A DNA stretch of 64,000 nucleotides from Candidatus Poribacteria bacterium. Lineage in GTDB: Bacteria > Poribacteria > WGA-4E > WGA-3G. Below the pieces are notes generated by a model. The model saw only the letters and a list, made by a program, of their open reading frames with translations, did no database searches and was not told the DNA's origin. A program made the position numbers and the translations under genes. The stretch spans positions 192,001 to 256,000 of the forward strand of contig CAXXUA010000004.1 in the NCBI GenBank assembly GCA_963663765.2, given 5' to 3'. Below, piece by piece: positions 1-64,000 of the stretch (its first letter is position 1; each line of letters begins with the position of its first letter).

Positions 1-44
1 ATATATTGAACGACATACCAACAATAGCAGTGAAGTAATTTAGA

Positions 45-229
45 CAGGACTTACGCAGTTTTCGTGATCCAATCAAGAATTAAGACGAAAACGATGTAAT
101 TTTCAGCATTTTTTAGGTTTCCGGCGCGCTTACAAAGCACCAAATCAACGGTATGAATGCCAAAAGGCATTCCCCGGGTATGAATGCCGTTTAGGCATTC
201 CCCGCCTACCGTTGGGTGCGTAAGTCCTG
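45..229. mobile_element. MITE family A copy (TIR CAGGACTTACGCA...TGCGTAAGTCCTG)
   Basis: 13-bp perfect terminal inverted repeat; flanks TTAGA/TTAAA (4/5 TSD match); internal REP hairpins; at least 8 copies in window. Confidence 0.85.
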
Positions 230-1057
230 TTAAAAAAAAGGATTGTGTGACTTTTCTTCACCCACAGTTGTAGGCGGTCCATGACCAGGGAAAAGTCTCA
301 CTTCATCAGGTAGTGAAAGCAAATTATCCCGAACGCTATCAATTTCATCCTGATATGAGATGTTTGGACCTCCCACTGAACCGGCGAATATTGCATCTCC
401 GACGAAAGCTGCTGTCTGTGTGAAATAACTACATCCACCGGGTGTATGTCCTGGCGTATCAAGAACAGTAACCTTGAGTTTGCCGACTTCCACAACATCA
501 GAATGAACAAGTTCTTGTAATGGATTTACACTACGCGGTTTGGGTTCATTCTCATGTATGTAAGTTGAGCAATCGGTAGCGTCTTGGAGTTGTGTTAACC
601 CATCAGTGTGGTCTCTATGTGAATGTGTCAACAAGATAGCAGTCGGAGTGACTTTTTGGGTATCAATCTCTTGCAAGATTAGTTCAGGATGGGCAGCAGT
701 ATCAATAATAGCGGCATCTTTTGTATCCTTACAAATTAACAGGTATGCGTTGACAGGCCAGCCACGGACTGGTGCGCTGACGGTAATGACATCAAGCTTT
801 GAGTCGTCAGACTGTTTGATCGGTTCAGGTTCCCACTGTTCTGTTGCTATGGCGAGTAACTTTTCACCATCTAAATTGAGTGATTCTGCGATTTTATATA
901 CTTGCGCTTCTGTAGGTATTAAAGTATACTGTTCCATACGCGCAATATCTGCTTCAGTAATTCCAACTGCATTTGCAATTTGACCTTGGGACATGTCTTG
1001 TCCACGTCGAGCCTTACCGATGATGTCTCCAAATTCATCTTCAAGTGCATAAACCAT
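230..1057 (-). CDS. XRE-type HTH fused to MBL-fold metallo-hydrolase (glyoxalase II-like)
   Basis: N-terminal HTH (GDIIGKARRGQDMSQGQIANAVGI); THSHRDH, TPGHTPG, GDAIF and PGHG MBL motifs; RBS AGGAG. Confidence 0.85.
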   Translation of the reverse strand: MVYALEDEFGDIIGKARRGQDMSQGQIANAVGITEADIARMEQYTLIPTEAQVYKIAESLNLDGEKLLAIATEQWEPEPIKQSDDSKLDVITVSAPVRGWPVNAYLLICKDTKDAAIIDTAAHPELILQEIDTQKVTPTAILLTHSHRDHTDGLTQLQDATDCSTYIHENEPKPRSVNPLQELVHSDVVEVGKLKVTVLDTPGHTPGGCSYFTQTAAFVGDAIFAGSVGGPNISYQDEIDSVRDNLLSLPDEVRLFPGHGPPTTVGEEKSHNPFF

Positions 1058-1247
1058 ACGATTATTCTCCTTATAGTTGAGTTAGAAAAATTATAGCAAA
1101 AAAGATGGTATAAAGCAATTCAAAAAGGTATATCCAAAATTAATAAGGTCTGGTCATTTTATCTATTTTAATTCAAAATGATTTATTAGAAAATCAACGG
1201 AGATGCACTATTAGTAGATACTACAGACTGAGTTATATTTCAATTAT

Positions 1248-1967
1248 ATGCATATCAAAGTCATCAATTATACTTTAGTAGAAATACCTGCGGGTCCATT
1301 TACCATGGGGACTTATCCTATGGGTTTGCGGAAAACTGATCCCGAAGAACCGCAACGTAGTGTTACTTTGGACGGTTTTGGCATCGGCATTTATCATGTT
1401 ACAAATTCCCAGTACGCGAAATTTGTTGATGATACAGGTTATCAACAGTCTATATATTGGCAGGATGAACGTTTCAATAGTGAAGATTGCCCTGTTGTTG
1501 GTGTGAGTTGGTATGATGTTCAAAATTTCTTTCTCTGGTTGAATAACATTACTGGTAAGGAATATCGCTTACCGACAGAAGCCGAATGGGAAAAAGCAGC
1601 CCGTGGTACTGATGGAAGAGAGTATCCTTGGGGGAATATTTGGGATGCAACAAAGGCAAACACAGCGGAAGCACAGTTGAAAAAGACAGGACCTGTAGGT
1701 GAATATCCAGATGGAAAAAGTCCATTCGGTTGTTATGATATGGCAGGTAACGCTTATGATTGGTGCAGCGACTGGTTTCATATTGATACATACAAGTACT
1801 CTCCACCGGAGAATCCAATGGGGGCAGTTGAGGGGAGACGAAAGGTGATTCGGGGTGGTTCGTGGCAGCCGGTTGGTGAGTTCGCAGCACGGTGTGCAAA
1901 CCGGGCTGCAAGTGAACCGATACGTGCATCACATAATATTGGGTTTCGGATTGCTATTGACTTATGA
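1248..1967 (+). CDS. Formylglycine-generating enzyme (FGE-sulfatase/SUMF1) domain protein
   Basis: PVVGVSWYD, RLPTEAEWEKAARG, YDMAGNAYDWCSDW, IRGGSW, NIGFR motifs. Confidence 0.9.
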   Translation: MHIKVINYTLVEIPAGPFTMGTYPMGLRKTDPEEPQRSVTLDGFGIGIYHVTNSQYAKFVDDTGYQQSIYWQDERFNSEDCPVVGVSWYDVQNFFLWLNNITGKEYRLPTEAEWEKAARGTDGREYPWGNIWDATKANTAEAQLKKTGPVGEYPDGKSPFGCYDMAGNAYDWCSDWFHIDTYKYSPPENPMGAVEGRRKVIRGGSWQPVGEFAARCANRAASEPIRASHNIGFRIAIDL

Positions 1968-1992
1968 AATTAAATGCTTGAAAAAAGAGAAA

Positions 1993-3075
1993 ATGCAAAA
2001 ACTGAATCTATCAGAGAATCCTAAAGAATTTCGTAAGGTACTGTTGACATGGTTCAATATACATCAACGCGAAATGCCGTGGCGTGGGATTGATGATCCT
2101 TATAAGATCTGGGTTTCTGAGGTTATGCTTCAGCAGACACAAGTAAAAAAGGTCGTTGATTATTATCTAAGATTTATCACGCGATTTCCTGATATAAAAC
2201 AACTTGCATCCGCATCACTTCAAGATGTGCTGAAAGTATGGGAAGGATTAGGATATTACGCAAGAGCACGAAACCTTCACAAAGCAGCAAAGATTGTTGT
2301 TGATATGTATAATGGAGAGATCCCTAGTGAATACACAGAGTTTCGCAAATTGCCGGGTGTTGGTGATTACAGTGCTGCTGCTGTGCTAAGTATTGCTTTT
2401 GATGCACCTTATGCTGCTGTTGATGGGAACATCAAACGGGTGTTAGCACGTCTCTTTCTCATGGAAGCACTGATCAATGATAGTTCATCACAAAAACTAT
2501 TTCAAGAACAAGCTGATGAACTTCTGGATCATGAGAAACCAAGTCAGTACAATCAAGCAATGATGGAATTGGGGGCAACTGTGTGTCGTCCCCAATCCCC
2601 GACATGTCTTGTCTGTCCTGTGAGTATGTATTGTTGTGCATTTCAAACAGCGAGTCAAGACGAATTTCCACGTAGCAACAAGAGAAGTGCAATTCCTGAA
2701 CATCACATGGTTGCTTGCGTGATCAGTAAAGGCACAAAGGTACTGCTTATACAACGACCCCTTGACGGATTACTTGGTGGTCTCTGGGAATTTCCCAACG
2801 GTAGACCCAACGAAGATGAAGATGTGGAAGCAGCTTGTGTGCGTCATATCACTGATGCTGTCAACCTCAATGTCAATAATCTAACATACCTTACCCGTGT
2901 GCGACATGCATTTACTCATTTTAAAATCGTTGTTGATGTCATGCAATGTGACTATCACTCGGGTGAAATCGTCTTGAAAGGACCAATAGATGCAAAGTGG
3001 GTTGAACTCACTTCACTCAAGGAGTATCCACTTCCGCGAACTACCCACAAAATCCTTGTTAAATTAGTTATTTGA
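1993..3075 (+). CDS. mutY: A/G-specific adenine DNA glycosylase
   Basis: WVSEVMLQQTQV, WEGLGYYARARNL, LPGVGDYSA, VDGNIKRVLAR, C-x6-C-x2-C-x5-C Fe-S motif and NUDIX-like C-terminus; ATG at 1993 chosen as start. Confidence 0.95.
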   Translation: MQKLNLSENPKEFRKVLLTWFNIHQREMPWRGIDDPYKIWVSEVMLQQTQVKKVVDYYLRFITRFPDIKQLASASLQDVLKVWEGLGYYARARNLHKAAKIVVDMYNGEIPSEYTEFRKLPGVGDYSAAAVLSIAFDAPYAAVDGNIKRVLARLFLMEALINDSSSQKLFQEQADELLDHEKPSQYNQAMMELGATVCRPQSPTCLVCPVSMYCCAFQTASQDEFPRSNKRSAIPEHHMVACVISKGTKVLLIQRPLDGLLGGLWEFPNGRPNEDEDVEAACVRHITDAVNLNVNNLTYLTRVRHAFTHFKIVVDVMQCDYHSGEIVLKGPIDAKWVELTSLKEYPLPRTTHKILVKLVI

Positions 3076-4014
3076 TCCGAACTTTGCTTCGTATTTTTCC
3101 CATACTTCATCTGGAATTGGGGTGCTTGCTGCTCGAACATTTGCTTCTAATTGTTCAACATTGAGACTTCCAATGTTATTTCCGTGTATGCGTTCCTCTT
3201 TCAGACAGAACTGAATTGCAAGTTGTAGCAAACTGACACCTTCTTCGACGCACCATTGCCATATTGGATATGCTGCAGCGACATCTCCTTCTTTCCGCCA
3301 ACGTCCCCGTTCAATTTCTGCATCAATATTAACATCTGTGAGGATACCACGTAGTATTGACCAACCATTCATTACACCGATGTCTGCTTCAGCTGCAGCA
3401 GGTAGGATGGTATCTGTAACAGTCTGCCGGACAAGGTTGTAATCGTTGAAGCATAATAACAAATCGACATCACCTGTTGCGATGGCTTTTAGATGAAAAT
3501 CGTGTTGACGCATGCCGTAACCAACGAAACGGACGAGTCCGCGTTCTTTACATTTGAGCAACCCTTCAAGTGTACCACCTTTTTCGAGGGTTGGGTCAAT
3601 TTCACCTGGGTCGTGTATGAGCATTCCCTCCAGATAATCGACATTTAAGATTTCCAGTTGATTTTCCAAGTCTTTAATTGCACGGTCAGCGGAATAATCG
3701 GGTCTACCTTGTCCGTATCCTCCCCAATCTGCTGCGGAATGGCAGCACAGACGGGCAGTAATAATGACATCTTCGCGTGGAATCTCCTTCATTGCTAGAC
3801 CAAGTTTGCGCAGAGAATCACCATAACAACGTGCACAGTCAAAATGATTGACACCGATAGATACTGAATGTTTTATCAATGCAATAGCATCTTCATCCGA
3901 TACAAACCCAAAATTGTTTCCGAATCCTTGTGTACCATAAGGTACAACAGGGATACTTAATTCTGTCCTACCTAATCTTCGTCGAGGTACTGTTGGTAAG
4001 GATTGATTTGCCAT
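3064..4014 (-). CDS. Aldo/keto reductase
   Basis: RRRLGRTELSIP, GVNHFDCARCYG, AKR-type C-terminus; start MANQ with AGGAG RBS; the longer ORF call runs into a repeat element. Confidence 0.85.
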   Translation of the reverse strand: MANQSLPTVPRRRLGRTELSIPVVPYGTQGFGNNFGFVSDEDAIALIKHSVSIGVNHFDCARCYGDSLRKLGLAMKEIPREDVIITARLCCHSAADWGGYGQGRPDYSADRAIKDLENQLEILNVDYLEGMLIHDPGEIDPTLEKGGTLEGLLKCKERGLVRFVGYGMRQHDFHLKAIATGDVDLLLCFNDYNLVRQTVTDTILPAAAEADIGVMNGWSILRGILTDVNIDAEIERGRWRKEGDVAAAYPIWQWCVEEGVSLLQLAIQFCLKEERIHGNNIGSLNVEQLEANVRAASTPIPDEVWEKYEAKFGSNN

Positions 4015-4046
4015 AAAGTTTCTCCTGATATGGTATATTGTGTAAT

Positions 4047-4172
4047 CAGGACTTACGCATTTTCTCATGAAGTCCCACTGATAAAGGGGATATAGTGAGT
4101 TAGGATCGCTGAAATAGCACCTTTTCCCTAACCCCTTATATAAATATATCAAGGGGGAATGCGTCCATCCTG
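4047..4172. mobile_element. Degenerate MITE A-related element
   Basis: CAGGACTTACGCA left end; degenerate TGCGTCCATCCTG right end; internal CCCC/GGGG hairpin. Confidence 0.5.
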
Positions 4173-4195
4173 TTCCATAGTAATTATTGGACCAT

Positions 4196-4432
4196 TTAAC
4201 GTTCTGTCTTATCAAGTGGATATGTCTCATCTTCTTTTGATAACGGGTACGGATCTTCCTTCGTCAATTCACCGTTCGGGAGTTCGTAGTAGCGATGTCC
4301 GTTAATATCATACACATTTGGGATCCCTTTTTTGCGGTTCTCCTCTTGTGCCCTTTTCGCAGCTCTATTGCCAATTTCCAGAAACTTACGTGCTTGTTTG
4401 TAGGTTTCAAGGCTCAATTCATCTTGACGCAT
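4196..4432 (-). CDS. Small protein translationally coupled to a zeta-like ATPase (possible antitoxin-like partner)
   Basis: TAATG overlap with upstream ATPase; AAKRAQEENRKKGIPNVY type of small partner. Confidence 0.6.
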   Translation of the reverse strand: MRQDELSLETYKQARKFLEIGNRAAKRAQEENRKKGIPNVYDINGHRYYELPNGELTKEDPYPLSKEDETYPLDKTER

Positions 4433-5019
4433 TATGCACCTCCATTGCGAATGTCTCGCATAAATATTTCAAAGATATCATTGTTTATTACCGTAAACTG
4501 GTTCCCTTCACCAGAAGCGATTTCCTGAGGATGTTCACCAGAATTGTAGAACAGATGCCACTCATCCGCCATATCCTTGTAAGTATACCAAAAGTTGTGC
4601 TTGCTCCGATAAAACCGACGGATGACATCTTCCGTTGGCACATGGTGTCCGCCCCCCTGTACACGATTCCGTACACGAGCAACACTGGTCTCAGCCGATT
4701 TGAGAAAAATAAAAACAATGGTAACCGTGTAGCCAGCACTTTTTAATTGAGAGATAGTTCTCGCAAATCCTTTACCGGCAAGCGTCACCTCTACAATAAA
4801 ATCTGTCCCCGCTTGGATAAGCCCCTGGATTTCTTGGATAAATAGTCTTCCAGCTTGAATCTTAACGCTTCCCATCTCCTCCGGTCTAGATACCAATCTT
4901 TCTGCGATCGCATCGGCACCGATATATACAGAGATCTCAGAATCCCGGAGATATTCGGACACAAAAGTCGTTTTTCCGGACCCGTTTGGACCGGCTATGA
5001 TTATTACATTTTTCGACAA
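4432..5019 (-). CDS. Zeta toxin-like / predicted ABC-type P-loop ATPase
   Basis: IIAGPNGSGKTT Walker A; ARVRNRVQGGGHHVPTEDVIRRF motif. Confidence 0.85.
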   Translation of the reverse strand: MSKNVIIIAGPNGSGKTTFVSEYLRDSEISVYIGADAIAERLVSRPEEMGSVKIQAGRLFIQEIQGLIQAGTDFIVEVTLAGKGFARTISQLKSAGYTVTIVFIFLKSAETSVARVRNRVQGGGHHVPTEDVIRRFYRSKHNFWYTYKDMADEWHLFYNSGEHPQEIASGEGNQFTVINNDIFEIFMRDIRNGGA

Positions 5020-5115
5020 GGTATTACCTTCAAACTTTTAATGTCCATTGTAGGCGAGTTTTGAAATCTCGCCTACTGAAACATAGCAAACCACAGTTTG
5101 GAATTTGGCAAAGAG

Positions 5116-5742
5116 CTAATATTTATCAGAACCTTCAAGCGGCAGCGGCACTGCCCAGATATTCCGATATCGGACATGATTGCCGTGGTCTTGTAAACGT
5201 AGGGGTCCTGGTTTTGCCAATTCTGAACCAGCACCACCAGCTGTAGCTCCTGGAAGCTGAACGTTATTGAGGATAACTAAACCGTTCTGAAGTGCTGTTA
5301 CTCTGACGTTTTCGGTCATTTCACCATTATCATTGAATCTTGGCGCACGGAAGATAACATCATAAGTTTGCCAATGAAGTGGAGGTAAACAAGCATTTAC
5401 AAGTGTAGCAAATTGATTGTAAATTGCCCCGCAATCTCCTTTACCAGGGACTTCAATGCCGAAAGAATCCAACACTTGTATTTCATATCTTCCTTGTAGA
5501 AATACGCCACTATTTCCTTTTCCTTGTCCACTTGCTTCGGGCATATCAGGACACATGAATTCAACGTGTAGGAAATGATCCGTGAAGGTTTCTTTGCTTG
5601 AAATGTCACCTGTGCGAGGCTCTACAATCATAGCGTCATCTTCAACTTTCCATTTCGGTTCGCCGCCATCCCGTCCCACCCAATTGCTTAAATCAGTTCC
5701 ATCAAAAAGAATCACTGCTGATTCTGGAGGTGTTTGTAACAT
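5116..5742 (-). CDS. DUF1080 / 3-keto-disaccharide hydrolase family protein
   Basis: LFDGTDLSNW, GNSGVFLQGRYEIQVLDS, LQDHGNHVRYRNIW. Confidence 0.9.
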   Translation of the reverse strand: MLQTPPESAVILFDGTDLSNWVGRDGGEPKWKVEDDAMIVEPRTGDISSKETFTDHFLHVEFMCPDMPEASGQGKGNSGVFLQGRYEIQVLDSFGIEVPGKGDCGAIYNQFATLVNACLPPLHWQTYDVIFRAPRFNDNGEMTENVRVTALQNGLVILNNVQLPGATAGGAGSELAKPGPLRLQDHGNHVRYRNIWAVPLPLEGSDKY

Positions 5743-5851
5743 AAATTAGTTTTCCTTTCTAATACTTTACATTTATAATTTACCCTTTGTATTAGGGTTT
5801 GAGGATTTTCCGTAATTTTAACTGGATTCGTCTTTTTTGTCAACGGTTTAG

Positions 5852-6210
5852 CAGAGTTATTTAGTTTTCAATATTTTTGATAATATTTTGCTATGTCGTT
5901 AATTTTATGTGATACCATCTTGTCCAGTTCTTTAGTCCCGTAGGGACGATATGTTTATAGAAAATGTTTTCCACTCCAATTGAGTTCCGTAGGAACGACA
6001 TAGAAGAATAAACATATCGTCCCTACGGGACTAAAGAACTGAGGAGGGTATTTGTTTGCTATAAACATATCGTCCCTACGGGACTAAAGAGCGATGTTCA
6101 TGTTTCAATAATCTAAAATTGATGCATAAAGTTCGGTTAGGAAACCGAACGCGTGTATTAACTTTCAGTAAATCTAAATAAAAGAAAACTCTTAAAACTG
6201 AATAACCCTG
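5852..6210. mobile_element. MITE family C copy (TIR CAGGGTTATTYAGTTTT)
   Basis: Inverted ends; perfect 9-bp TSD ACGGTTTAG on both sides; carries GTCCCGTAGGGAC REP palindromes. Confidence 0.85.
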
Positions 6211-6261
6211 ACGGTTTAGGGATACAAGCACAGAAGTTACTGTTTGCAGTATTTTCCAGAC

Positions 6262-7902
6262 TCAAACTTGCTTAGACACCTTCTCAGCCAATCTTATTAG
6301 TGCAGGGGACATGTCAGATTTTTCAAGTTCTGCTTCAATCATGACAAAATGTTTCGTTTCTGCAAGTGCAGTTTTCATTGCCCTTTCAAATTCACCTTCG
6401 GTACGGACAGCAAACGCTTGTCCTGCTCCTAACATTTCCGGTAGATGCGTATAACGCCAATTTATTATATCATTATAAGGACCTTCAACGAGTGGACGCA
6501 TAGTACCGTAACCGTGATTGTTGAGAACAAGAATAATCGGGTTAAGTCCGTAGCGGATAGTCGTTGAGAGTTCAGTTCCAGTCATTTGGAAGGCTCCATC
6601 TCCGACAATAACGAGTGGTCTGGTGTCAGGTTTACCCAGTTGTGCACCAACAGCAGCTGGAATTGCAAACCCCATTGAGGTATAGTATGCCTGAGAAATA
6701 AATTCCGTGTGTTCCGGTAGCCGTAAATCCGATGCACCCCAAAGGCAGTCTCCCACATCGGGAATAACTGTCAGGTCATCGCTTAGAAATTGATTGAGAT
6801 GTTGGAATAAGCGTTTGACAGTAAGTGTTTGGTCGGGGACCATCACAAAGGGTTCAGCCACTTCCAGTACCCATTCCAAGTTTACATCGGGACGTATGTT
6901 GAGTTGCGGAGAACATAAACCATCTAAAAAATCTTCAAATGTAACATCTTCATAAGTAGAGTAACAGACTGTGATTTTATCCGAGGAAGCATAGACACAA
7001 CGACTTCGCGCGAGGTTTGCGGTGTAAATCCCAAGGTTGACATCGGTCATAAATGCGCCAAGAATAATAAGACAATCAGATGTTTCAACAAGCGTTGTGA
7101 TCTCTGTTCTACCCATTGCACCACCATAAATACCTAAGTAAAATGGATGTGCTTCTGGCATCACCGATTTCCCCAACAACGTTGTAACTACTGGGATCTG
7201 TTTTTCTTCTGCAAGCCGAAGTAATTTGTCTTGAAATCTGTATCTATGGAGTTCTGCCCCTGCTAAAATAACAGGATTTTCGGATTGATTTATGAACGCA
7301 ATTGCATTTGATAAAGCAGCATCTAACGTTTCGGGGTCACTGTGTATTCCATCTGTTGAAGGAATATGGTGACCTGATCCTTGTATGTTTACCATATCGC
7401 GTGGTAGTTCAATGTAGCCCGGACGCTTATGCCAATAGACTGCTTCCAACACTCTATCTATCTCGTTAAAAGCTGTATAAGGTTCATCAAGTAGTGCTGT
7501 TGCGACGGTTATCTCTTCATAGATACGTTGTTGTGTAAAAAAGTTTTTACCTTTATGGTGTAAAAGTGCGCCCTCAGTGCGCTCCTTTATTCCTGGGCTG
7601 CCGCTAATGACAACAAGAGGTGATTTTTCAGCATAAGCAGCGGTGACGGCGTTAATCATAGATAAACCCCCGACACCGTACGTCACACACGCAGCCCCCA
7701 TGCCGTTTGTTCGGGCATAAGCATCTGCAGCGAATCCCGCGGTTTCTTCACGCGTTGTACCGATGTGTTGAATAGGACTCTGCTCAATCATATCAAAGAA
7801 CTGCACTACATAATCGCCAGGTATGCCAAAAATATGATTGATTTCGTAACTCATTAGTTTTTTCAGCAGGTACTCACCAATTGTTAGTTGATTATTTGAC
7901 AT
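6262..7902 (-). CDS. ipdC: TPP-dependent alpha-keto acid (indolepyruvate/phenylpyruvate) decarboxylase
   Basis: FGIPGDY, AADAYAR, VTYGVGGLS, GDGAFQMTGTELST...NNHGY TPP-binding motif. Confidence 0.8.
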   Translation of the reverse strand: MSNNQLTIGEYLLKKLMSYEINHIFGIPGDYVVQFFDMIEQSPIQHIGTTREETAGFAADAYARTNGMGAACVTYGVGGLSMINAVTAAYAEKSPLVVISGSPGIKERTEGALLHHKGKNFFTQQRIYEEITVATALLDEPYTAFNEIDRVLEAVYWHKRPGYIELPRDMVNIQGSGHHIPSTDGIHSDPETLDAALSNAIAFINQSENPVILAGAELHRYRFQDKLLRLAEEKQIPVVTTLLGKSVMPEAHPFYLGIYGGAMGRTEITTLVETSDCLIILGAFMTDVNLGIYTANLARSRCVYASSDKITVCYSTYEDVTFEDFLDGLCSPQLNIRPDVNLEWVLEVAEPFVMVPDQTLTVKRLFQHLNQFLSDDLTVIPDVGDCLWGASDLRLPEHTEFISQAYYTSMGFAIPAAVGAQLGKPDTRPLVIVGDGAFQMTGTELSTTIRYGLNPIILVLNNHGYGTMRPLVEGPYNDIINWRYTHLPEMLGAGQAFAVRTEGEFERAMKTALAETKHFVMIEAELEKSDMSPALIRLAEKVSKQV

Positions 7903-8013
7903 AATAACACCTTTAACTACGCTTGACCGCAGCATTTAAAAGACTGGTATTGTGATCACCTATAAATATAGTCTGTTCATTCGTTAGGCAATATCGTCCT
8001 ATTAATTTAGCTG

Positions 8014-8766
8014 CTATTCGTTGATATAATCTGAACGCAACAGAAACGTGTGTGATTCCCAACCACCTGTGCGTACATCAAGTTCAGCTTCATTTGCCAT
8101 AATATCCTCCAACTCACCGTAGGTAGTTGCATCTTCCTCGTTTGCAAATTCAAATTCAACCAGCCGGTGTGGAGTTTCACCATAGTAGTTGTCGTAAGAG
8201 GCTATTGTTTTTAACTGGGACGGTCCAACTGTAGTAGCAGAAACGGAGTCAACCCAATCCAGGTATGCTTGTTTTCCACCAAGAGGATAATTAATCAACA
8301 AAACGCCTTTAACTGGCCAATTGCCTTCCGCTCCTTTCGCGTAATCAGAACGCAGGATAAATGTGTGCACGGTCACATCGCTTGCATGGTTTGGGAGGTC
8401 ATTGTTAATATCGGCTATCTCAGGTCGATTTAGATATGTTGCCATATCAAGAAAACTATCAAATTCATACTCAACAAGTCGATTTGGACTCTTCGTTGGG
8501 TCTTGATTATCATAGGAACGTATCCTACGGACCTCTTCAGGGGCATACAGAGTTGGAACAAGGGATTGAACCCATTCAATATAAGCATCTTTACCACCCT
8601 CTGGATAGTCAATTAGCAGGACATACTTCACTGGGATTTGAGGAGTCAAGTCCTCTTCAGATTGTATTGTGTCATCCACAACATCTTGTACGGTCTGACA
8701 TCCGGTCAATGCTAAGAGTGTAATAGTTATCAAAATTAAAAACGCGTTACCTATTTTTAATTGCAT
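8014..8766 (-). CDS. Lipoprotein with two tandem ~100-aa repeats (EthD/dimeric alpha-beta barrel-like)
   Basis: Lipobox LTGC; internal duplication KYVLLIDYPEGGKDAYIEWV / KGVLLINYPLGGKQAYLDWV; AGGAGG RBS. Confidence 0.65.
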   Translation of the reverse strand: MQLKIGNAFLILITITLLALTGCQTVQDVVDDTIQSEEDLTPQIPVKYVLLIDYPEGGKDAYIEWVQSLVPTLYAPEEVRRIRSYDNQDPTKSPNRLVEYEFDSFLDMATYLNRPEIADINNDLPNHASDVTVHTFILRSDYAKGAEGNWPVKGVLLINYPLGGKQAYLDWVDSVSATTVGPSQLKTIASYDNYYGETPHRLVEFEFANEEDATTYGELEDIMANEAELDVRTGGWESHTFLLRSDYINE

Positions 8767-9462
8767 CAATTTTCCTCCTATGACAACAGTGGTTGTCTTA
8801 TAAATAATTAAAAGTATTGGTGTATATAGAACACAAAGAGTATTTTATTTGATTTGAATATATAATTCAAGATAAAATGATAAAATGATAGAATAACAGA
8901 GGTATTCAAATGGTCAGATAGTTTAATATTTATACCATTGCTAATTGATAATGTACCGTTCTCGGTGGAGATTCTGTAGGCAACAAGTGCTATATACAGG
9001 AAAATCATGGTGAATATCAAACGCGCATTCGTCAAAAGGTATTGGTCCCGTTGATTTGGTGCCTCACAATGTTGACTCTATCAAAAAAATAATAATCACG
9101 TTGATTTGGTATTATACCGAATTAACGTGAGTCGTCTTGCTAAGTGTGCGGTTAGGAAACCGCACCTACCGTTGGAAAAAGATAAATTACGTTGATTTGG
9201 TATTATGTCACCTAAAAGTCACCAATAAAAAATACGTGTCACGGGATTCAGAGTCAGTTTGTAAGAATCGCTATTCAACTTGTTGGGTTCGAAATTTTCC
9301 TACTTTACATGTGATGTGAACGCAACGTGAACAGTAAAAAATATCTATTATGTTATTGGTGCATGAAAAATGGTAAGCTTGAAGATTCAGAGCTTTTATG
9401 GTAAGGTAAAATTGCCCGGAAATGATGAGGCAAATATTCAAATTATGAAGGAGAAGCGTAAT

Positions 9463-9858
9463 ATGGCAAAAGTTAAGGTTTTTCTAAGTTTTGAGTTTGA
9501 CAGAGATGAGGAACTTCATCAAAATTTCTACGGGCAAGCTGCTGAATACTCCAGTCATAAAATTGAAGATTATTCACTAAACGAACCTTATCCACCACAT
9601 AATAACAGGAGTTGGTTGAAGATAGCGAGGGATCTAATTTCTTGCTCGGACATTGTGATTGCCGTTATAGGAGAAGACACTCATAATGCACCTGGTGTTG
9701 AAAAAGAGGTGACAGTTGCTAATCAGCAGAATAAACCTATCTTCCAGATTCGTCCGCAGAGCAGGACAAGTGGTCGGGTCGACGGGGCAGGTGAGGTAAT
9801 TCCATGGAAGTGGAAGAAAATCGATGCGAAAATTTCTGAGTGTTTAAAGAAAAAATAA
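9463..9858 (+). CDS. TIR domain protein (MTH538/Thoeris ThsB-like)
   Basis: KVFLSFEFDRD...SDIVIAVIGEDTHNAPGVEKEV with the catalytic-type Glu; AAGGAG RBS. Confidence 0.8.
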   Translation: MAKVKVFLSFEFDRDEELHQNFYGQAAEYSSHKIEDYSLNEPYPPHNNRSWLKIARDLISCSDIVIAVIGEDTHNAPGVEKEVTVANQQNKPIFQIRPQSRTSGRVDGAGEVIPWKWKKIDAKISECLKKK

Positions 9859-9923
9859 AACGCGGACTTGCAAATGTGTACTGTCAGTCTACTATATTAT
9901 TGTGTGATGATTTTAATATCGGA

Positions 9924-10422
9924 TCAATAGTTATTCCGAATTGAAATCGCATCTTCTACCCAAGTGGCGAGGTGTTTTTTGATATGGTTATAGACGTATT
10001 TGCTGCATGCGTATGGCGGATCATAGGACTTGACGATGGTAAAGAGTTTCTTTTTATCACGTCCCACAGTAAAGTCAGCGAATGGATTTTTCCCTTTTGT
10101 AGACTTGTTGCCATCACGGTCAAGTAGATTGTGGATGTAAATGCCTAAAACACCCTTTCCATCATTCCATGACTTTTTTATTTCATACTTAATCCACTTT
10201 CTTCCTGCAGTCTTCGCGCCAATGTAGGACGATCGTACAAGATTTACCTTTTAGTTGTCCATCAATCCAATTCTGAATTGCTTTACTTTCACCTTTTTTG
10301 ATTTGTTCCCAATCGTTATCTGAAACTGGGCGGTTGCCTTCTATCACTCCCATTTTTCTAACTTGGGCAGCACGCCAATTGTCCGGTTTGTAGTGAAAAC
10401 TGTAAAAAGATCTACGCGCCAT
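9924..10422 (-). pseudogene. Frameshifted ThsB-like TIR domain gene
   Basis: MARRSFYSFHYKPDNWRAAQVR...KSCTIVL, then one extra base near 10225; the shifted frame continues IGAKTAGRKWIKYEIKKSWNDGKGVLGIYIHNL...WVEDAISIRNNY*. Confidence 0.85.
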
Positions 10423-10423
10423 A

Positions 10424-10840
10424 TTACGCTCCCTGATTATGTCCAATCAACTGCCAAAGCAAAACTATGCCAATAACGATTAGGATTGTGACGTAAAAAG
10501 GTAGAAGTGTTTTAGAAAAAATGGATTTTAACCAATCCCATTTCTTCTTAAATGGAGTAGTGTTCATAGAGAAATCTATTTGATCTTCCTCGATTTCTCT
10601 AACGGTATCGTATAATCGCCGAAAGAGTCGTTCTTGGTTTAGATAGAAACCATCTAACGCCCAAAAAGAAAGGGTCGGAATCGCTGCTAACCAAACATAC
10701 ATCGGTTTGGAATCTTTTGTAGCAAATCCTAAAACGGCTGCAACGAAAATCACCGTCCATCCTTTTAAAAAAAAGGAACTATTCGCAAGTCGGTTGATGA
10801 CATTCTGAATCAGTTCTAAATGCTTTAGTTTTTTTACCAT
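10424..10840 (-). CDS. Small multi-pass membrane protein of a type found next to TIR genes (putative effector)
   Basis: HLELIQNVINRLANSSFFLKGW motif, three hydrophobic segments, 1 bp upstream of the TIR gene. Confidence 0.7.
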   Translation of the reverse strand: MVKKLKHLELIQNVINRLANSSFFLKGWTVIFVAAVLGFATKDSKPMYVWLAAIPTLSFWALDGFYLNQERLFRRLYDTVREIEEDQIDFSMNTTPFKKKWDWLKSIFSKTLLPFYVTILIVIGIVLLWQLIGHNQGA

Positions 10841-11081
10841 CAGGACATTTCACTCGCTCAGCAAGTGCCTCCCTTATGAATTTTTGTGAATTCTCACGAT
10901 GCATATTTGATATTAGGGTACTACATCAGAACGTAAGTGTCAAGAAAAATGAGGGATGGTTGTGTAAATATTTGTTAATTATCTGAATCACGGGTTACGC
11001 GGATTTTTGACATTGATTTACAAATTGTTTTCGTAGGATTAGCATACGGAGTGTGAGCGTTAGAGCCAAAACCCTCTTAAG

Positions 11082-12299
11082 CTACCTAAAAACTTCGTCA
11101 AGTCGCCAAACAAGTTTAAGTGCATCTGACCAACCTGTTTTGGCAAAAATATCTAATAGATTTAGCAAGCTGTTCAAACAATCTTCGTCGTCTCTAACCA
11201 CATCACGATGGTCAGCGAGGACAATCTCAACCAATTTCACAACATCCTGAACTGCCAGTGATTCAAGATTATAACCGAAACGTTCACTTGATTTTGCAAC
11301 ATCATCAGCTAAAATTATAACTCTCTTAGGATCGCAATTGAGAAAATTGGTTAATAGTTGCATGAAATCGTGTGCTGTCGGTGCAAACATAAGTCCGTTT
11401 TCGCTATCATTTGCGAAATCCACTATCTGTTGCATCAATGGATAGACTTCATTGAAAATAAGACAATGTATGTCTTTATCTTCATTTTCTTGAGGAGGTC
11501 TGCTAACATTATTATTATTATGTGGGAATGTAAAGTAAAGACTTGAAATAATTTGGTCGAGAACTGCGTAAGTATTTCGTAATTCTTGTTCAACTTTTTC
11601 TGTTCTCTGTTCCTTAAACGTAGAACCTAACTCATTCATTGCAGGAATAGTTGCTGTAGCTATTTTCTTGAGTAGGATAATTGCACGTTTTAGATTCTCT
11701 TGAAAATCTGTATCTTGAGCACGTCTTGGATCAATATAACCCTTTATAATCTTTGTTACAAAACGAGTAAGGAGATTGGCATATCTAATAGGATCTCTCA
11801 AGAATTCTTCATCAATTGTGTTTAATGCCCATTGATTTTGACGTACAATTGCTAAACCCATTATAAGAAAACTAAACGGATCAACTGTACCCATTTTTTG
11901 TTCTGGTAGAGTAGTTTTCTCTAGAATTTTAGTCATAACCTGCACTGTATTTTCGTCATTCTCCTTTGTTGGTCGTAATACATAGGATAATGCAGAATAA
12001 AGACATTCTTGAACAATGAGATTACTTTCATTTTCGGCTCTCTCATTAATAATTTGCCAGAATCTATCAGGTTTTTTATTATAGATATTTGGTAGATGCA
12101 TTGCAGTAATCATTCGAACAGATGGAACTTTATCGGCAGCTAGCTTTTCAATTATAGATAGTATTTCCAGATCAGGTTTGTAGATACATATTTTTAGTAA
12201 TCCTTCAGCAGCATAGTGTCGTGGTTGTGAAGAATATCCTGGAAATTCGAAATTTTCATTGTTTTCTTGATCAGGATCAGGTAGATTATGAGTTGCCCC
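11082..12299 (-). pseudogene. C-terminal fragment of a large helical-repeat protein (possibly Avs/STAND-type antiphage ATPase), truncated at a MITE
   Basis: Frame stays open upstream of the called ATG (GATHNLPDPD...YAAEGLLKIC...DKVPSVRM) up to the MITE E end; terminus LLDIFAKTGWSDALKLVWRLDEVFR recalls Avs2-like proteins (from memory, unverified). Confidence 0.55.
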
Positions 12300-12443
12300 A
12301 TAAGCGTCAATTTAAGGATTTTCACCTCTTGTGGGAGGGGTTTTCAACCCCGAATTTATGCGCTTTTCCTCTCAAATCAAGGTTGAAAAACCCTCCCACA
12401 AGAAAAATGACAACAATATTTTCTTAAATTGACGCCTATGGGG
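12296..12443. mobile_element. MITE family E copy (TIR ATARGCGTCAATTTAAG)
   Basis: CCCCATAAGCGTCAATTTAAG...CTTAAATTGACGCCTATGGGG; related copies at ~39995, ~56457 (half) and ~57304. Confidence 0.8.
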
Positions 12444-12519
12444 CTGGGTTATCCAGCCCCTACGTGCCCCGCCGCACGTGCAAATAATTACGGATTTTAC
12501 TATAATATCAACCATACTC

Positions 12520-12670
12520 TTCAGTCCCGTAGAGACGATATGTTTATTCTTCTATGTCGTTCCTACGGAACTCAAGAGAGGGTGATTACGCCTTTCTATA
12601 AACATATCGTCCCTACGGGACTAAAGAGAACAAAAGTTTGTACCTCTGTGCAAAAACTTTACACACCCTT
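12520..12670. repeat. REP doublet (GTCCCGTAG.GAC / GTCCCTACGGGAC) plus a MITE D right end
   Basis: Palindromic pair as in MITEs B and C; ends ACTTTACACACCC. Confidence 0.6.
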
Positions 12671-12725
12671 GTATTCTACTACATGTAGTAAAGTAAATTA
12701 TTACACGAATTCATAGTAAATAAGC

Positions 12726-12807
12726 GGTGGCACGTGGACGTGACAATCCATGTGTGCTTTTTTTTTCGGTGGCATGCATGGTAAAATCCATGCATGCCAT
12801 TTTTTTT
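12726..12807 (+). terminator. Two tandem intrinsic-terminator-like hairpins
   Basis: GCACGTGGA...TCCATGTGTGC + T-tract, then TGGCATGCATGG...CCATGCATGCCA + T-tract. Confidence 0.6.
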
Positions 12808-13431
12808 AAGGAGAACGAACAATGAAGTAAAAACGCCCACGTATCACAGAAGAATTAGAACTGCTTTGCGTCACACTTGTCGCATAATTAGGCGATACAC
12901 AACAAGCAATAGCAGAAGTCAATAGACAGATGCTAATTCATCTATTGTAAATTATGGAATTAATTACACACTTGTACAGGTAGGAACGACCTCCTGGTCG
13001 CGACCGTATGGAGACCATGTATCAAAACAGTCGTGACCAGGAGGTCGCTCCTACCAAAGAAAAGAATTGGATACTTACATGACAGCTAATATGGTAAATT
13101 GTAGAAATGTAAACTTATTTTCAAATTTCACCATAAAATAAAAAATATGATACCTACGGTCTATCACCTGATGATCTAAAAGACAGAGATTGGTGTAAAA
13201 GAGCATTCAGAGATGCAAACCCGAACTATCCAAAATACTGTCCACCAGATTCTAAATATTTCAATACATTGAAGAGCAGAAGACGTTTTTAGCAGGATGT
13301 GTATAGAAAAACGTTGAATACCCTATCTTTAGTTCAATAGGGACGAGATGTGTATAGAACAATCTCAAAATGTGAAAAAATAATGCAAACAAGTAGTTAA
13401 CTTACACAACTCGTTATTGTGTAAATACTGA

Positions 13432-13746
13432 CTATTCCAAATCGGTTTGAATTTTTATCTCTTCATCTTCAACGATAACGGGATAGGTTCTAATTCGCAA
13501 CCGAGGATCCGTCAGACATTCACCAGTCTCTGTATTGTAGATATATCCATGCACCGGACAAACAACCGTTCCATTCCGTATCCGTCCACGTCCGAGTGAA
13601 CCCATTGCATGCGGACATGTGTTGTCTACCGCACAGAACTTGCCGTTTTCATTCAGAACTGCAATTCGTCTTCCATTGACTGTAAATGATTTTCCGCGTC
13701 CCTCTTTAATAGAAGATGTTTTTGTCACTGGTGTCCATTCAGACAT
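13432..13746 (-). CDS. Rieske [2Fe-2S] ferredoxin
   Basis: CPH...CPVHG Rieske motif. Confidence 0.9.
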   Translation of the reverse strand: MSEWTPVTKTSSIKEGRGKSFTVNGRRIAVLNENGKFCAVDNTCPHAMGSLGRGRIRNGTVVCPVHGYIYNTETGECLTDPRLRIRTYPVIVEDEEIKIQTDLE

Positions 13747-13751
13747 AGTTA

Positions 13752-15455
13752 TTACTCCTTTACACTTCCAAGTGTAATTCCTTGAACAAACTCGCGTTGC
13801 ATTGCTAAAAACAGAATGACAATAGGTAATAAAGATAGCAATGTACCTGCCATCAACATTCCGTATTCTTGTCGATATATGCCGACAAGATTTGCTAATC
13901 CGATAGGTAATGTGTATTTTGCTTCATCTCTTAGGATGATGAGGGGCCAGAGATACCCGTTCCACGAACTCAAAAAAGAATAAATAGTTAACGCGCCCAG
14001 TGCTGGCTTGATGATAGGTAGCACAATTCGGTAATAGATTCCGAATTCAGAACACCCGTCAATTCGTGCTGCGTCAAGTAACTCTGATGGTATCGTCACA
14101 ATGAATTGTCGCATCAGAAATACGCCAAACGCGCCAACAGCAAAGGGGATAATGATCGCTTTGTAGCTATTTAGCCAACCGATGTCATACATCAATCCGA
14201 ACAGAGGCACAAGCAAGACCTGAAATGGTACCATCATAGACGCAAGCAGGATACTGAAAAGAACAGTTTTACCGCGAAACTGATATTTTGCAAATCCATA
14301 TCCAGCGAGTGAACAGAAAAACAGCGTGAGAAGCGTTGAGGCAGTTGCTATGAAAACGCTATTTATAAAATAACGGTTATACGGAACTGCATTCCATAAA
14401 TTTCTATAGTTTGATGTAAGTTTGTACCAAACTATAGAAAGATAAGATGGACGGTGAATTGTTAGTTGTAGATTTATGTTGTGTTCACTACCGGGGGGTG
14501 GAGCAACGCTTTTTATCAAGTCTTGCTTTTCAACATATTGCTGCATCGGAATGTGTTCTGCCTCTAATTCACTTGGATCACCCTTTAGTCGCCAAATAAT
14601 ATCTTTCTTCAAATCAGTACCAAGAATAAAAGGATGCTCTGGTTGATATGTTGTTCCGATAGTTGATACAGATAGTGAGAGATGATGGTATGACGCATCA
14701 CCACGCACTGGTAATACAATACTTCTGATGTTATATATTGGAATGGATGACTGGACCTTTGCTGTCAGGTTGATTTGATTACTGTCTTGAAAAGTGTAAG
14801 TTAGACCAGTAATCGTAGAAGCATCGGTGTTATGCTGAATTGGTGTAATTGTTGCTGAATCAGATTCCCAATCTACGGATTCTACTTTGGTTTTTTTGAA
14901 ATCTGTGTCTTCAATTTCTATTGTACCAACTGTGACCTGTTTATATATGTTTTTCCAAATAGTTTCAATTGTTTCAGTGATTATAGCATTTTCAACTGTG
15001 TTTAGGATACTCTCATTATTAGCATTCCAAACTTCTGTTGGTAATGTTGCGATGTGTTGTTGCCAAATGCCTTGAACCGTTTCTGTTTGTAAGTCCTCTG
15101 ACAGATTGGTGGATGCAAGTTGTGGGTTTGCTGCGATATGTTCACGTGCTTTTTTCCATATTACATTTTCTAATTCAGGTTTAATCGTTTCCCATGCATC
15201 TTTATTAACTGATGCTGGTTTTGTAATATCTGGGTAAAGGTCGGTGACGACATAAGGCGATGATGTTATGCGTGACGGTAATTTAGGAAGCCATTTAATT
15301 GGTACTGCAAAAACCTCATTTGCGGTTTTGAATGAGGAACTTATTAGCCATAGCAGTGGTACCATTGTACAAAACGCGGCAGCAAGAAGTAGAGGATAAC
15401 CAATACCGATAGCGATTTTTCTTTGAACATTCTTGTGTTTATTATTACGGTTCAT
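13752..15455 (-). CDS. Carbohydrate ABC transporter permease (MalG-like) with a large extracytoplasmic insertion
   Basis: PLLWLISSSFK N-terminus; IPSELLDAARIDGCS EAA loop; ~300-aa soluble insert between TM1 and the core. Confidence 0.85.
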   Translation of the reverse strand: MNRNNKHKNVQRKIAIGIGYPLLLAAAFCTMVPLLWLISSSFKTANEVFAVPIKWLPKLPSRITSSPYVVTDLYPDITKPASVNKDAWETIKPELENVIWKKAREHIAANPQLASTNLSEDLQTETVQGIWQQHIATLPTEVWNANNESILNTVENAIITETIETIWKNIYKQVTVGTIEIEDTDFKKTKVESVDWESDSATITPIQHNTDASTITGLTYTFQDSNQINLTAKVQSSIPIYNIRSIVLPVRGDASYHHLSLSVSTIGTTYQPEHPFILGTDLKKDIIWRLKGDPSELEAEHIPMQQYVEKQDLIKSVAPPPGSEHNINLQLTIHRPSYLSIVWYKLTSNYRNLWNAVPYNRYFINSVFIATASTLLTLFFCSLAGYGFAKYQFRGKTVLFSILLASMMVPFQVLLVPLFGLMYDIGWLNSYKAIIIPFAVGAFGVFLMRQFIVTIPSELLDAARIDGCSEFGIYYRIVLPIIKPALGALTIYSFLSSWNGYLWPLIILRDEAKYTLPIGLANLVGIYRQEYGMLMAGTLLSLLPIVILFLAMQREFVQGITLGSVKE

Positions 15456-15459
15456 CTGT

Positions 15460-16332
15460 TTACTTTTCTAAATCGTAAAACTCTATGGTATTTGCACGTT
15501 GCATATCATCTTGATATTTGAAGACACAACCCAGAGTTTCAGCAATGGTATCTGCATCCAAATGTGCTTTCCCAAGTGCTAAAATAGCTAAACCCCAATC
15601 TAATGTTTCAGCAATTCCGGGTTTCTTATAGAAATCACCTTCTCGCCATAGCTGCATCATCTGACACAATTGCCGTGCAAGATTTTCGTTGATCTGAGGT
15701 AACTTTGTTTGAATAATTGCTAATTCCTTTTCTACAGTTGGATAATCAATCCATTGATAGAGACAACGTCTTTTGAGTGCTTCATGAACATCACGTGTTC
15801 GGTTTGATGTAAGCACAACATACGGGATTTGCTTTGCTCGTATCGTGCCAATTTCGGGTATAGTAATCTGGAAATCAGATAGTATCTCAAGTAAAAATGC
15901 TTCAAATTCACTATCGCTCCGATCAATTTCATCTATAAGTAGTACGGGTGGAACATTTCCGTCCTCTTGTATTGCTTCAAGGAGTGGTCGCTTGAGTAGG
16001 AATTTCTCACTAAATAGGTCTGATCCTATTTTTTCTTTATCGCGTCCTTGAGCTTCGTCAATCCGCAGTTGCAGTATTTGTCGAGAGTAATTCCATTCAT
16101 ATAATGCACTATGGACATCTAATCCTTCATAACACTGTAGCCGAATCAGTCTTGCACTTGTTGCATCAGCAAGAACTTTTGCAACCTCAGTTTTTCCAAC
16201 ACCTGGTTCACCTTCTAAAAAGATGGGTTTTTTGAGATGATGTGCAAGATACAAGGTTGTTGCTAATCCTTTATCTGCAATGTATCCTTGTTTTTCACAG
16301 GTTAATTGGACATTTTCTATTGATTCAAACAT
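15460..16332 (-). CDS. MoxR/CoxD-type AAA+ ATPase
   Basis: LEGEPGVGKT, RLQCYEGLD, LLIDEIDR, LTSNRTR, ALKRRC, KKPGIAETLDW. Confidence 0.9.
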   Translation of the reverse strand: MFESIENVQLTCEKQGYIADKGLATTLYLAHHLKKPIFLEGEPGVGKTEVAKVLADATSARLIRLQCYEGLDVHSALYEWNYSRQILQLRIDEAQGRDKEKIGSDLFSEKFLLKRPLLEAIQEDGNVPPVLLIDEIDRSDSEFEAFLLEILSDFQITIPEIGTIRAKQIPYVVLTSNRTRDVHEALKRRCLYQWIDYPTVEKELAIIQTKLPQINENLARQLCQMMQLWREGDFYKKPGIAETLDWGLAILALGKAHLDADTIAETLGCVFKYQDDMQRANTIEFYDLEK

Positions 16333-16652
16333 ATTGTTAGTGTGTGATTAATCGACAATTGAATGCGTGCGATTGGGTATCCTGTCCTTATCGTGGAATA
16401 TTTTAGTTATTTTTTTGTTGTGTATTTTTGTATTTGATTTGTTAACTATTTTTTTGTTCTTTTTGCTCTGTCTGTGATTTTTTTGCTCATTGTTTGCATC
16501 AGACTAAAAGTTTGGATTTTATTTGTGTTTATGGGTAATATTATACCTTATGGCAGTGTAGGTTTGTTATGCTTATTGTTATGAGAACAATAGAAATCAT
16601 GTATAATCTATTGTGATTCTATTGTTGAATTGAATGTCTGTGGATATTTCCT

Positions 16653-16874
16653 CAGGGTTATGCAGTTTTCAATATTTTTGATAATATTTTGCTATGTCGT
16701 TAATTTTATCTGATACCATCTTGTCCAGTTCTTTAGTCCCTACGGAACTAAAGAGCGATGTTCATGTTTCAATAATCTAAAATTGATGTATAAAGTTCGG
16801 TTCGGAAACCGAACCTGGGTATTAACGTTCAGTAAATCTCAATAACAGAAAACTCTTAAAACTGAATATCCCTG
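16653..16874. mobile_element. MITE family C copy (internally deleted)
   Basis: CAGGGTTATGCAGTTTT...AAAACTGAATATCCCTG; body matches 5852-6210. Confidence 0.8.
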
Positions 16875-16887
16875 ATATCTCTTGTTT

Positions 16888-17520
16888 TTATTTGAATTCT
16901 TTGATGGCTTTTTTATAATCTTCCATGTAATCAATGTCGCGGAGGACGTCGTCAGTGTCTACATTTACATAGTAAATATCATCACTGTAGGAAGCATACA
17001 AATCTCGGACTCCACCACTATTAGCATCTAATGCTAATATCTTCCCTACGTAGTTGCTGTTGAAGATGACAGGATGTCCGCGACGATTGTTATAACTTGG
17101 TAGAACAATACCTTTATTTGTTCTTGTATAAGCATCAATCACGCCGTTTATGAGTCTATGTGTGATAAAGGGTTGGTCAACTAACATAAGTGAAAATGCG
17201 TCTCTATTAGATTCATTCTTTGCGTTCACAAGGTCTAAAAATCTGATCCCCTCCTGTGCTGAGGTTAACATACCATCCCGGTAATCTGGATTGAAAACGG
17301 TCTTGACTGATCGTTCACCTAATACCTGCTTGATTTGGTCGGCACAATGCCCAACAACTACAATAACCTTACTGAATTTAGCTTTGAGCATATTGTCAAC
17401 CACTGTCTCAACGATTGTGCTTTTACCGAAAGGGAGTAACTGTTTCGGTTGTCCCATCCGAGTTGAAAGTCCTGCAGCGAGTAGTATGCCATGAATATGG
17501 GGTGCGGATGTATCAGTCAT
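16888..17520 (-). CDS. Molybdenum cofactor cytidylyltransferase-like nucleotidyltransferase (MocA family)
   Basis: LLAAGLSTRMGQPKQLL, LVDQP, RGHPVIF, DIDYMEDY. Confidence 0.85.
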   Translation of the reverse strand: MTDTSAPHIHGILLAAGLSTRMGQPKQLLPFGKSTIVETVVDNMLKAKFSKVIVVVGHCADQIKQVLGERSVKTVFNPDYRDGMLTSAQEGIRFLDLVNAKNESNRDAFSLMLVDQPFITHRLINGVIDAYTRTNKGIVLPSYNNRRGHPVIFNSNYVGKILALDANSGGVRDLYASYSDDIYYVNVDTDDVLRDIDYMEDYKKAIKEFK

Positions 17521-17521
17521 C

Positions 17522-18481
17522 TCAAAACCGGACATCAAAAGACTTATAATCACCAGTCAACTCGCGTTCTTCTATATCAACATCATCAACTCTTGAAGCG
17601 CGGGGACCCTGTTCAAGTTTTTCTATCAATAGGTCTAAATGTAATAAATCACCTTCAGCCACAACTTCTACTTTTCCATTTGCTAAATTCTTTGCGTAGC
17701 CATTAACACCAAGTTGTTTTGCGTTAATTCGTGTAAAATTGCGAAATCCTACACCTTGTACCTTACCACTTATTAATATATAGAGCTGCATTTTTCGGTT
17801 TTCCTCGATCACGAATGTGACGGGTGTACCCAATTCTGGTAGCAAATCGTCATTCTTTTTATATAAGTTTTCTTCAACAGACTCTGGGAGCGGGTTTTGA
17901 AATAGTGCTGATCCATCGGTCTGCTTCAACGCAACAATATGGTTTGACATAAAGGCATACGGGATCACTGCATTCTCATCATCACTATCTAAATCGGGGA
18001 TGACTCGTGACCCTGAATATATCCACGCAACGGGTGGCATAGGTTTTTTAGTTTTGACATTATATATCAATTCTTCTGCTCGTATCTTCTTCGTTTTTCC
18101 ATTCTCTTTCCATTCAATTGAAAGCAGAAATGTTGTACCTGTAGGTGGGATATGTTTTTCATTTTCATCATCATAACCAGGTGGGGTGCCAGTCTTTATA
18201 GCGAGTAATTCAATTGCTTCATAAACATCTTTAGCAGACGCTTCAGTCTCCAGGATACTTTCGTATAGCTTACCTGTTGGTCCACAAGCGAGATATTCAA
18301 TTGCACCTTTTAAGGTGTCTTCGAATTCTCCCAATGCCTTAGAGATAGTGCCTTTTAATACTATTGCTTTTTCTTCTTCTATAATCTTTAGATGACCATC
18401 TGTCAATGCTATCGGTGTGATTGAGATGATAAACAGACCGGTACATATAATTATTGCTAATGCGACACAGAGATATTTCAT
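17522..18481 (-). CDS. Exported YdjY-like domain fused to C-terminal acylphosphatase
   Basis: Signal peptide; IEYLACGPTGKLYESIL; C-terminal ISGKVQGVGFR...GYAKNLANGKVEVVAEG...GPRASRV. Confidence 0.75.
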   Translation of the reverse strand: MKYLCVALAIIICTGLFIISITPIALTDGHLKIIEEEKAIVLKGTISKALGEFEDTLKGAIEYLACGPTGKLYESILETEASAKDVYEAIELLAIKTGTPPGYDDENEKHIPPTGTTFLLSIEWKENGKTKKIRAEELIYNVKTKKPMPPVAWIYSGSRVIPDLDSDDENAVIPYAFMSNHIVALKQTDGSALFQNPLPESVEENLYKKNDDLLPELGTPVTFVIEENRKMQLYILISGKVQGVGFRNFTRINAKQLGVNGYAKNLANGKVEVVAEGDLLHLDLLIEKLEQGPRASRVDDVDIEERELTGDYKSFDVRF

Positions 18482-18512
18482 AAACAAACTCCTTGATATT
18501 GATAACTTGTTA

Positions 18513-19340
18513 TCAGAAAGTATAACTTAACCCGTTAAATATTTCCAGATCATGTTTCTGAATTCCTGTTGGTGGTTCGTTATCATAACGAAAATTTACA
18601 CTTAGCGGCACCCCCAACTTCGGTGTGATATTAAATTTAATGTTACCTTCAAACAGAATACGATAATCATGAATATTTCTCAAATGTGTCTGATAATATG
18701 CTGTTGCGCTGGTGGTAATACGATTTTCAATCTGAGCAGACCAATTGATATAATTTGTTGATCTCACTAATTGCGTTATTATTTCACCTACTGTATTGTC
18801 ATCTATTCGTTCGTGTTCATACATTACACCCGTTCCCATGTAGATAAAGATCTGCGATTTGGGTATTGGTACAGCATAACGGAGACCTACACCAACCAAA
18901 TTTCTGTCATTCAGTGAAATAGATTCATTGAACTGCTTTTGTGCGAATGTTTCTACCATAATATCATTTGCAAGAACTCGGATAAAACGTCCGTGTGTCA
19001 TTGCTTTGTTTGTATAGAACTCACCATCTTTTCGTCCTTGCTGAAGACTACCAAAAATAAAAGTATGGTATGCTTCAGTGATGTAATCGGAACGAAATCG
19101 TGTTCTTAGGGTGAGAATGTCTGTGTTGCCAGTTCGATATGTTATATCAAGATTTATTCTATTGTACATACCGGGATCCGTCTGCAGTTTTTTCATAGTG
19201 TCACCAGTAAAAATATTGACTTGTGCTTTTAGGGGCAAACATACACTAAAGAAAAGGGAAATGAAGAAAACGGGTCTTAGTGTATAGATAATTGGACAAA
19301 AATGTCGTTTATAGGTAGAATTGTGTTGTATTTTCAGCAT
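18513..19340 (-). CDS. DUF481-type outer-membrane beta-barrel protein
   Basis: Alternating beta-strand pattern, RYDNEPP motif, terminal LSYTF; start uncertain. Confidence 0.7.
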   Translation of the reverse strand: MLKIQHNSTYKRHFCPIIYTLRPVFFISLFFSVCLPLKAQVNIFTGDTMKKLQTDPGMYNRINLDITYRTGNTDILTLRTRFRSDYITEAYHTFIFGSLQQGRKDGEFYTNKAMTHGRFIRVLANDIMVETFAQKQFNESISLNDRNLVGVGLRYAVPIPKSQIFIYMGTGVMYEHERIDDNTVGEIITQLVRSTNYINWSAQIENRITTSATAYYQTHLRNIHDYRILFEGNIKFNITPKLGVPLSVNFRYDNEPPTGIQKHDLEIFNGLSYTF

Positions 19341-19362
19341 AAAAGGAAACGGATTATTTGAC

Positions 19363-20328
19363 ATGCAGCGAATTCTAATTGACACAGACCCAGGAGTAGA
19401 CGATGCACTTGCGCTTCTGCTTGCGCTGAAATCACCAGAATTGCATGTAGAAGCGATAACAACCGTTAGCGGTAACGTGCATGTTGAGCAAGCGACGCAG
19501 AATCTACTTACCATTTTAGGTTTGCTGGCTATACCTGATTATCCCATTATTGCTAAAGGAGAGGCAGAACCGCTTGTTAAACCTCTCGTGAAAGCAGAAC
19601 ATGTTCATGGCGAAGATGGTTTAGGTAATATCAGTAAACTCCAAAATCCAGACGGTAGTCCGTTATATACTCCCGCAAATTGTGAGATTTCAAGCATGTC
19701 GGGTGTTGCCCTCATACTTGAGACTGTAGAACGTTTTCCCAATGAGTTGGTGGTAGTGGCACTGGGTCCCTTAACAAACATATCAAAAGCAATCCAAAAA
19801 GATGCGAATCTGATGCAGAAACTGCATAGCATTGTTTTGATGGGTGGGGTCTTTAGCGAATACGGCAACGTTACGACAACAGCGGAATTCAACGTCTATG
19901 TTGATCCGCACGCAGCCCATGAAGTTTTCAATTCAGGTGTACCAATTCACATTGCACCGTTGGATGTTACACATCAAGTGAAGTTAACTGGTGAAAGACT
20001 TGAAACGGAAATTGAAGCACGAAACGATAAAATATCCAGTTTTCTTAAGGACTCGACGCAAACTTGCATGGAGTTTTATCGTGAAAATGTAGGTTTTTAC
20101 GGTTTGCATATCCACGATGCTTTACCTATCGGAATGTTGACGCATCCACATTTTTTTCATAGTGTGCCAGCTTTTGTGCAAGTTGAAACCGAAGGACATC
20201 TAACGAGTGGCATGACAGTTGCTGACTTGCGACAAACTCCTCATGCTTCTATACCAAATGCAAGCATTTATACTGAAGTAGATGCAGAAGCATTTCTAAA
20301 CCACTTTTTTCAACGAATATTTTCATAA
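19363..20328 (+). CDS. Inosine/uridine-preferring nucleoside hydrolase
   Basis: DTDPGVDDA, VHGEDGLG, LGPLTN, AEFNVYVDPHAA, HDA. Confidence 0.92.
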   Translation: MQRILIDTDPGVDDALALLLALKSPELHVEAITTVSGNVHVEQATQNLLTILGLLAIPDYPIIAKGEAEPLVKPLVKAEHVHGEDGLGNISKLQNPDGSPLYTPANCEISSMSGVALILETVERFPNELVVVALGPLTNISKAIQKDANLMQKLHSIVLMGGVFSEYGNVTTTAEFNVYVDPHAAHEVFNSGVPIHIAPLDVTHQVKLTGERLETEIEARNDKISSFLKDSTQTCMEFYRENVGFYGLHIHDALPIGMLTHPHFFHSVPAFVQVETEGHLTSGMTVADLRQTPHASIPNASIYTEVDAEAFLNHFFQRIFS

Positions 20329-20718
20329 CAGGACTTACGCAGTTTTCATGATCCAATCAAGAATTAAGACGAAAACGATGTAATTTTCACGACTTGTGCC
20401 AGTTAACCAATTGTTTTTATAGTTATCACATATATTAGGTTTATAATGCACACATATCGTCCCTACGGGACTAAAGAGGTTGTACTATGACGTTTTTCTA
20501 TAAACATATCGTCCCTACGGGACTGAAGATCGTTTCAAACTATGAAGGACACCTGTAAAACGTCATGTTTATGTGAAACAATGATTAACATATAGTTATT
20601 TAGCACAACTCGTAATTTTCAGCATTTTTTAGGTTTTCGGCGCGCTTACAAAGCACCAAATCAACGGTATGAATGCCGTTTAGGCATTCCCCGCCTACCG
20701 TTGGGTGCGTAAGTTTTG
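20329..20718. mobile_element. MITE A copy with nested MITE B (20390-20612)
   Basis: MITE A TSD CATAA; inner element CGACTTGTGC...GCACAACTCG flanked by 9-bp duplication TAATTTTCA. Confidence 0.88.
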
Positions 20719-20727
20719 CATAAACAA

Positions 20728-21240
20728 CTATTGCACACCTATTAGATGGCTTGGAATACGGCGCAGATCTGCATGTGGATCGCGCCGTAGAGATGGTGGT
20801 ATCGCTAATTCTGGCATTTTAAGCTCAGCAAATAGTTCCTGTTGTTCTGATGAGAGTTCGGCATGAATTTCTCTGAGTAGTTTTTCAATTTCCTTCAGAT
20901 ACGTATTGCGTTGGGCAAGGAATTTTCGAACTTTGATACGTATCTGATTGAGACTTCGTTGGCGTTGCGCTGTACTTAATCCACCGTCTGGACGATATAG
21001 CTGCCTATCATCTGCTACAAGTCGATAGTCGCGTATATCTTTCTCCATCTGGTGTTTCTCAAAGTCGTAATCATCCACAATATCGCGTATATACTGTATT
21101 TTTGGTTGGATAATCTGTGTCTGTGCATCTGTAAGTTGAAGTTCAGTGCTACTTTCCTGTATATCAATGAGTTTGGTAGGTCCACACCCTATAAAGATAG
21201 AAATAATGATGATGGGAATAGCAATTTGCTGAGAAACCAT
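20728..21240 (-). CDS. Hypothetical coiled-coil lipoprotein
   Basis: Hydrophobic signal ending FIGC; helical charged body. Confidence 0.6.
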   Translation of the reverse strand: MVSQQIAIPIIIISIFIGCGPTKLIDIQESSTELQLTDAQTQIIQPKIQYIRDIVDDYDFEKHQMEKDIRDYRLVADDRQLYRPDGGLSTAQRQRSLNQIRIKVRKFLAQRNTYLKEIEKLLREIHAELSSEQQELFAELKMPELAIPPSLRRDPHADLRRIPSHLIGVQ

Positions 21241-21255
21241 TTCTTAAGTCCTGCT

Positions 21256-22764
21256 TTAGTTTAGGGTATACAGTTCACCATATTTTGTGTGTAGATAGTC
21301 AATATACGGTTCAATAGTCATCGGTTTTCCTGTTGCGCGTTCAATGATTTCTGGTGCAGTAAATTTAGAACCGTGTTGATAAATATTGTTCTTCAACCAA
21401 GTATGTAATGTACTGAATTCACCTTTCTCAATGCTGTTAGGTATCTCAGGATGTGCTTCAAGAGCTTTCTCATAGAACTGTGCACCTAATATGTTTCCTA
21501 AAGTATATCCTTGAAAAGAACCCCCAATGAGTCCAAAATACCAATGTACATCCTGCATTACGCCATCTTTGTTGTCAGGAGGTGCAATACCAAAATCTGC
21601 TTCAAATCTATCACGCCATGCATTAGGCAGGTCCTTGATCTCCATTTCACCCTCTAAGAGTGCTAACTCAAAATCAAAACGCAACATAACATGCAGGTTA
21701 TATGTAACCTCGTCTGCTTCAGTGCGAATGAGCGATTTTTCAACCTTGTTTATTGCGCGGTGGAAAGTATCAAGTGCAACTGAACCGAGTTGTTCAGGAA
21801 ATGTATCTTGCAGATGTGGATAGAAACTTTTCCAGAAACCCTTACTACGTCCTACGATATTTTCCCAGAGACGCGATTGACTTTCATGAACACCCGCAGA
21901 CGTTCCTCGTGCAAGTGGTGTGCCTTCAAACTCCAATTTTATGCCTTGTTCGTAGAGAGCATGTCCAGTTTCGTGCATAGTACAGAACAAAGCTTCCCCA
22001 AGACTATCCTCTTTAGTACGGGTTGTAATCCGAACATCACCGAGTGAGAATTTTGTCATAAATGGATGATGTGTTTTGTCTTGTCGTCCACGCGTAAGGT
22101 CATAGCCAAACTGTTTAGCAACTTCCATTCCAAATTTCAGTTGTTTCTCTTCTGGATAATGCTTATGTAAACAGGTATCATCTGCGGGGGATTGCGATGT
22201 GATTGCAGAGGCGATGGGAACAAGTTCTTTGCGGAGTTCAGCAAAGATACGACTGACATCTGCTGCTTTCATACCGTAATCTCTCGGTTCAATAAGGGGG
22301 TCTGCAATGTGGTCGTATCCAGGGAAAAAATTTGCACATTCACGACTATATTCAAGTGTTTTTTCAAGATAGGGACGTACCCGTTCAAAGTCATTTGCGG
22401 GTCGTGCTTCTGTCCAAACCTGATATGATTCTGATGTGTGTGTTGAGACTTTTTGCATGAATGCTGCGGGGATTTTTATTGCACGCTCATACTTACGACG
22501 TGTGACTCGGATGAGACTTGCTTCATTGGAATCGTATTCCAAGCTTTTTTCGTAGGGTGTAAGGGCATCAAGTAGTTTTCCGATAGCGGGGTCTGTGAAT
22601 TTCTCATGTGCTATCCGATTCAGTGTGGCAGTTTGGCGTGCACGTGCTGCAGCACCTCCTGCAGGCATATAGGTAGATTGATCCCAGTGAAGTAAACCCG
22701 CAGCGGAGCTAATATCATTTACTACAAGTAGTCGTGCTTTTAGTTCTTTGAATTTAGATTGCAA
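21256..22764 (-). CDS. Carboxypeptidase M32 (Taq-like)
   Basis: HPF, DVRITTR, HETGHALYEQ, HESQSRLWEN, IRTEADE, QDVHW. Confidence 0.95.
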   Translation of the reverse strand: MQSKFKELKARLLVVNDISSAAGLLHWDQSTYMPAGGAAARARQTATLNRIAHEKFTDPAIGKLLDALTPYEKSLEYDSNEASLIRVTRRKYERAIKIPAAFMQKVSTHTSESYQVWTEARPANDFERVRPYLEKTLEYSRECANFFPGYDHIADPLIEPRDYGMKAADVSRIFAELRKELVPIASAITSQSPADDTCLHKHYPEEKQLKFGMEVAKQFGYDLTRGRQDKTHHPFMTKFSLGDVRITTRTKEDSLGEALFCTMHETGHALYEQGIKLEFEGTPLARGTSAGVHESQSRLWENIVGRSKGFWKSFYPHLQDTFPEQLGSVALDTFHRAINKVEKSLIRTEADEVTYNLHVMLRFDFELALLEGEMEIKDLPNAWRDRFEADFGIAPPDNKDGVMQDVHWYFGLIGGSFQGYTLGNILGAQFYEKALEAHPEIPNSIEKGEFSTLHTWLKNNIYQHGSKFTAPEIIERATGKPMTIEPYIDYLHTKYGELYTLN

Positions 22765-23337
22765 TTATTTTCACCTTCAATTCAAGGATATGTATTTTGT
22801 TTCTTATTACCAAATAGTTTAGCATATTTTGATTACATATACAACCAATTTTGGAATTGAAGGGCATCCCGTTTTTTGGTCCTACTGCGTTTGTGAATCA
22901 AAGAGGCGGAAGATACCACCGTTCTCGTTGTTGGCTGTTTCTGTATGGTTATGTTCCGTATTATGGTCATGGTCGTCGTGTTCAGTATGGACTGATTTTA
23001 TGCTACTGTCATATTTGATGTAGGGTAGGTTGACAGTTTTACCGCTATTGAGGCTTGCAGTGACTATGGCAGGATCATGATGGAAGTCTATCTCAACGAA
23101 GGTTAGTTAATAGGTGTGTTTTTATGTACTGTAGCCAGGTGGTAGTGTGCACTACCTACAGATGTCCGCGGCACAAGCGGCACCATATAAAGTGGATGTT
23201 CGGGGTGTTCGTTAATGTGTGTATGTTGCGATATAGTGTGAAATATATCTTCTTCACTCAGTAGCAAATGCATTACGCGGAGTGTTTTGAGGAATTCAAG
23301 TGCTTCATGTTCAGATGTGGCAGCAGCAACGTGTTGC

Positions 23338-23658
23338 TCATACAGGTCTATCTAATTCCAGCATGCGCGCAAGGTACTTGTCCTTTGGATAAACTTCACC
23401 TGCTTTGCCTATTGCCTGCTTGAATCTTTCAGTACCGTCATACTTAGCAATCAATTTATCATCCCACTTGTCTATCATTTCTGCAACGGTGTAGGGTTGG
23501 TAAACCTTTTTGATATGTGCAAGGTCAAGTTGCTCCCAATGCCTTACCCATAGGGATTTATCCACACTGCGAATTTTAGGATTGCTACGACCAAAAAAGG
23601 ATGCCAGCACAGCAATAACAGAAAAACTAACGATAATCAGGATTATCTGTTTTTTCAT
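23338..23658 (-). pseudogene. Truncated divergent paralog of the cassette membrane-anchored family
   Basis: N-terminal TM; PYTVAEMIDKWD...EVYPKDKYLARMLEL aligns with PQTVEAIMAEYD...ETYPRADFLQRVLDK; TAATG-coupled to the upstream paralog. Confidence 0.6.
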
Positions 23659-25248
23659 TACGGTGCTACAGATGCAGGCGGTGCAGCTTCTGGTTTTGGT
23701 GGTGCAGGTGTCTCAGGTCTTTTCGGGACTTTAGGTGGCGGTTGCTTCCCTGTGCCGAAGTAACTTTCTAACATGTCTGCAAGTACTTCGTTGTCATGCC
23801 GTATCCTCTGTATCCCTTTTTCAAACCCGTGTTGAAACAGTGTACCTAAGGCTCTTTCAAGTCGCTCAGGGGTGATTAGTTCTAACTTTTCGACGGGATG
23901 TGCGGGTAGAAACTGTTTTCGGAATTGTCTTTCAAGGGATTTTTCAATTTCCGCATCCGACATCGTTGAGAATTCTTCTATTTGTCGCATGCGGTTCTCA
24001 AACTTCTCGTATTCAGCTTTTGCGGCGGCTTGGACTGCCAGCGCTGCTTTACGTGCTGCCTCACGGCGCGCTGCGTCTGGGTCATGTGTGGTCTCTTGCG
24101 TTTCGCGGGTTTGCCTTGCCTCATATTCTTCAAGCCAATCGATAGATGCCGGATGGCCGATTACCGATTCATAGTTATCAGGGGTTAACTTGACACCATC
24201 AACTTCAACATGGTGATGTGTGGGAACTCGCGTAGATTATTTAGCAAGTGGCGGAGGCACCGGAAGGACATTATAATCGTCATCAATGTAGATGATCTCA
24301 ATATCCTCTGGTTCAATACCTTTGAACCAAAGATCATTTGTCTGTTTTTGAGACAAACTACTACCAAAACCATACATGCTTTCGCGATTTTCTCCGAAAC
24401 GAACGTACCGCATCTTATCGATCACCGGTAGATATTTGTCCGGTTTCTGGATTCTCTTCGGAAACCTGTTGAATGATACTATTCTCCCATACCTTCCTAT
24501 CAAGAAATCCCTCTTCGTATTCTGCAAAATCTGTAGTGATCGGGATCCCATGGTTGCCGGAATGCCAGTCTTCTGGTCTGTCCTTTCTATAGAGCAATTC
24601 CCCGCGCAATTTCATATAATACTCGTAATCTGAAACCTTTTTAACTACCGCGCCTTTATCAAGGAGACGTTGGAGAAACACCGCACGCGGATATATTTCT
24701 TCCATCTCTGCGGCGCGGGGAAAACTATTATCATACCTATCGTCAAATTCTGTCATGATCGCCTCTGTGGTTTGAGGTCCCTCATAATACACTGGTTTAT
24801 CAAGGTGAGGCATTTCGGTTACAGGTGTAGGGATAGGGTATTTTTTCTTCTCGTAACGCTTTGCCTGATCCAATAAATAACTATAATCTCCTGGACGCTG
24901 CAAATCTATTTCCTTGGAGGTAGACAAAAAACCATTTTCTACTGACCAACCAAGGCGTATCTCTGTAAGGGCTTTTGCCCATTCCTTCCAGCTGGAGGGT
25001 GTCTGTGCTGCGTAAGCAGCGCGTTTTTCGGGGTCCGCAAGTGGGTGCAGCAACGTGCGATCTTCACCTGGCTTTGCCTTTGTCGCAATACGCGTGGGAT
25101 GCATGGGCAATGTCCGTTGTTTGGAAACCACATCTGGTGGAGACGCTACCTGATCACCCGAATGATCCTCACGGTGCATGAGTAATGCCCCTAAAGCACC
25201 TATACCTAATAAAATAGAAACAATAAAAATAGTCTTTTTGAGTGTCAT
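23658..25248 (-). pseudogene. Cassette membrane-anchored paralog P1 (disrupted)
   Basis: Near-identical to P3; 32-bp deletion at ~24444 and AAA>TAA at 24237-24239; conserved C-terminal domain 23658-23990 intact. Confidence 0.85.
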
Positions 25249-25329
25249 CTGTCTTGTCCCTTTCATTTGTAAAGATTCTCGACAATGCAAAGTACACCAC
25301 CGGGAAAGTATTAACAGCAAGATCAATCA

Positions 25330-25679
25330 CTACGGAAAGTAATAGTAACTGCCAGATGTAGACGAGGAAGGATTACTAGGATGGTAATCGTACGAGACAG
25401 AATTATTACTAAAGGTGTCTTCAAAATAGAAATTTATCTCTGCATGACTATTTGCTGGATCATACCTGTCTTGAACGTTTGAGGTCATACCGTTAAGAGT
25501 GGTTGATCTTCACGGCCTTCTTAGTCTTCGTACAGCGAATTTGTGTATTAACTCTTATGACTTTCGTCACCGGAACATTCACATATCCCATTGGTAACTG
25601 GCAAGATGACGAGCCCCGCCAGCGCAACAATAGACAAACATGTAGGAGTTAAAGTAATCGTCAAATTCTTAAAACGCAT
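25330..25679 (-). pseudogene. Disrupted secreted-protein gene (signal peptide plus C-terminal fragment)
   Basis: MRFKNLTITLTPTCLSIVALAGLVILP signal, internal stops, ending NVQDRYDPANSHAEINFYFEDTF...GSYYYFP* as at 29826-30014. Confidence 0.65.
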
Positions 25680-25754
25680 TTTCAATCTACTTTATAATCA
25701 AACTGTAAAGTATTTTCACAGTCTATTTTGATGCCGACAATAACAGGAGACATG

Positions 25755-26060
25755 CAGGGTTATTTAGTTTTAGGTTTTTTTGATGATTATTTGCTATAAC
25801 GTTAATTTATGTATTGCCATCTTGTCCAGTTCTTTAGTCCCGTAGGGACGATATGTTTATAGAAAAATGTTATCTACTCCTCTTGAGTTCCGTAGGAACG
25901 GCATATAAGAATAAACATATCGTCCCTACGGGACTAAAGAGCGATGTTCATGTTTCAATAATCTAAAACTGATGCAGAAAGTTCAGTTAGGAAACCGAAC
26001 CTGGGTATTAACTTTCAGTAAATCTCAATAACAGAAAACTCTTAAAACTAAATAACCCTG
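25755..26060. mobile_element. MITE family C copy inside the cassette array
   Basis: Perfect 17-bp TIR CAGGGTTATTTAGTTTT; no TSD visible. Confidence 0.85.
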
Positions 26061-26118
26061 CTAATAAAATTCCGCCTATACACTTTTTTTCTTTTTCAGG
26101 TGGTGCAGGTCTCTCAGG

Positions 26119-27687
26119 TCACTTTGGGACTTTAGGTGGCGGTTGCTTCCCTGTGCTGAAGTAACTTTCTAACATGTCTGCAAGTACTTCGTTGTCATGC
26201 CGTATCCTCTGTATCCCTTTTTCAAACCCGTGTTGAAAGAGTGTACCTAATGCCCTTTCAAGTCGCTCAGGGGTGATTAGTTCTAACTTTTCGACGGGAT
26301 GTTCGGGTAGAAACTGTTTTCGGAATTGTCTTTCAAGTGATTTCTCAATTTCCGCATCCGACATCGTTGAGAATTCTTCTATTTGCCGCATGCGGTTCTC
26401 AAACTTCTCATATTCCGTTTTGGCTGCGGCTTGTGCTGCCAGCGCTGCTTTACGTGCTGCCTCACGGCGCGCGGCATTTGGATCATGTGTGGTATCTTGC
26501 GTTTCGCGGGTTTGCCTTGCCTCATATTCTTCAAGCCATTCGATAGGTGCCGGATGGCCGACTACCGATTCATAGTTATTAGATGTAAGCGGTATACCTT
26601 TAAATTCTACAGCATGTTTCTGTGAACGTATGATTAGATCCCGTAGAGTAACAATCGGTGGGGGTTCTGAAAGCACATTGTAATCTTCGTCTATGTAGAC
26701 AATCTCTATACCATCCGGTTCAATCCCTTTTTGAAAGAGATTACTCTGTTGATTTTCTGTCAACGCTGTCCCAAATATGTCTAAACCACCATATTTATCC
26801 CGGTGAGCATACGTCATTTTCCCTATCACAGGGAGATACACATCAGGATGGCTAGCGGGAAAATAAACGTCAAAACTTTCACCTGGGTTCGCTTCAGAGA
26901 CTTGCCGTCTAACCTTATTTTCCCAGACCTTTCGCTGTAGAAAACCTTCTTCATATTCAGTGAAGTCTGTTGTAATCGGTATGCCGTAACTACCAGAACG
27001 CCAATCGTCAGGATGATCCCTCCGATACAAGAGCATTTGCCGCGTTACTTTTATCCAATATGCGTAATCGGTCCCGTTTTTGATCACCGCTCCTTTGTCA
27101 AGCACACGCTGCAGAAAATCCGCACGCGGATATGTTTCTTCTAACTCTTCAGCACGAGGGTCATAGTACGTTGGCGGCGCGTCATATTCCGCCATAATCG
27201 CCTCTACTGTCTGAGGTCCCTCATAATGCTTCGATTCATCCAGATAGGGTAACTCAATAGCAGTAGCAGGCACTGGGTGATTTTTCTTTTTATAACGATG
27301 GGATTGCCACGTAAAATGTTGAAAGAAAATCTTACGTTTACTAACAAGCTCGTCGGGTGTTAAAATTAAACCTTCTTCTACATAAGAACCCAGACGTGTC
27401 TCTGTAAGTGCTTTTACCCATTCATCCCAACTTGTGATCGGTTGATTTTTATACGCTTCGCGCTTTTCGGGGTCCGCAAGCCTGTGCAGCAACGTGCGAT
27501 CCTCGCCTGGCTTTGCTTTTGACCCAACACGCGTGTTAGGATGATGAGGAAACCGATCTTCAGTACCTCCAGGCGCAGCCATTTCTGTATCCGCAGTTTT
27601 TTTACCATGGTGGAATAGGAAGATTCCTATAGTAGTACTAAGACCTAACACAATAAAAAAAATGAAAATAATCTTTTTAAGTGTCAT
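26119..27687 (-). CDS. Cassette membrane-anchored paralog P2 (only essentially full-length copy, 522 aa)
   Basis: N-terminal TM, variable region, YEGPQT core, KGIEPDGIEIVYIDEDYNVL, Ala-rich linker, conserved C-terminal domain; GAGGAG RBS. Confidence 0.85.
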   Translation of the reverse strand: MTLKKIIFIFFIVLGLSTTIGIFLFHHGKKTADTEMAAPGGTEDRFPHHPNTRVGSKAKPGEDRTLLHRLADPEKREAYKNQPITSWDEWVKALTETRLGSYVEEGLILTPDELVSKRKIFFQHFTWQSHRYKKKNHPVPATAIELPYLDESKHYEGPQTVEAIMAEYDAPPTYYDPRAEELEETYPRADFLQRVLDKGAVIKNGTDYAYWIKVTRQMLLYRRDHPDDWRSGSYGIPITTDFTEYEEGFLQRKVWENKVRRQVSEANPGESFDVYFPASHPDVYLPVIGKMTYAHRDKYGGLDIFGTALTENQQSNLFQKGIEPDGIEIVYIDEDYNVLSEPPPIVTLRDLIIRSQKHAVEFKGIPLTSNNYESVVGHPAPIEWLEEYEARQTRETQDTTHDPNAARREAARKAALAAQAAAKTEYEKFENRMRQIEEFSTMSDAEIEKSLERQFRKQFLPEHPVEKLELITPERLERALGTLFQHGFEKGIQRIRHDNEVLADMLESYFSTGKQPPPKVPK

Positions 27688-27760
27688 CCGTTTTTACTCC
27701 TCTAATGATTGAAAACCGGTGGAACAATACACACCACCGGGTAAATAGGTCTACAGAAAA

Positions 27761-28045
27761 TCAATCACCTCCAGAACCTCCGCCTGAATCATAATCAGCG
27801 GGTTTCCAAGATACAGAATTACAACCACTGTGCCCTGAAAATTGAAAATCTAATGATACTTTGTTTTCAAGTCCGTACGTGGATAAATCTTTATTCTGAG
27901 TCTTACTAGGACCTTCTACTACAATTCGTCTTTCAACTTTTGTTTCATCGTTTGCCGTATATTTGTTTCCATTTGTGTGCGTAAAGGTGTAATGACCACG
28001 CAATGTTACCTCCCCTTCATAGACACTAGCCTTCACTAATGTCAA
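27761..28045 (-). pseudogene. C-terminal fragment of a beta-rich secreted protein
   Basis: Thr/Ser-rich beta-like sequence ending DSGGGSGGD; no signal peptide or RBS; lies just upstream of P2. Confidence 0.55.
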
Positions 28046-28096
28046 ATTTATTTTAGAAAATTTACGAAATTTCTAAAGTTTTTCACTATTTTTGAA

Positions 28097-28125
28097 ATAA
28101 TAAACGCGAATTTTATTTTTGTCAA
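28097..28125 (-). promoter_or_regulatory. Sigma70-like promoter of a cassette
   Basis: TTGACA-N17-TATTAT on the minus strand, followed by CAAAAATAGTGAAAAAC, which recurs at ~34081-34099. Confidence 0.7.
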
Positions 28126-28152
28126 ATTAAATTCTAATAAATATCCGCCTAT

Positions 28153-29745
28153 TCACTTTTTTTCTTTTTTAGGTGGTGCAGGTCTCTTTGGGACTTTAGG
28201 TGGCGGTTGCTTCCTCGTGCCGAAGTAACTTTCTAACATGTCAGCGAGCACAGCGTTATCCTGCCGTATCCTCTGTATCCCCTTTTCAAACCCGTGCTGA
28301 AAGAGTGTCCCTAATGCCCTTTCAAGTCGCTCAGGGGTGATCAGTTCTAACTTTTCGACTGGATGTTCGGATAGAAACTGTTTTCGGAATTGTCTTTCAA
28401 GGGATTTTTCAATTTCCGCATCCGACATCGTTGAGAATTCTTCTATTTGCCGCATGCGGTTCTCAAACTTTTCGTATTCTGCTTTAGCGGCGGCTTGTGC
28501 TGCCAGAGCTGCTTCACGGGCTGCCTCACGGCGTGCTGCGTCTGTGTCATGTGTAGTCTCTTGCGTTTATCGGGTTTGCATTGCCTTATATTCTTCAAGC
28601 CATTCGATAGATGCCGGATGGCCGACTACCGATTCATAGTTTTCAGGGGTTAACTTGACACCATCAACTTCAACATGGTGATGTGTGGGAACTTGCGTAG
28701 ATTTTTTAGCAAGTGGCGGAGGCCCCGGAAGGACATTATAATCGTCATCAATGTAGATGATCTCGGTATCCTCTGGTTCAATACCTTTGAACCAGAGATC
28801 ACTTGTCTGTTTTTGAGACAAACTACTACCAAAACCATATATGCTTTCTCGATTTTCCCCGAAGCGAACGTACCGCATTTTTCCGATCACCGGTAGATAT
28901 TTGTCTGGAGTACTTCCAGCAAAGTAGACTGTCACACTTCTTTCTGGATTCTCTTCGGAAACCTGTTGAATGATACTATTTTCCCATACCTTCCTATCAA
29001 GAAAACCCTCTTCATATTCTGCAAAATCTGTAGTGATCGGGATCCATTGGTTGCCGGAATGCCAGTCTTCTGGTCTGTCCTTCCTATAGAGCAATTCCCC
29101 GCGCAATTTCATATAATACTTGTAATCCGATACCTTTTTGACCACCGCGCCTTTATCAAGGAGACGTTGGAGAAACACCGCACGCGGATATATTTCTTCC
29201 ATCTCTGCGGCGCGGGGAAAACTATTATCATACCTATCGTCAAATTCCGTCATGATCGCCTCTGTGGTTTGAGGTCCCTCATAATACTTCGTCTCATCAA
29301 GATATGGCAACTCAATAGCAGTGGTAGGTACCGGATGATTTTTCTTCTTATAACGCCTCGCTTGTGTCATCCAATGTTGAGAATAATGATTACGCCGCAA
29401 CGCAACTTCCTTAAGTGTTAAAATAAACCCATCTTCTACTCTGGAACCGAGGTCTATCTCTACCATTGCTTTTGCCCATTCATCCCAGCTGGAGGGTGTC
29501 TGTGCTGCGTAAGCAGCGCGTTTTTCGGGGTCCGCAAGCGGGTGCAGCAACGTGCGATCCTCACCTGGCTTTGCCTTTGTCGCAATACGTGTAGAGTGCA
29601 TGGGCAACGTCTGTTGTTCGGAAACCACATCTGGTGGAGACGCTACCTGATCACCCGAATGATCCTCACGGTGCATGAGTAATGCCCCTAAAGCACCTAT
29701 ACCTAATAAAATAGAAACAATAAAAATAGTCTTTTTGAGTGTCAT
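28153..29745 (-). pseudogene. Cassette membrane-anchored paralog P3 (in-frame stop)
   Basis: GAA>TAA at 28567-28569 separates the N-terminal part from the in-frame conserved C-terminal domain 28153-28455. Confidence 0.85.
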
Positions 29746-29825
29746 CTGTTTTGTCCTTTTCATTGTAAGGATTCCCGATAGTGCAAAGTACACCATCGGG
29801 AAAGTATTAACAGTAAGATCAATCA

Positions 29826-30014
29826 CTACGGAAAGTAATAGTAACTGCCAGATGTAGACGAGGAAGGATCCCTAGGATGGTAATCGTACGAGACAGAATT
29901 ATTACTAAAGGTGTCTTCAAAATAGAAATTTATCTCTGCATGACTATTTGCTGGATCATACCTGTCTTGAACGTTTGGGATCCTACCGTGTTGTTGCACA
30001 TGAGCTGCTCCCAA
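29826..30014 (-). pseudogene. C-terminal fragment of a secreted protein (duplicate of 25330-25480)
   Basis: Near-identical DNA to 25330-25480; no N-terminus. Confidence 0.6.
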
Positions 30015-30177
30015 ATTACTTATGCTCGCATATTGATCTTGAGAATCGCCCTTTACTCTCTTATAAAAACTTTCTCGCCTATCTTCCGAGAAATAGCACC
30101 TTTTAACCCCCTAACCCCCCTTATCAAGTGGGGAATACGTTCATCATGAATTATCTATTTTTTCATTACGGTGCTTC

Positions 30178-31749
30178 TTATGATTTTGGTGGTGCGGGTC
30201 TCTCTGGTCTTTTCGGGACTTTAGGTGGCGGTTGCTTCCCTGTGCCGAAGTAGCTTTCTAACATGTCTGCAAGCACTTCGTTATCTTGTCGTATCCTGCG
30301 GATCCTCTTTTCAAATCCGTGTTGAAACAGTGTACCTAATGCCCTTTCAAGTCGCTCAGGGGTGATCAGTTCTAACTTTTCGACGGCATGTTCGGGTAGA
30401 AACTGTTTTCGGAATTGTCTTTCAAGCGTCTTTTCAATTTCCGCATCCGACACCGTTGAGAATTCTTCTATTTGCCGCATGCGGTTCTCAAACTTCTCGT
30501 ATTCCGTTTTGGCTGTGGCTTGTGCTGCCTCGGCAGCAGCGCTGGCTGCCTCACGGCGTGCTGCTTACCGATCAACAGTTGGTTCTGTCTCAACGTATTC
30601 ATCATATTTTTGTCTTATCTTGTAAGACATCGGTTTACCAGTGATTTCTTCATAACGTTCCGGTGTAAGTATTGTACCATCCGGCGCGCGGAGCCCTTCA
30701 GGTACAATATCGTAAGAGTTCTCCTCTCTCCATTTATCCCGATCAAAAGGTTTAGGCTTTTCGGAAAGGACGTTATAATCCTCATCAATGAAGACTACTT
30801 CTATACCCTCTGGTTCAATGCCTTTGTAAAGGAGGTTACGCCTTTGTTCATCGGTTAACATTGTCCCCCATGTCACCATAGTACCACTCGGTTTTTGACG
30901 AACGTACGTCATTTTACCCAAAGCTGGCAGGAATTTATCAGGATGACTTGGTGGAAAAAAAACACTTACCACCGAAGCGTCTGGGTTCTCAGTTGAAACT
31001 TTTTTAATAGTCTCAAATTCCCATATCTTTCTATCAATGAATCCATCAACATATTCTTTGAAGTTTGTAGTTATAGGGATATTGAGTTCACCAGAGTGCC
31101 ATGCTGCTGGCGCGTCTTTGAATTGCATGAGTTGTTCTCGTAAATTGAGAATATCTGCATAGTCAACGTACTCATTAAATCTATAACCTTTATCTAAAAA
31201 CTTTTGGAGAAAAGCTTCTTTCGGAAAATGTTCAGTCAATTCGGTTGATTCGGGATGTTTTTCAAGATATTTAGCATCAAATTCCTCAATAAGTGCTTCA
31301 GGTATCTGTAACCCAGTATAAGATAGACCAATGATCAACGCCCGTGGAAAATCGTCAATAAGATTTTTTGGAGGCGGATATTTTTTTCTATATTCTGCCA
31401 ATTCCCCTGCGAATGTTTCCCAAAGTTCTTTGCGTACTATCTCCACGTCTGCAAGGGTCTTAATAAGGTCACCACCTTCAGTAATTGAGCCGAGATTATA
31501 TTCTGTCCATGCATAAATCCATTCATCCCAAGTTGAAATAACTGATTGTTCACGATAAGCATCCCGTTTATCAGCATCAGCGAGGGGATGTAAGACTTCC
31601 ATTTCTTTAGGAGACAAACTTTCTTGTTGATATACACCGTTAGAGGAATTAGTTTGATTGTTGGCGGTATCAGTGGAACGAAGTATAATGAAAACAGCAC
31701 CAAGGCTTAATACGATAGAAATTATAATATAAATATTTCTGTGTTTCAC
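30178..31749 (-). pseudogene. Cassette membrane-anchored paralog P4 (in-frame stop)
   Basis: GTG start with AGGAG RBS; divergent N-terminal region; in-frame TAA at 30565-30567 (EPTVDR*AARREAA) before the conserved domain. Confidence 0.8.
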
Positions 31750-31821
31750 GATATTTTCTCCTGTGTGTTTAGGCGGTGCAATCACACAGAAAGATATGGC
31801 AAAAGACACGAGTATTAGGTT

Positions 31822-32547
31822 CACGGTTGGCCAGTGTATGTGACTTCTTTATGGCCGCTGGAAGCTGCTGAATTGAAACTTACACTTCGTGTTGCAGAAG
31901 AGTCCTCTTTTTTTTCAAACTCTACAGATACTGAGTGTCCAGATGTTCTGCCTCGTTAACCACTCTCTCTTGTGGATATTCTCTACTAAGTTTAGTTACT
32001 TTATACCTTTTGTTTCGTGTGTGAATTCAGTTTCGCTTTCAACAACTTCATAACTACCCTTAACCTTGATCCTGACTTTATCAGTAGTCGTTAAAGATTT
32101 ACCTGTTAACCATTTATATGTACCTTCACATACTTTCACCTTGAGAGCAATAGTAGTATGGCGAGGTACTGGGTCCCCATCAATAATATCATCAAAATCA
32201 TAAAATGGTTCAAATCCATCAATACCAGTTATGTTTGAAGACGCCTCTGAAGGTACCCAGTGTCCTCTGCAATAAGCGACGCGTTGAAGGGTATCACGAA
32301 ACCCTCTATTATTGCAACACCAACCATAAACAAATTGATTGTGATACCAGGTGTAATTTTCGACCATTATTGCCAAGTTAACAGTACCGAAAAGCGTTTC
32401 TTGGCTCTCAGTATAACGATCTCTTACCAGAATACCCACACCTCCATATGCGCTAACATTTTTTGCATCCAAGTAACCAACGAGATACCAACTTTCATTT
32501 TCAACTTCTTCTCTGGCGTAATAATTTGCAAAGGCGCCTTCATTCAT
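31822..32547 (-). pseudogene. Fragment of a Cys-containing beta-rich secreted protein
   Basis: 183-aa ORF without signal peptide; a shifted frame continues GRTSGHSVSVEFEKK...KEVTYTGQP* to ~31822. Confidence 0.55.
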
Positions 32548-33664
32548 TTAATATCTTCGTTTTAATAGCTTGAGCGTCAGGACTACCCGGATCATAAGGT
32601 GCCGGTTTTTCAGAAAGTAAATTGTAGTTCTCATCAATATAAACAATTTCTATGCCTTTCGGATGAATCCCATGCCGAATAAGATTTTCCTTATCTTTAT
32701 CGGACAATGGTGTTCCCCATAGTGTTGTAGCAGGACCATTTCTACGTACATACGTAAGGTTTGGTTTTGTTGGTAGATAAGTATCACCTTCAACTATCAT
32801 TCCTGTTACCTCTGGATTCTCTGCTTTCACATGTTTTAACGTCTCATGAAGCCAGATTTCTCGGTCAATAAAAGCGTTCTTATATTCTTCAAAAGTGGAA
32901 GAGGGTTGTATACCGTATTTTCCAGATGCCCATATCTCAGGGGTCTTTGCACGTTGTTCTAGGACATGTCTTGCTCCTAAATAGACTTCATAATCAAGAA
33001 ATTCCTCAAATCGCGCACCTTTATCTAAGAAAGTTTGTATCCACTCTGATCGGGGATACTTATCATCTATTCCTTTCGCTTTAGCATCACTACCGCCGGA
33101 AAAACGGTTATACGTTTCATCAAATTCTTCCGTGATAGCTTGGGGCACCTGTGGGCCTTCGTAACGTGGTGACTGAACTACTCCAGGCGGATTATTTTCC
33201 CTTTCTATAGCTTCCTCAACGGGTCGAGCTTCCGCCGTTACTGGTACGCCCCATCCTTTTTTTCTCCAAAACTCAGCCGTACCAGTAAAAAACTTTCGGT
33301 ATTTTTCTTCTAGTTTTGCAAGTTTTTCTGGTGTATCAAATCCATTAATGTATACCTCACTAGGAATACCATCATTCCAACGGTTATATAATATCCGTGC
33401 GATAGATAATTTTACATTGGTGTCAATCCATTCTTTCCACGTTATTGTTGGTTTTTTTATTAACCTTTCAATAGTGCCAGGGGGAGATGGTTGTAAATGA
33501 GGATATTTTTTACGCAGAGTTTCTACTTTCGTATCTTCAGCAGAAGTAAGAGAACCTTTGTTTGCAAACGTGGATAATTTTGTATGATAGAAGAGAAAAA
33601 ATACTCCACCTACAATAAATAAAATAATAAGGATCGTAGAGAGCAAATGTTTCTTCAGTTTCAT
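32540..33664 (-). CDS. Cassette membrane-anchored paralog P5 (lacks the conserved C-terminal domain)
   Basis: TM, YEGPQVPQAITEEFD, YPRSEWIQTFLDKG, GIHPKGIEIVYIDENYNLLSEKP; AGGAG RBS; ends at the linker. Confidence 0.8.
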   Translation of the reverse strand: MKLKKHLLSTILIILFIVGGVFFLFYHTKLSTFANKGSLTSAEDTKVETLRKKYPHLQPSPPGTIERLIKKPTITWKEWIDTNVKLSIARILYNRWNDGIPSEVYINGFDTPEKLAKLEEKYRKFFTGTAEFWRKKGWGVPVTAEARPVEEAIERENNPPGVVQSPRYEGPQVPQAITEEFDETYNRFSGGSDAKAKGIDDKYPRSEWIQTFLDKGARFEEFLDYEVYLGARHVLEQRAKTPEIWASGKYGIQPSSTFEEYKNAFIDREIWLHETLKHVKAENPEVTGMIVEGDTYLPTKPNLTYVRRNGPATTLWGTPLSDKDKENLIRHGIHPKGIEIVYIDENYNLLSEKPAPYDPGSPDAQAIKTKILNE

Positions 33665-33862
33665 GAATTTCTCCTTTCAAATTAACAAAATGTTGTGTCA
33701 ACTTTTCAAACTATTTTTCTGGTTTTGATGAATGAGTGCTGGTGTCTTGCCCATCAAAGCGACAAAACACCAGCATTAGTGAACCAACAATACAATAGAG
33801 TAGTTCGCTTTTTAACGAAAATACATACTAACTTTAGCAAAACAACACTTTCAACAGCAACT

Positions 33863-34085
33863 ATTATTGATAATAGTTATCTATATAATCATTAGTGTTG
33901 GTCACTTGCTTGCTTTGAAGTGAGCATACTTCCTTACCTGTTACTCCCATATCAAACGAATTCACAATTGCAATAGCTTTACCCCAATCACAATTTCCTT
34001 TAAACATTGCTTCTTTAGAGGGGTCAACTTTTACATCTACATATTCTCTCGTACCTTCTTCACCAATGGTTGCTTTCCAAGTTTT
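33863..34085 (-). pseudogene. Startless C-terminal fragment of a secreted-type protein upstream of P5
   Basis: Open frame TWKATIGEEGTREYVDVKVDPSKEAMFKGNCDWGKAIAIV...KEVCSLQSKQVTNTNDYIDNYYQ* with no start codon, abutting a TATAAT-containing promoter-like segment. Confidence 0.5.
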
Positions 34086-34772
34086 TCACTATTTTTGCAA
34101 ATTATACTATAGTTTCCTTGTTTTCGTCCAAACATGTCGGGATCCAGTTGATCAATGAGAGGTTATCAATCCCAGTCCCTATCTGATTTCAAAAGGGATC
34201 GAAAGGTCTCAAATCACGATACCCTACCTTTGAAACCCACATCATGACTGGGTACCAACATTTTCAAGGCATCTTTGTTATCGGAAAAAGCGATAAAATC
34301 GTAGTTTTTGTTTCCTTTTTCTTTGAAAGGTTCGTTCAAGTTCTGTGCTACCTTTTGAGGTATTATTTTCTCAATGCGGGTATGGGTTTGTGTGTGCTCA
34401 TAGTTGGTATGGTTTTCCACATTCATTGGACAAAAACAAGGTAGTTTGGACATATCCCGTTTGTTGCAAGTTAGTATTCAAAGGTGTTTCTATTTCTCTA
34501 CGAGTTTCACATATTCGTGAAACTGGAGAAAATACCGCACTCCAGCGTAGTGCTATGTGTTGGAACCCACATACCGCTCCGCTGGAGCGGAGTTGTTAGT
34601 TGACAATATGGCTATAAACATATTGCTCCGCTGGAGCAAAGAGAGATGCCGTTTTGTTCGTTGAGTATTGATTTGGTAACATAAGTGGTGAATCAATTTC
34701 GTATCAACTCATGATTGGAAAAAACTGCCTAAACGATAGTAAGTTATACACGCGAATTTAATTTTTATATAA

Positions 34773-35062
34773 CGACTTGTGCCAGTTAACCCATTGTTTT
34801 CAAAGTTTTTACATATATTAGGTTTATAATGCACACATATCGTCCCTACCAAATCAACGCCAAATGCGCGTATGGCATTTGTCGGGACTAAAGAGGATGT
34901 ACTATGACGTTTTCTATAAACATATCGTCCCTACCAAATCAACGCCAAATGCGCGTATGGCATTTGTCGGGACTGAAGATCGTTTCAAACTATGAAAGAC
35001 ACCTGCGAAACGTCATACTTATGTGAAACAATGATTAACATATAGTTATTTAGCACAACTCG
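34773..35062. mobile_element. MITE family B copy with two 34-bp inserts
   Basis: CGACTTGTGC...GCACAACTCG ends; flanks TTTATATAA/TTTATATAG. Confidence 0.85.
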
Positions 35063-35282
35063 TTTATATAGTGAAATATACAATTAAGTTTACACTTGTT
35101 CTGTAGGCGGGGAATGCCAATAGGCATTCATACAGTTGATTTCGATCTCCGAATCGCGACTGAACGCCTTGATAGTCGGGAATCGGAGTTCCCTCCTACA
35201 CCTGAATGTGTAAAAATAATTCTAAAATCTACTATAAAATTAAATTCTAACAAACTTTTACAACGACATAAAAATTTTAATA

Positions 35283-35623
35283 GGGTCAGGACTTACGCAG
35301 TTTTCATGATTTGATGAAGAATTATGACGAAAATGGTGTAATTTTCAGCATTTTTTCGGTTTCCAGCGCCAAATCAAGAAATCAACGGTATGAATGTCAT
35401 TTAGGCATTCCCCGCCTACCGTTGGGTGCGTAAGTCCTCAGGGTGTGTAAAGTCTTGGTTACTATGCGTAAGGGCGGGGTTTCCCCGCCCGATCAAAAAC
35501 TTTACACAGGCGAGGAAACCTCGCCCCTACGATGTCCACAGTTCGCTAACGTCCATCAAGTTTTGATAGAAACTTGATGGACTTCTTTTAATATCAGTGT
35601 TTCTACAAAAACTTTACACACCC
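35283..35623. mobile_element. MITE D (TIR GGGTGTGTAAAGT) with MITE A (35287-35439) inserted in its left end
   Basis: MITE D 9-bp TSD ATTTTAATA; MITE A 5-bp TSD AGGGT. Confidence 0.85.
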
Positions 35624-35651
35624 ATTTTAATAAAATTCCTCTGATACTGTC

Positions 35652-37289
35652 TCAATTTACTCGAATGATTCGCCGACCTGTGAAAGTTTGACCAAACATA
35701 TCAGTTGTACGAACGTAGATCACATGTGTACCTTTAGGAACGTCCGCAGGAAGTGTAGCTTGCCAGATGTGCATTGACTTTGTAACACCGTATAGAAGTG
35801 CTTTTCCTGTTTGTGGTGATTCAATATCTTCTTTCAGTAATGATTTCATAGTTTCTCGGAAGGAATTAAACAGTTTCCGTTCACGGTGGATTGCATCATC
35901 TCGTGCCTTTAGTAATTTATAGTATGGGTCTTTCTGCGGTGTGAAAGACATCGGTTTCCATTCCCCACCTTTACCCAGACGAAATTCAACCTTTGAACGT
36001 TTGTTTCCACCAAATACGTTTACAAGTACATCTGTATCACCAGTTTTTGTAGAAGCAACTTCCCATGGTGCAAATATGTTCATCTGATAGTTAGCAGGTC
36101 GCCGCGCTGCCTTAAACCGAATTGAATATTTGTTGCCACTGAATGTGAAGATACCATATCCGTTGGGTGCCCCGTCTCTCATAGTTGTGTGAGGAATGCC
36201 TACTTCATCAAGTGCACCCTGCCACCAGGTACCGGAAGTGGTTGCATGATTGTGGTGATGATGCGGGTCGTCTTCATGCAAACCGTCTTCTGCGCCGATA
36301 AAGTCATCCCGTTGAAAGTGTGTATGCGCTGACAACGATAAGGTGTGAGGACGATCTTCAAGTAGTTCCATTAGTTTCTTCAAGTCTTGCATCTGGGTCA
36401 ACGGAATATGCATGGAAACAACAACAAGCTTTTCTTTTGGAACAAAAGCAAGGTCATTTCTAATGAACGTCAACTGCCTTTCTCCTACCTCACTTCTGTA
36501 GGGAGGATTATCTTCTTTATCGGGTAGAAAATGGACATTATCAAAGTTGATAAAATGGACAGGTCCCCAGTCAAACGAATAACATGTCGGACCGTAAACC
36601 CGTTCAAATGTCTCATCAGCATAACGGTCATCGGTTGCACGACGGTTCATATCATGGTTACCGTAGACGTTGTACCATGGTATCCCTACGGTAGCAATCA
36701 CTTCATTAAGGGGTTGAAACAGGTTTAAATTGTCACCTACCAAATCACCGAGACTGAGTCCGAAAACTGCATCCGTGCTGATAACTTCTTCAATCACATC
36801 ATGAGCTAACCATTCAATCTCTTGCATATTTCTGGGTTGTGTGTCACCGAAAACGAGTACCTTGAAGGAATCAGGTTCGTGTTGTTTAATGAGTGGAAAA
36901 TCAATGGAGTTAGGTAATGGACCTGTGGGAGCAATGCCTTCGTACTTTAGTCCTTTTGGTGAGCCGTTCGGTTTGTGAATATAGTAAAATTTTGGGAGAT
37001 GGTTTTCATCAGTTGGTGTCATGTACCCACGTGGCTTAATGACAAATAGAATTGTGTCATCACTGACTTCAAGCGAGTATTTCCCATTTGCATCGGTTTG
37101 AACAACTTCCTGTCCATTAGAGACGCGAACACCTGACAAACCTTTTTCATTGGCATCCATCACTTGGTTGTCATTTGTATCCAGAAAAACAGAGCCAGTT
37201 GCGGTTGAATTTGCTGTTACTCTGTTTCCAATACAAGAAAAAATCGAGACAATTAATAAAACTACAAAAATCCATTGTTTGTAAAGCAT
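35652..37289 (-). CDS. Exported calcineurin-like metallophosphoesterase
   Basis: Signal peptide; GDTQP, GDLVGD, GNHD, HIP, AHTH motifs; N-terminal VSNG...TDANG domain. Confidence 0.9.
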   Translation of the reverse strand: MLYKQWIFVVLLIVSIFSCIGNRVTANSTATGSVFLDTNDNQVMDANEKGLSGVRVSNGQEVVQTDANGKYSLEVSDDTILFVIKPRGYMTPTDENHLPKFYYIHKPNGSPKGLKYEGIAPTGPLPNSIDFPLIKQHEPDSFKVLVFGDTQPRNMQEIEWLAHDVIEEVISTDAVFGLSLGDLVGDNLNLFQPLNEVIATVGIPWYNVYGNHDMNRRATDDRYADETFERVYGPTCYSFDWGPVHFINFDNVHFLPDKEDNPPYRSEVGERQLTFIRNDLAFVPKEKLVVVSMHIPLTQMQDLKKLMELLEDRPHTLSLSAHTHFQRDDFIGAEDGLHEDDPHHHHNHATTSGTWWQGALDEVGIPHTTMRDGAPNGYGIFTFSGNKYSIRFKAARRPANYQMNIFAPWEVASTKTGDTDVLVNVFGGNKRSKVEFRLGKGGEWKPMSFTPQKDPYYKLLKARDDAIHRERKLFNSFRETMKSLLKEDIESPQTGKALLYGVTKSMHIWQATLPADVPKGTHVIYVRTTDMFGQTFTGRRIIRVN

Positions 37290-37311
37290 ACGAACCCTCC
37301 TTATAAATGCA

Positions 37312-38253
37312 TTATTCCAATCCCCACTCTTTGCGAAGTTCCAGCATCGGTTTGTATTTCACACCTTTGTTGTAAAAATTACCCAGCCAACTACCATCTT
37401 CTCGGAAAAAGAAGCGATCGTCCTTTTCTTCTTTAGCAAGTTGATACCGTGTATCAATACTAATGCGGTAACGGTGAGATCGATTGGGAGCACTGCTGTG
37501 CATCATGTATAATCCAAAAATTACCACGTCACCCGGTTGGAAATGTGCAGTTGCCAGCGTGAATTCGAATTTGTCAACCATCTCACGCGGATTGGTACTG
37601 AACACGGCATCTGTCAAATCACTATCCATATCGGTCGCGCCGTAAGTAGACTTTATCTTATCATGCTGATGGGAACCGAGGCAGATGACGAGTGGACCAT
37701 TTTCCAGACCGATGTCTGTCAATGCACTCCACATCGTGTACCGGTTCTGTGTGCCGCGCCCAACGTATACGGTATCGTAGTGGAAATGGTTATGTCCACC
37801 TTTCGCCATACAACGCAGCCATCGTTTATCAAAGGTTATGACTGGTCCACCGAGAAATATTTCATAGAACCGCATTGTTTGCTTGCTATCAACAACATCA
37901 AGAATCGGTTTGGCATGCGCCACATCTGTTTGTCGAAAGAAGCTAAATGACCGATTTTCTTCACCAATTAAACCCTCTTCAACTGTCGTATCTGACTTTA
38001 ACCCACCACGTTGTTCAATAGCTTGTAATGTCCAATGTGCTGCTTTTTCAGCTTGTTCACGCTGATGGAAACCTCGTATAAAGAGATACCCATCCTCACG
38101 CATCCTTTCTTTTAGCGCATCAAGATTATTGAGAAGCGACGAAGAATCAACTAATTCAACTATGTCCTTACCAAATTGAAAACGATGCTCACCGAATTCA
38201 AATGATGTTCCTATTGGAATTTTTTCTGGCTTGTTCAATATCAATTTCGTCAT
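37312..38253 (-). CDS. Phytanoyl-CoA dioxygenase (PhyH) family protein
   Basis: HYD...H facial triad, ENGPLVICLGSH, GDVVIF...HSS..N.S..RISIDTRY. Confidence 0.88.
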   Translation of the reverse strand: MTKLILNKPEKIPIGTSFEFGEHRFQFGKDIVELVDSSSLLNNLDALKERMREDGYLFIRGFHQREQAEKAAHWTLQAIEQRGGLKSDTTVEEGLIGEENRSFSFFRQTDVAHAKPILDVVDSKQTMRFYEIFLGGPVITFDKRWLRCMAKGGHNHFHYDTVYVGRGTQNRYTMWSALTDIGLENGPLVICLGSHQHDKIKSTYGATDMDSDLTDAVFSTNPREMVDKFEFTLATAHFQPGDVVIFGLYMMHSSAPNRSHRYRISIDTRYQLAKEEKDDRFFFREDGSWLGNFYNKGVKYKPMLELRKEWGLE

Positions 38254-38309
38254 AATTCTTTATTAAATTATGAAAACTACGTAAGTCCTGATTAATAGAA
38301 TTAAGGTTT

Positions 38310-39113
38310 TCAATCATAGTTGCTTGGTCGGTGATCACCGAGGAGCCTTCTCTGTCGTGGGTTCGCCTGTGCGAGAATCGATGCATCAAACTGAAATTTA
38401 TTGAGATACGGCGGGTATTTCTGTGTAATCATCCGCTGTGCATAGTGTACCTGCAAAAGATAACGGGTTTCGTCACTCGTATTGGCAGAACCGCGATGCC
38501 AAACTTCACTGCGAAAAAGTACCACGTCCCCTGATTTGCACAAAATACTCTCTTCCCCCCGATTATTCCACTCGGTTGCACCATTGGGTGAGCAACCAGA
38601 GAAATGGCTGCCCGGGACAAACTTTGTTGGTCCTAATTCCTCGGACATATCATTGAGATAGTAATGTGCGGTGGTAATGAAGATTGGGACTTTGACGCGT
38701 GGGTCAGAACGGATATCTGTTGGCAGAGAGATTGGAAGCCAATCTGTATGTAACCCCTGATCTGGACGCCCGGGGCCTGTCAACCACGATTGCATACCGA
38801 TACAATGACAATCGCCGCCATGCACTGCTTCGGCAACTTCAACAATCGGTGATTTGTCAAGGAATTGGAGATACAACACGTCTCGATTAAACGAGTTATT
38901 GATGATTTTATTGAGGAATCCATCACCATTTTGAGGTTTTTGGTGCCGATCCAAACATTCTGGAATCGCCTTTAAACGATCCATAGTAGCTCGCAATTCA
39001 GCGACTTCCTTGGCATCAAGTACATTGGGAAAATAGACATAACCATCCCTTTCCAGTGCATCAACTTGGCTTTCTAAATCGTTGTATGCAATGAGTGATA
39101 GTTCCTTCGCCAT
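38310..39113 (-). CDS. Phytanoyl-CoA dioxygenase (PhyH) family protein
   Basis: QGLHTD, GPTKFVPGSH, GDVVLFRSEVWHRGSANTSDETR; GGAGG RBS before MAKEL. Confidence 0.9.
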   Translation of the reverse strand: MAKELSLIAYNDLESQVDALERDGYVYFPNVLDAKEVAELRATMDRLKAIPECLDRHQKPQNGDGFLNKIINNSFNRDVLYLQFLDKSPIVEVAEAVHGGDCHCIGMQSWLTGPGRPDQGLHTDWLPISLPTDIRSDPRVKVPIFITTAHYYLNDMSEELGPTKFVPGSHFSGCSPNGATEWNNRGEESILCKSGDVVLFRSEVWHRGSANTSDETRYLLQVHYAQRMITQKYPPYLNKFQFDASILAQANPRQRRLLGDHRPSNYD

Positions 39114-39238
39114 TTTTAGTCCTCCTTGAGGATTTAAAATTGTACAAAGTTTATTAATTAAACAAACGGACTGCTGCCTGTCCAATCGCCTGAATACAGC
39201 AAAACACCCTCAAAAGGTAGAGGTTAAGATTATTACCG

Positions 39239-39814
39239 TTATTCTGCTAATACAATGACACCGCAACCGATACGCATACCCGCAGCACCAGAAGGTTGTG
39301 AGGTAAAATCGTCCGCATCAGCATGGACTATAATACCTTTACCTACAACATCAATATCAGAACCGGTGCCGATTTCCCATAGATCAGAAGTCAATGTAAT
39401 ACTACCTGTTCCATCTTCTCCGACTGAGATATTCCCAATGTCTCCAAGATGAAACTCAGCTTCTCCCCACTTTCCGTGCGCAACACCTGTGGGATTCCAG
39501 TGGCCACCAGCAGATGTACCGTCGGGTGAGCTGCAATCACCGTTTTCGTGTATATGAACCGCATGAAGACCGGGGGATGCTCCCTGAATCTCAATCATGA
39601 GTGTGATTTGGTCGCCGTTTTGTGTGAAGATAGCTTCACCAGTTACACCACTGTCGTTTGATGAACCAATCATAGCGTTTGCTTGCTTTGCTGGCTCGGT
39701 TGTAATAACACCAGTCTGTCGGTGTACTCTTTCACAACCCACCAATATGACTGAAATACTAATAAATAGAAGAAATATAGACTTTACATATTTGGAAATT
39801 AATCCTATTTTCAT
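39239..39814 (-). CDS. sodC: Cu/Zn superoxide dismutase (lipoprotein)
   Basis: HAVHIHENGDC, SAGGHWNP, HLGDIGNI, IVHADADD, GAAGMRIGCGVI; lipobox LVGC. Confidence 0.93.
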   Translation of the reverse strand: MKIGLISKYVKSIFLLFISISVILVGCERVHRQTGVITTEPAKQANAMIGSSNDSGVTGEAIFTQNGDQITLMIEIQGASPGLHAVHIHENGDCSSPDGTSAGGHWNPTGVAHGKWGEAEFHLGDIGNISVGEDGTGSITLTSDLWEIGTGSDIDVVGKGIIVHADADDFTSQPSGAAGMRIGCGVIVLAE

Positions 39815-39921
39815 TGTTTTTCCTTTGTTAGAGTATGTTAATCTAACGTGTGTTAGACATTAAAATTGTTAAACAAACTGCTTTAAGTTATGAAATGTTT
39901 CTAAAAGACCTCACTCATATT

Positions 39922-40322
39922 TACTTGAGGGGTGTGCATAAGTAAATATAATTTTAAGCTTAAATCGTAGGTCGGGTGGAACGCAGTGTAACCCATAGGT
40001 GTCAACTTAAGAAAATATTGTTTGCATTTTCTCTTGTGGGAGGGGTTTTCAACCCCGATTTGAGCGGAAATGCACTAAAAAATCGGGGTTGAAAACCCCT
40101 CCCACAAGAGGTAAAATCCTTAAGTTGACACCTATGGGTGGAACGCAGTGTAACCCGACACAATCGTATCCAGTCTTACATGTCGGGTTTCGCAAACTCT
40201 ACACGACCTAAAAAATCTTGTCTTTTTGCACTAAGAGCGGTGTTCATCCACATATAGAAGTTTGTGACGTGTGTCACCATCTATGTTGATCCACAAGTTA
40301 TTTATGTACACCCCTCAAGTAA
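39922..40322. mobile_element. Composite inverted-repeat element containing a REP with MITE E (39995-40135)
   Basis: Outer inverted repeat TTACTTGAGGGGTGT...ACACCCCTCAAGTAA; MITE E flanked by a 21-bp direct duplication GGGTGGAACGCAGTGTAACCC. Confidence 0.75.
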
Positions 40323-40479
40323 TTGGACCTTTCTATAGCACAACCTGTTAGGTTGTGCTACAACACACGCAGTGTCTTAAGTTTGCTAAACACATAGATC
40401 ATAGTGTTCAGGTAAATCTAAAATTTACTATAAATATATACGCTCCTTGAAAAAAAGGATTTCTTGTGTATATTATTCA

Positions 40480-42687
40480 TCAGAATTTTACTGACAATTT
40501 CGAACCGAATGTTCTGGGTAAACCGTAATTAGCGAAACCTCCTACACCAGCAAAATTATGACCGTAACTGTAATAGGTTTCATCAGTCAAATTTTGTCCC
40601 CATAAGATTAGGTCAACCATTTCAATGTTTATTACAAGACGTGTATTTAACAAGCCATAAGCATCCTGCTGAATTGTATTTTCTGGATCAAAGAATATAT
40701 CTGTTTGAAATTGGTAGTCTGCTGTTGCTATAAGTGTAAGCAGGTCGTTAATAGGTATTTCATAGTTGAGTCCAAAATTCCCATTGAATTGGGGTGAATA
40801 ACCTTGTTTATTCCCTGAATAGTCTATTACTTCTACTTCTAATTCACAATCAGTAGTAATTGCTTTAATTGTTTTGTATTCTGTGATCTCTGTATCTAAA
40901 ACCCCAACATTAAGGGTTGCTGTTAATCCTTCTAAAAGTGCCCATTTAGTTTCTAATTCTGCCCCTATGCTAACACTACGACTCAAATTGTCACGACCAA
41001 TATTGAATGTTGCAATATCCATAATGGTATATAGTTGTTGGTCTTGATAGTCAATATAGAAACCGGTAAGATTAACTCTGATACGATTTTGCATGAGAAT
41101 TGATTTTATTCCAGCTTCGTAGTTCCAACTATATTCTGGGTTGAATTTAGCGGCATCTTCATTAGCTGCAAAAGAATTAAACCCACCCGGCCGGTACCCG
41201 CGTGTGATATTGCCATATAACATTACATTATCTATGACATCATAAGAGAGTCCGACTTTTGGAGAGACAGCGGTAAATGTCTCAGTATCTTCAATTGTAG
41301 CGGGGAATACACCTAAATTCGGATATTGATAGTTGTCATTTCCATCTTTGGTATAAGATCGACTCACATCTGCTTGAGCTTCCTCTATCTCAAAACGAAC
41401 ACCGCCATTTACTCGCAGACTTTTCGTGATCATATATTCAGCGTTTCCAAAGATAGAAAAACCTGTGTGTTGCTGTTCTGATACAGTAATTAGCGTATAG
41501 GGGAATTGCGTTGCTGCGTCTGGATCAGTTACGCAACCTGCATTGGCTATGCCAAATTCATTATCTTCCTGTCCATCTATATTGAAGTTGTATACAAAAA
41601 CACCTGCTAACCACTGAAGATTTTTCCATTCGGAATTAATTCTTAATTCTTCTGATAAGGTTGTAAATGTTCTTGAGAAATATTTCCTTGTATTGAGTTC
41701 AATAGGTAAGAAATCTAACTCATCGTCATGACCTGTATTGTCAGTGTATTGTAGTGATGTTATTGACATAATAGACAGATTATCAGTTTGATAGCCTATT
41801 TTCAAAGCGTTATTTGACACTAATGTTTCGTACGTTCCTTGCGTATTGAAGGATACCTTATAAGGTTTTTCTTCCAATTGTGCGATAATATCTTCACCAG
41901 ACGCACCAGCACCACCAACGAATGCTTGAGCATCTACCTCTTTTTGATTCAATGAAGAGTTTAATGAGAATGTGAGTTTGTCGGTTGGGAGATAGGTTAG
42001 TTGTAAATTGCCACCGTATCTTTGGTGTTCTAATAGATTGTCGGTTTCTAATAGGGTATTCTCAATATACCCATCTCTAAGTCTTGCATTCACACCAAGT
42101 CGGGTAAACAGTACATTTTCTATGAAGGGTAGACTAATACCAGCATTTGCTTCAATCTGATTTAGGTTTCCGTACCCAAACGATGCAAATCCTGTGGTTT
42201 GATTAGTTGGTGTTTTGGTTATTATATTGATTGCACCTGCCAAAGTATTTCTACCATATAAAGTGCCTTGGGGACCTCTTAACACTTCAATTCTTTCAAT
42301 ATCTGATAACACGCTTGGAAAAGCAGATGTGTTAAACATTGGAATATCGTCTACATATACGCCAACAACTGGTATTTCATCAATAGTGAAAATGCCTCTA
42401 CTGGAAATCATAGTATAAAGTCCACTACCATCATTATATGAGTTGAAATTTGGTGAAATACGTCCGACTTCTTTGATGTTACCAATTTGTAATGCTTCTA
42501 TTCTTTTGCTGTCTATAGATGAAACTGCAATTGGCACCTTTTGAAGTAACTCTTCCCTTTTTTGAGCAGTTACTGTTTGTTTTGGAAGTGCATAATCATC
42601 TGTTTCTGTATCTTCATTATCTTGTGCATAAGACATAAAGTTAAAAAATGAAAGGATTAGGACATAAATGTAGAATCTTTTTAGCAT
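40480..42687 (-). CDS. TonB-dependent receptor
   Basis: VTAQKREE, IERIEVLRGPQGTLYGRNTLAGAINIIT plug; terminal LSVKF. Confidence 0.93.
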   Translation of the reverse strand: MLKRFYIYVLILSFFNFMSYAQDNEDTETDDYALPKQTVTAQKREELLQKVPIAVSSIDSKRIEALQIGNIKEVGRISPNFNSYNDGSGLYTMISSRGIFTIDEIPVVGVYVDDIPMFNTSAFPSVLSDIERIEVLRGPQGTLYGRNTLAGAINIITKTPTNQTTGFASFGYGNLNQIEANAGISLPFIENVLFTRLGVNARLRDGYIENTLLETDNLLEHQRYGGNLQLTYLPTDKLTFSLNSSLNQKEVDAQAFVGGAGASGEDIIAQLEEKPYKVSFNTQGTYETLVSNNALKIGYQTDNLSIMSITSLQYTDNTGHDDELDFLPIELNTRKYFSRTFTTLSEELRINSEWKNLQWLAGVFVYNFNIDGQEDNEFGIANAGCVTDPDAATQFPYTLITVSEQQHTGFSIFGNAEYMITKSLRVNGGVRFEIEEAQADVSRSYTKDGNDNYQYPNLGVFPATIEDTETFTAVSPKVGLSYDVIDNVMLYGNITRGYRPGGFNSFAANEDAAKFNPEYSWNYEAGIKSILMQNRIRVNLTGFYIDYQDQQLYTIMDIATFNIGRDNLSRSVSIGAELETKWALLEGLTATLNVGVLDTEITEYKTIKAITTDCELEVEVIDYSGNKQGYSPQFNGNFGLNYEIPINDLLTLIATADYQFQTDIFFDPENTIQQDAYGLLNTRLVINIEMVDLILWGQNLTDETYYSYGHNFAGVGGFANYGLPRTFGSKLSVKF

Positions 42688-43101
42688 ATATTCTCCTTAC
42701 AGAATGTTTATAGTAGATTAGAGGTTTAATTGTATACTAATTAGTTGTATACTATTGGAGTGTATGTAAATAATTTCTCATGACGGATTATTTCTCATCA
42801 TATTCGCAAGTTGCATTTATCAGTATATTAGACCAACATGTAATGTTTTTGTGCGAGGATTTCTCATCAAGTTTTCAATAAAAAGTGGGATAATGATTTG
42901 AGGATGAACCTCATAAAATATAATCAAATGAAGACATATTTCGTTTTTTTGAAAACTTTTTATTTTTTATTTAATCTCAGTCATTGTAATAGTATTGTAG
43001 CAGTAAACTGTTTGAGTTAATTAGACAATGCTAACAGGACATTGTATTAAGGAAACAAGGCGGGAACACTCATCCCGCCCAACAAAATATAAACATTATT
43101 C

Positions 43102-43215
43102 TTAGCGATTTTGTAAACGTTCTTTCAACGCAGCTTTTTTCTTTTTCAAACGACGCAACTGACGTTGACGTATTTGTGTGCGTCGTCTGACCTGACCGCT
43201 TTTACTCCGTGGCAT
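43102..43215 (-). CDS. Small highly basic protein (37 aa)
   Basis: MPRSKSGQVRRRTQIRQRQLRRLKKKKAALKERLQNR*; AAGGAGG RBS inside the end of the upstream gene; below the ORF-track length cutoff. Confidence 0.7.
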   Translation of the reverse strand: MPRSKSGQVRRRTQIRQRQLRRLKKKKAALKERLQNR

Positions 43216-44347
43216 CAGTTTTACCTCCTTCTTCATAAGTTTTTGCGAGATACATTATTGACGATTGACATTGTGACTCCAGGTTTTTCATTGCGGTTGT
43301 TAGTTTTTCTTCTGAATGTGCATGTAGATGTACTCGATTTTCAGTTACAGTGATACATAGTTCTTGATCATATGTATAAAAATCAAGTTGTTTTGGTGTT
43401 ACATTATCAAGAATATTGTTGTTCATTCCATTCAATACATCCTTAATTGCCAACCCATCAAAGTTTTTATAGATAGCTTTTGCGGGAAGTGTTTCCAGAT
43501 CAGGTTTCTTTGGTAACACACGTTTTGGTGGTTCTATATCTGACACTAAAATGTTTCCATTGTCAACAATATCACTTTTAGTCACAACTGATTCAGTATT
43601 TTTTTCCATATTTTTAGTATACATATCTGATAATTGATCATCTTGGTTGTCAGTTTTTTTATTTTCAAGCAAACTTGAAAAAAGCTCTTTTATAAAAGGT
43701 TTTTCAAGATCAAGTGGTAATGGATTTTCAATAACAATACGTAATGTTTGGATACCTATTTCCTGAATTATTGGGTGTTCAACATAGACATTTGGTGGAA
43801 CGACTTCAAACAGTGATTGAGCGACAAAAACTATCTCTGCACGATCCCGATTTCCTGTTTGTTTTAAACGGTTCTCACATGCACTTAACGCAGAAAACAG
43901 TGAACGTACAAATCTTGGTGTCACCAGACTTAGAATTACTTCTGTGCAAAACTTTTCATGTATTTCAGAAAAATATGTTTCAAATTGTTTAATGTTACTG
44001 TCTTCGTTTATAATCGTATCATCTGGCTCAGATATGACATTTTGTTTCTTCTGCTCATCAAATTTAGCCTTTTCTTTTATCAATATGTCAACGACCAATT
44101 CTGCCATCTTATCGCTCATCAGTTCTAAATCAAAGTGGAGTTCTTTGATTTCTGGTTCGTTGATTAGATCATGGGTTTGCATTAGAAGTGCATGCAAACG
44201 TTCATCATCCATCTTCCCAAATGCAGGTTTTCGTTGTTTTTCTGCTGCGATTTTTTTCTGTTTTGATTTACTGTTCCGGTTGCGTTTTTCGCGCTTGCGT
44301 GCAACATTTGCGGACCTACTTTTTTTCTTTGCCATGAGTAATACCAC
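43202..44347 (-). CDS. Hypothetical protein with basic N-terminus
   Basis: Long ORF; K/R-rich N-terminus, acidic body; no recognised motif. Confidence 0.7.
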   Translation of the reverse strand: MVLLMAKKKSRSANVARKREKRNRNSKSKQKKIAAEKQRKPAFGKMDDERLHALLMQTHDLINEPEIKELHFDLELMSDKMAELVVDILIKEKAKFDEQKKQNVISEPDDTIINEDSNIKQFETYFSEIHEKFCTEVILSLVTPRFVRSLFSALSACENRLKQTGNRDRAEIVFVAQSLFEVVPPNVYVEHPIIQEIGIQTLRIVIENPLPLDLEKPFIKELFSSLLENKKTDNQDDQLSDMYTKNMEKNTESVVTKSDIVDNGNILVSDIEPPKRVLPKKPDLETLPAKAIYKNFDGLAIKDVLNGMNNNILDNVTPKQLDFYTYDQELCITVTENRVHLHAHSEEKLTTAMKNLESQCQSSIMYLAKTYEEGGKTDATE

Positions 44348-44408
44348 ACTGAAAGCGATCTGATAACAATATGAACTTTTGATACAATTATCATTAAATG
44401 TTTATAAA

Positions 44409-44437
44409 AGTATACATGCCAAATTTACTGATGTCAA
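44409..44437 (-). promoter_or_regulatory. Sigma70-like promoter
   Basis: TTGACA-N17-TATACT on the minus strand upstream of the 44347 gene. Confidence 0.7.
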
Positions 44438-44807
44438 GGTTTTATTTGTATGTGGGTGTGTAAAGTTTTTGTTACTTGTCTGAACAAGGATTTTCAAATC
44501 AAGAAATCAAGAAATCAAGAAATCAACGGTATGAATGCCAAAAGGCATTCCCCGGGTATGAATGCTAAAAAGCATTCCCTGGGTTTGAACGCCAAATTAA
44601 GACTAATTTATTAATCAGGTAATCATATATTTATCCAACGTTATGCATTCCCCGCCTACCAGGGTGGGTTTAGAATTACCTAAACATTAATTTATTACTT
44701 TTCATTCAAGGGGGAATGCATAAGTCTTGTTCAATAATCATCATAACTAACTTGATGGTTTTACCAATTATATTTGCAATCAGTATCCAAATTGTTCATA
44801 ATATTAG

Positions 44808-44973
44808 CAGGACTTACGCAGTTTACTTGATTTAATCAAGAATTGTGATGAAAATGATGTAATTATCAACATTTTTTGGGTTTCCAGCGCGCTTACAAAG
44901 CACCAAATCAAGAAATCAACGGTATGAATGCCGTTTAGGCATTCACCGCCTACCGTTTTTTGCGTAAGTCCTG
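44808..44973. mobile_element. MITE A copy
   Basis: Perfect TIRs; TSD ATTAG. Confidence 0.88.
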
Positions 44974-45068
44974 ATTAGTAATTAATATATGTCAGCAAGG
45001 TGAACATCAGGGGTTCATCTTATAAAAAACTAATGAAAAATCATTATTATTTCCTAAGGAGCAATTTA

Positions 45069-47870
45069 ATGCTATTTTCAGATAAAGAAAGTCAATATTG
45101 GTATGTTGTTATATTTTTGTTTGGTATCATATCAATATTACCAATGAATGCAAATGCCGATACTCTAAAGGTTGTCGTTCAAGACCAAGATACCGATGCC
45201 ATACCTTCAGCGAAGGTAGTGATTGGTGGTGAGGAACAGACAACAGATGATAACGGGACGGTCATGTTTAGTGATGTGACGGGTGCACAGACGGTGCAGA
45301 TTTCTGCTATCGGTTATGCTGCAAGACGGATTAATACCAGTGCTGGACAATCGGAATTGACTGTAATGCTTGCACCGATTCAAACCGTTGATACAGTAGT
45401 TGTAGTAGGTACAAGGAGTATTGGGAGACGCGCATTGCAAGCACCAGTACCGATTGATGTGGTTGAAAGAGAACAACTCAGTCTAACTGGTCAATCAGAA
45501 ACTGGTCGAATACTTCAGATGTTAGTGCCATCCTTCAACTTTGCGAGTTCGTCTATTAGTGATGGAACGGATGCATTACGTCCGGCAACTTTGAGAGGTT
45601 TGGGACCTGATCAAACACTGGTACTCATCAACGGAAAACGTCGTCACAAGAGTGCTTTAATTCACGTCAATACTTCAGTAGGACGCGGTACAGCAGGAAC
45701 TGACTTCAATGCTATTCCGTCCTCTGCGATTAAAAGAATTGAGGTACTTCGTGATGGAGCTGCAGCGCAATATGGTTCAGATGCAATTGCTGGAGTCATT
45801 AACATTGTGCTGAAAGATGATGTTGATACTGGTGATGCAAACCTGTATTGGGGACAAAATTATGAAGGAGATGGAGATACTTGGATCGGTAATGCCAATT
45901 ACGGTATGAAGGTTGGTGAATCCGGTTTTCTCAATTTAACAGCAGAATGGCGCGACAGATACCGCTCAAACCGAGCTGGACTCACAGGCGTTCAACAATA
46001 TAACTTGGTTAGTGAAGATGTTTGGCAAAAGTTGGGAATAAACCCTCCTGGAGACCCAATAGAAACAGTTGAAATTACGAATGTGGATGGTACGGTGACT
46101 GAAGAAGGCAGATGGTATGATCCGCGTGAATACGATTTCGAACGGCAAAATTTCCGTATCGGAGATGCTGATTCCACACAAAAAGTCGGGTTTTACAATT
46201 TTGGATTACCTATAATTGGTGGGATGGAACTTTATTCATTTGGTGGATATTCCACACGACAAAACAACAGTGCTGGTTTTTATCGTAGAGCCAATCAAGC
46301 AGATAGAACGGTCACTGATATTTATCCTGATGGTTTCCTACCTGAAATTAACACAGGTATTGAGGATGTGTCATTAGCATTAGGTGCAGCATGGACTCAC
46401 GAAGCAACCGATCTAAATGTTGATGTAAGTGTCAATCATGGATTAAATATGTTTGACTTCTTTATTTCCAACTCCATGAATGCAACCTATGGTGCAGCAA
46501 GTCCAACTGAAGCGGATGCAGGAGGATTTGAACTCTCGCAAACAGCATTTAATTTGGATGTTGTCTATCCTATAGAATATCAATCATCGTTGATTAATTT
46601 GGCTGGTGGTGTAGAATTTCGTCGAGAAGGATATGGTATACATGCTGGAGAAATAGTGTCTTGGACTGATGCTGGACTTGGTGTTGATGGTGCATCTAAG
46701 GGTATTCAAGTTTTCCCAGGTTTCAAACCAGAGAACGAAGTAGATGAAAGTCGTACAAATATTGCGGGTTATGTAGACTTTGAGTCATATCTGAGTGGTC
46801 AACCCGGAAGTGGGCTACTTGTTGGTGCTGCAGTGCGTGGAGAACAGTATAGTGACTTTGGCACAACAGTTACAGGTAAAGCAACAGCGCGGTATGACAT
46901 TACACAACAATTTGCCGTTCGTGCTGCGGGTAGTACAGGTTTTCGAGCACCTTCCTTGCAACAACTCTACTTCAATAACATCAGTACACAGTTTAAGTTT
47001 GACGAAATAACGGGTGAGCAAGTTGCACTTGAAGTTGGTACGTTCCGAAATGATAGCGAAGCTGCACGTGCACTCGGTATACCAGAGCTTAAAGAGGAGA
47101 CGGCATTCAATGTATCTGGTGGTGTAGTATTGAGACCGATTGATAGGTTTTGGGTTTCTGTTGATGGGTTCCTTATCCAGATAGATGATCGCATTGTTAT
47201 CAGTGGTAGTTTTAGTGCGGAAACGATTCCAAGCTTAGCCGAGGCAGGAGCAAACAGCGCACAAGTGTTCACAAATGTTGCACAAACAAGAACAACTGGT
47301 GTTGATGTTGCTGCTGGTTATCTCCACGCTTTTGATAACGAATCACTTCTCAATCTAAAGGCTGCTCTTACTTTTGCAGACACAGAGGTGATTGGCGATG
47401 TTGAAGCACCAGAAATGCTGGTTGGATTAGATTTAGAAGATACGCTTTTTCCATCACAGGAACGGTCTATGATTGAAGAGTGGCAACCGAATACCAGAAT
47501 TAATCTCAGTGCAGATTATATGGTTGGTGATCTTACTCTTAGTGGTGCTTTACGTTACTTCGGTGAATATACCATTCAAGAAGGAAGTGGTGAAGAACCT
47601 GACCGTCAAACCTATGGTGGTAAATGGCTTACCGATATACAAGCGAATTATCGCTTGAATGAAGGTCTTTCACTCACAATCGGTGCGAATAATCTATTAG
47701 ACCAAGTTCCTGATGAGAATTTGATTGGTCAGTCGAGAACTGGTGAATTAGTAGATGGCGCTGGTACAGTGATTGTTAACTCTCCTGGTATATTTACCTA
47801 TTCAAGAAGGTCTGCTCCGTTTGGTTTCAACGGCGGACTCTACTACGCCAAGCTTACTTATAGTTTCTAA
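45069..47870 (+). CDS. TonB-dependent receptor with N-terminal carboxypeptidase-regulatory-like domain
   Basis: VVVVGTRS, LRGLGPDQTLVLINGKRRH, IEVLRDGAAAQYGSDAIAGVINIVLK; terminal LTYSF; start uncertain (AGGAG before ATG 45069). Confidence 0.92.
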   Translation: MLFSDKESQYWYVVIFLFGIISILPMNANADTLKVVVQDQDTDAIPSAKVVIGGEEQTTDDNGTVMFSDVTGAQTVQISAIGYAARRINTSAGQSELTVMLAPIQTVDTVVVVGTRSIGRRALQAPVPIDVVEREQLSLTGQSETGRILQMLVPSFNFASSSISDGTDALRPATLRGLGPDQTLVLINGKRRHKSALIHVNTSVGRGTAGTDFNAIPSSAIKRIEVLRDGAAAQYGSDAIAGVINIVLKDDVDTGDANLYWGQNYEGDGDTWIGNANYGMKVGESGFLNLTAEWRDRYRSNRAGLTGVQQYNLVSEDVWQKLGINPPGDPIETVEITNVDGTVTEEGRWYDPREYDFERQNFRIGDADSTQKVGFYNFGLPIIGGMELYSFGGYSTRQNNSAGFYRRANQADRTVTDIYPDGFLPEINTGIEDVSLALGAAWTHEATDLNVDVSVNHGLNMFDFFISNSMNATYGAASPTEADAGGFELSQTAFNLDVVYPIEYQSSLINLAGGVEFRREGYGIHAGEIVSWTDAGLGVDGASKGIQVFPGFKPENEVDESRTNIAGYVDFESYLSGQPGSGLLVGAAVRGEQYSDFGTTVTGKATARYDITQQFAVRAAGSTGFRAPSLQQLYFNNISTQFKFDEITGEQVALEVGTFRNDSEAARALGIPELKEETAFNVSGGVVLRPIDRFWVSVDGFLIQIDDRIVISGSFSAETIPSLAEAGANSAQVFTNVAQTRTTGVDVAAGYLHAFDNESLLNLKAALTFADTEVIGDVEAPEMLVGLDLEDTLFPSQERSMIEEWQPNTRINLSADYMVGDLTLSGALRYFGEYTIQEGSGEEPDRQTYGGKWLTDIQANYRLNEGLSLTIGANNLLDQVPDENLIGQSRTGELVDGAGTVIVNSPGIFTYSRRSAPFGFNGGLYYAKLTYSF

Positions 47871-47885
47871 ATGTTTCTATACAAC

Positions 47886-48078
47886 CAGGACTTACGCAGT
47901 TTTCATGATCCAATCAAGAATTAAGACGAAAACGATGTAATTTTCAGCATTTTTTTTGGTTCCGGCGCCAAATCAACGGTATGAATGCCGTTTGGCATTC
48001 CCCGCCTACAAAGCACCAAATCAACGGTATGATTGCCGTTTAGGCATTCCCCGCCTACCGTTGGGTGCGTAAGTCCTG
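47886..48078. mobile_element. MITE A copy
   Basis: Perfect TIRs; flanks ACAAC/AAAAC. Confidence 0.85.
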
Positions 48079-48483
48079 AAAACTAACGTTATCTTGTCTA
48101 TCAAACTGGTGGATGGGATAACGTTTTTTCTTACTCTTAGGTGTCAATTTAGGGTTCTATTTCAAAGTTATACCATTTTCATGTGATAATGTCTCATTAG
48201 CAGCGGAAATCTGGTAGGAGCGACCTCCCGGTCGCGACAGGGAGGTCGCTCCTACCGAGGAGAGTAACCCCCTGCCAGTAAACAGTAGAATTCCTTAATG
48301 AGACAAGATTTATTTGAATTGGTATTATGTTCAGTTTAGCAAAACCAACGTCGCCATCTTGATTTGGTGCTTTGTATGCGCGCAAGTATGTCAAAACCCA
48401 ATGGATATCTATTGGTAATCTATTGGAAAACCCAATAAACAGATACCCAAAAAACTTCAAAAACCATAAAAAATCATATATAA

Positions 48484-48705
48484 CGACTTGTGCCAGTTAA
48501 CTAATTGTTTTCAAAGTTTTTACATATATTAGGTTTATAATGCACACATATCGTCCCTACGGGACTAAAGAGGATGTACGTATGACGTTTTCTATAAACA
48601 TATCGTCCCTACGGGACTGAAGATCGTTCAAACTGTGAAGGACACCTGCAAAACGTCATGCTTCTGTGAAACAATGATTAACATATAGTTATTTAGCACA
48701 ACTCG
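48484..48705. mobile_element. MITE family B copy
   Basis: Same ends and body as 20390-20612; flanks CATATATAA/TATATATAA. Confidence 0.85.
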
Positions 48706-48722
48706 TATATATAATATATACA

Positions 48723-49308
48723 CAGGACTTACGCAGTTTTCATGATGTGATGAAGAATTATGACGAAAACGGTGTAATTTTCAGCATTTTTTCGGTTTCC
48801 AGCGCGCTTACAAAGCACGCCTGCAGTGGGTGCCGCGCTTACAAGCACGCCTGCAGTGGGTGCCGCGCTTACAAAGCACGCCTGCAGTGGGTGCCGCGCT
48901 TACAAAGCACGGCTTGCAGTGGGTGCCGCGCTTACAAAGCACGCCTGCAGTGGGTGCCGCGCTTACAAGCACGCCTGCAGTGGGTGCCGCGCTTACAAAG
49001 CACGGCTTGCAGTGGGTGGCGCGCTTACAAAGCACGCCTGCAGTGGGTGCCGCGCTTACAAAGCACGCCTGCAGTGGGTGGCGCGCTTACAAAGCACGCC
49101 TGCAGTGGTAGGCGCGCTTACAAAGCACGCCTGCAGTGGGTGGCGCGCGGACAAAGCACGGCTTGCAGTGGGTGGCGCGCTTACAAAGCACACCTGCAGT
49201 GGTAGGCGCGCGGACAAAGCACTCCTACCGTGGCCGGATTAGTAGAATTACCCAAAGTATTTTTTAATCTTCATCAAAGCGCACCTACCGTTGGGTGCGT
49301 AAGTCCTG
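48723..49308. mobile_element. MITE A copy expanded by an internal tandem REP array
   Basis: TIRs intact; flanks ATATACA on both sides. Confidence 0.85.
48803..49230. repeat. Tandem array of ~14 x 30-32 bp REP units (GCGCTTACAAAGCACGCCTGCAGTGGGTGCC)
   Basis: Direct count of units; variants with ACAAGC and ACGGCTT recur. Confidence 0.92.
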
Positions 49309-49654
49309 ATATACAAAAGAAATGCACACAACAAAAACCCAATGCAAAACCAACACCCAAACACAAAAAACACACAAACAAAAAACCGTACCAAAAAATG
49401 AAATTAATTTCTCCAAAAAACACAACAATACCCCAATAAAGGCTTATAGATACTGGACGTATAACGATTAAACAAAACCGTACCGCAAACCGAGAAAACC
49501 GTGCCGTTTGGTACGGTTTTAATAGTAGCAAATTCTTAGGAAATCTCAAGAAATATTCAAACAATTTGCAGTGATTCCTCACAGAAAAAAGAACAAAATA
49601 AATAGCAACGACACCATATTAAAACCTAAGTTGATACCAATGTAGCACAATCTG

Positions 49655-49772
49655 CAGGGTTATTCAGTTTTAGATTTTTTTGCTGTTACCTGAGAAAATC
49701 GCGACCGGGAGGTCGCTCCTACCTGGGTTTCTTTTTCATAAATCCAAAAATTAGGAAAACTGAATAATCCTG
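49655..49772. mobile_element. Short MITE C-related element
   Basis: CAGGGTTATTCAGTTTT...AAAACTGAATAATCCTG enclosing a TCGCGACCGGGAGGTCGCTCCTAC REP. Confidence 0.7.
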
Positions 49773-49790
49773 CATCTGGAAGCAAAAGGC

Positions 49791-49820
49791 TTGACATTGT
49801 TAACCCATTTAGGATATAGT
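49791..49820 (+). promoter_or_regulatory. Sigma70-like promoter
   Basis: TTGACA-N18-TATAGT upstream of the DUF4159 gene. Confidence 0.55.
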
Positions 49821-49837
49821 ACAATGAATAAATCCAA

Positions 49838-50629
49838 ATGGCACCTATTGAATTAAAGAATAAACTTTTCTTATTACTTCCATTCCGATTTCAAAAAGAT
49901 GTCTATAAAAACAATCAGGATATATTCGTGTTAGAAAATAATTGGAATCCCTCAAAAAAGTCTTTTTCAAAATGCGTTTTTGCAATCGTGTGTTGCATGT
50001 TGTTCCTTGCGTTGATAAATATTCAAGAAGCAGGAGAACGTTTTACAATTGCACAAGTCCAATATGGTGGTGGCGGAGATTGGTACGGTGATCCATCTGC
50101 TATCAACAATTGGCTTCGACTACTACGAGAACGGACAGAGATTGAAACTGCAGATGATCGTGTCATTCTCAAGTTGACTGATCATACCTTGTTTCAATAT
50201 CCGATGCTTTATCTTGTTGGACACGGCAATATAAGACTTACAGAGAATGAAGTTTCAGCTTTGAAAAAGTATCTCACTAATGGTGGTTTCCTTTTTGTAA
50301 ATGATGATTATGGATTGGATAAGAGTTTTCGTCGTGAAATAAGTCGGGTTTTTCCTAAGCAAGAATTACAACCGATACCCAATTCACATCCAATTTATCA
50401 ATGTTTTTATGACCTCCAAGGACTCCCAAAAATTCATGAACACGATGGTGACCCCGCACAAGCTTTTGGTTTGTTTCACGATGGCAGAATGGTCGTGTTT
50501 TACGCTTATAGTGCTGATATTGGTGATGGGTTGGAAGACCCACGTGTCCATCCAGAAGACACACCAGAAGTTCGTGAACTCGCTGCAAAAATGGCTGTGA
50601 ACTTAGCAATATATGTACTCACTCACTAA
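49838..50629 (+). CDS. DUF4159 domain protein
   Basis: YGGGGDWYGDPSA, YPMLYLVGHG, GGFLFVNDDYG, LPKIHEHDG, DIGDGLED; true start probably downstream. Confidence 0.85.
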   Translation: MAPIELKNKLFLLLPFRFQKDVYKNNQDIFVLENNWNPSKKSFSKCVFAIVCCMLFLALINIQEAGERFTIAQVQYGGGGDWYGDPSAINNWLRLLRERTEIETADDRVILKLTDHTLFQYPMLYLVGHGNIRLTENEVSALKKYLTNGGFLFVNDDYGLDKSFRREISRVFPKQELQPIPNSHPIYQCFYDLQGLPKIHEHDGDPAQAFGLFHDGRMVVFYAYSADIGDGLEDPRVHPEDTPEVRELAAKMAVNLAIYVLTH

Positions 50630-50631
50630 AG

Positions 50632-50753
50632 CAGGACTTACGCAGTTTTCATGATCCAATCAAGAATTAAGACGAAAACGATGTAATTTTCAGCATTTTT
50701 TCGGTTTCCGGCGCGCTTACAAAGCACGCCTACCGTTGGGTGCGTAAGTCCTG
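50632..50753. mobile_element. MITE A minimal copy (122 bp)
   Basis: Perfect TIRs; TSD TAAAG; single REP. Confidence 0.9.
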
Positions 50754-50765
50754 TAAAGGAAGAAT

Positions 50766-53700
50766 ATGGCAAATCACAACACCAATCAGATTTACCAGTC
50801 TATCATCAACAAGCTCAGTGCTGTCAGGAGAACCTGGCGTTGGTTGATCGTTACCGAAAACTGCCTCAAATGGATTAGTATACTTGCATTTGCTATGACG
50901 ATAGTGCTTCTGTGTTTTCAGATACCGCTACCACACTTTCTCAGAGGAAGTATAGTCGTTCTTGCATTTGGTTCTGCGTTATATTTCACATTTCGCATTC
51001 TTGTGCGTCCATTACTGCGTAAACTGACTTATACGTCAGTTGCTTCACATCTTGAAAAAGCTTATCCAAATATTGAAAATAGGATTCTGAGTACGGTTCA
51101 ACTCAAACCGATACTTGAAAACAATCCGTTAGGATACGCTCAGGATTTCGTTGAAATGCTGATCTCTCAAACACAAGACGATGTTGAAAAGATTGAATTG
51201 AAAAAGATTTTTCATAATGAATATGTCAAAATCAGAAAGTTTGCTGGTGTCGCTGCAGCTGCAGTTGGAATTTTGTTGCTAACTAATTTCCTATTACCAT
51301 CAGCGTTAAAGGGTTTCACAAATACAATAGATTCTTTACCCAAAACACCAATGGAAGGATTTTCTGCACAGATTGATGAAGTCAGGCCGGGAAATATCAA
51401 TGTAAAAGTAGGTGATGATGTCAACATTACCGCAAAGGTCAGTGGACATCTTGATGCTACTGTCTATGTTTACTATCGTTTGGCAGAAACGGACAAGACC
51501 GAAAATGATAATACAGAAAATATTCGTAAAAATGGTAAACATCTACCACATTTGCAAGATAGTAATTCATGGCAATCATTGTTAATGAACCGAGAACCGT
51601 CTGATATTCCATACAGTTCCACGCTTGAAAACATTGACCGATCACTGCAATATTATGTTTCAACTAAAGACATTGCATCTGATGTATTTCACATTACGGT
51701 AGTACATGAACCGATTGTAAAAACTTTTCAAATTGAGCTCAAATATCCAGCGTACACTCAACTCCCATCCCAAACGCTTGAAGCAAATACAGGAGACGCA
51801 GAAGTGCTTTATGGAACAGAAATTGAATTTAATGGAGAAAGCAATAAATCTCTATCGGAAGCACATTTGATTTTTGAAGGGACTGACCCAATACATCTCA
51901 ATATAGATGCTGAAACAAACTTCAATGGGAGTTTTGTAGCAAAAGAAGCCGGAACTTATCACATTCATATCCAAGATGTAGATGGTTTAGCCAATTCTGA
52001 TCCTCTCACTTATACAATTAATGTATTCAAAGATTCGCCTCCTCAAGTTGAGATTATTGAACCCGGTCGAGACATTGTGTTAGATAACGATATGCTGGTG
52101 AATTTGAAAGTTGAAGCAACCGATGATTACGGACTTCAGACTCTTCAGTTGGTTCACCGGATTCAAAAAGAGACTGCAAATGACAAAATTGTAACATTAA
52201 AGCAAGTACCTGCAACGACAACACCCCCGCAATCATCGCTTTTCATATCATATAGTTGGGATATTGACCCGATTGGACTATTCCCTGGTGAAACACTCTC
52301 CTATTATGTTCAGGCACTTGATACTGACGACGTTTCTGGTCCGAACATTGGTAAATCACGCACATTTACACTCCGTTTTCCAACGTTGGACGAATTGTAT
52401 GAAGACATTGCTGCAGAGCAGGAAACAGAACAACACAGTCTTGACGAACTCTTTGATGAACAGACAGAAGCAACAGGTATAGTTGACCAACTTCTTGAAA
52501 AGGTTCGGAAGTTCAAAGAGTTTTCGTTGACAGATAAGAAACTGATGCAACAGGTTGTCGCCTCGCAAAAAGAGATTGAACGTAAAGCCAATGAACTTAT
52601 AAACGAGATGGAACAGACAGCAACTGATATGGAGAAAAACCAACTCTTTGAACCTGAAACTATACAGAAATATCAAGAGTTACAAGAGTTGATGAAGGAA
52701 GCATTATCAGAAGAACATCAGGACCTCATGCAGAAATTGGCTGAAGCGATGGCTAAACAGCAATTGTCAGAACAAGAAAATGCGATGACTGAAGCTAATT
52801 TCAATCAGGAACAGTTCCAGCAACAAATTGAACGATTGAAATCGCTTTATGAACAACTCATTATGCAACAGAAGCTTGAAGCAGCAGCGAAACAAGCGAA
52901 GGAACTTGCTGAGCAACAGAAACAACTTGTTGATTCAATAGATCCATCTAATACTGAAGATCAATCTAATACTGAAAAAACAGAGGACACATCTGAATCA
53001 GGGACAACTGAATCTGCAAACAATGAACCCTCTGTAAAACCTGAACAAACACAAGAAGACCAGTCAAAGGGTATGTCCGATAAAACCGCGTTAAATGATG
53101 CTGCCCAAAAGGAACATCGAATCAAACAAGAATCTGAAAAACTCAGTAAGAAATTGGATACACTCAGTAACGAGATGACTGATATGGCAAAATCCCAGCA
53201 AAATGCTGCGGAGCAAGTCCAGAAAGTTGCTGATGAAATCAAGGAGTTAAATCAATATACCGAAGACCAGCAACTGAGCGAGAATCTTCAGAAAACAAGT
53301 GATAGTTTGCGCAATGACCAAAAACAACAAGCACAAGAAACTGGTAGACAAGCCGAGAAAACAATGCAAGATTTGGCACAAGGTTTAGACAACGCATTGG
53401 AGTTTATGCAGGGTTCTGGTGCTGAACAAGCATTAGCAGCGATGCAAGAAGCTGTCAAAAGTGGTTTGTATTTCTCACATCAACATGAAAAGGTTATCAA
53501 CAAGACAAGTGAACTGCTTATGTCAAGTACACAAGAGTATATTCCAAGTGAAATTAAACGGTTGCAGCAGCTTGCAGCAGAAGAGTTAAGTACATCTGAA
53601 GGACTATCGCAACTTGCAGAAAAACTTTGGGAACTCGGTAAGCAACAGATGCAGATTGATCCGAAGATCGTTTGGCGTTTGAATGCCTCCAGTGATGCAT

Positions 53701-54401
53701 TGAACCGTGCTGCCCGTGCCTTAGAAGATAGAGAAGCGAGTCTTGCTATTCCGATACAAAGACAAGGACTCGCTGACATCAATCAAGTCATTTTTGAGTT
53801 GCTCAATGCTATGGCACAAATGAATCAACAAATGGGTGCTGGTGGTTTGCAGAATATGCTTGAACAACTGCAACAGTTGGCACAAAGTCAAGAACAACTC
53901 AATGACATGGCACAGTCTCTTAGTAAGCAGATGCGTGAGGAAGGACGAACCCCAGGAATTCAACAACGGCTTGAGAGACTTGCTTCTCAACAGCAACTCA
54001 TCAGGGAAGCAACTGAAAGATTAGCAGAACTTGCTGAAAATGCATCAGAGATACTCGGAAATCTAAAGGACGTCGCATCGGAGATGGAGGAAGTTGAGAC
54101 AAAACTTGATGAAGGCACTCTGGATGATCAGGTAATTGAACAACAAGAACGTATTGTGACACGCATGCTCAATAGTCTGAAATCCCTTCAAAAACGCGAT
54201 GTCGGTAGACAACGTAAAGCAGAAGTTGCTAACAGACCTAACACACCACCTCAAGAAGTTCCACCATTACACCCTGAGTTATTGGAAGTTATCCGCAAGC
54301 TTGAGTCCACACCAAACGCGAAGGAATTGGAGAACATCCCTTTTCAATATCGTGAACAACTCAGACAATATTTCAAAGCGTTATCGCAAAAGACGCAATA
54401 G
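50766..54401 (+). CDS. DUF4175-like membrane-anchored Ig-fold plus long coiled-coil protein
   Basis: N-terminal TMs, YPAYTQL, D.PPQVEI, ATDDYGL, Gln-rich coiled coil, terminal PFQYREQLRQYFKAL. Confidence 0.8.
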   Translation: MANHNTNQIYQSIINKLSAVRRTWRWLIVTENCLKWISILAFAMTIVLLCFQIPLPHFLRGSIVVLAFGSALYFTFRILVRPLLRKLTYTSVASHLEKAYPNIENRILSTVQLKPILENNPLGYAQDFVEMLISQTQDDVEKIELKKIFHNEYVKIRKFAGVAAAAVGILLLTNFLLPSALKGFTNTIDSLPKTPMEGFSAQIDEVRPGNINVKVGDDVNITAKVSGHLDATVYVYYRLAETDKTENDNTENIRKNGKHLPHLQDSNSWQSLLMNREPSDIPYSSTLENIDRSLQYYVSTKDIASDVFHITVVHEPIVKTFQIELKYPAYTQLPSQTLEANTGDAEVLYGTEIEFNGESNKSLSEAHLIFEGTDPIHLNIDAETNFNGSFVAKEAGTYHIHIQDVDGLANSDPLTYTINVFKDSPPQVEIIEPGRDIVLDNDMLVNLKVEATDDYGLQTLQLVHRIQKETANDKIVTLKQVPATTTPPQSSLFISYSWDIDPIGLFPGETLSYYVQALDTDDVSGPNIGKSRTFTLRFPTLDELYEDIAAEQETEQHSLDELFDEQTEATGIVDQLLEKVRKFKEFSLTDKKLMQQVVASQKEIERKANELINEMEQTATDMEKNQLFEPETIQKYQELQELMKEALSEEHQDLMQKLAEAMAKQQLSEQENAMTEANFNQEQFQQQIERLKSLYEQLIMQQKLEAAAKQAKELAEQQKQLVDSIDPSNTEDQSNTEKTEDTSESGTTESANNEPSVKPEQTQEDQSKGMSDKTALNDAAQKEHRIKQESEKLSKKLDTLSNEMTDMAKSQQNAAEQVQKVADEIKELNQYTEDQQLSENLQKTSDSLRNDQKQQAQETGRQAEKTMQDLAQGLDNALEFMQGSGAEQALAAMQEAVKSGLYFSHQHEKVINKTSELLMSSTQEYIPSEIKRLQQLAAEELSTSEGLSQLAEKLWELGKQQMQIDPKIVWRLNASSDALNRAARALEDREASLAIPIQRQGLADINQVIFELLNAMAQMNQQMGAGGLQNMLEQLQQLAQSQEQLNDMAQSLSKQMREEGRTPGIQQRLERLASQQQLIREATERLAELAENASEILGNLKDVASEMEEVETKLDEGTLDDQVIEQQERIVTRMLNSLKSLQKRDVGRQRKAEVANRPNTPPQEVPPLHPELLEVIRKLESTPNAKELENIPFQYREQLRQYFKALSQKTQ

Positions 54402-54434
54402 GTTCAAATAAACGTCTCAGCCTGGAGTATTAAT

Positions 54435-56090
54435 TTGCTTCTCAGATATAAAATCGTTTTATTCCTCCTATTATTTGTTATTGCTTGTGTGAATACCTAT
54501 GCACTCTCCGATGCAGAGATAGAGATACTCATAGGAAGTATGTCTGTTGAAGAACGAGTCGGTCAACTTCTGATGTATGGTATAGGTGGAAGAGAAGTTG
54601 GTCCTATTCCGAAAGGACATATAACCAGACGTTTTGTAGGTGGTATTATTCTCTATGCTCGGAATATCCAAACGCCTCAACAGGTAGCAGCGTTAACGAC
54701 TGGACTTCAGCAGTTAGCCCAAGAGACACCTAATGGTATCCCACTTTTTATAGCAATAGACCAGGAAGGTGGAATCGTCAATAGAATGACAAAAGGTGCG
54801 ACTGTTCTACCCGGTAATCTCGCTTTAGGCGCAACCCGTTCCAAAGAATTAGCAGAAAAAGCAGGTGAAATCACTGCAATAGAATTATCCACAGTTGGTG
54901 TTAATCTCAATTTTGCTCCTGTTTTGGATGTGAATACCAATCCGCTGAATCCGGTTATTGGGGTTCGTGCTTTTGGAGAATCTCCTCAGCTTGTATCTCA
55001 ACTTGGCACAGCATATATTCGCGGACTACAAGAAAATGGTGTGCTTGCGACAGCAAAACACTTTCCTGGACACGGTGATACGCATGTAGACTCACACAAG
55101 AATTTGCCGATAGTTACCCATAATCTCAAACGAGTCAATTCTGTTGAATTAGTTCCATTTCAAGCTGCGATTGAAGCGGATGTCGCTGCGATAATGTCTG
55201 CTCATATCCTATATCCCTCACTTGACACTGAGTATCCAGCAACGCTTTCATATAAAATACTGACTACTATCCTTCGTCGCAAACTCGGTTATGACGGTTT
55301 AATAATCACTGATGACATTGAAATGCAAGCGATTGATGCTAAGTATGATACGGGTGATGCGGCTGTCATGGCGATACAAGCTGGAGCAGATATTGTGATT
55401 ATCCCATGGACGTTGAAAAAGCAGCAACGTGCATACAATTCACTGCGACAAGCAGTTCAGACAAGAAAAATCACTGAAACACGTCTTAATGAATCTGTGC
55501 GGCGTATTCTCAAGACCAAAGTTTCTTGTGGTGCATTTGAGAAACCTTATGTACATATAGAAAACCCAAATGCCATAAACTCTCCTCTGACAAAGGTAGG
55601 CAGTGCGAAACACAGAGAAGTCGCACAAACAATAGCGAAACGAGCAATTACTCTTGTCAAAAGCACCCCCGGAATTCTTCCATTGAAGTCAGAACCTAAA
55701 GAACCCGTTCTTCTAATTAGTCCTTCCCGTGAATTCTCAAACACCTTCCTCAAAGCACATACAGATATTACTAATATCACCCCCGTACTGATTCCATTTC
55801 AAGTGAATCAAAAACTATTATTGCCACAGATGCTGCTATCAAAACCTTCACTGATAGTGGCAGGAATTGTGAATGCACAACAAGCAAACCTTGTTCACCA
55901 AATTAGCAAAAAGACAGATGTTCCGATCATCGTTATATCACTTAGGTCTCCTTATCTTCTGGGTAAGTGTCCTGATGTTGCTTGTTCGATTGCTGCTTAT
56001 GATGACAATTATTATTCTGTTCTCGCTGCTGTTGAGGTCTTACTTGGTAAACGAGAAGCAGTTGGTAAGTTGCCAGTTACAATTCCATGA
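54435..56090 (+). CDS. nagZ: GH3 beta-N-acetylhexosaminidase
   Basis: IAIDQEGG, NFAPVLDVN, KHFPGHGDTHVDSH, IITDDIEM; signal peptide. Confidence 0.88.
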   Translation: MLLRYKIVLFLLLFVIACVNTYALSDAEIEILIGSMSVEERVGQLLMYGIGGREVGPIPKGHITRRFVGGIILYARNIQTPQQVAALTTGLQQLAQETPNGIPLFIAIDQEGGIVNRMTKGATVLPGNLALGATRSKELAEKAGEITAIELSTVGVNLNFAPVLDVNTNPLNPVIGVRAFGESPQLVSQLGTAYIRGLQENGVLATAKHFPGHGDTHVDSHKNLPIVTHNLKRVNSVELVPFQAAIEADVAAIMSAHILYPSLDTEYPATLSYKILTTILRRKLGYDGLIITDDIEMQAIDAKYDTGDAAVMAIQAGADIVIIPWTLKKQQRAYNSLRQAVQTRKITETRLNESVRRILKTKVSCGAFEKPYVHIENPNAINSPLTKVGSAKHREVAQTIAKRAITLVKSTPGILPLKSEPKEPVLLISPSREFSNTFLKAHTDITNITPVLIPFQVNQKLLLPQMLLSKPSLIVAGIVNAQQANLVHQISKKTDVPIIVISLRSPYLLGKCPDVACSIAAYDDNYYSVLAAVEVLLGKREAVGKLPVTIP

Positions 56091-56306
56091 ATTTTTTGGT
56101 TAAACCTTGTTTTTTGCATCTTTCATTAGAATTATATTTTGATTGAATCGCGTGTTGTCCTATTCGCAGATTACGATGATAAGTCCCCTACTGAAAATGT
56201 CTTATTTCGGTTTAGTGTTATCTTAAACACTGCAATTTAATGCTTGTGTCTTCTCCGCGTAATTCACGATTCTGACAGCAATAAACTTTACTCACCCGTC
56301 AACGAC

Positions 56307-57610
56307 GGGTGTGTAAAGTTTTTGTAGAAACACTGATATTAAAAGAAGTCCATCAAGTTTCTATCAAAGCTTGCTTGACGTTAGGGAACTGTGGACATCG
56401 TAGGGCCGAGGTTTCCTCGCCTGTGTAAAATTTCTGATCGAGCGGTGAAACCCCGCCCCATAGGCGTCAATTTAAGGATTTTGACCTCTTGTGGGAGGGG
56501 TTTTCAACCCCGATTATAGTAAAAGATATAATTATTTGGACAATTTGAGCATCAAACTTTATGATGATTAATTTATTAATTCGGTAATAAATTTTTCTCA
56601 CATTGTAGGCGTGCTTTGTAAGCGCGCTGTTGAGACTTGATGTGCCAGCGCGCTTACAAAGCACGCCTACCATCGGGGCGCGCTTACAAAGCACGACTAC
56701 CTTGAGTGTGAATGAAAACGGCGCGCTTACAAAGCACGCCTACCTTGAGTGTGAATGAAAACGGCGCGCTTACAAAGCACGCCTGCAAGACGGATAAGAG
56801 AGGCGCGCTTACAAAGCACGCCTGCAAGACGGATAAGAGAGGCGCGCTTACAAAGCACGCCTACCATCGGTGCGCGCTTACAAAGCACGCCTACCATCGG
56901 TGAGCGCGCTCACAAAGCACGCCTACCTTGAGTGTGAATGAAAACGGCGCGCTTACAAAGCACGACTACCATCGGGGCGCGCTTACAAAGCACGCCTGAA
57001 AGAGGGATAAGAGGGGCGCGCTTACAAAGCACGACTACCTTGAGTGAGAATGAAAACGGCGCGCTTACAAAGCACGCCTGCAGGTGGGGGGCGCGCTTAC
57101 AAAGCACGCCTGCAGGTGGGGGGCGCGCTTACAAAGCACGCCTGCAAGAGGGATAAGAGGGGCGCGCTTACAAAGCACGCCTACCTTGAGTGAGAATGAA
57201 AACGGCGCGCTTACAAAGCACGCCTACCTTGAGTGTGAATGAAAACGGCGCGCTTACAAAGCACGCCTGCAAGACGGATAAGAGGGGCGCGCTTACAAAG
57301 CACCATTGGCGTCAATTTAAGAAAATATTGTTGTCATTTTTCTTGTGGGAGGGTTTTTCAACCTCGATTTGAGAGGAAAAGCGCATAAATTCGGGGTTGA
57401 AAACACCTCCCACAATACGTGAAAATCCTTAAATTGACGCTTATGGGGCGTGGCAACCACGCCCCTACGAATACACAAAATACACAACTTGAACGTCAAA
57501 ACTCATTAGGGCTTTGTGCCCCGCAATCTCTCATTTAATCAGTTGGGGCGGGCACAGAGTCCCGCCCTACAATGAAGAATGAGTAGTTTTTGCAAAAATT
57601 TTACACACCC
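56307..57610. mobile_element. Composite MITE D-bounded element containing MITE E ends and a REP array
   Basis: GGGTGTGTAAAGTT...AATTTTACACACCC ends; flanks GTCAACGAC/ATCAATGAC (7/9 match). Confidence 0.7.
56604..57304. repeat. REP array: ~18 direct plus 1 inverted GGCGCGCTTACAAAGCACGCCT with four recurring spacer types
   Basis: Direct count; hairpin repeat reading GTAGGCGTGCTTTGTAAGCGCG on the minus strand; spacers reused. Confidence 0.92.
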
Positions 57611-57626
57611 ATCAATGACATTTTGG

Positions 57627-57655
57627 TTGACAAAATGTGAATATGATGGTAGTAT
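57627..57655 (+). promoter_or_regulatory. Sigma70-like promoter of dgoD
   Basis: TTGACA-N17-TAGTAT with upstream TG. Confidence 0.65.
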
Positions 57656-57694
57656 AAATCGGTTCATGTATAATAATTGCCGAAGGAAACTTGT

Positions 57695-58798
57695 ATGAAA
57701 ATCACGAAGTTAGAGACATTTCTTGTTAAACCACGTTGGCTTTTTTTGAAGATCCACACGGATGAGGGTTTGGTGGGTCTGGGTGAACCCATATTGGAGG
57801 GTCGTGCAAAGACATGTGCGCAAGCGGTTGATGAACTTGGTTCTTACCTGATTGGAGAGGATCCGAGACGTGTTGTGCATCATTGGCAGGCGATGTATCG
57901 ACATGCTTTTTACCGTGGCGGTCCTATCCTCACAAGTGCTTTGAGCGGGATTGAACAAGCACTGTGGGATATAGCAGGAAAGTCATTGGACGTTCCAGTT
58001 TATCAACTTTTTGGGGGACCAACGCGTGATCGTATTCGTTTGTATAAGGGTGGTGGTGATCCGAAAGGTATTCGTGAGTGGATTGACAAAGGTTTCACGG
58101 CATTTAAGACAGGTGTTGCGGGTGGGAGACCTGCGCGTATCATTGAAAACATGGCATTTATTGATAAAGCAGTGGAACACTTTGCAGCATTACGTGAAGC
58201 TGCAGGTCCTGAAGTAGATTTAGCAATAGACTTCCATGGCGCTATCAGTCCACAAACAGCAAAAGTGTTGATAAAGGCGTTGGAACCGTATCAACCGATG
58301 TTCATTGAGGAACCGGTTCAGTGTCAAAATGTGGATACGCTTGCTGAAATCGCTCGGAGTACACATTTACCGATTGCGACAGGAGAACGGATTTTCACGA
58401 AATGGGGTTTTCGTGAGATACTGGAGAAACAGGCTGCATCTATTCTGCAACCGGATTTATGTCATGCGGGTGGTATCAATGAGGTGCGTATTATTGCGGG
58501 TATGGCGGAGGCTTATTATGGCGGTATTGCACCACATAATCCGTTAGGACCGATTTCGTTGGCTGCTTGTATTCAGTTAGATGCTTCTATTCCGAACTTT
58601 GTGATGCAGGAGCATACAACTTTGGGTGAAGGTTATCTTAAAAATCCGTTTGTTTTCAAAGATGGTTTTCTGGAGCTGCCTACAGGACCTGGTTTGGGGA
58701 TTGAACTTGATGAAGATGCGCTTGAAGATAAGATTGATCACGATTGGCAAAATCCGAGGTCGTTCCATCCGGATGATGGTTCTGTTGTTGATTGGTAA
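57695..58798 (+). CDS. dgoD: Galactonate dehydratase (mandelate racemase/enolase superfamily)
   Basis: MKITKLETFLVKPRWLFLKIHTDEG, FYRGGPILTSALSGIEQALWDI, DFHG, FIEEP, APHNPLGP, DDGSVVDW. Confidence 0.92.
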   Translation: MKITKLETFLVKPRWLFLKIHTDEGLVGLGEPILEGRAKTCAQAVDELGSYLIGEDPRRVVHHWQAMYRHAFYRGGPILTSALSGIEQALWDIAGKSLDVPVYQLFGGPTRDRIRLYKGGGDPKGIREWIDKGFTAFKTGVAGGRPARIIENMAFIDKAVEHFAALREAAGPEVDLAIDFHGAISPQTAKVLIKALEPYQPMFIEEPVQCQNVDTLAEIARSTHLPIATGERIFTKWGFREILEKQAASILQPDLCHAGGINEVRIIAGMAEAYYGGIAPHNPLGPISLAACIQLDASIPNFVMQEHTTLGEGYLKNPFVFKDGFLELPTGPGLGIELDEDALEDKIDHDWQNPRSFHPDDGSVVDW

Positions 58799-58846
58799 GT
58801 AGTAGGTCTGTTGTGAATGATACATAATTAAAAAATTGATTTTATA

Positions 58847-58968
58847 CAGGATTTACGCAGTTTTCTTGATTTAATCATGAATTATGATGAAAATGATGGA
58901 ATTATCAGCATTTTTTCAGATTTCCAGCGCGCTTACAAAGCACGCCTACCGTTTTTGCGTAAGTCCTG
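58847..58968. mobile_element. MITE A copy
   Basis: TIRs (one mismatch); TSD TTATA. Confidence 0.85.
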
Positions 58969-58991
58969 TTATATAAACGAATGGGAAATGT

Positions 58992-59792
58992 ATGAAATTT
59001 ATAATGTTTACGAAACACTTACAGGGGTTGGAAATACCAGAAATCATTGATGCGTTACATTCTGTAGGAGTGGAAGGTGCAGACCTTTGTGTACGCCCCG
59101 GTTATCCTGTGAATCCTGAGAATGCAGTGAAAGAATTACCTGCTGCAGCGAAACAGTTTTCGGATGCGAATTTGTCAATTCCGCTTGTGACTACACCTGG
59201 AGATTTCTTAGATCCTACAACCGAAGACGCATTGCGTATTTATTCAGCTGCGGGTGAAGCAGGTGTTGAAAATATCAAATTGGGTTATTGGCACTGGCAT
59301 GCAAATAATGGCGGCTATTGGTCTCAGGTTGATACGATACGCAAACAACTTGAGGGATTTGCACAGTTATCTGAGAAACACGGACCGAGAACTTGCATCC
59401 ACAATCATTCTGGGACATCCATGGGTTTGAATTCGTGTGCTGTGATGAATCTTGTGAAGGGATTTGATCCTCGTCATGTGGGGGTATTTTCGGATACGGG
59501 ACATCTATCAATCGTTGGTGAACCGATAAATATGGCACTTGATATTGTGAGTTCACACCTTGCTGTGATTGCGTTCAAAGACCTTGCGCGTTCGCCTGGT
59601 ATGCGTAGTGGTAAGGTTGTTCGTATGGGGAAAGGTTTTGTGGATTGGGAGACAACACTTGACACGCTTAAAACGATGGAATATTCTGGTTCAGTTACTT
59701 TTCATAGTGAATATAGCGGTGAACCGGTTGAGAGTGTGATTGATCTTGCACGTGTTGATGTGCGATTTATTAGAAGTTTGATGAACAAGTAA
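58992..59792 (+). CDS. Sugar phosphate isomerase/epimerase (xylose isomerase-like TIM barrel)
   Basis: HNHSG, DTGH, KD, GKGFVDW, HSEY. Confidence 0.85.
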   Translation: MKFIMFTKHLQGLEIPEIIDALHSVGVEGADLCVRPGYPVNPENAVKELPAAAKQFSDANLSIPLVTTPGDFLDPTTEDALRIYSAAGEAGVENIKLGYWHWHANNGGYWSQVDTIRKQLEGFAQLSEKHGPRTCIHNHSGTSMGLNSCAVMNLVKGFDPRHVGVFSDTGHLSIVGEPINMALDIVSSHLAVIAFKDLARSPGMRSGKVVRMGKGFVDWETTLDTLKTMEYSGSVTFHSEYSGEPVESVIDLARVDVRFIRSLMNK

Positions 59793-59801
59793 GGAGATAG
59801 C

Positions 59802-60617
59802 ATGGGAGAATTTCAGTTAGGGTTGAATACAAGTACGATCCGTCCTGCAGCTTTGATGGACAAGATTCGGATTGCGGGAGAGACGGGTTATACAGCAATT
59901 GAGTTATGGAATAACGATCTGTCTGACTTTGAGGAGCAGGGGGGTTCACTGTCTGATGTAAAAAAAGCATTGGATGATCAGGGGCTTTCTGTGCCGACCG
60001 TTATTGCCTTGCATGGATGGCTAAATGCAACTGGGACTGATCTTCAAAATGCATTGGAGGATGCAAAGAAACGGATGGCACAAGCAGCTGCAGTCGGTTC
60101 GACCTATATTATTTCAAGTCCGCCGCGTGAGGTTGCTGACCTGCAATTAGGGGGTGAGAACTACCGGAAACTGCTTGAGTTAGGTCGTGAGTTCGGTGTT
60201 AAACCTGCGATGGAATTCCTCGGGTTTGTTGATGGAGTAAATCAGGTGAGACATGCGTTGGAGGTTATGGAGGTTGCCGACCATCCGGATAGCACGATTG
60301 TGCTTGATCCGTTCCACATCTACCGTGGGGGTGGAGAAATAGAGAATATAGAGGGTATCTCTGGCGATAAAATCGCAGTGTTCCATTTCAACGATGCCCC
60401 TGCTGAACCTTCACGGGCAGAACAGACTGATGCAGATAGGGTTTATCCAGGTGATGGTATCCTTGACTTGAAACGGATGATCTCTATATTGAAAGATGCT
60501 GATTTTTCGGGTGTTATCTCGTTGGAGTTATTCAATCCGAATTATTGGGAACAAGATCCGGTAGAGGTAGCGCGAATTGGATTGGAAAAGATGAAAACCG
60601 TGTTAGACAATTCTTGA
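59802..60617 (+). CDS. Sugar phosphate isomerase/epimerase (IolI-like TIM barrel)
   Basis: MEFLG, LDPFHIYRG, HFNDAP, RVYPGDG, SLELFN. Confidence 0.88.
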   Translation: MGEFQLGLNTSTIRPAALMDKIRIAGETGYTAIELWNNDLSDFEEQGGSLSDVKKALDDQGLSVPTVIALHGWLNATGTDLQNALEDAKKRMAQAAAVGSTYIISSPPREVADLQLGGENYRKLLELGREFGVKPAMEFLGFVDGVNQVRHALEVMEVADHPDSTIVLDPFHIYRGGGEIENIEGISGDKIAVFHFNDAPAEPSRAEQTDADRVYPGDGILDLKRMISILKDADFSGVISLELFNPNYWEQDPVEVARIGLEKMKTVLDNS

Positions 60618-60867
60618 TAATTTTAGTTTTATGTCGTTATATAACGACATAAAGTATTGAATTACAAATTTTGTGTTTCACTTGAGTTTTATGTTAAAAT
60701 ATGTCTCTTGTAATATATGCTAAAGATCTATGCAAAAGCGTTTTAGATTTTATTATAAAGAAACCGTCGGTAAATAATTCGAACCCGCACTCTGTTTTCC
60801 GTTGATTGAAGTTATATATAAAACAATAACTCTAAAATTTATTGACCAGTCTTCAATTAGGAGCAAA

Positions 60868-61833
60868 ATGGCAAGTTTTGACACTACGTCAAAGAAACAG
60901 ATTGAAACAAATCCTCAAGACTTTGTCCACCTTTGCTTCGGTTTTGAAACAACCGACATCACAGTACTGGAGCTTATAACCCCAGAACAACCTACTGTTG
61001 AAATGCACCAGGCGGATTCACTTATCAAAGCGGTGTACAACGGTAAAGAGGTTCTTGTACACTTTGAATTTCAAACTACCGATAGTTATGATCTGGAGAT
61101 GCCCCTTCGGATGGCTGGTTATATCATCAGATCGATTGAAGCATATCGTTTACCAGTTTATTCTAATGTGATTTACCTACGTCCAGATGCTGGCAAAAAC
61201 GATCCCGGTAAATATGTGCAAAATATTGAACATCATAACATCGCAATAGAATATCAAGTCTTCCGACTTATTGATCTTGATGGACAACAGGTACTTGATT
61301 CGAAACTTATAGGATTGGTACCGTTTACTCCGCTGATGGGACATAAAAAAGATGTAGATGCTGACCAATGGCTTCGGCGTTGTATACAAGTTGCTGATAG
61401 CATTGATGTGCCTAACAAGGCAGCATATCTTGGAAGTATGGCAATTTTGGGTAATATAATTTATGATTCAAAAACAATATTGGAAATTATATCGGAGGAA
61501 ACCATGCAACAACCAACCATTGTAGAATACGTGGCACCCCAGGCTCGCGAACAAGGATTCCAAGATGGCGTTGAACAAGGTATTGAACAAGGTATTGAAC
61601 AAGGTATTGAACAAGGTATTGAACAAGGTATTGAACAAGGTATCCAAGAAGGTACACGCAAACATATCCTTGAGATTTTAACGCTTCAATTGGGAGATGC
61701 GACCGCACTGAAATTTAAGGCATCCATAGAGTCAATCGATGATTCACATCGGCTTGAGATGTTATTTCGTGCTGCACTCCAGGCAAAACACGAAGAAGAA
61801 TTCAGACAAGTTATGAATGAAACCAGTGAATAG
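60868..61833 (+). CDS. Rpn family recombination-promoting nuclease / putative transposase (PD-(D/E)XK)
   Basis: ADSLI...LVHFEFQT...MPLRMAGY core; C-terminal (EQGI)6 repeat and DUF4351-like tail; AGGAG RBS. Confidence 0.88.
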   Translation: MASFDTTSKKQIETNPQDFVHLCFGFETTDITVLELITPEQPTVEMHQADSLIKAVYNGKEVLVHFEFQTTDSYDLEMPLRMAGYIIRSIEAYRLPVYSNVIYLRPDAGKNDPGKYVQNIEHHNIAIEYQVFRLIDLDGQQVLDSKLIGLVPFTPLMGHKKDVDADQWLRRCIQVADSIDVPNKAAYLGSMAILGNIIYDSKTILEIISEETMQQPTIVEYVAPQAREQGFQDGVEQGIEQGIEQGIEQGIEQGIEQGIQEGTRKHILEILTLQLGDATALKFKASIESIDDSHRLEMLFRAALQAKHEEEFRQVMNETSE

Positions 61834-61862
61834 CACCGAATTAACGCGATTTGTCCAGTCAG

Positions 61863-62589
61863 ACTACCGATAGTTATGATCTGGAGATGCCCCTTCAGAT
61901 CGATTGAAGCATATCGTTTACCAGTCTATTCTAATGTGATTTACCTACGTCCAGATGCTGGCAAAAAAGATCCAGGTAGATATATACAAAATATTGAACA
62001 TCATAACATCGCAATAGAATATCAAGTCTTCCGACTTATTGATCTTGATGGACAACAGGTACTTGATTCGAAACTTATAGGATTGGTACCGTTTACTCCG
62101 CTGATGGGACATGACAAAGATGTAGATGCTGACCAATGGCTTCGGCATTGTATACAAGTTGCTGATAGCATTGATGTGCCTAACAAGGCAGCATATCTTG
62201 GAAGTATGGCAATTTTGGGAAATATAATTTATGATTCAAAAACAATATTGGAAATTATATCGGAGGAAACCATGCAACAACCAACCATTGTAGAATACGT
62301 GGCACCACAGGCTCGCGAACAAGGATTCCAAGATGGCGTTGAACAAGGTATTGAACAAGGTATTGAACAAGGTATTGAACAAGGTATTGAACAAGGTATC
62401 CAAGAAGGTACACGCAAACATATCCTTGAGATTTTAACGCTTCAATTGGGAGATGCGACCGCACTGAAATTTAAGGCATCCATAGAGTCAATCGATGATT
62501 CACATCGGCTTGAGATGTTATTTCGTGCTGCACTCCAGGCAAAACACGAAGAAGAATTCAGACAAGCTATGAATGAAACCAGTGAATAG
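61863..62589 (+). pseudogene. 5'-truncated tandem copy 2 of rpn (internal ORF 62272-62589 intact)
   Basis: Begins just after the EFQ codons; 20-bp deletion; (EQGI)5. Confidence 0.85.
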
Positions 62590-62618
62590 CACCGAATTAA
62601 CGCGATTTGTCCAGTCAG

Positions 62619-63332
62619 ACTACCGATAGTTATGATCTGGAGATGCCCCTTCAGATCGATTGAAGCATATCGTTTACCAGTCTATTCTAATGTGATTTAC
62701 CTACGTCCAGATGCTGGAAAAAAGATCCAGGTAGATATATACAAAATATTGAACATCATAACATCGCAATAGAATATCAAGTCTTCCGACTTATTGATCT
62801 TGATGGACAACAAGTACTTGATTCGAAGATTATAGGATTGGTACCGTTTACTCCGCTGATGGGACATAACAAAGATGTAGATGCTGACCAATGGCTTCGG
62901 CATTGTATACAAGTTGCTGATAGCATTGATGTGCCTAACAAGGCAGCATATCTTGGAAGTATGGCAATTTTGGGAAATATAATTTATGATTCAAAAACAA
63001 TATTAGAAATTATATCGGAGGAAACCATGCAACAACCAACCATTGTAGAATACGTGGCACCACAAGCTCGCGAACAAGGATTCCAAGATGGCGTTGAACA
63101 AGGTATTGAACAAGGTATTGAACAAGGTATTGAACAAGGTATCCAAGAAGGTACACGCAAACATATCCTTGAGATTTTAACGCTTCAATTGGTAGATGCC
63201 ACCGCACTGAAATTTAAGGCATCCATAGAGTCAATCGATGATTCGCAGCGTCTTGAGGTGTTATTTCGCGCTGCACTCCAGGCAAAACACGAAGACGAAT
63301 TCAGACAAGCTATGAATGAAACCAGTGAATAG
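62619..63332 (+). pseudogene. 5'-truncated tandem copy 3 of rpn (internal ORF 63027-63332 intact)
   Basis: 756-bp unit offset from copy 2; extra 1-bp deletion at ~62718; (EQGI)4. Confidence 0.85.
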
Positions 63333-63474
63333 GACCGAATACACGCTATTTGTCCAGTCAGACACTTGTGTCTTGTTCTACTGGCGGGACGAATGACAAC
63401 TATTCAAGTACACTCCAACGTCTAAATAAATAGATTTTTTTATCCTTGTTAGGAAAGGTTCCATATCATCTTTC

Positions 63475-63713
63475 TGTTCCATTGTAACGATACTCCTGCA
63501 GAACCTGCACGCGCAGAACAGACTGATGCTGATAGAGTTTATCCAGGGGATGGTATTCTTGATTTGAAACGGATGATCTCTATATTGAAAGATGCTGATT
63601 TTTCGGGTGTTATCTCGTTGGAGTTATTCAATCCGAATTATTGGGAACAAGATCCGGTAGAAGTTGCTCGGATTGGATTGGAAAAGATGGAAGCTATTAA
63701 ATCTGAATCATGA
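63475..63713 (+). pseudogene. Duplicated 3' end of the 59802-60617 isomerase gene
   Basis: FHCNDTPAEPARAEQTDADRVYPGDG...GLEKMEAIKSES* matches ~60380-60595. Confidence 0.85.
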
Positions 63714-63759
63714 TAATGTTTCCATACTCTAAAGGTTAAATAAACCCTTTTGATATACA

Positions 63760-64000
63760 GTGAAAACTTTGTTTACATATATCCAACTTTCACGACCACT
63801 GAACGGAATCATTGCCTTTATATCTGCTGGGTTGGGTGGCGTGTTTGCGAGTGGATATGCAAATGAATCTATTCGTGATGTAAAACTACTGTATGTGTGT
63901 TTAGCTACGCTCCTACTGCTTTCTGCGGGTAATGCGATAAATGATTATTGCGACTATCACATAGATCTCATCAATAAACCGAAACGTCCGCTTCCTTCTG
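63760..64000 (+). CDS. UbiA-family prenyltransferase (DGGGP synthase-like), partial at window edge
   Basis: GTG start; QLSRPLNGII...SAGNAINDYCDYHIDLINKPKRPLPS. Confidence 0.8.
   Translation, partial: MKTLFTYIQLSRPLNGIIAFISAGLGGVFASGYANESIRDVKLLYVCLATLLLLSAGNAINDYCDYHIDLINKPKRPLPS

Follow-up and report, generated by a model that had tools for sequence, protein, structure and literature searches.

The minus strand of the window (the whole 64,000-nucleotide stretch of Poribacteria DNA that was analysed) carries a tandem array of five copies of gene B, and two of them, P1 and P3, are nearly identical except for a sharply bounded block in which they differ strongly. Two other Poribacteria genomes, L001 and L002, contain one version of this block each, and the breakpoints coincide. 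As judged by synonymous divergence, the block versions are older than the L001 and L002 lineages, with the flanks held alike within the window's genome. We consider it probable that discrete block versions of old origin were already recombinant before L001 and L002 split, and that gene conversion within the genome subsequently homogenised the flanks and spared the block. The array consists of copies of the middle gene of a three-gene operon, A-B-C, that in this analysis was found only in Poribacteria, and remnants of the A and C genes persist between and beside the copies (Table 1).

Table 1. Gene B copies, their modules and blocks, and associated A and C gene sequences, in window coordinates
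Feature	Position	Strand	Remarks
C gene of A-B-C operon	23338-23658	-	residues 1-105 only, of about 201-203
P1	23658-25248	-	pseudogene: 32-nt deletion at ~24443/24444, TAA at 24237-24239
C-terminal module of P1	23706-24005	-	family D1
P1-type variable block	24791-24987	-	P1 residues 88-153; 75/197 nt differ from P3, offset 4497
A-gene remnants upstream of P1	25378-25685	-	tblastn matches to A residues 1-62 and about 246-289, with the interior deleted
C-terminal module copy, P2	26107-26406		92-96% identity among copies
P2	26119-27687	-	sole full-length copy, 522 aa
P2 homologous block	27223-27423	-	residues about 89-155; column entropy 2.3-3.0 bits
A-gene 3' remnant (ORF94) upstream of P2	27797-28042	-	
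P3	28153-29745	-	single in-frame TAA at 28567-28569; rest of frame open to end
C-terminal module copy, P3	28171-28470		92-96% identity among copies
P3-type variable block	29288-29484	-	register equal to P1 block
A-gene 3' remnant upstream of P3	29868-30092	-	
P4	30178-31749	-	divergent copy; one in-frame TAA at 30565-30567, immediately ahead of C-terminal module
C-terminal module copy, P4	30196-30495		92-96% identity among copies
A gene upstream of P4	31824-32544	-	first 29 residues missing; frame break near 31946-31963
P5	32540-33664	-	divergent, without linker and C-terminal module; adjoins 5'-truncated A gene

A divergent block in near-identical gene copies

Over positions 24444-25493, the alignment of P1 with P3 is gap-free and the offset stays at 4497 nt. 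There are 96 mismatches in the 806 nt from 24444 to 25249, and 75 of these fall inside the 197-nt block, whereas the flanks differ at 12 of 347 nt below the block and at 9 of 262 nt above it (21 of 609 together). The whole P1/P3 codon alignment has 1558 sites, of which 163 differ; 73 of these differences lie among the 183 sites of the best segment, and 90 among the 1375 sites outside it. The corresponding chi-square of 191.7 was reached by none of 300 shuffles, whose maximum was 35.3. Triplet tests (0 of 5000 shuffles) mark two separate tracts, at codons 121-158 and codons 384-527. The original prediction of two near-identical paralogs that differ strongly within a block of ~60 amino acids is therefore upheld, although the block is longer, at 66 codons. 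An even spread of the differences, the outcome that was to count against the prediction, is excluded by these shuffles, and the peptides quoted in its support occur in the translations, including KAKPGEDRTLLH.LADPEKR, which P2 has in common with both.

Estimates of dS between P1 and P3 are 1.18 in the block, where about 42 synonymous sites underlie the estimate and divergence between types is near saturation, and 0.10, 0.15 and 0.14 in the flanks. This difference indicates that the block is a recombination mosaic and not a product of local hypermutation; in the assembled sequence, the block has a separate, recombinational history. Quartet site patterns are 24:0:2, 27:0:3 and 34:1:3 in the flanks, versus 11:6:8 in the block. 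The block substitutions comprise 35 transitions and 40 transversions, affect every codon position, and are free of adenine bias (where the two differ, P1 has A at 24 sites, C at 20, G at 13 and T at 18).

The second half of P3's block had also been reported to match P2. In protein sequence it is indeed closer to P2 (pN 0.08), and over codons 121-158 the triplet test groups P3 with P2 (0 of 5000 shuffles). However, dS between the half-blocks of P3 and P2 is 1.24, which is saturated, and dN is 0.08, suggesting an old divergence under purifying selection, so the likeness does not derive from the P2 of the window. A recent conversion of the half-block from P2 to P3 was considered and is ruled out by the same dS. 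The P2 block as a whole stands at a dS of 0.85-1.34 from those of P1 and P3.

Diversifying selection on the block, which was part of the original prediction, is not supported by its pairwise dN/dS, with a value of 0.36 when the types are compared with each other and of 0.24-0.25 when one type is compared across genomes. The ratio is about 0.6 between types in the first 42 codons of the block, and in these pairwise estimates it nowhere exceeds 1. The block types are discrete and conserved, and are not continuously diversifying.

Block types in other Poribacteria

The B gene of L002 (L002B) carries a block of the P1 type (88% amino-acid identity, dS 0.22), and that of L001 (L001B) carries one of the P3 type (92%, dS 0.13). 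Between the two block types, dS is 1.2-2.0. In the comparison of L001B and L002B, dense differences span nucleotides 279-458 of the coding sequence, as they do between P1 and P3. Because both types occur with equal breakpoints in L001 and L002, the mosaic was not made in the window's genome. In the converted tracts, copies from the window's genome resemble each other more than they do their orthologs elsewhere: mid-flank dS is 0.10-0.15 between P1 and P3, 0.26-0.45 between the window's copies and L001B or L002B, and 0.24-0.54 between L001B and L002B. Two neighbouring genes compared between the window and L002 have dS values of 0.41 and 0.48.

A single B copy was seen in each of L001, L002, L003 and L008, at syntenic or probably syntenic loci, with the contigs of L001 and L002 both ending at most about 1.3 kb from the gene. 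L006 has two adjacent copies, whose divergence is too high for a mosaic to show. The P1 and P3 block types may represent alleles or paralogs, and both accounts are compatible with the data. Two further family members, P0005 with a P1-type and P0002 with a P3-type block, share 100% identity over P3 positions 241-420 but only 40-53% in the block. When the N-terminal part of P1 was searched for homologs, the nearest match was P0005, at 74% identity.

Block and core trees, which took in 78 of 84 rows, conflict with each other, showing that block types have been re-sorted among core backbones throughout the family. The block tree pairs P3 of the window with P0002 (support 97), P1 (row wP1n) with P0005 (91), and P4 with P0043 (99). 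The core tree instead pairs P1 with P3 (95), P0002 with P0005 (93), and P4 with P0077 (100), whose core is 95% identical to that of P4. In AU tests, p-values were 0.057, 0.021, 0.025, 0.012 and 0.024 for core pairings on block data, and 0.068, 0.046 and 7.6e-5 (the last for P4) for block pairings on core data; P1/P3, the one pair named beforehand, is borderline at this protein level (p = 0.057 and 0.068), and the other pairs were chosen after the trees had been inspected.

The block is bounded by two motifs, W-x-E-W and Y-x-G-P-Q-T, that are nearly invariant (73-81 of 78-82 rows). The conserved residues include W87 (77 of 78 rows), W90 (74 of 78), Y155 (81 of 82) and Q159 (80 of 82). All eight discordant pairs that were profiled regain identity at about residues 155-165. 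The divergent part is confined to the block in two of these eight pairs, and extends upstream of it into the N-terminal region in four.

State of the array and its C-terminal module

The array is in decay. P1 is a pseudogene, P3 and P4 have nonsense codons, P5 is truncated, and P2 alone is whole. The deletion in P1 shifts its offset to P3 from 4497 to 4465. At the site of the P3 stop codon, P1 and P2 have GAA, and L001B and L002B encode Glu. Neither the breakage of P1 nor the in-frame stop of P3 had been mentioned in the original prediction. P2 is matched at 97% identity over 58% of its length, in the C-terminal part, by P0003 from another data set, which is uninterrupted there. P0077 was also compared in respect of the P4 stop, and its last residues resemble adapter read-through. 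The nearest relatives of P5 are 551-554 amino acids long. A scan for consensus promoters and terminators yielded 43 promoter-like sites, with 29.6 expected, and did not tell expressed copies from silent ones.

The C-terminal module, overlooked previously, is homogenised across P1 to P4, with dS of 0.19-0.42 among all four copies. In P3 and P4, it forms a 100-aa ORF following the stop codon. The four modules of the window sit in a clade of six rows with support of 100, and core data reject the window's four copies as a single clade (delta lnL 283.8, p = 6.7e-5). P1 and P2 are 98-100% identical in windows at P1 23803-23893 in this region (triplet test, 0 of 5000 shuffles).

Origin of the mosaic and possible role of the block

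According to the history that we favour, the two block versions would have arisen by homologous recombination between diverged family members, with breakpoints at the two boundary motifs, before the window's genome separated from those of L001 and L002. Later gene conversion within the genome would have kept the P1/P3 flanks and the C-terminal module of P1 to P4 alike, as in concerted evolution, and would have left the block unconverted. The boundary between the variable N-terminal part and the core would be a recurrent crossover point across the family. We infer both that gene conversion was the mechanism and that the flanks were homogenised, as opposed to one block being imported after a recent duplication.

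The latter sequence of events is unlikely in our estimation, but it deserves the most attention among the alternatives. In it, the gene was recently duplicated in tandem here and one copy then gained the other block type, either as a 200-nt patch from a related strain or unseen paralog, or because a whole foreign allele was placed in tandem. A single event suffices, and dS in the P1/P3 flanks (0.10-0.15) indeed points to a more recent date than does the divergence from L002 (0.41-0.48). Across genomes, block dS within a type (0.13-0.22) is not above flank dS, as expected if blocks move between lineages, and only one B copy is visible in each of L001, L002, L003 and L008. Yet the contigs of L001 and L002 stop beside the gene, so that the single copy is the visible part only, and the C-terminal module indicates that conversion is active in the array. 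Moreover, P0002 and P0005 repeat the pattern of two types on a common backbone, and duplication and import would therefore need to recur. In terms of the number of tracts, homogenising both flanks while sparing the block amounts to two conversion tracts, and importing a patch amounts to one.

Programmed variation, in which block variants pass by segmental gene conversion into P2 from the broken copies P1, P3, P4 and P5 acting as silent donors, would fit an array in which one of five copies is whole, conserved motifs bracket the variable segment, and P1 and P2 have exchanged tracts recently in their C-terminal region. Nevertheless, it appears very improbable, given that the block of P2 is without recent exchange with array copies. 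Each of P1, P3, P4 and P5 retains its start codon, membrane anchor and upstream sequence, and none is a silent cassette without a start of its own, like those of pilE/pilS, vlsE and msp2/p44. Close relatives also carry intact single operons, and the breaks accordingly look like decay.

There is a slighter chance still that two strain alleles of one locus were misplaced in tandem during assembly. In L001 and L002, the two types do look allelic at a single syntenic gene, and repeats at 96-100% identity are prone to misassembly, but the junctions of P1 differ from those of P3: remnants of both the 5' and the 3' end of the A gene lie upstream of P1, the C gene lies downstream of it, and P1 has a deletion and stop codon of its own. 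In addition, P2 separates P1 from P3, the 3' flank of P3 is unlike that of P1 and common to P2, and the cluster containing P3 of the window has a longest contig of 1,193,507 nt. Finally, local hypermutation or positive selection in place, for example by a diversity-generating retroelement, could account for sharply localised divergence in the structured part of the family that varies most, but is refuted by equally diverged synonymous sites (dS 1.18, dN/dS 0.36) and by the recurrence of the same two sequences in other genomes, and both the adenine-specific pattern and a reverse transcriptase (among 35 scanned ORFs of at least 150 amino acids outside the array) are absent.

Where gene conversion makes bacterial multigene families evolve in concert, it can leave unconverted islands. 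The array resembles such families in two respects: in converted tracts, copies from one genome are more similar to each other than to their orthologs elsewhere, and trees of different segments disagree. It differs in that its unconverted island has discrete types and identical breakpoints across genomes. In Anaplasma msp2/p44 and in Neisseria pilE/pilS or opa, a hypervariable segment between conserved sequences is exchanged by segmental gene conversion. The array shares with these systems a central variable segment between conserved anchors, and clustered copies of which several are truncated or broken. It differs from them in that there is no sign here of a single expression site with promoterless cassettes, the whole copy P2 lacks recent block exchange, and purifying selection acts on its few, old types; its organism is a sponge symbiont and not a pathogen. 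Antigenic variation by segmental gene conversion is the subject of a review (PMC4534519). Rhs and polymorphic-toxin genes are described as diversifying through displacement of terminal modules (PMC2935791). The B family likewise evolves in a modular way, with recurrent crossover at a conserved motif, but its variable part is N-proximal and not a C-terminal toxin tip, and no toxin or immunity domain was found with Pfam or NCBIfam.

Although recombination between gene copies is a known process, the protein family is new. A literature search combining Poribacteria with gene conversion retrieved unrelated work only, and a broader search gave no Poribacteria paper among the best matches listed. At present, the locus, most of which is decaying, stands as a clean case of an island protected amid concerted evolution. 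It is conceivable, though quite doubtful, that the block is a partner-recognition surface of an A-B-C cell-envelope system, that its few discrete types are maintained over long times by balancing or frequency-dependent selection (exerted, for example, by phages or the sponge host), and that the broken copies are an archive from which gene conversion reinstates types. If so, the array would be a cassette system resembling antigenic variation in a non-pathogenic animal symbiont. An exposed recognition surface would also represent a rare combination of long-lived type polymorphism with cassette exchange in a sponge symbiont, and would offer a concrete target for studies of symbiont-phage or symbiont-host recognition.

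A previously undescribed modular protein family is defined by these results. Within this analysis it was found only in Poribacteria, and a profile search finds 485 cluster representatives at E <= 0.001. P2 to P5 match no family above the cut-off in Pfam-A or NCBIfam, and matches below threshold (GARP, DUF4731, MAD7, VirB5) were treated as chance. The A and C proteins from other loci also have no Pfam match. A Foldseek search of the PDB with the P2 model (mean pLDDT 81) returned 0 matches at E <= 0.001, the ESM Atlas gave no usable match, and Rfam gave none over the whole window.

The B protein, of ~530 amino acids, has an N-terminal membrane anchor, a variable helical-hairpin block, a conserved core, a linker and a conserved helical C-terminal module. 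As anticipated, the block is variable in homologs, and ranks among the family's most variable parts, at 2.3-3.0 bits per column versus 0.8-1.9 in the core. It may point away from the membrane on the non-cytoplasmic side. In the AlphaFold2 model of P2, the block forms helices at residues 87-104 and 111-134 followed by coil at 135-160, with pLDDT above 90. Used as a stand-in for burial, conservation has no peak at the 100-degree helical period in helix 87-104, and does peak there in helix 111-134, with a power of 1.37 relative to a mean of 0.31.

Mosaic structure of P1 and P3

Five tandem copies of gene B of the A-B-C operon, P1 to P5, lie in the window (see table). The span of the original prediction, 24790-29480, runs from the variable block of P1 through to the same block in P3, and a strong difference between these otherwise near-identical copies was proposed there. 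This difference is borne out, and the peptides quoted in its support are found in the translations. P1 and P3 can be aligned gap-free from 24444 to 25493, the offset staying at 4497 nt throughout, and differ at 96 of 806 nt within 24444-25249. The block (197 nt, 66 codons) contains 75 of these differences, leaving 12 for the 347 nt below it and 9 for the 262 nt above it. The full codon alignment has 163 differences in 1558 sites, and its densest segment has 73 differences in 183 sites versus 90 in 1375 outside (chi-square 191.7), a value reached by 0 of 300 shuffles, the highest of which gave 35.3.

Synonymous divergence indicates that the block has an older history than its flanks, because P1-P3 dS is 1.18 in the block but 0.10, 0.15 and 0.14 in the N flank, the middle part and the part after it, respectively. 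The block is a recombination mosaic, as originally proposed, and hypermutation is ruled out by the same dS values. The 75 differences comprise 35 transitions and 40 transversions, fall at the three codon positions in numbers of 25, 18 and 32, and are without adenine bias. The 35 larger ORFs outside the array are ordinary chromosomal genes and include neither a reverse transcriptase nor an integrase.

Tests within the window agree with a mosaic that is real and statistically robust. P3, tested as a child of P1 and P2, groups with P2 over codons 121-158; P1, tested as a child of P3 and P2, does so over codons 384-527 (0/5000 shuffles each). Quartet patterns, counted as P1P3/P2P4 : P1P2/P3P4 : P1P4/P2P3, are 24:0:2, 27:0:3 and 34:1:3 for the flanks, against 11:6:8 for the block and 2:6:3 for the C-terminal module.

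Two further elements of the original prediction are not supported. Diversifying selection on the block lacks support, given a P1-P3 dN/dS of 0.36. The specificity role proposed for the block is hypothetical. The second half of the P3 block resembles that of P2 (dN 0.084), but its dS of 1.24, at which synonymous sites are saturated, is no lower than the 0.83-2.25 seen elsewhere in this gene pair. The resemblance is a product of purifying selection on an ancient type common to both, and does not stem from recent donation by the window's P2.

Coordinates of features (window positions, or residues of the P2 model)
Feature	Position	Strand	Description
P1	23658-25248	minus	copy of one protein family, tandem array
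P2	26119-27687	minus	copy of one protein family, tandem array
P3	28153-29745	minus	copy of one protein family, tandem array
P4	30178-31749	minus	copy of one protein family, tandem array
P5	32540-33664	minus	copy of one protein family, tandem array
Block, P1	24791-24987		P1 type
Block, P3	29288-29484		P3 type
C-terminal module, P1	23706-24005		
C-terminal module, P2	26107-26406		
C-terminal module, P3	28171-28470		
C-terminal module, P4	30196-30495		
A-gene remnant	25500-25685 with 25378-25494		
A-gene remnant	27797-28042		
A-gene remnant	29868-30092		
A-gene remnant	31824-32544		has frame break
Small repeats	25831-25860 / 25911-25940		flanking array
Small repeats	34835-34894 / 34920-34979		flanking array
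Small repeat	34883-34934		flanking array
Small repeats	35103-35143 / 35378-35419		flanking array
P2 model	residues 2-27		N-terminal helix
P2 model	residues 27-52		disordered linker
P2 model	residues 87-104, 111-134; 135-160		block: helices; coil (pLDDT > 90)
P2 model	up to about residue 340		mixed core
P2 model	from residue 405		helical C-terminal module

Block types in relatives and across the family

Two family loci in other Poribacteria genomes, L001 and L002, are from close relatives of the window's genome (dS 0.41 and 0.48 for two neighbouring genes compared with L002). In each, the A-B-C operon is intact and its B gene uninterrupted, and both contigs stop within about 1.3 kb of it. The flanks of P1, P3, L001B and L002B are 90-100% identical. 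The L002B block is of the P1 type (88% amino-acid identity to P1, 44% to P3), and that of L001B is of the P3 type (92% to P3, 45% to P1). Block dS is 0.13 (P3-L001B) and 0.22 (P1-L002B) within types, versus 1.2-2.0 between them. Dense differences between L001B and L002B occupy coding nucleotides 279-458, the same as in P1/P3. The contrast recurs in P0005 and P0002, related proteins from other data sets, whose identity is 100% over P3 positions 241-420 but 40-53% in the block. It follows that both types, with their breakpoints, predate these lineages. Middle-flank dS is 0.10-0.15 for P1-P3, 0.26-0.45 for window copies versus L001B or L002B, and 0.24-0.54 for L001B versus L002B; together with the neighbouring genes, these values indicate that the flanks of P1 and P3 diverged after the split from L002. 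Codons 1-87 have a dS of only 0.08-0.16 among all four copies, from three genomes, which is below that of the neighbouring genes and suggests either recent exchange between lineages or 5' constraint.

Family-wide entropy per column is 2.3-3.0 bits for the block, compared with 0.8-1.9 for the core and about 0.9-1.3 for the C-terminal module. Two nearly invariant motifs bracket the block, W-x-E-W on its 5' side (W87 in 77/78 rows, W90 in 74/78) and Y-x-G-P-Q-T on its 3' side (Y155 in 81/82, G157 in 79/82, Q159 in 80/82). One family copy (L006, 1332-3017) carries a tandem-doubled 5' motif, with two T-W-K-E-W-I sequences 13 residues apart, perhaps left behind by unequal exchange at this site.

Among 3159 sequence pairs, core identity of 88-95% accompanies block identity of only 33-52% in wP4/P0077, wP1n/wP3 (the tree rows of P1 and P3), P0002/P0005, P0013/P0016, P0025/P0033 and P0031/P0043. 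The reverse pattern also occurs (P0010/P0013, core 87%, block 100%; P0008/P0016, core 67%, block 90%). In all eight discordant pairs profiled, identity is regained at about residues 155-165. The upstream limit of divergence is W-x-E-W in two of them (wP1n/wP3 and P0013/P0016); divergence reaches the N-terminal region upstream of the block in four, and two show a weaker drop in identity. The last 7 residues of P0077, at a contig end, resemble a translated sequencing adapter, so its C-terminal end is uninformative.

Block and core trees were built from 78 of 84 rows, leaving out P0019 (identical to P3) and five rows short of block or core. The block tree pairs wP3 with P0002 (support 97), wP1n with P0005 (91), wP4 with P0043 (99), P0025 with P0077 (99) and P0031 with P0033 (94), whereas the core tree pairs wP1n with wP3 (95), P0002 with P0005 (93), wP4 with P0077 (100), P0031 with P0043 (100) and P0025 with P0033 (98). 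AU tests gave p = 0.057, 0.021, 0.025, 0.012 and 0.024 for block data under the five core pairings, and p = 0.068, 0.046 and 7.6e-5 for core data under three block pairings. Only wP1n/wP3 was named before the trees were seen, and both its tests are borderline; the strong evidence for this pair is at the DNA level.

Origin of the mosaic and the C-terminal modules

Most likely, homologous recombination between diverged family members placed two alternative blocks on one backbone, with crossovers probably in the short conserved motif codons, before the lineages of the window, L001 and L002 separated. Later gene conversion in the window's genome would have kept the P1/P3 flanks and the P1-P4 C-terminal modules alike. 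Either divergence too great for pairing or the usefulness of both types may have kept the block distinct. In the main rival explanation, a recent duplication preceded import of the other block type, or a foreign allele was captured; this needs fewer events at this locus, but would probably have to have recurred in the source of P0002 and P0005.

Concerted evolution has acted on the C-terminal module of P1-P4, linking paralogs that are otherwise distant. The module spans roughly 300 nt and is 92-96% identical among the four copies, with a dS of 0.19-0.42, whereas upstream P4 is saturated versus the other three. In a tree of 75 modules, the four copies form a six-row clade with P0003 and P0020 (support 100), whereas core data reject the window copies as a single clade (delta lnL 283.8, p = 6.7e-5). 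The P1-P4 cores fall in different deep clades despite their alike modules. P0020, which comes from another data set and is only distantly related within the family, has the same module type.

Protein family and state of the locus

B belongs to an uncharacterised family, found here only in Poribacteria; recombination itself is a known kind of process. No Pfam or NCBIfam family scored above cut-off. A word-based search returned 79 relatives, mostly 520-550 aa, the sole named one being from Candidatus Poribacteria, and all ten family loci in the genome collection are in Poribacteria MAGs. A profile search of 1.84 billion cluster representatives yielded 485 matches at E <= 0.001, 210 at <= 1e-10 and 94 at <= 1e-30. 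An AlphaFold2 model of P2 (70 aligned sequences; mean pLDDT 81, pTM 0.56) had no Foldseek match in the PDB with E <= 0.001, and the ESM Atlas gave no usable match. The single N-terminal hydrophobic helix suggests that the bulk of B is outside the cytoplasm. Literature listings and the opening parts of abstracts contained no paper on the B family or such mosaics in Poribacteria.

The locus is mostly decaying. P2 is the only whole copy: P1 carries a TAA at 24237-24239 as well as a 32-nt deletion, P3 a TAA at 28567-28569 (GAA in P1 and P2, Glu in L001B and L002B), P4 a TAA at 30565-30567, and P5 is without linker and C-terminal module. All A copies in the window are remnants, and the C gene retains only residues 1-105 of about 201-203. 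The syntenic site of L003 and L008 has one A-B-C operon adjoining the same carboxypeptidase and nucleoside hydrolase genes, and that of L002 adjoins the same phosphoesterase and superoxide dismutase genes. P0003, an independent fragment, is 97% identical to P2 across 58% of P2, in the C-terminal part, and is uninterrupted there.

The single in-frame TAA in P3 and in P4 lies just upstream of the conserved module and in each an open frame of 100 aa that begins MRQIEEF comes after it; neither L001B nor L002B is interrupted at these places. These codons may split the gene into two products or simply inactivate it.

The C protein (L001 2914-3525, L003 11522-12127, window 23338-23658) is weakly similar to the B core, at family profile positions 174-217 (tblastn E = 1e-4 to the P1 core region, a weak match), and may be a distant short paralog of B. 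In L003, the C gene and the M32 carboxypeptidase gene are separated, at 12128-15144, by genes for an 834-aa multi-pass membrane protein and a 171-aa product; window 22764-23338 is without both, and L001 has fragments of both. The two long intergenic stretches on either side of the array contain small perfect or near-perfect inverted and direct repeats, which may represent a palindromic repeat element. Upstream in the window are ORFs with a ThsB-type TIR-like domain (9370-9858) and a zeta-toxin/AAA_33 domain (4432-5019).
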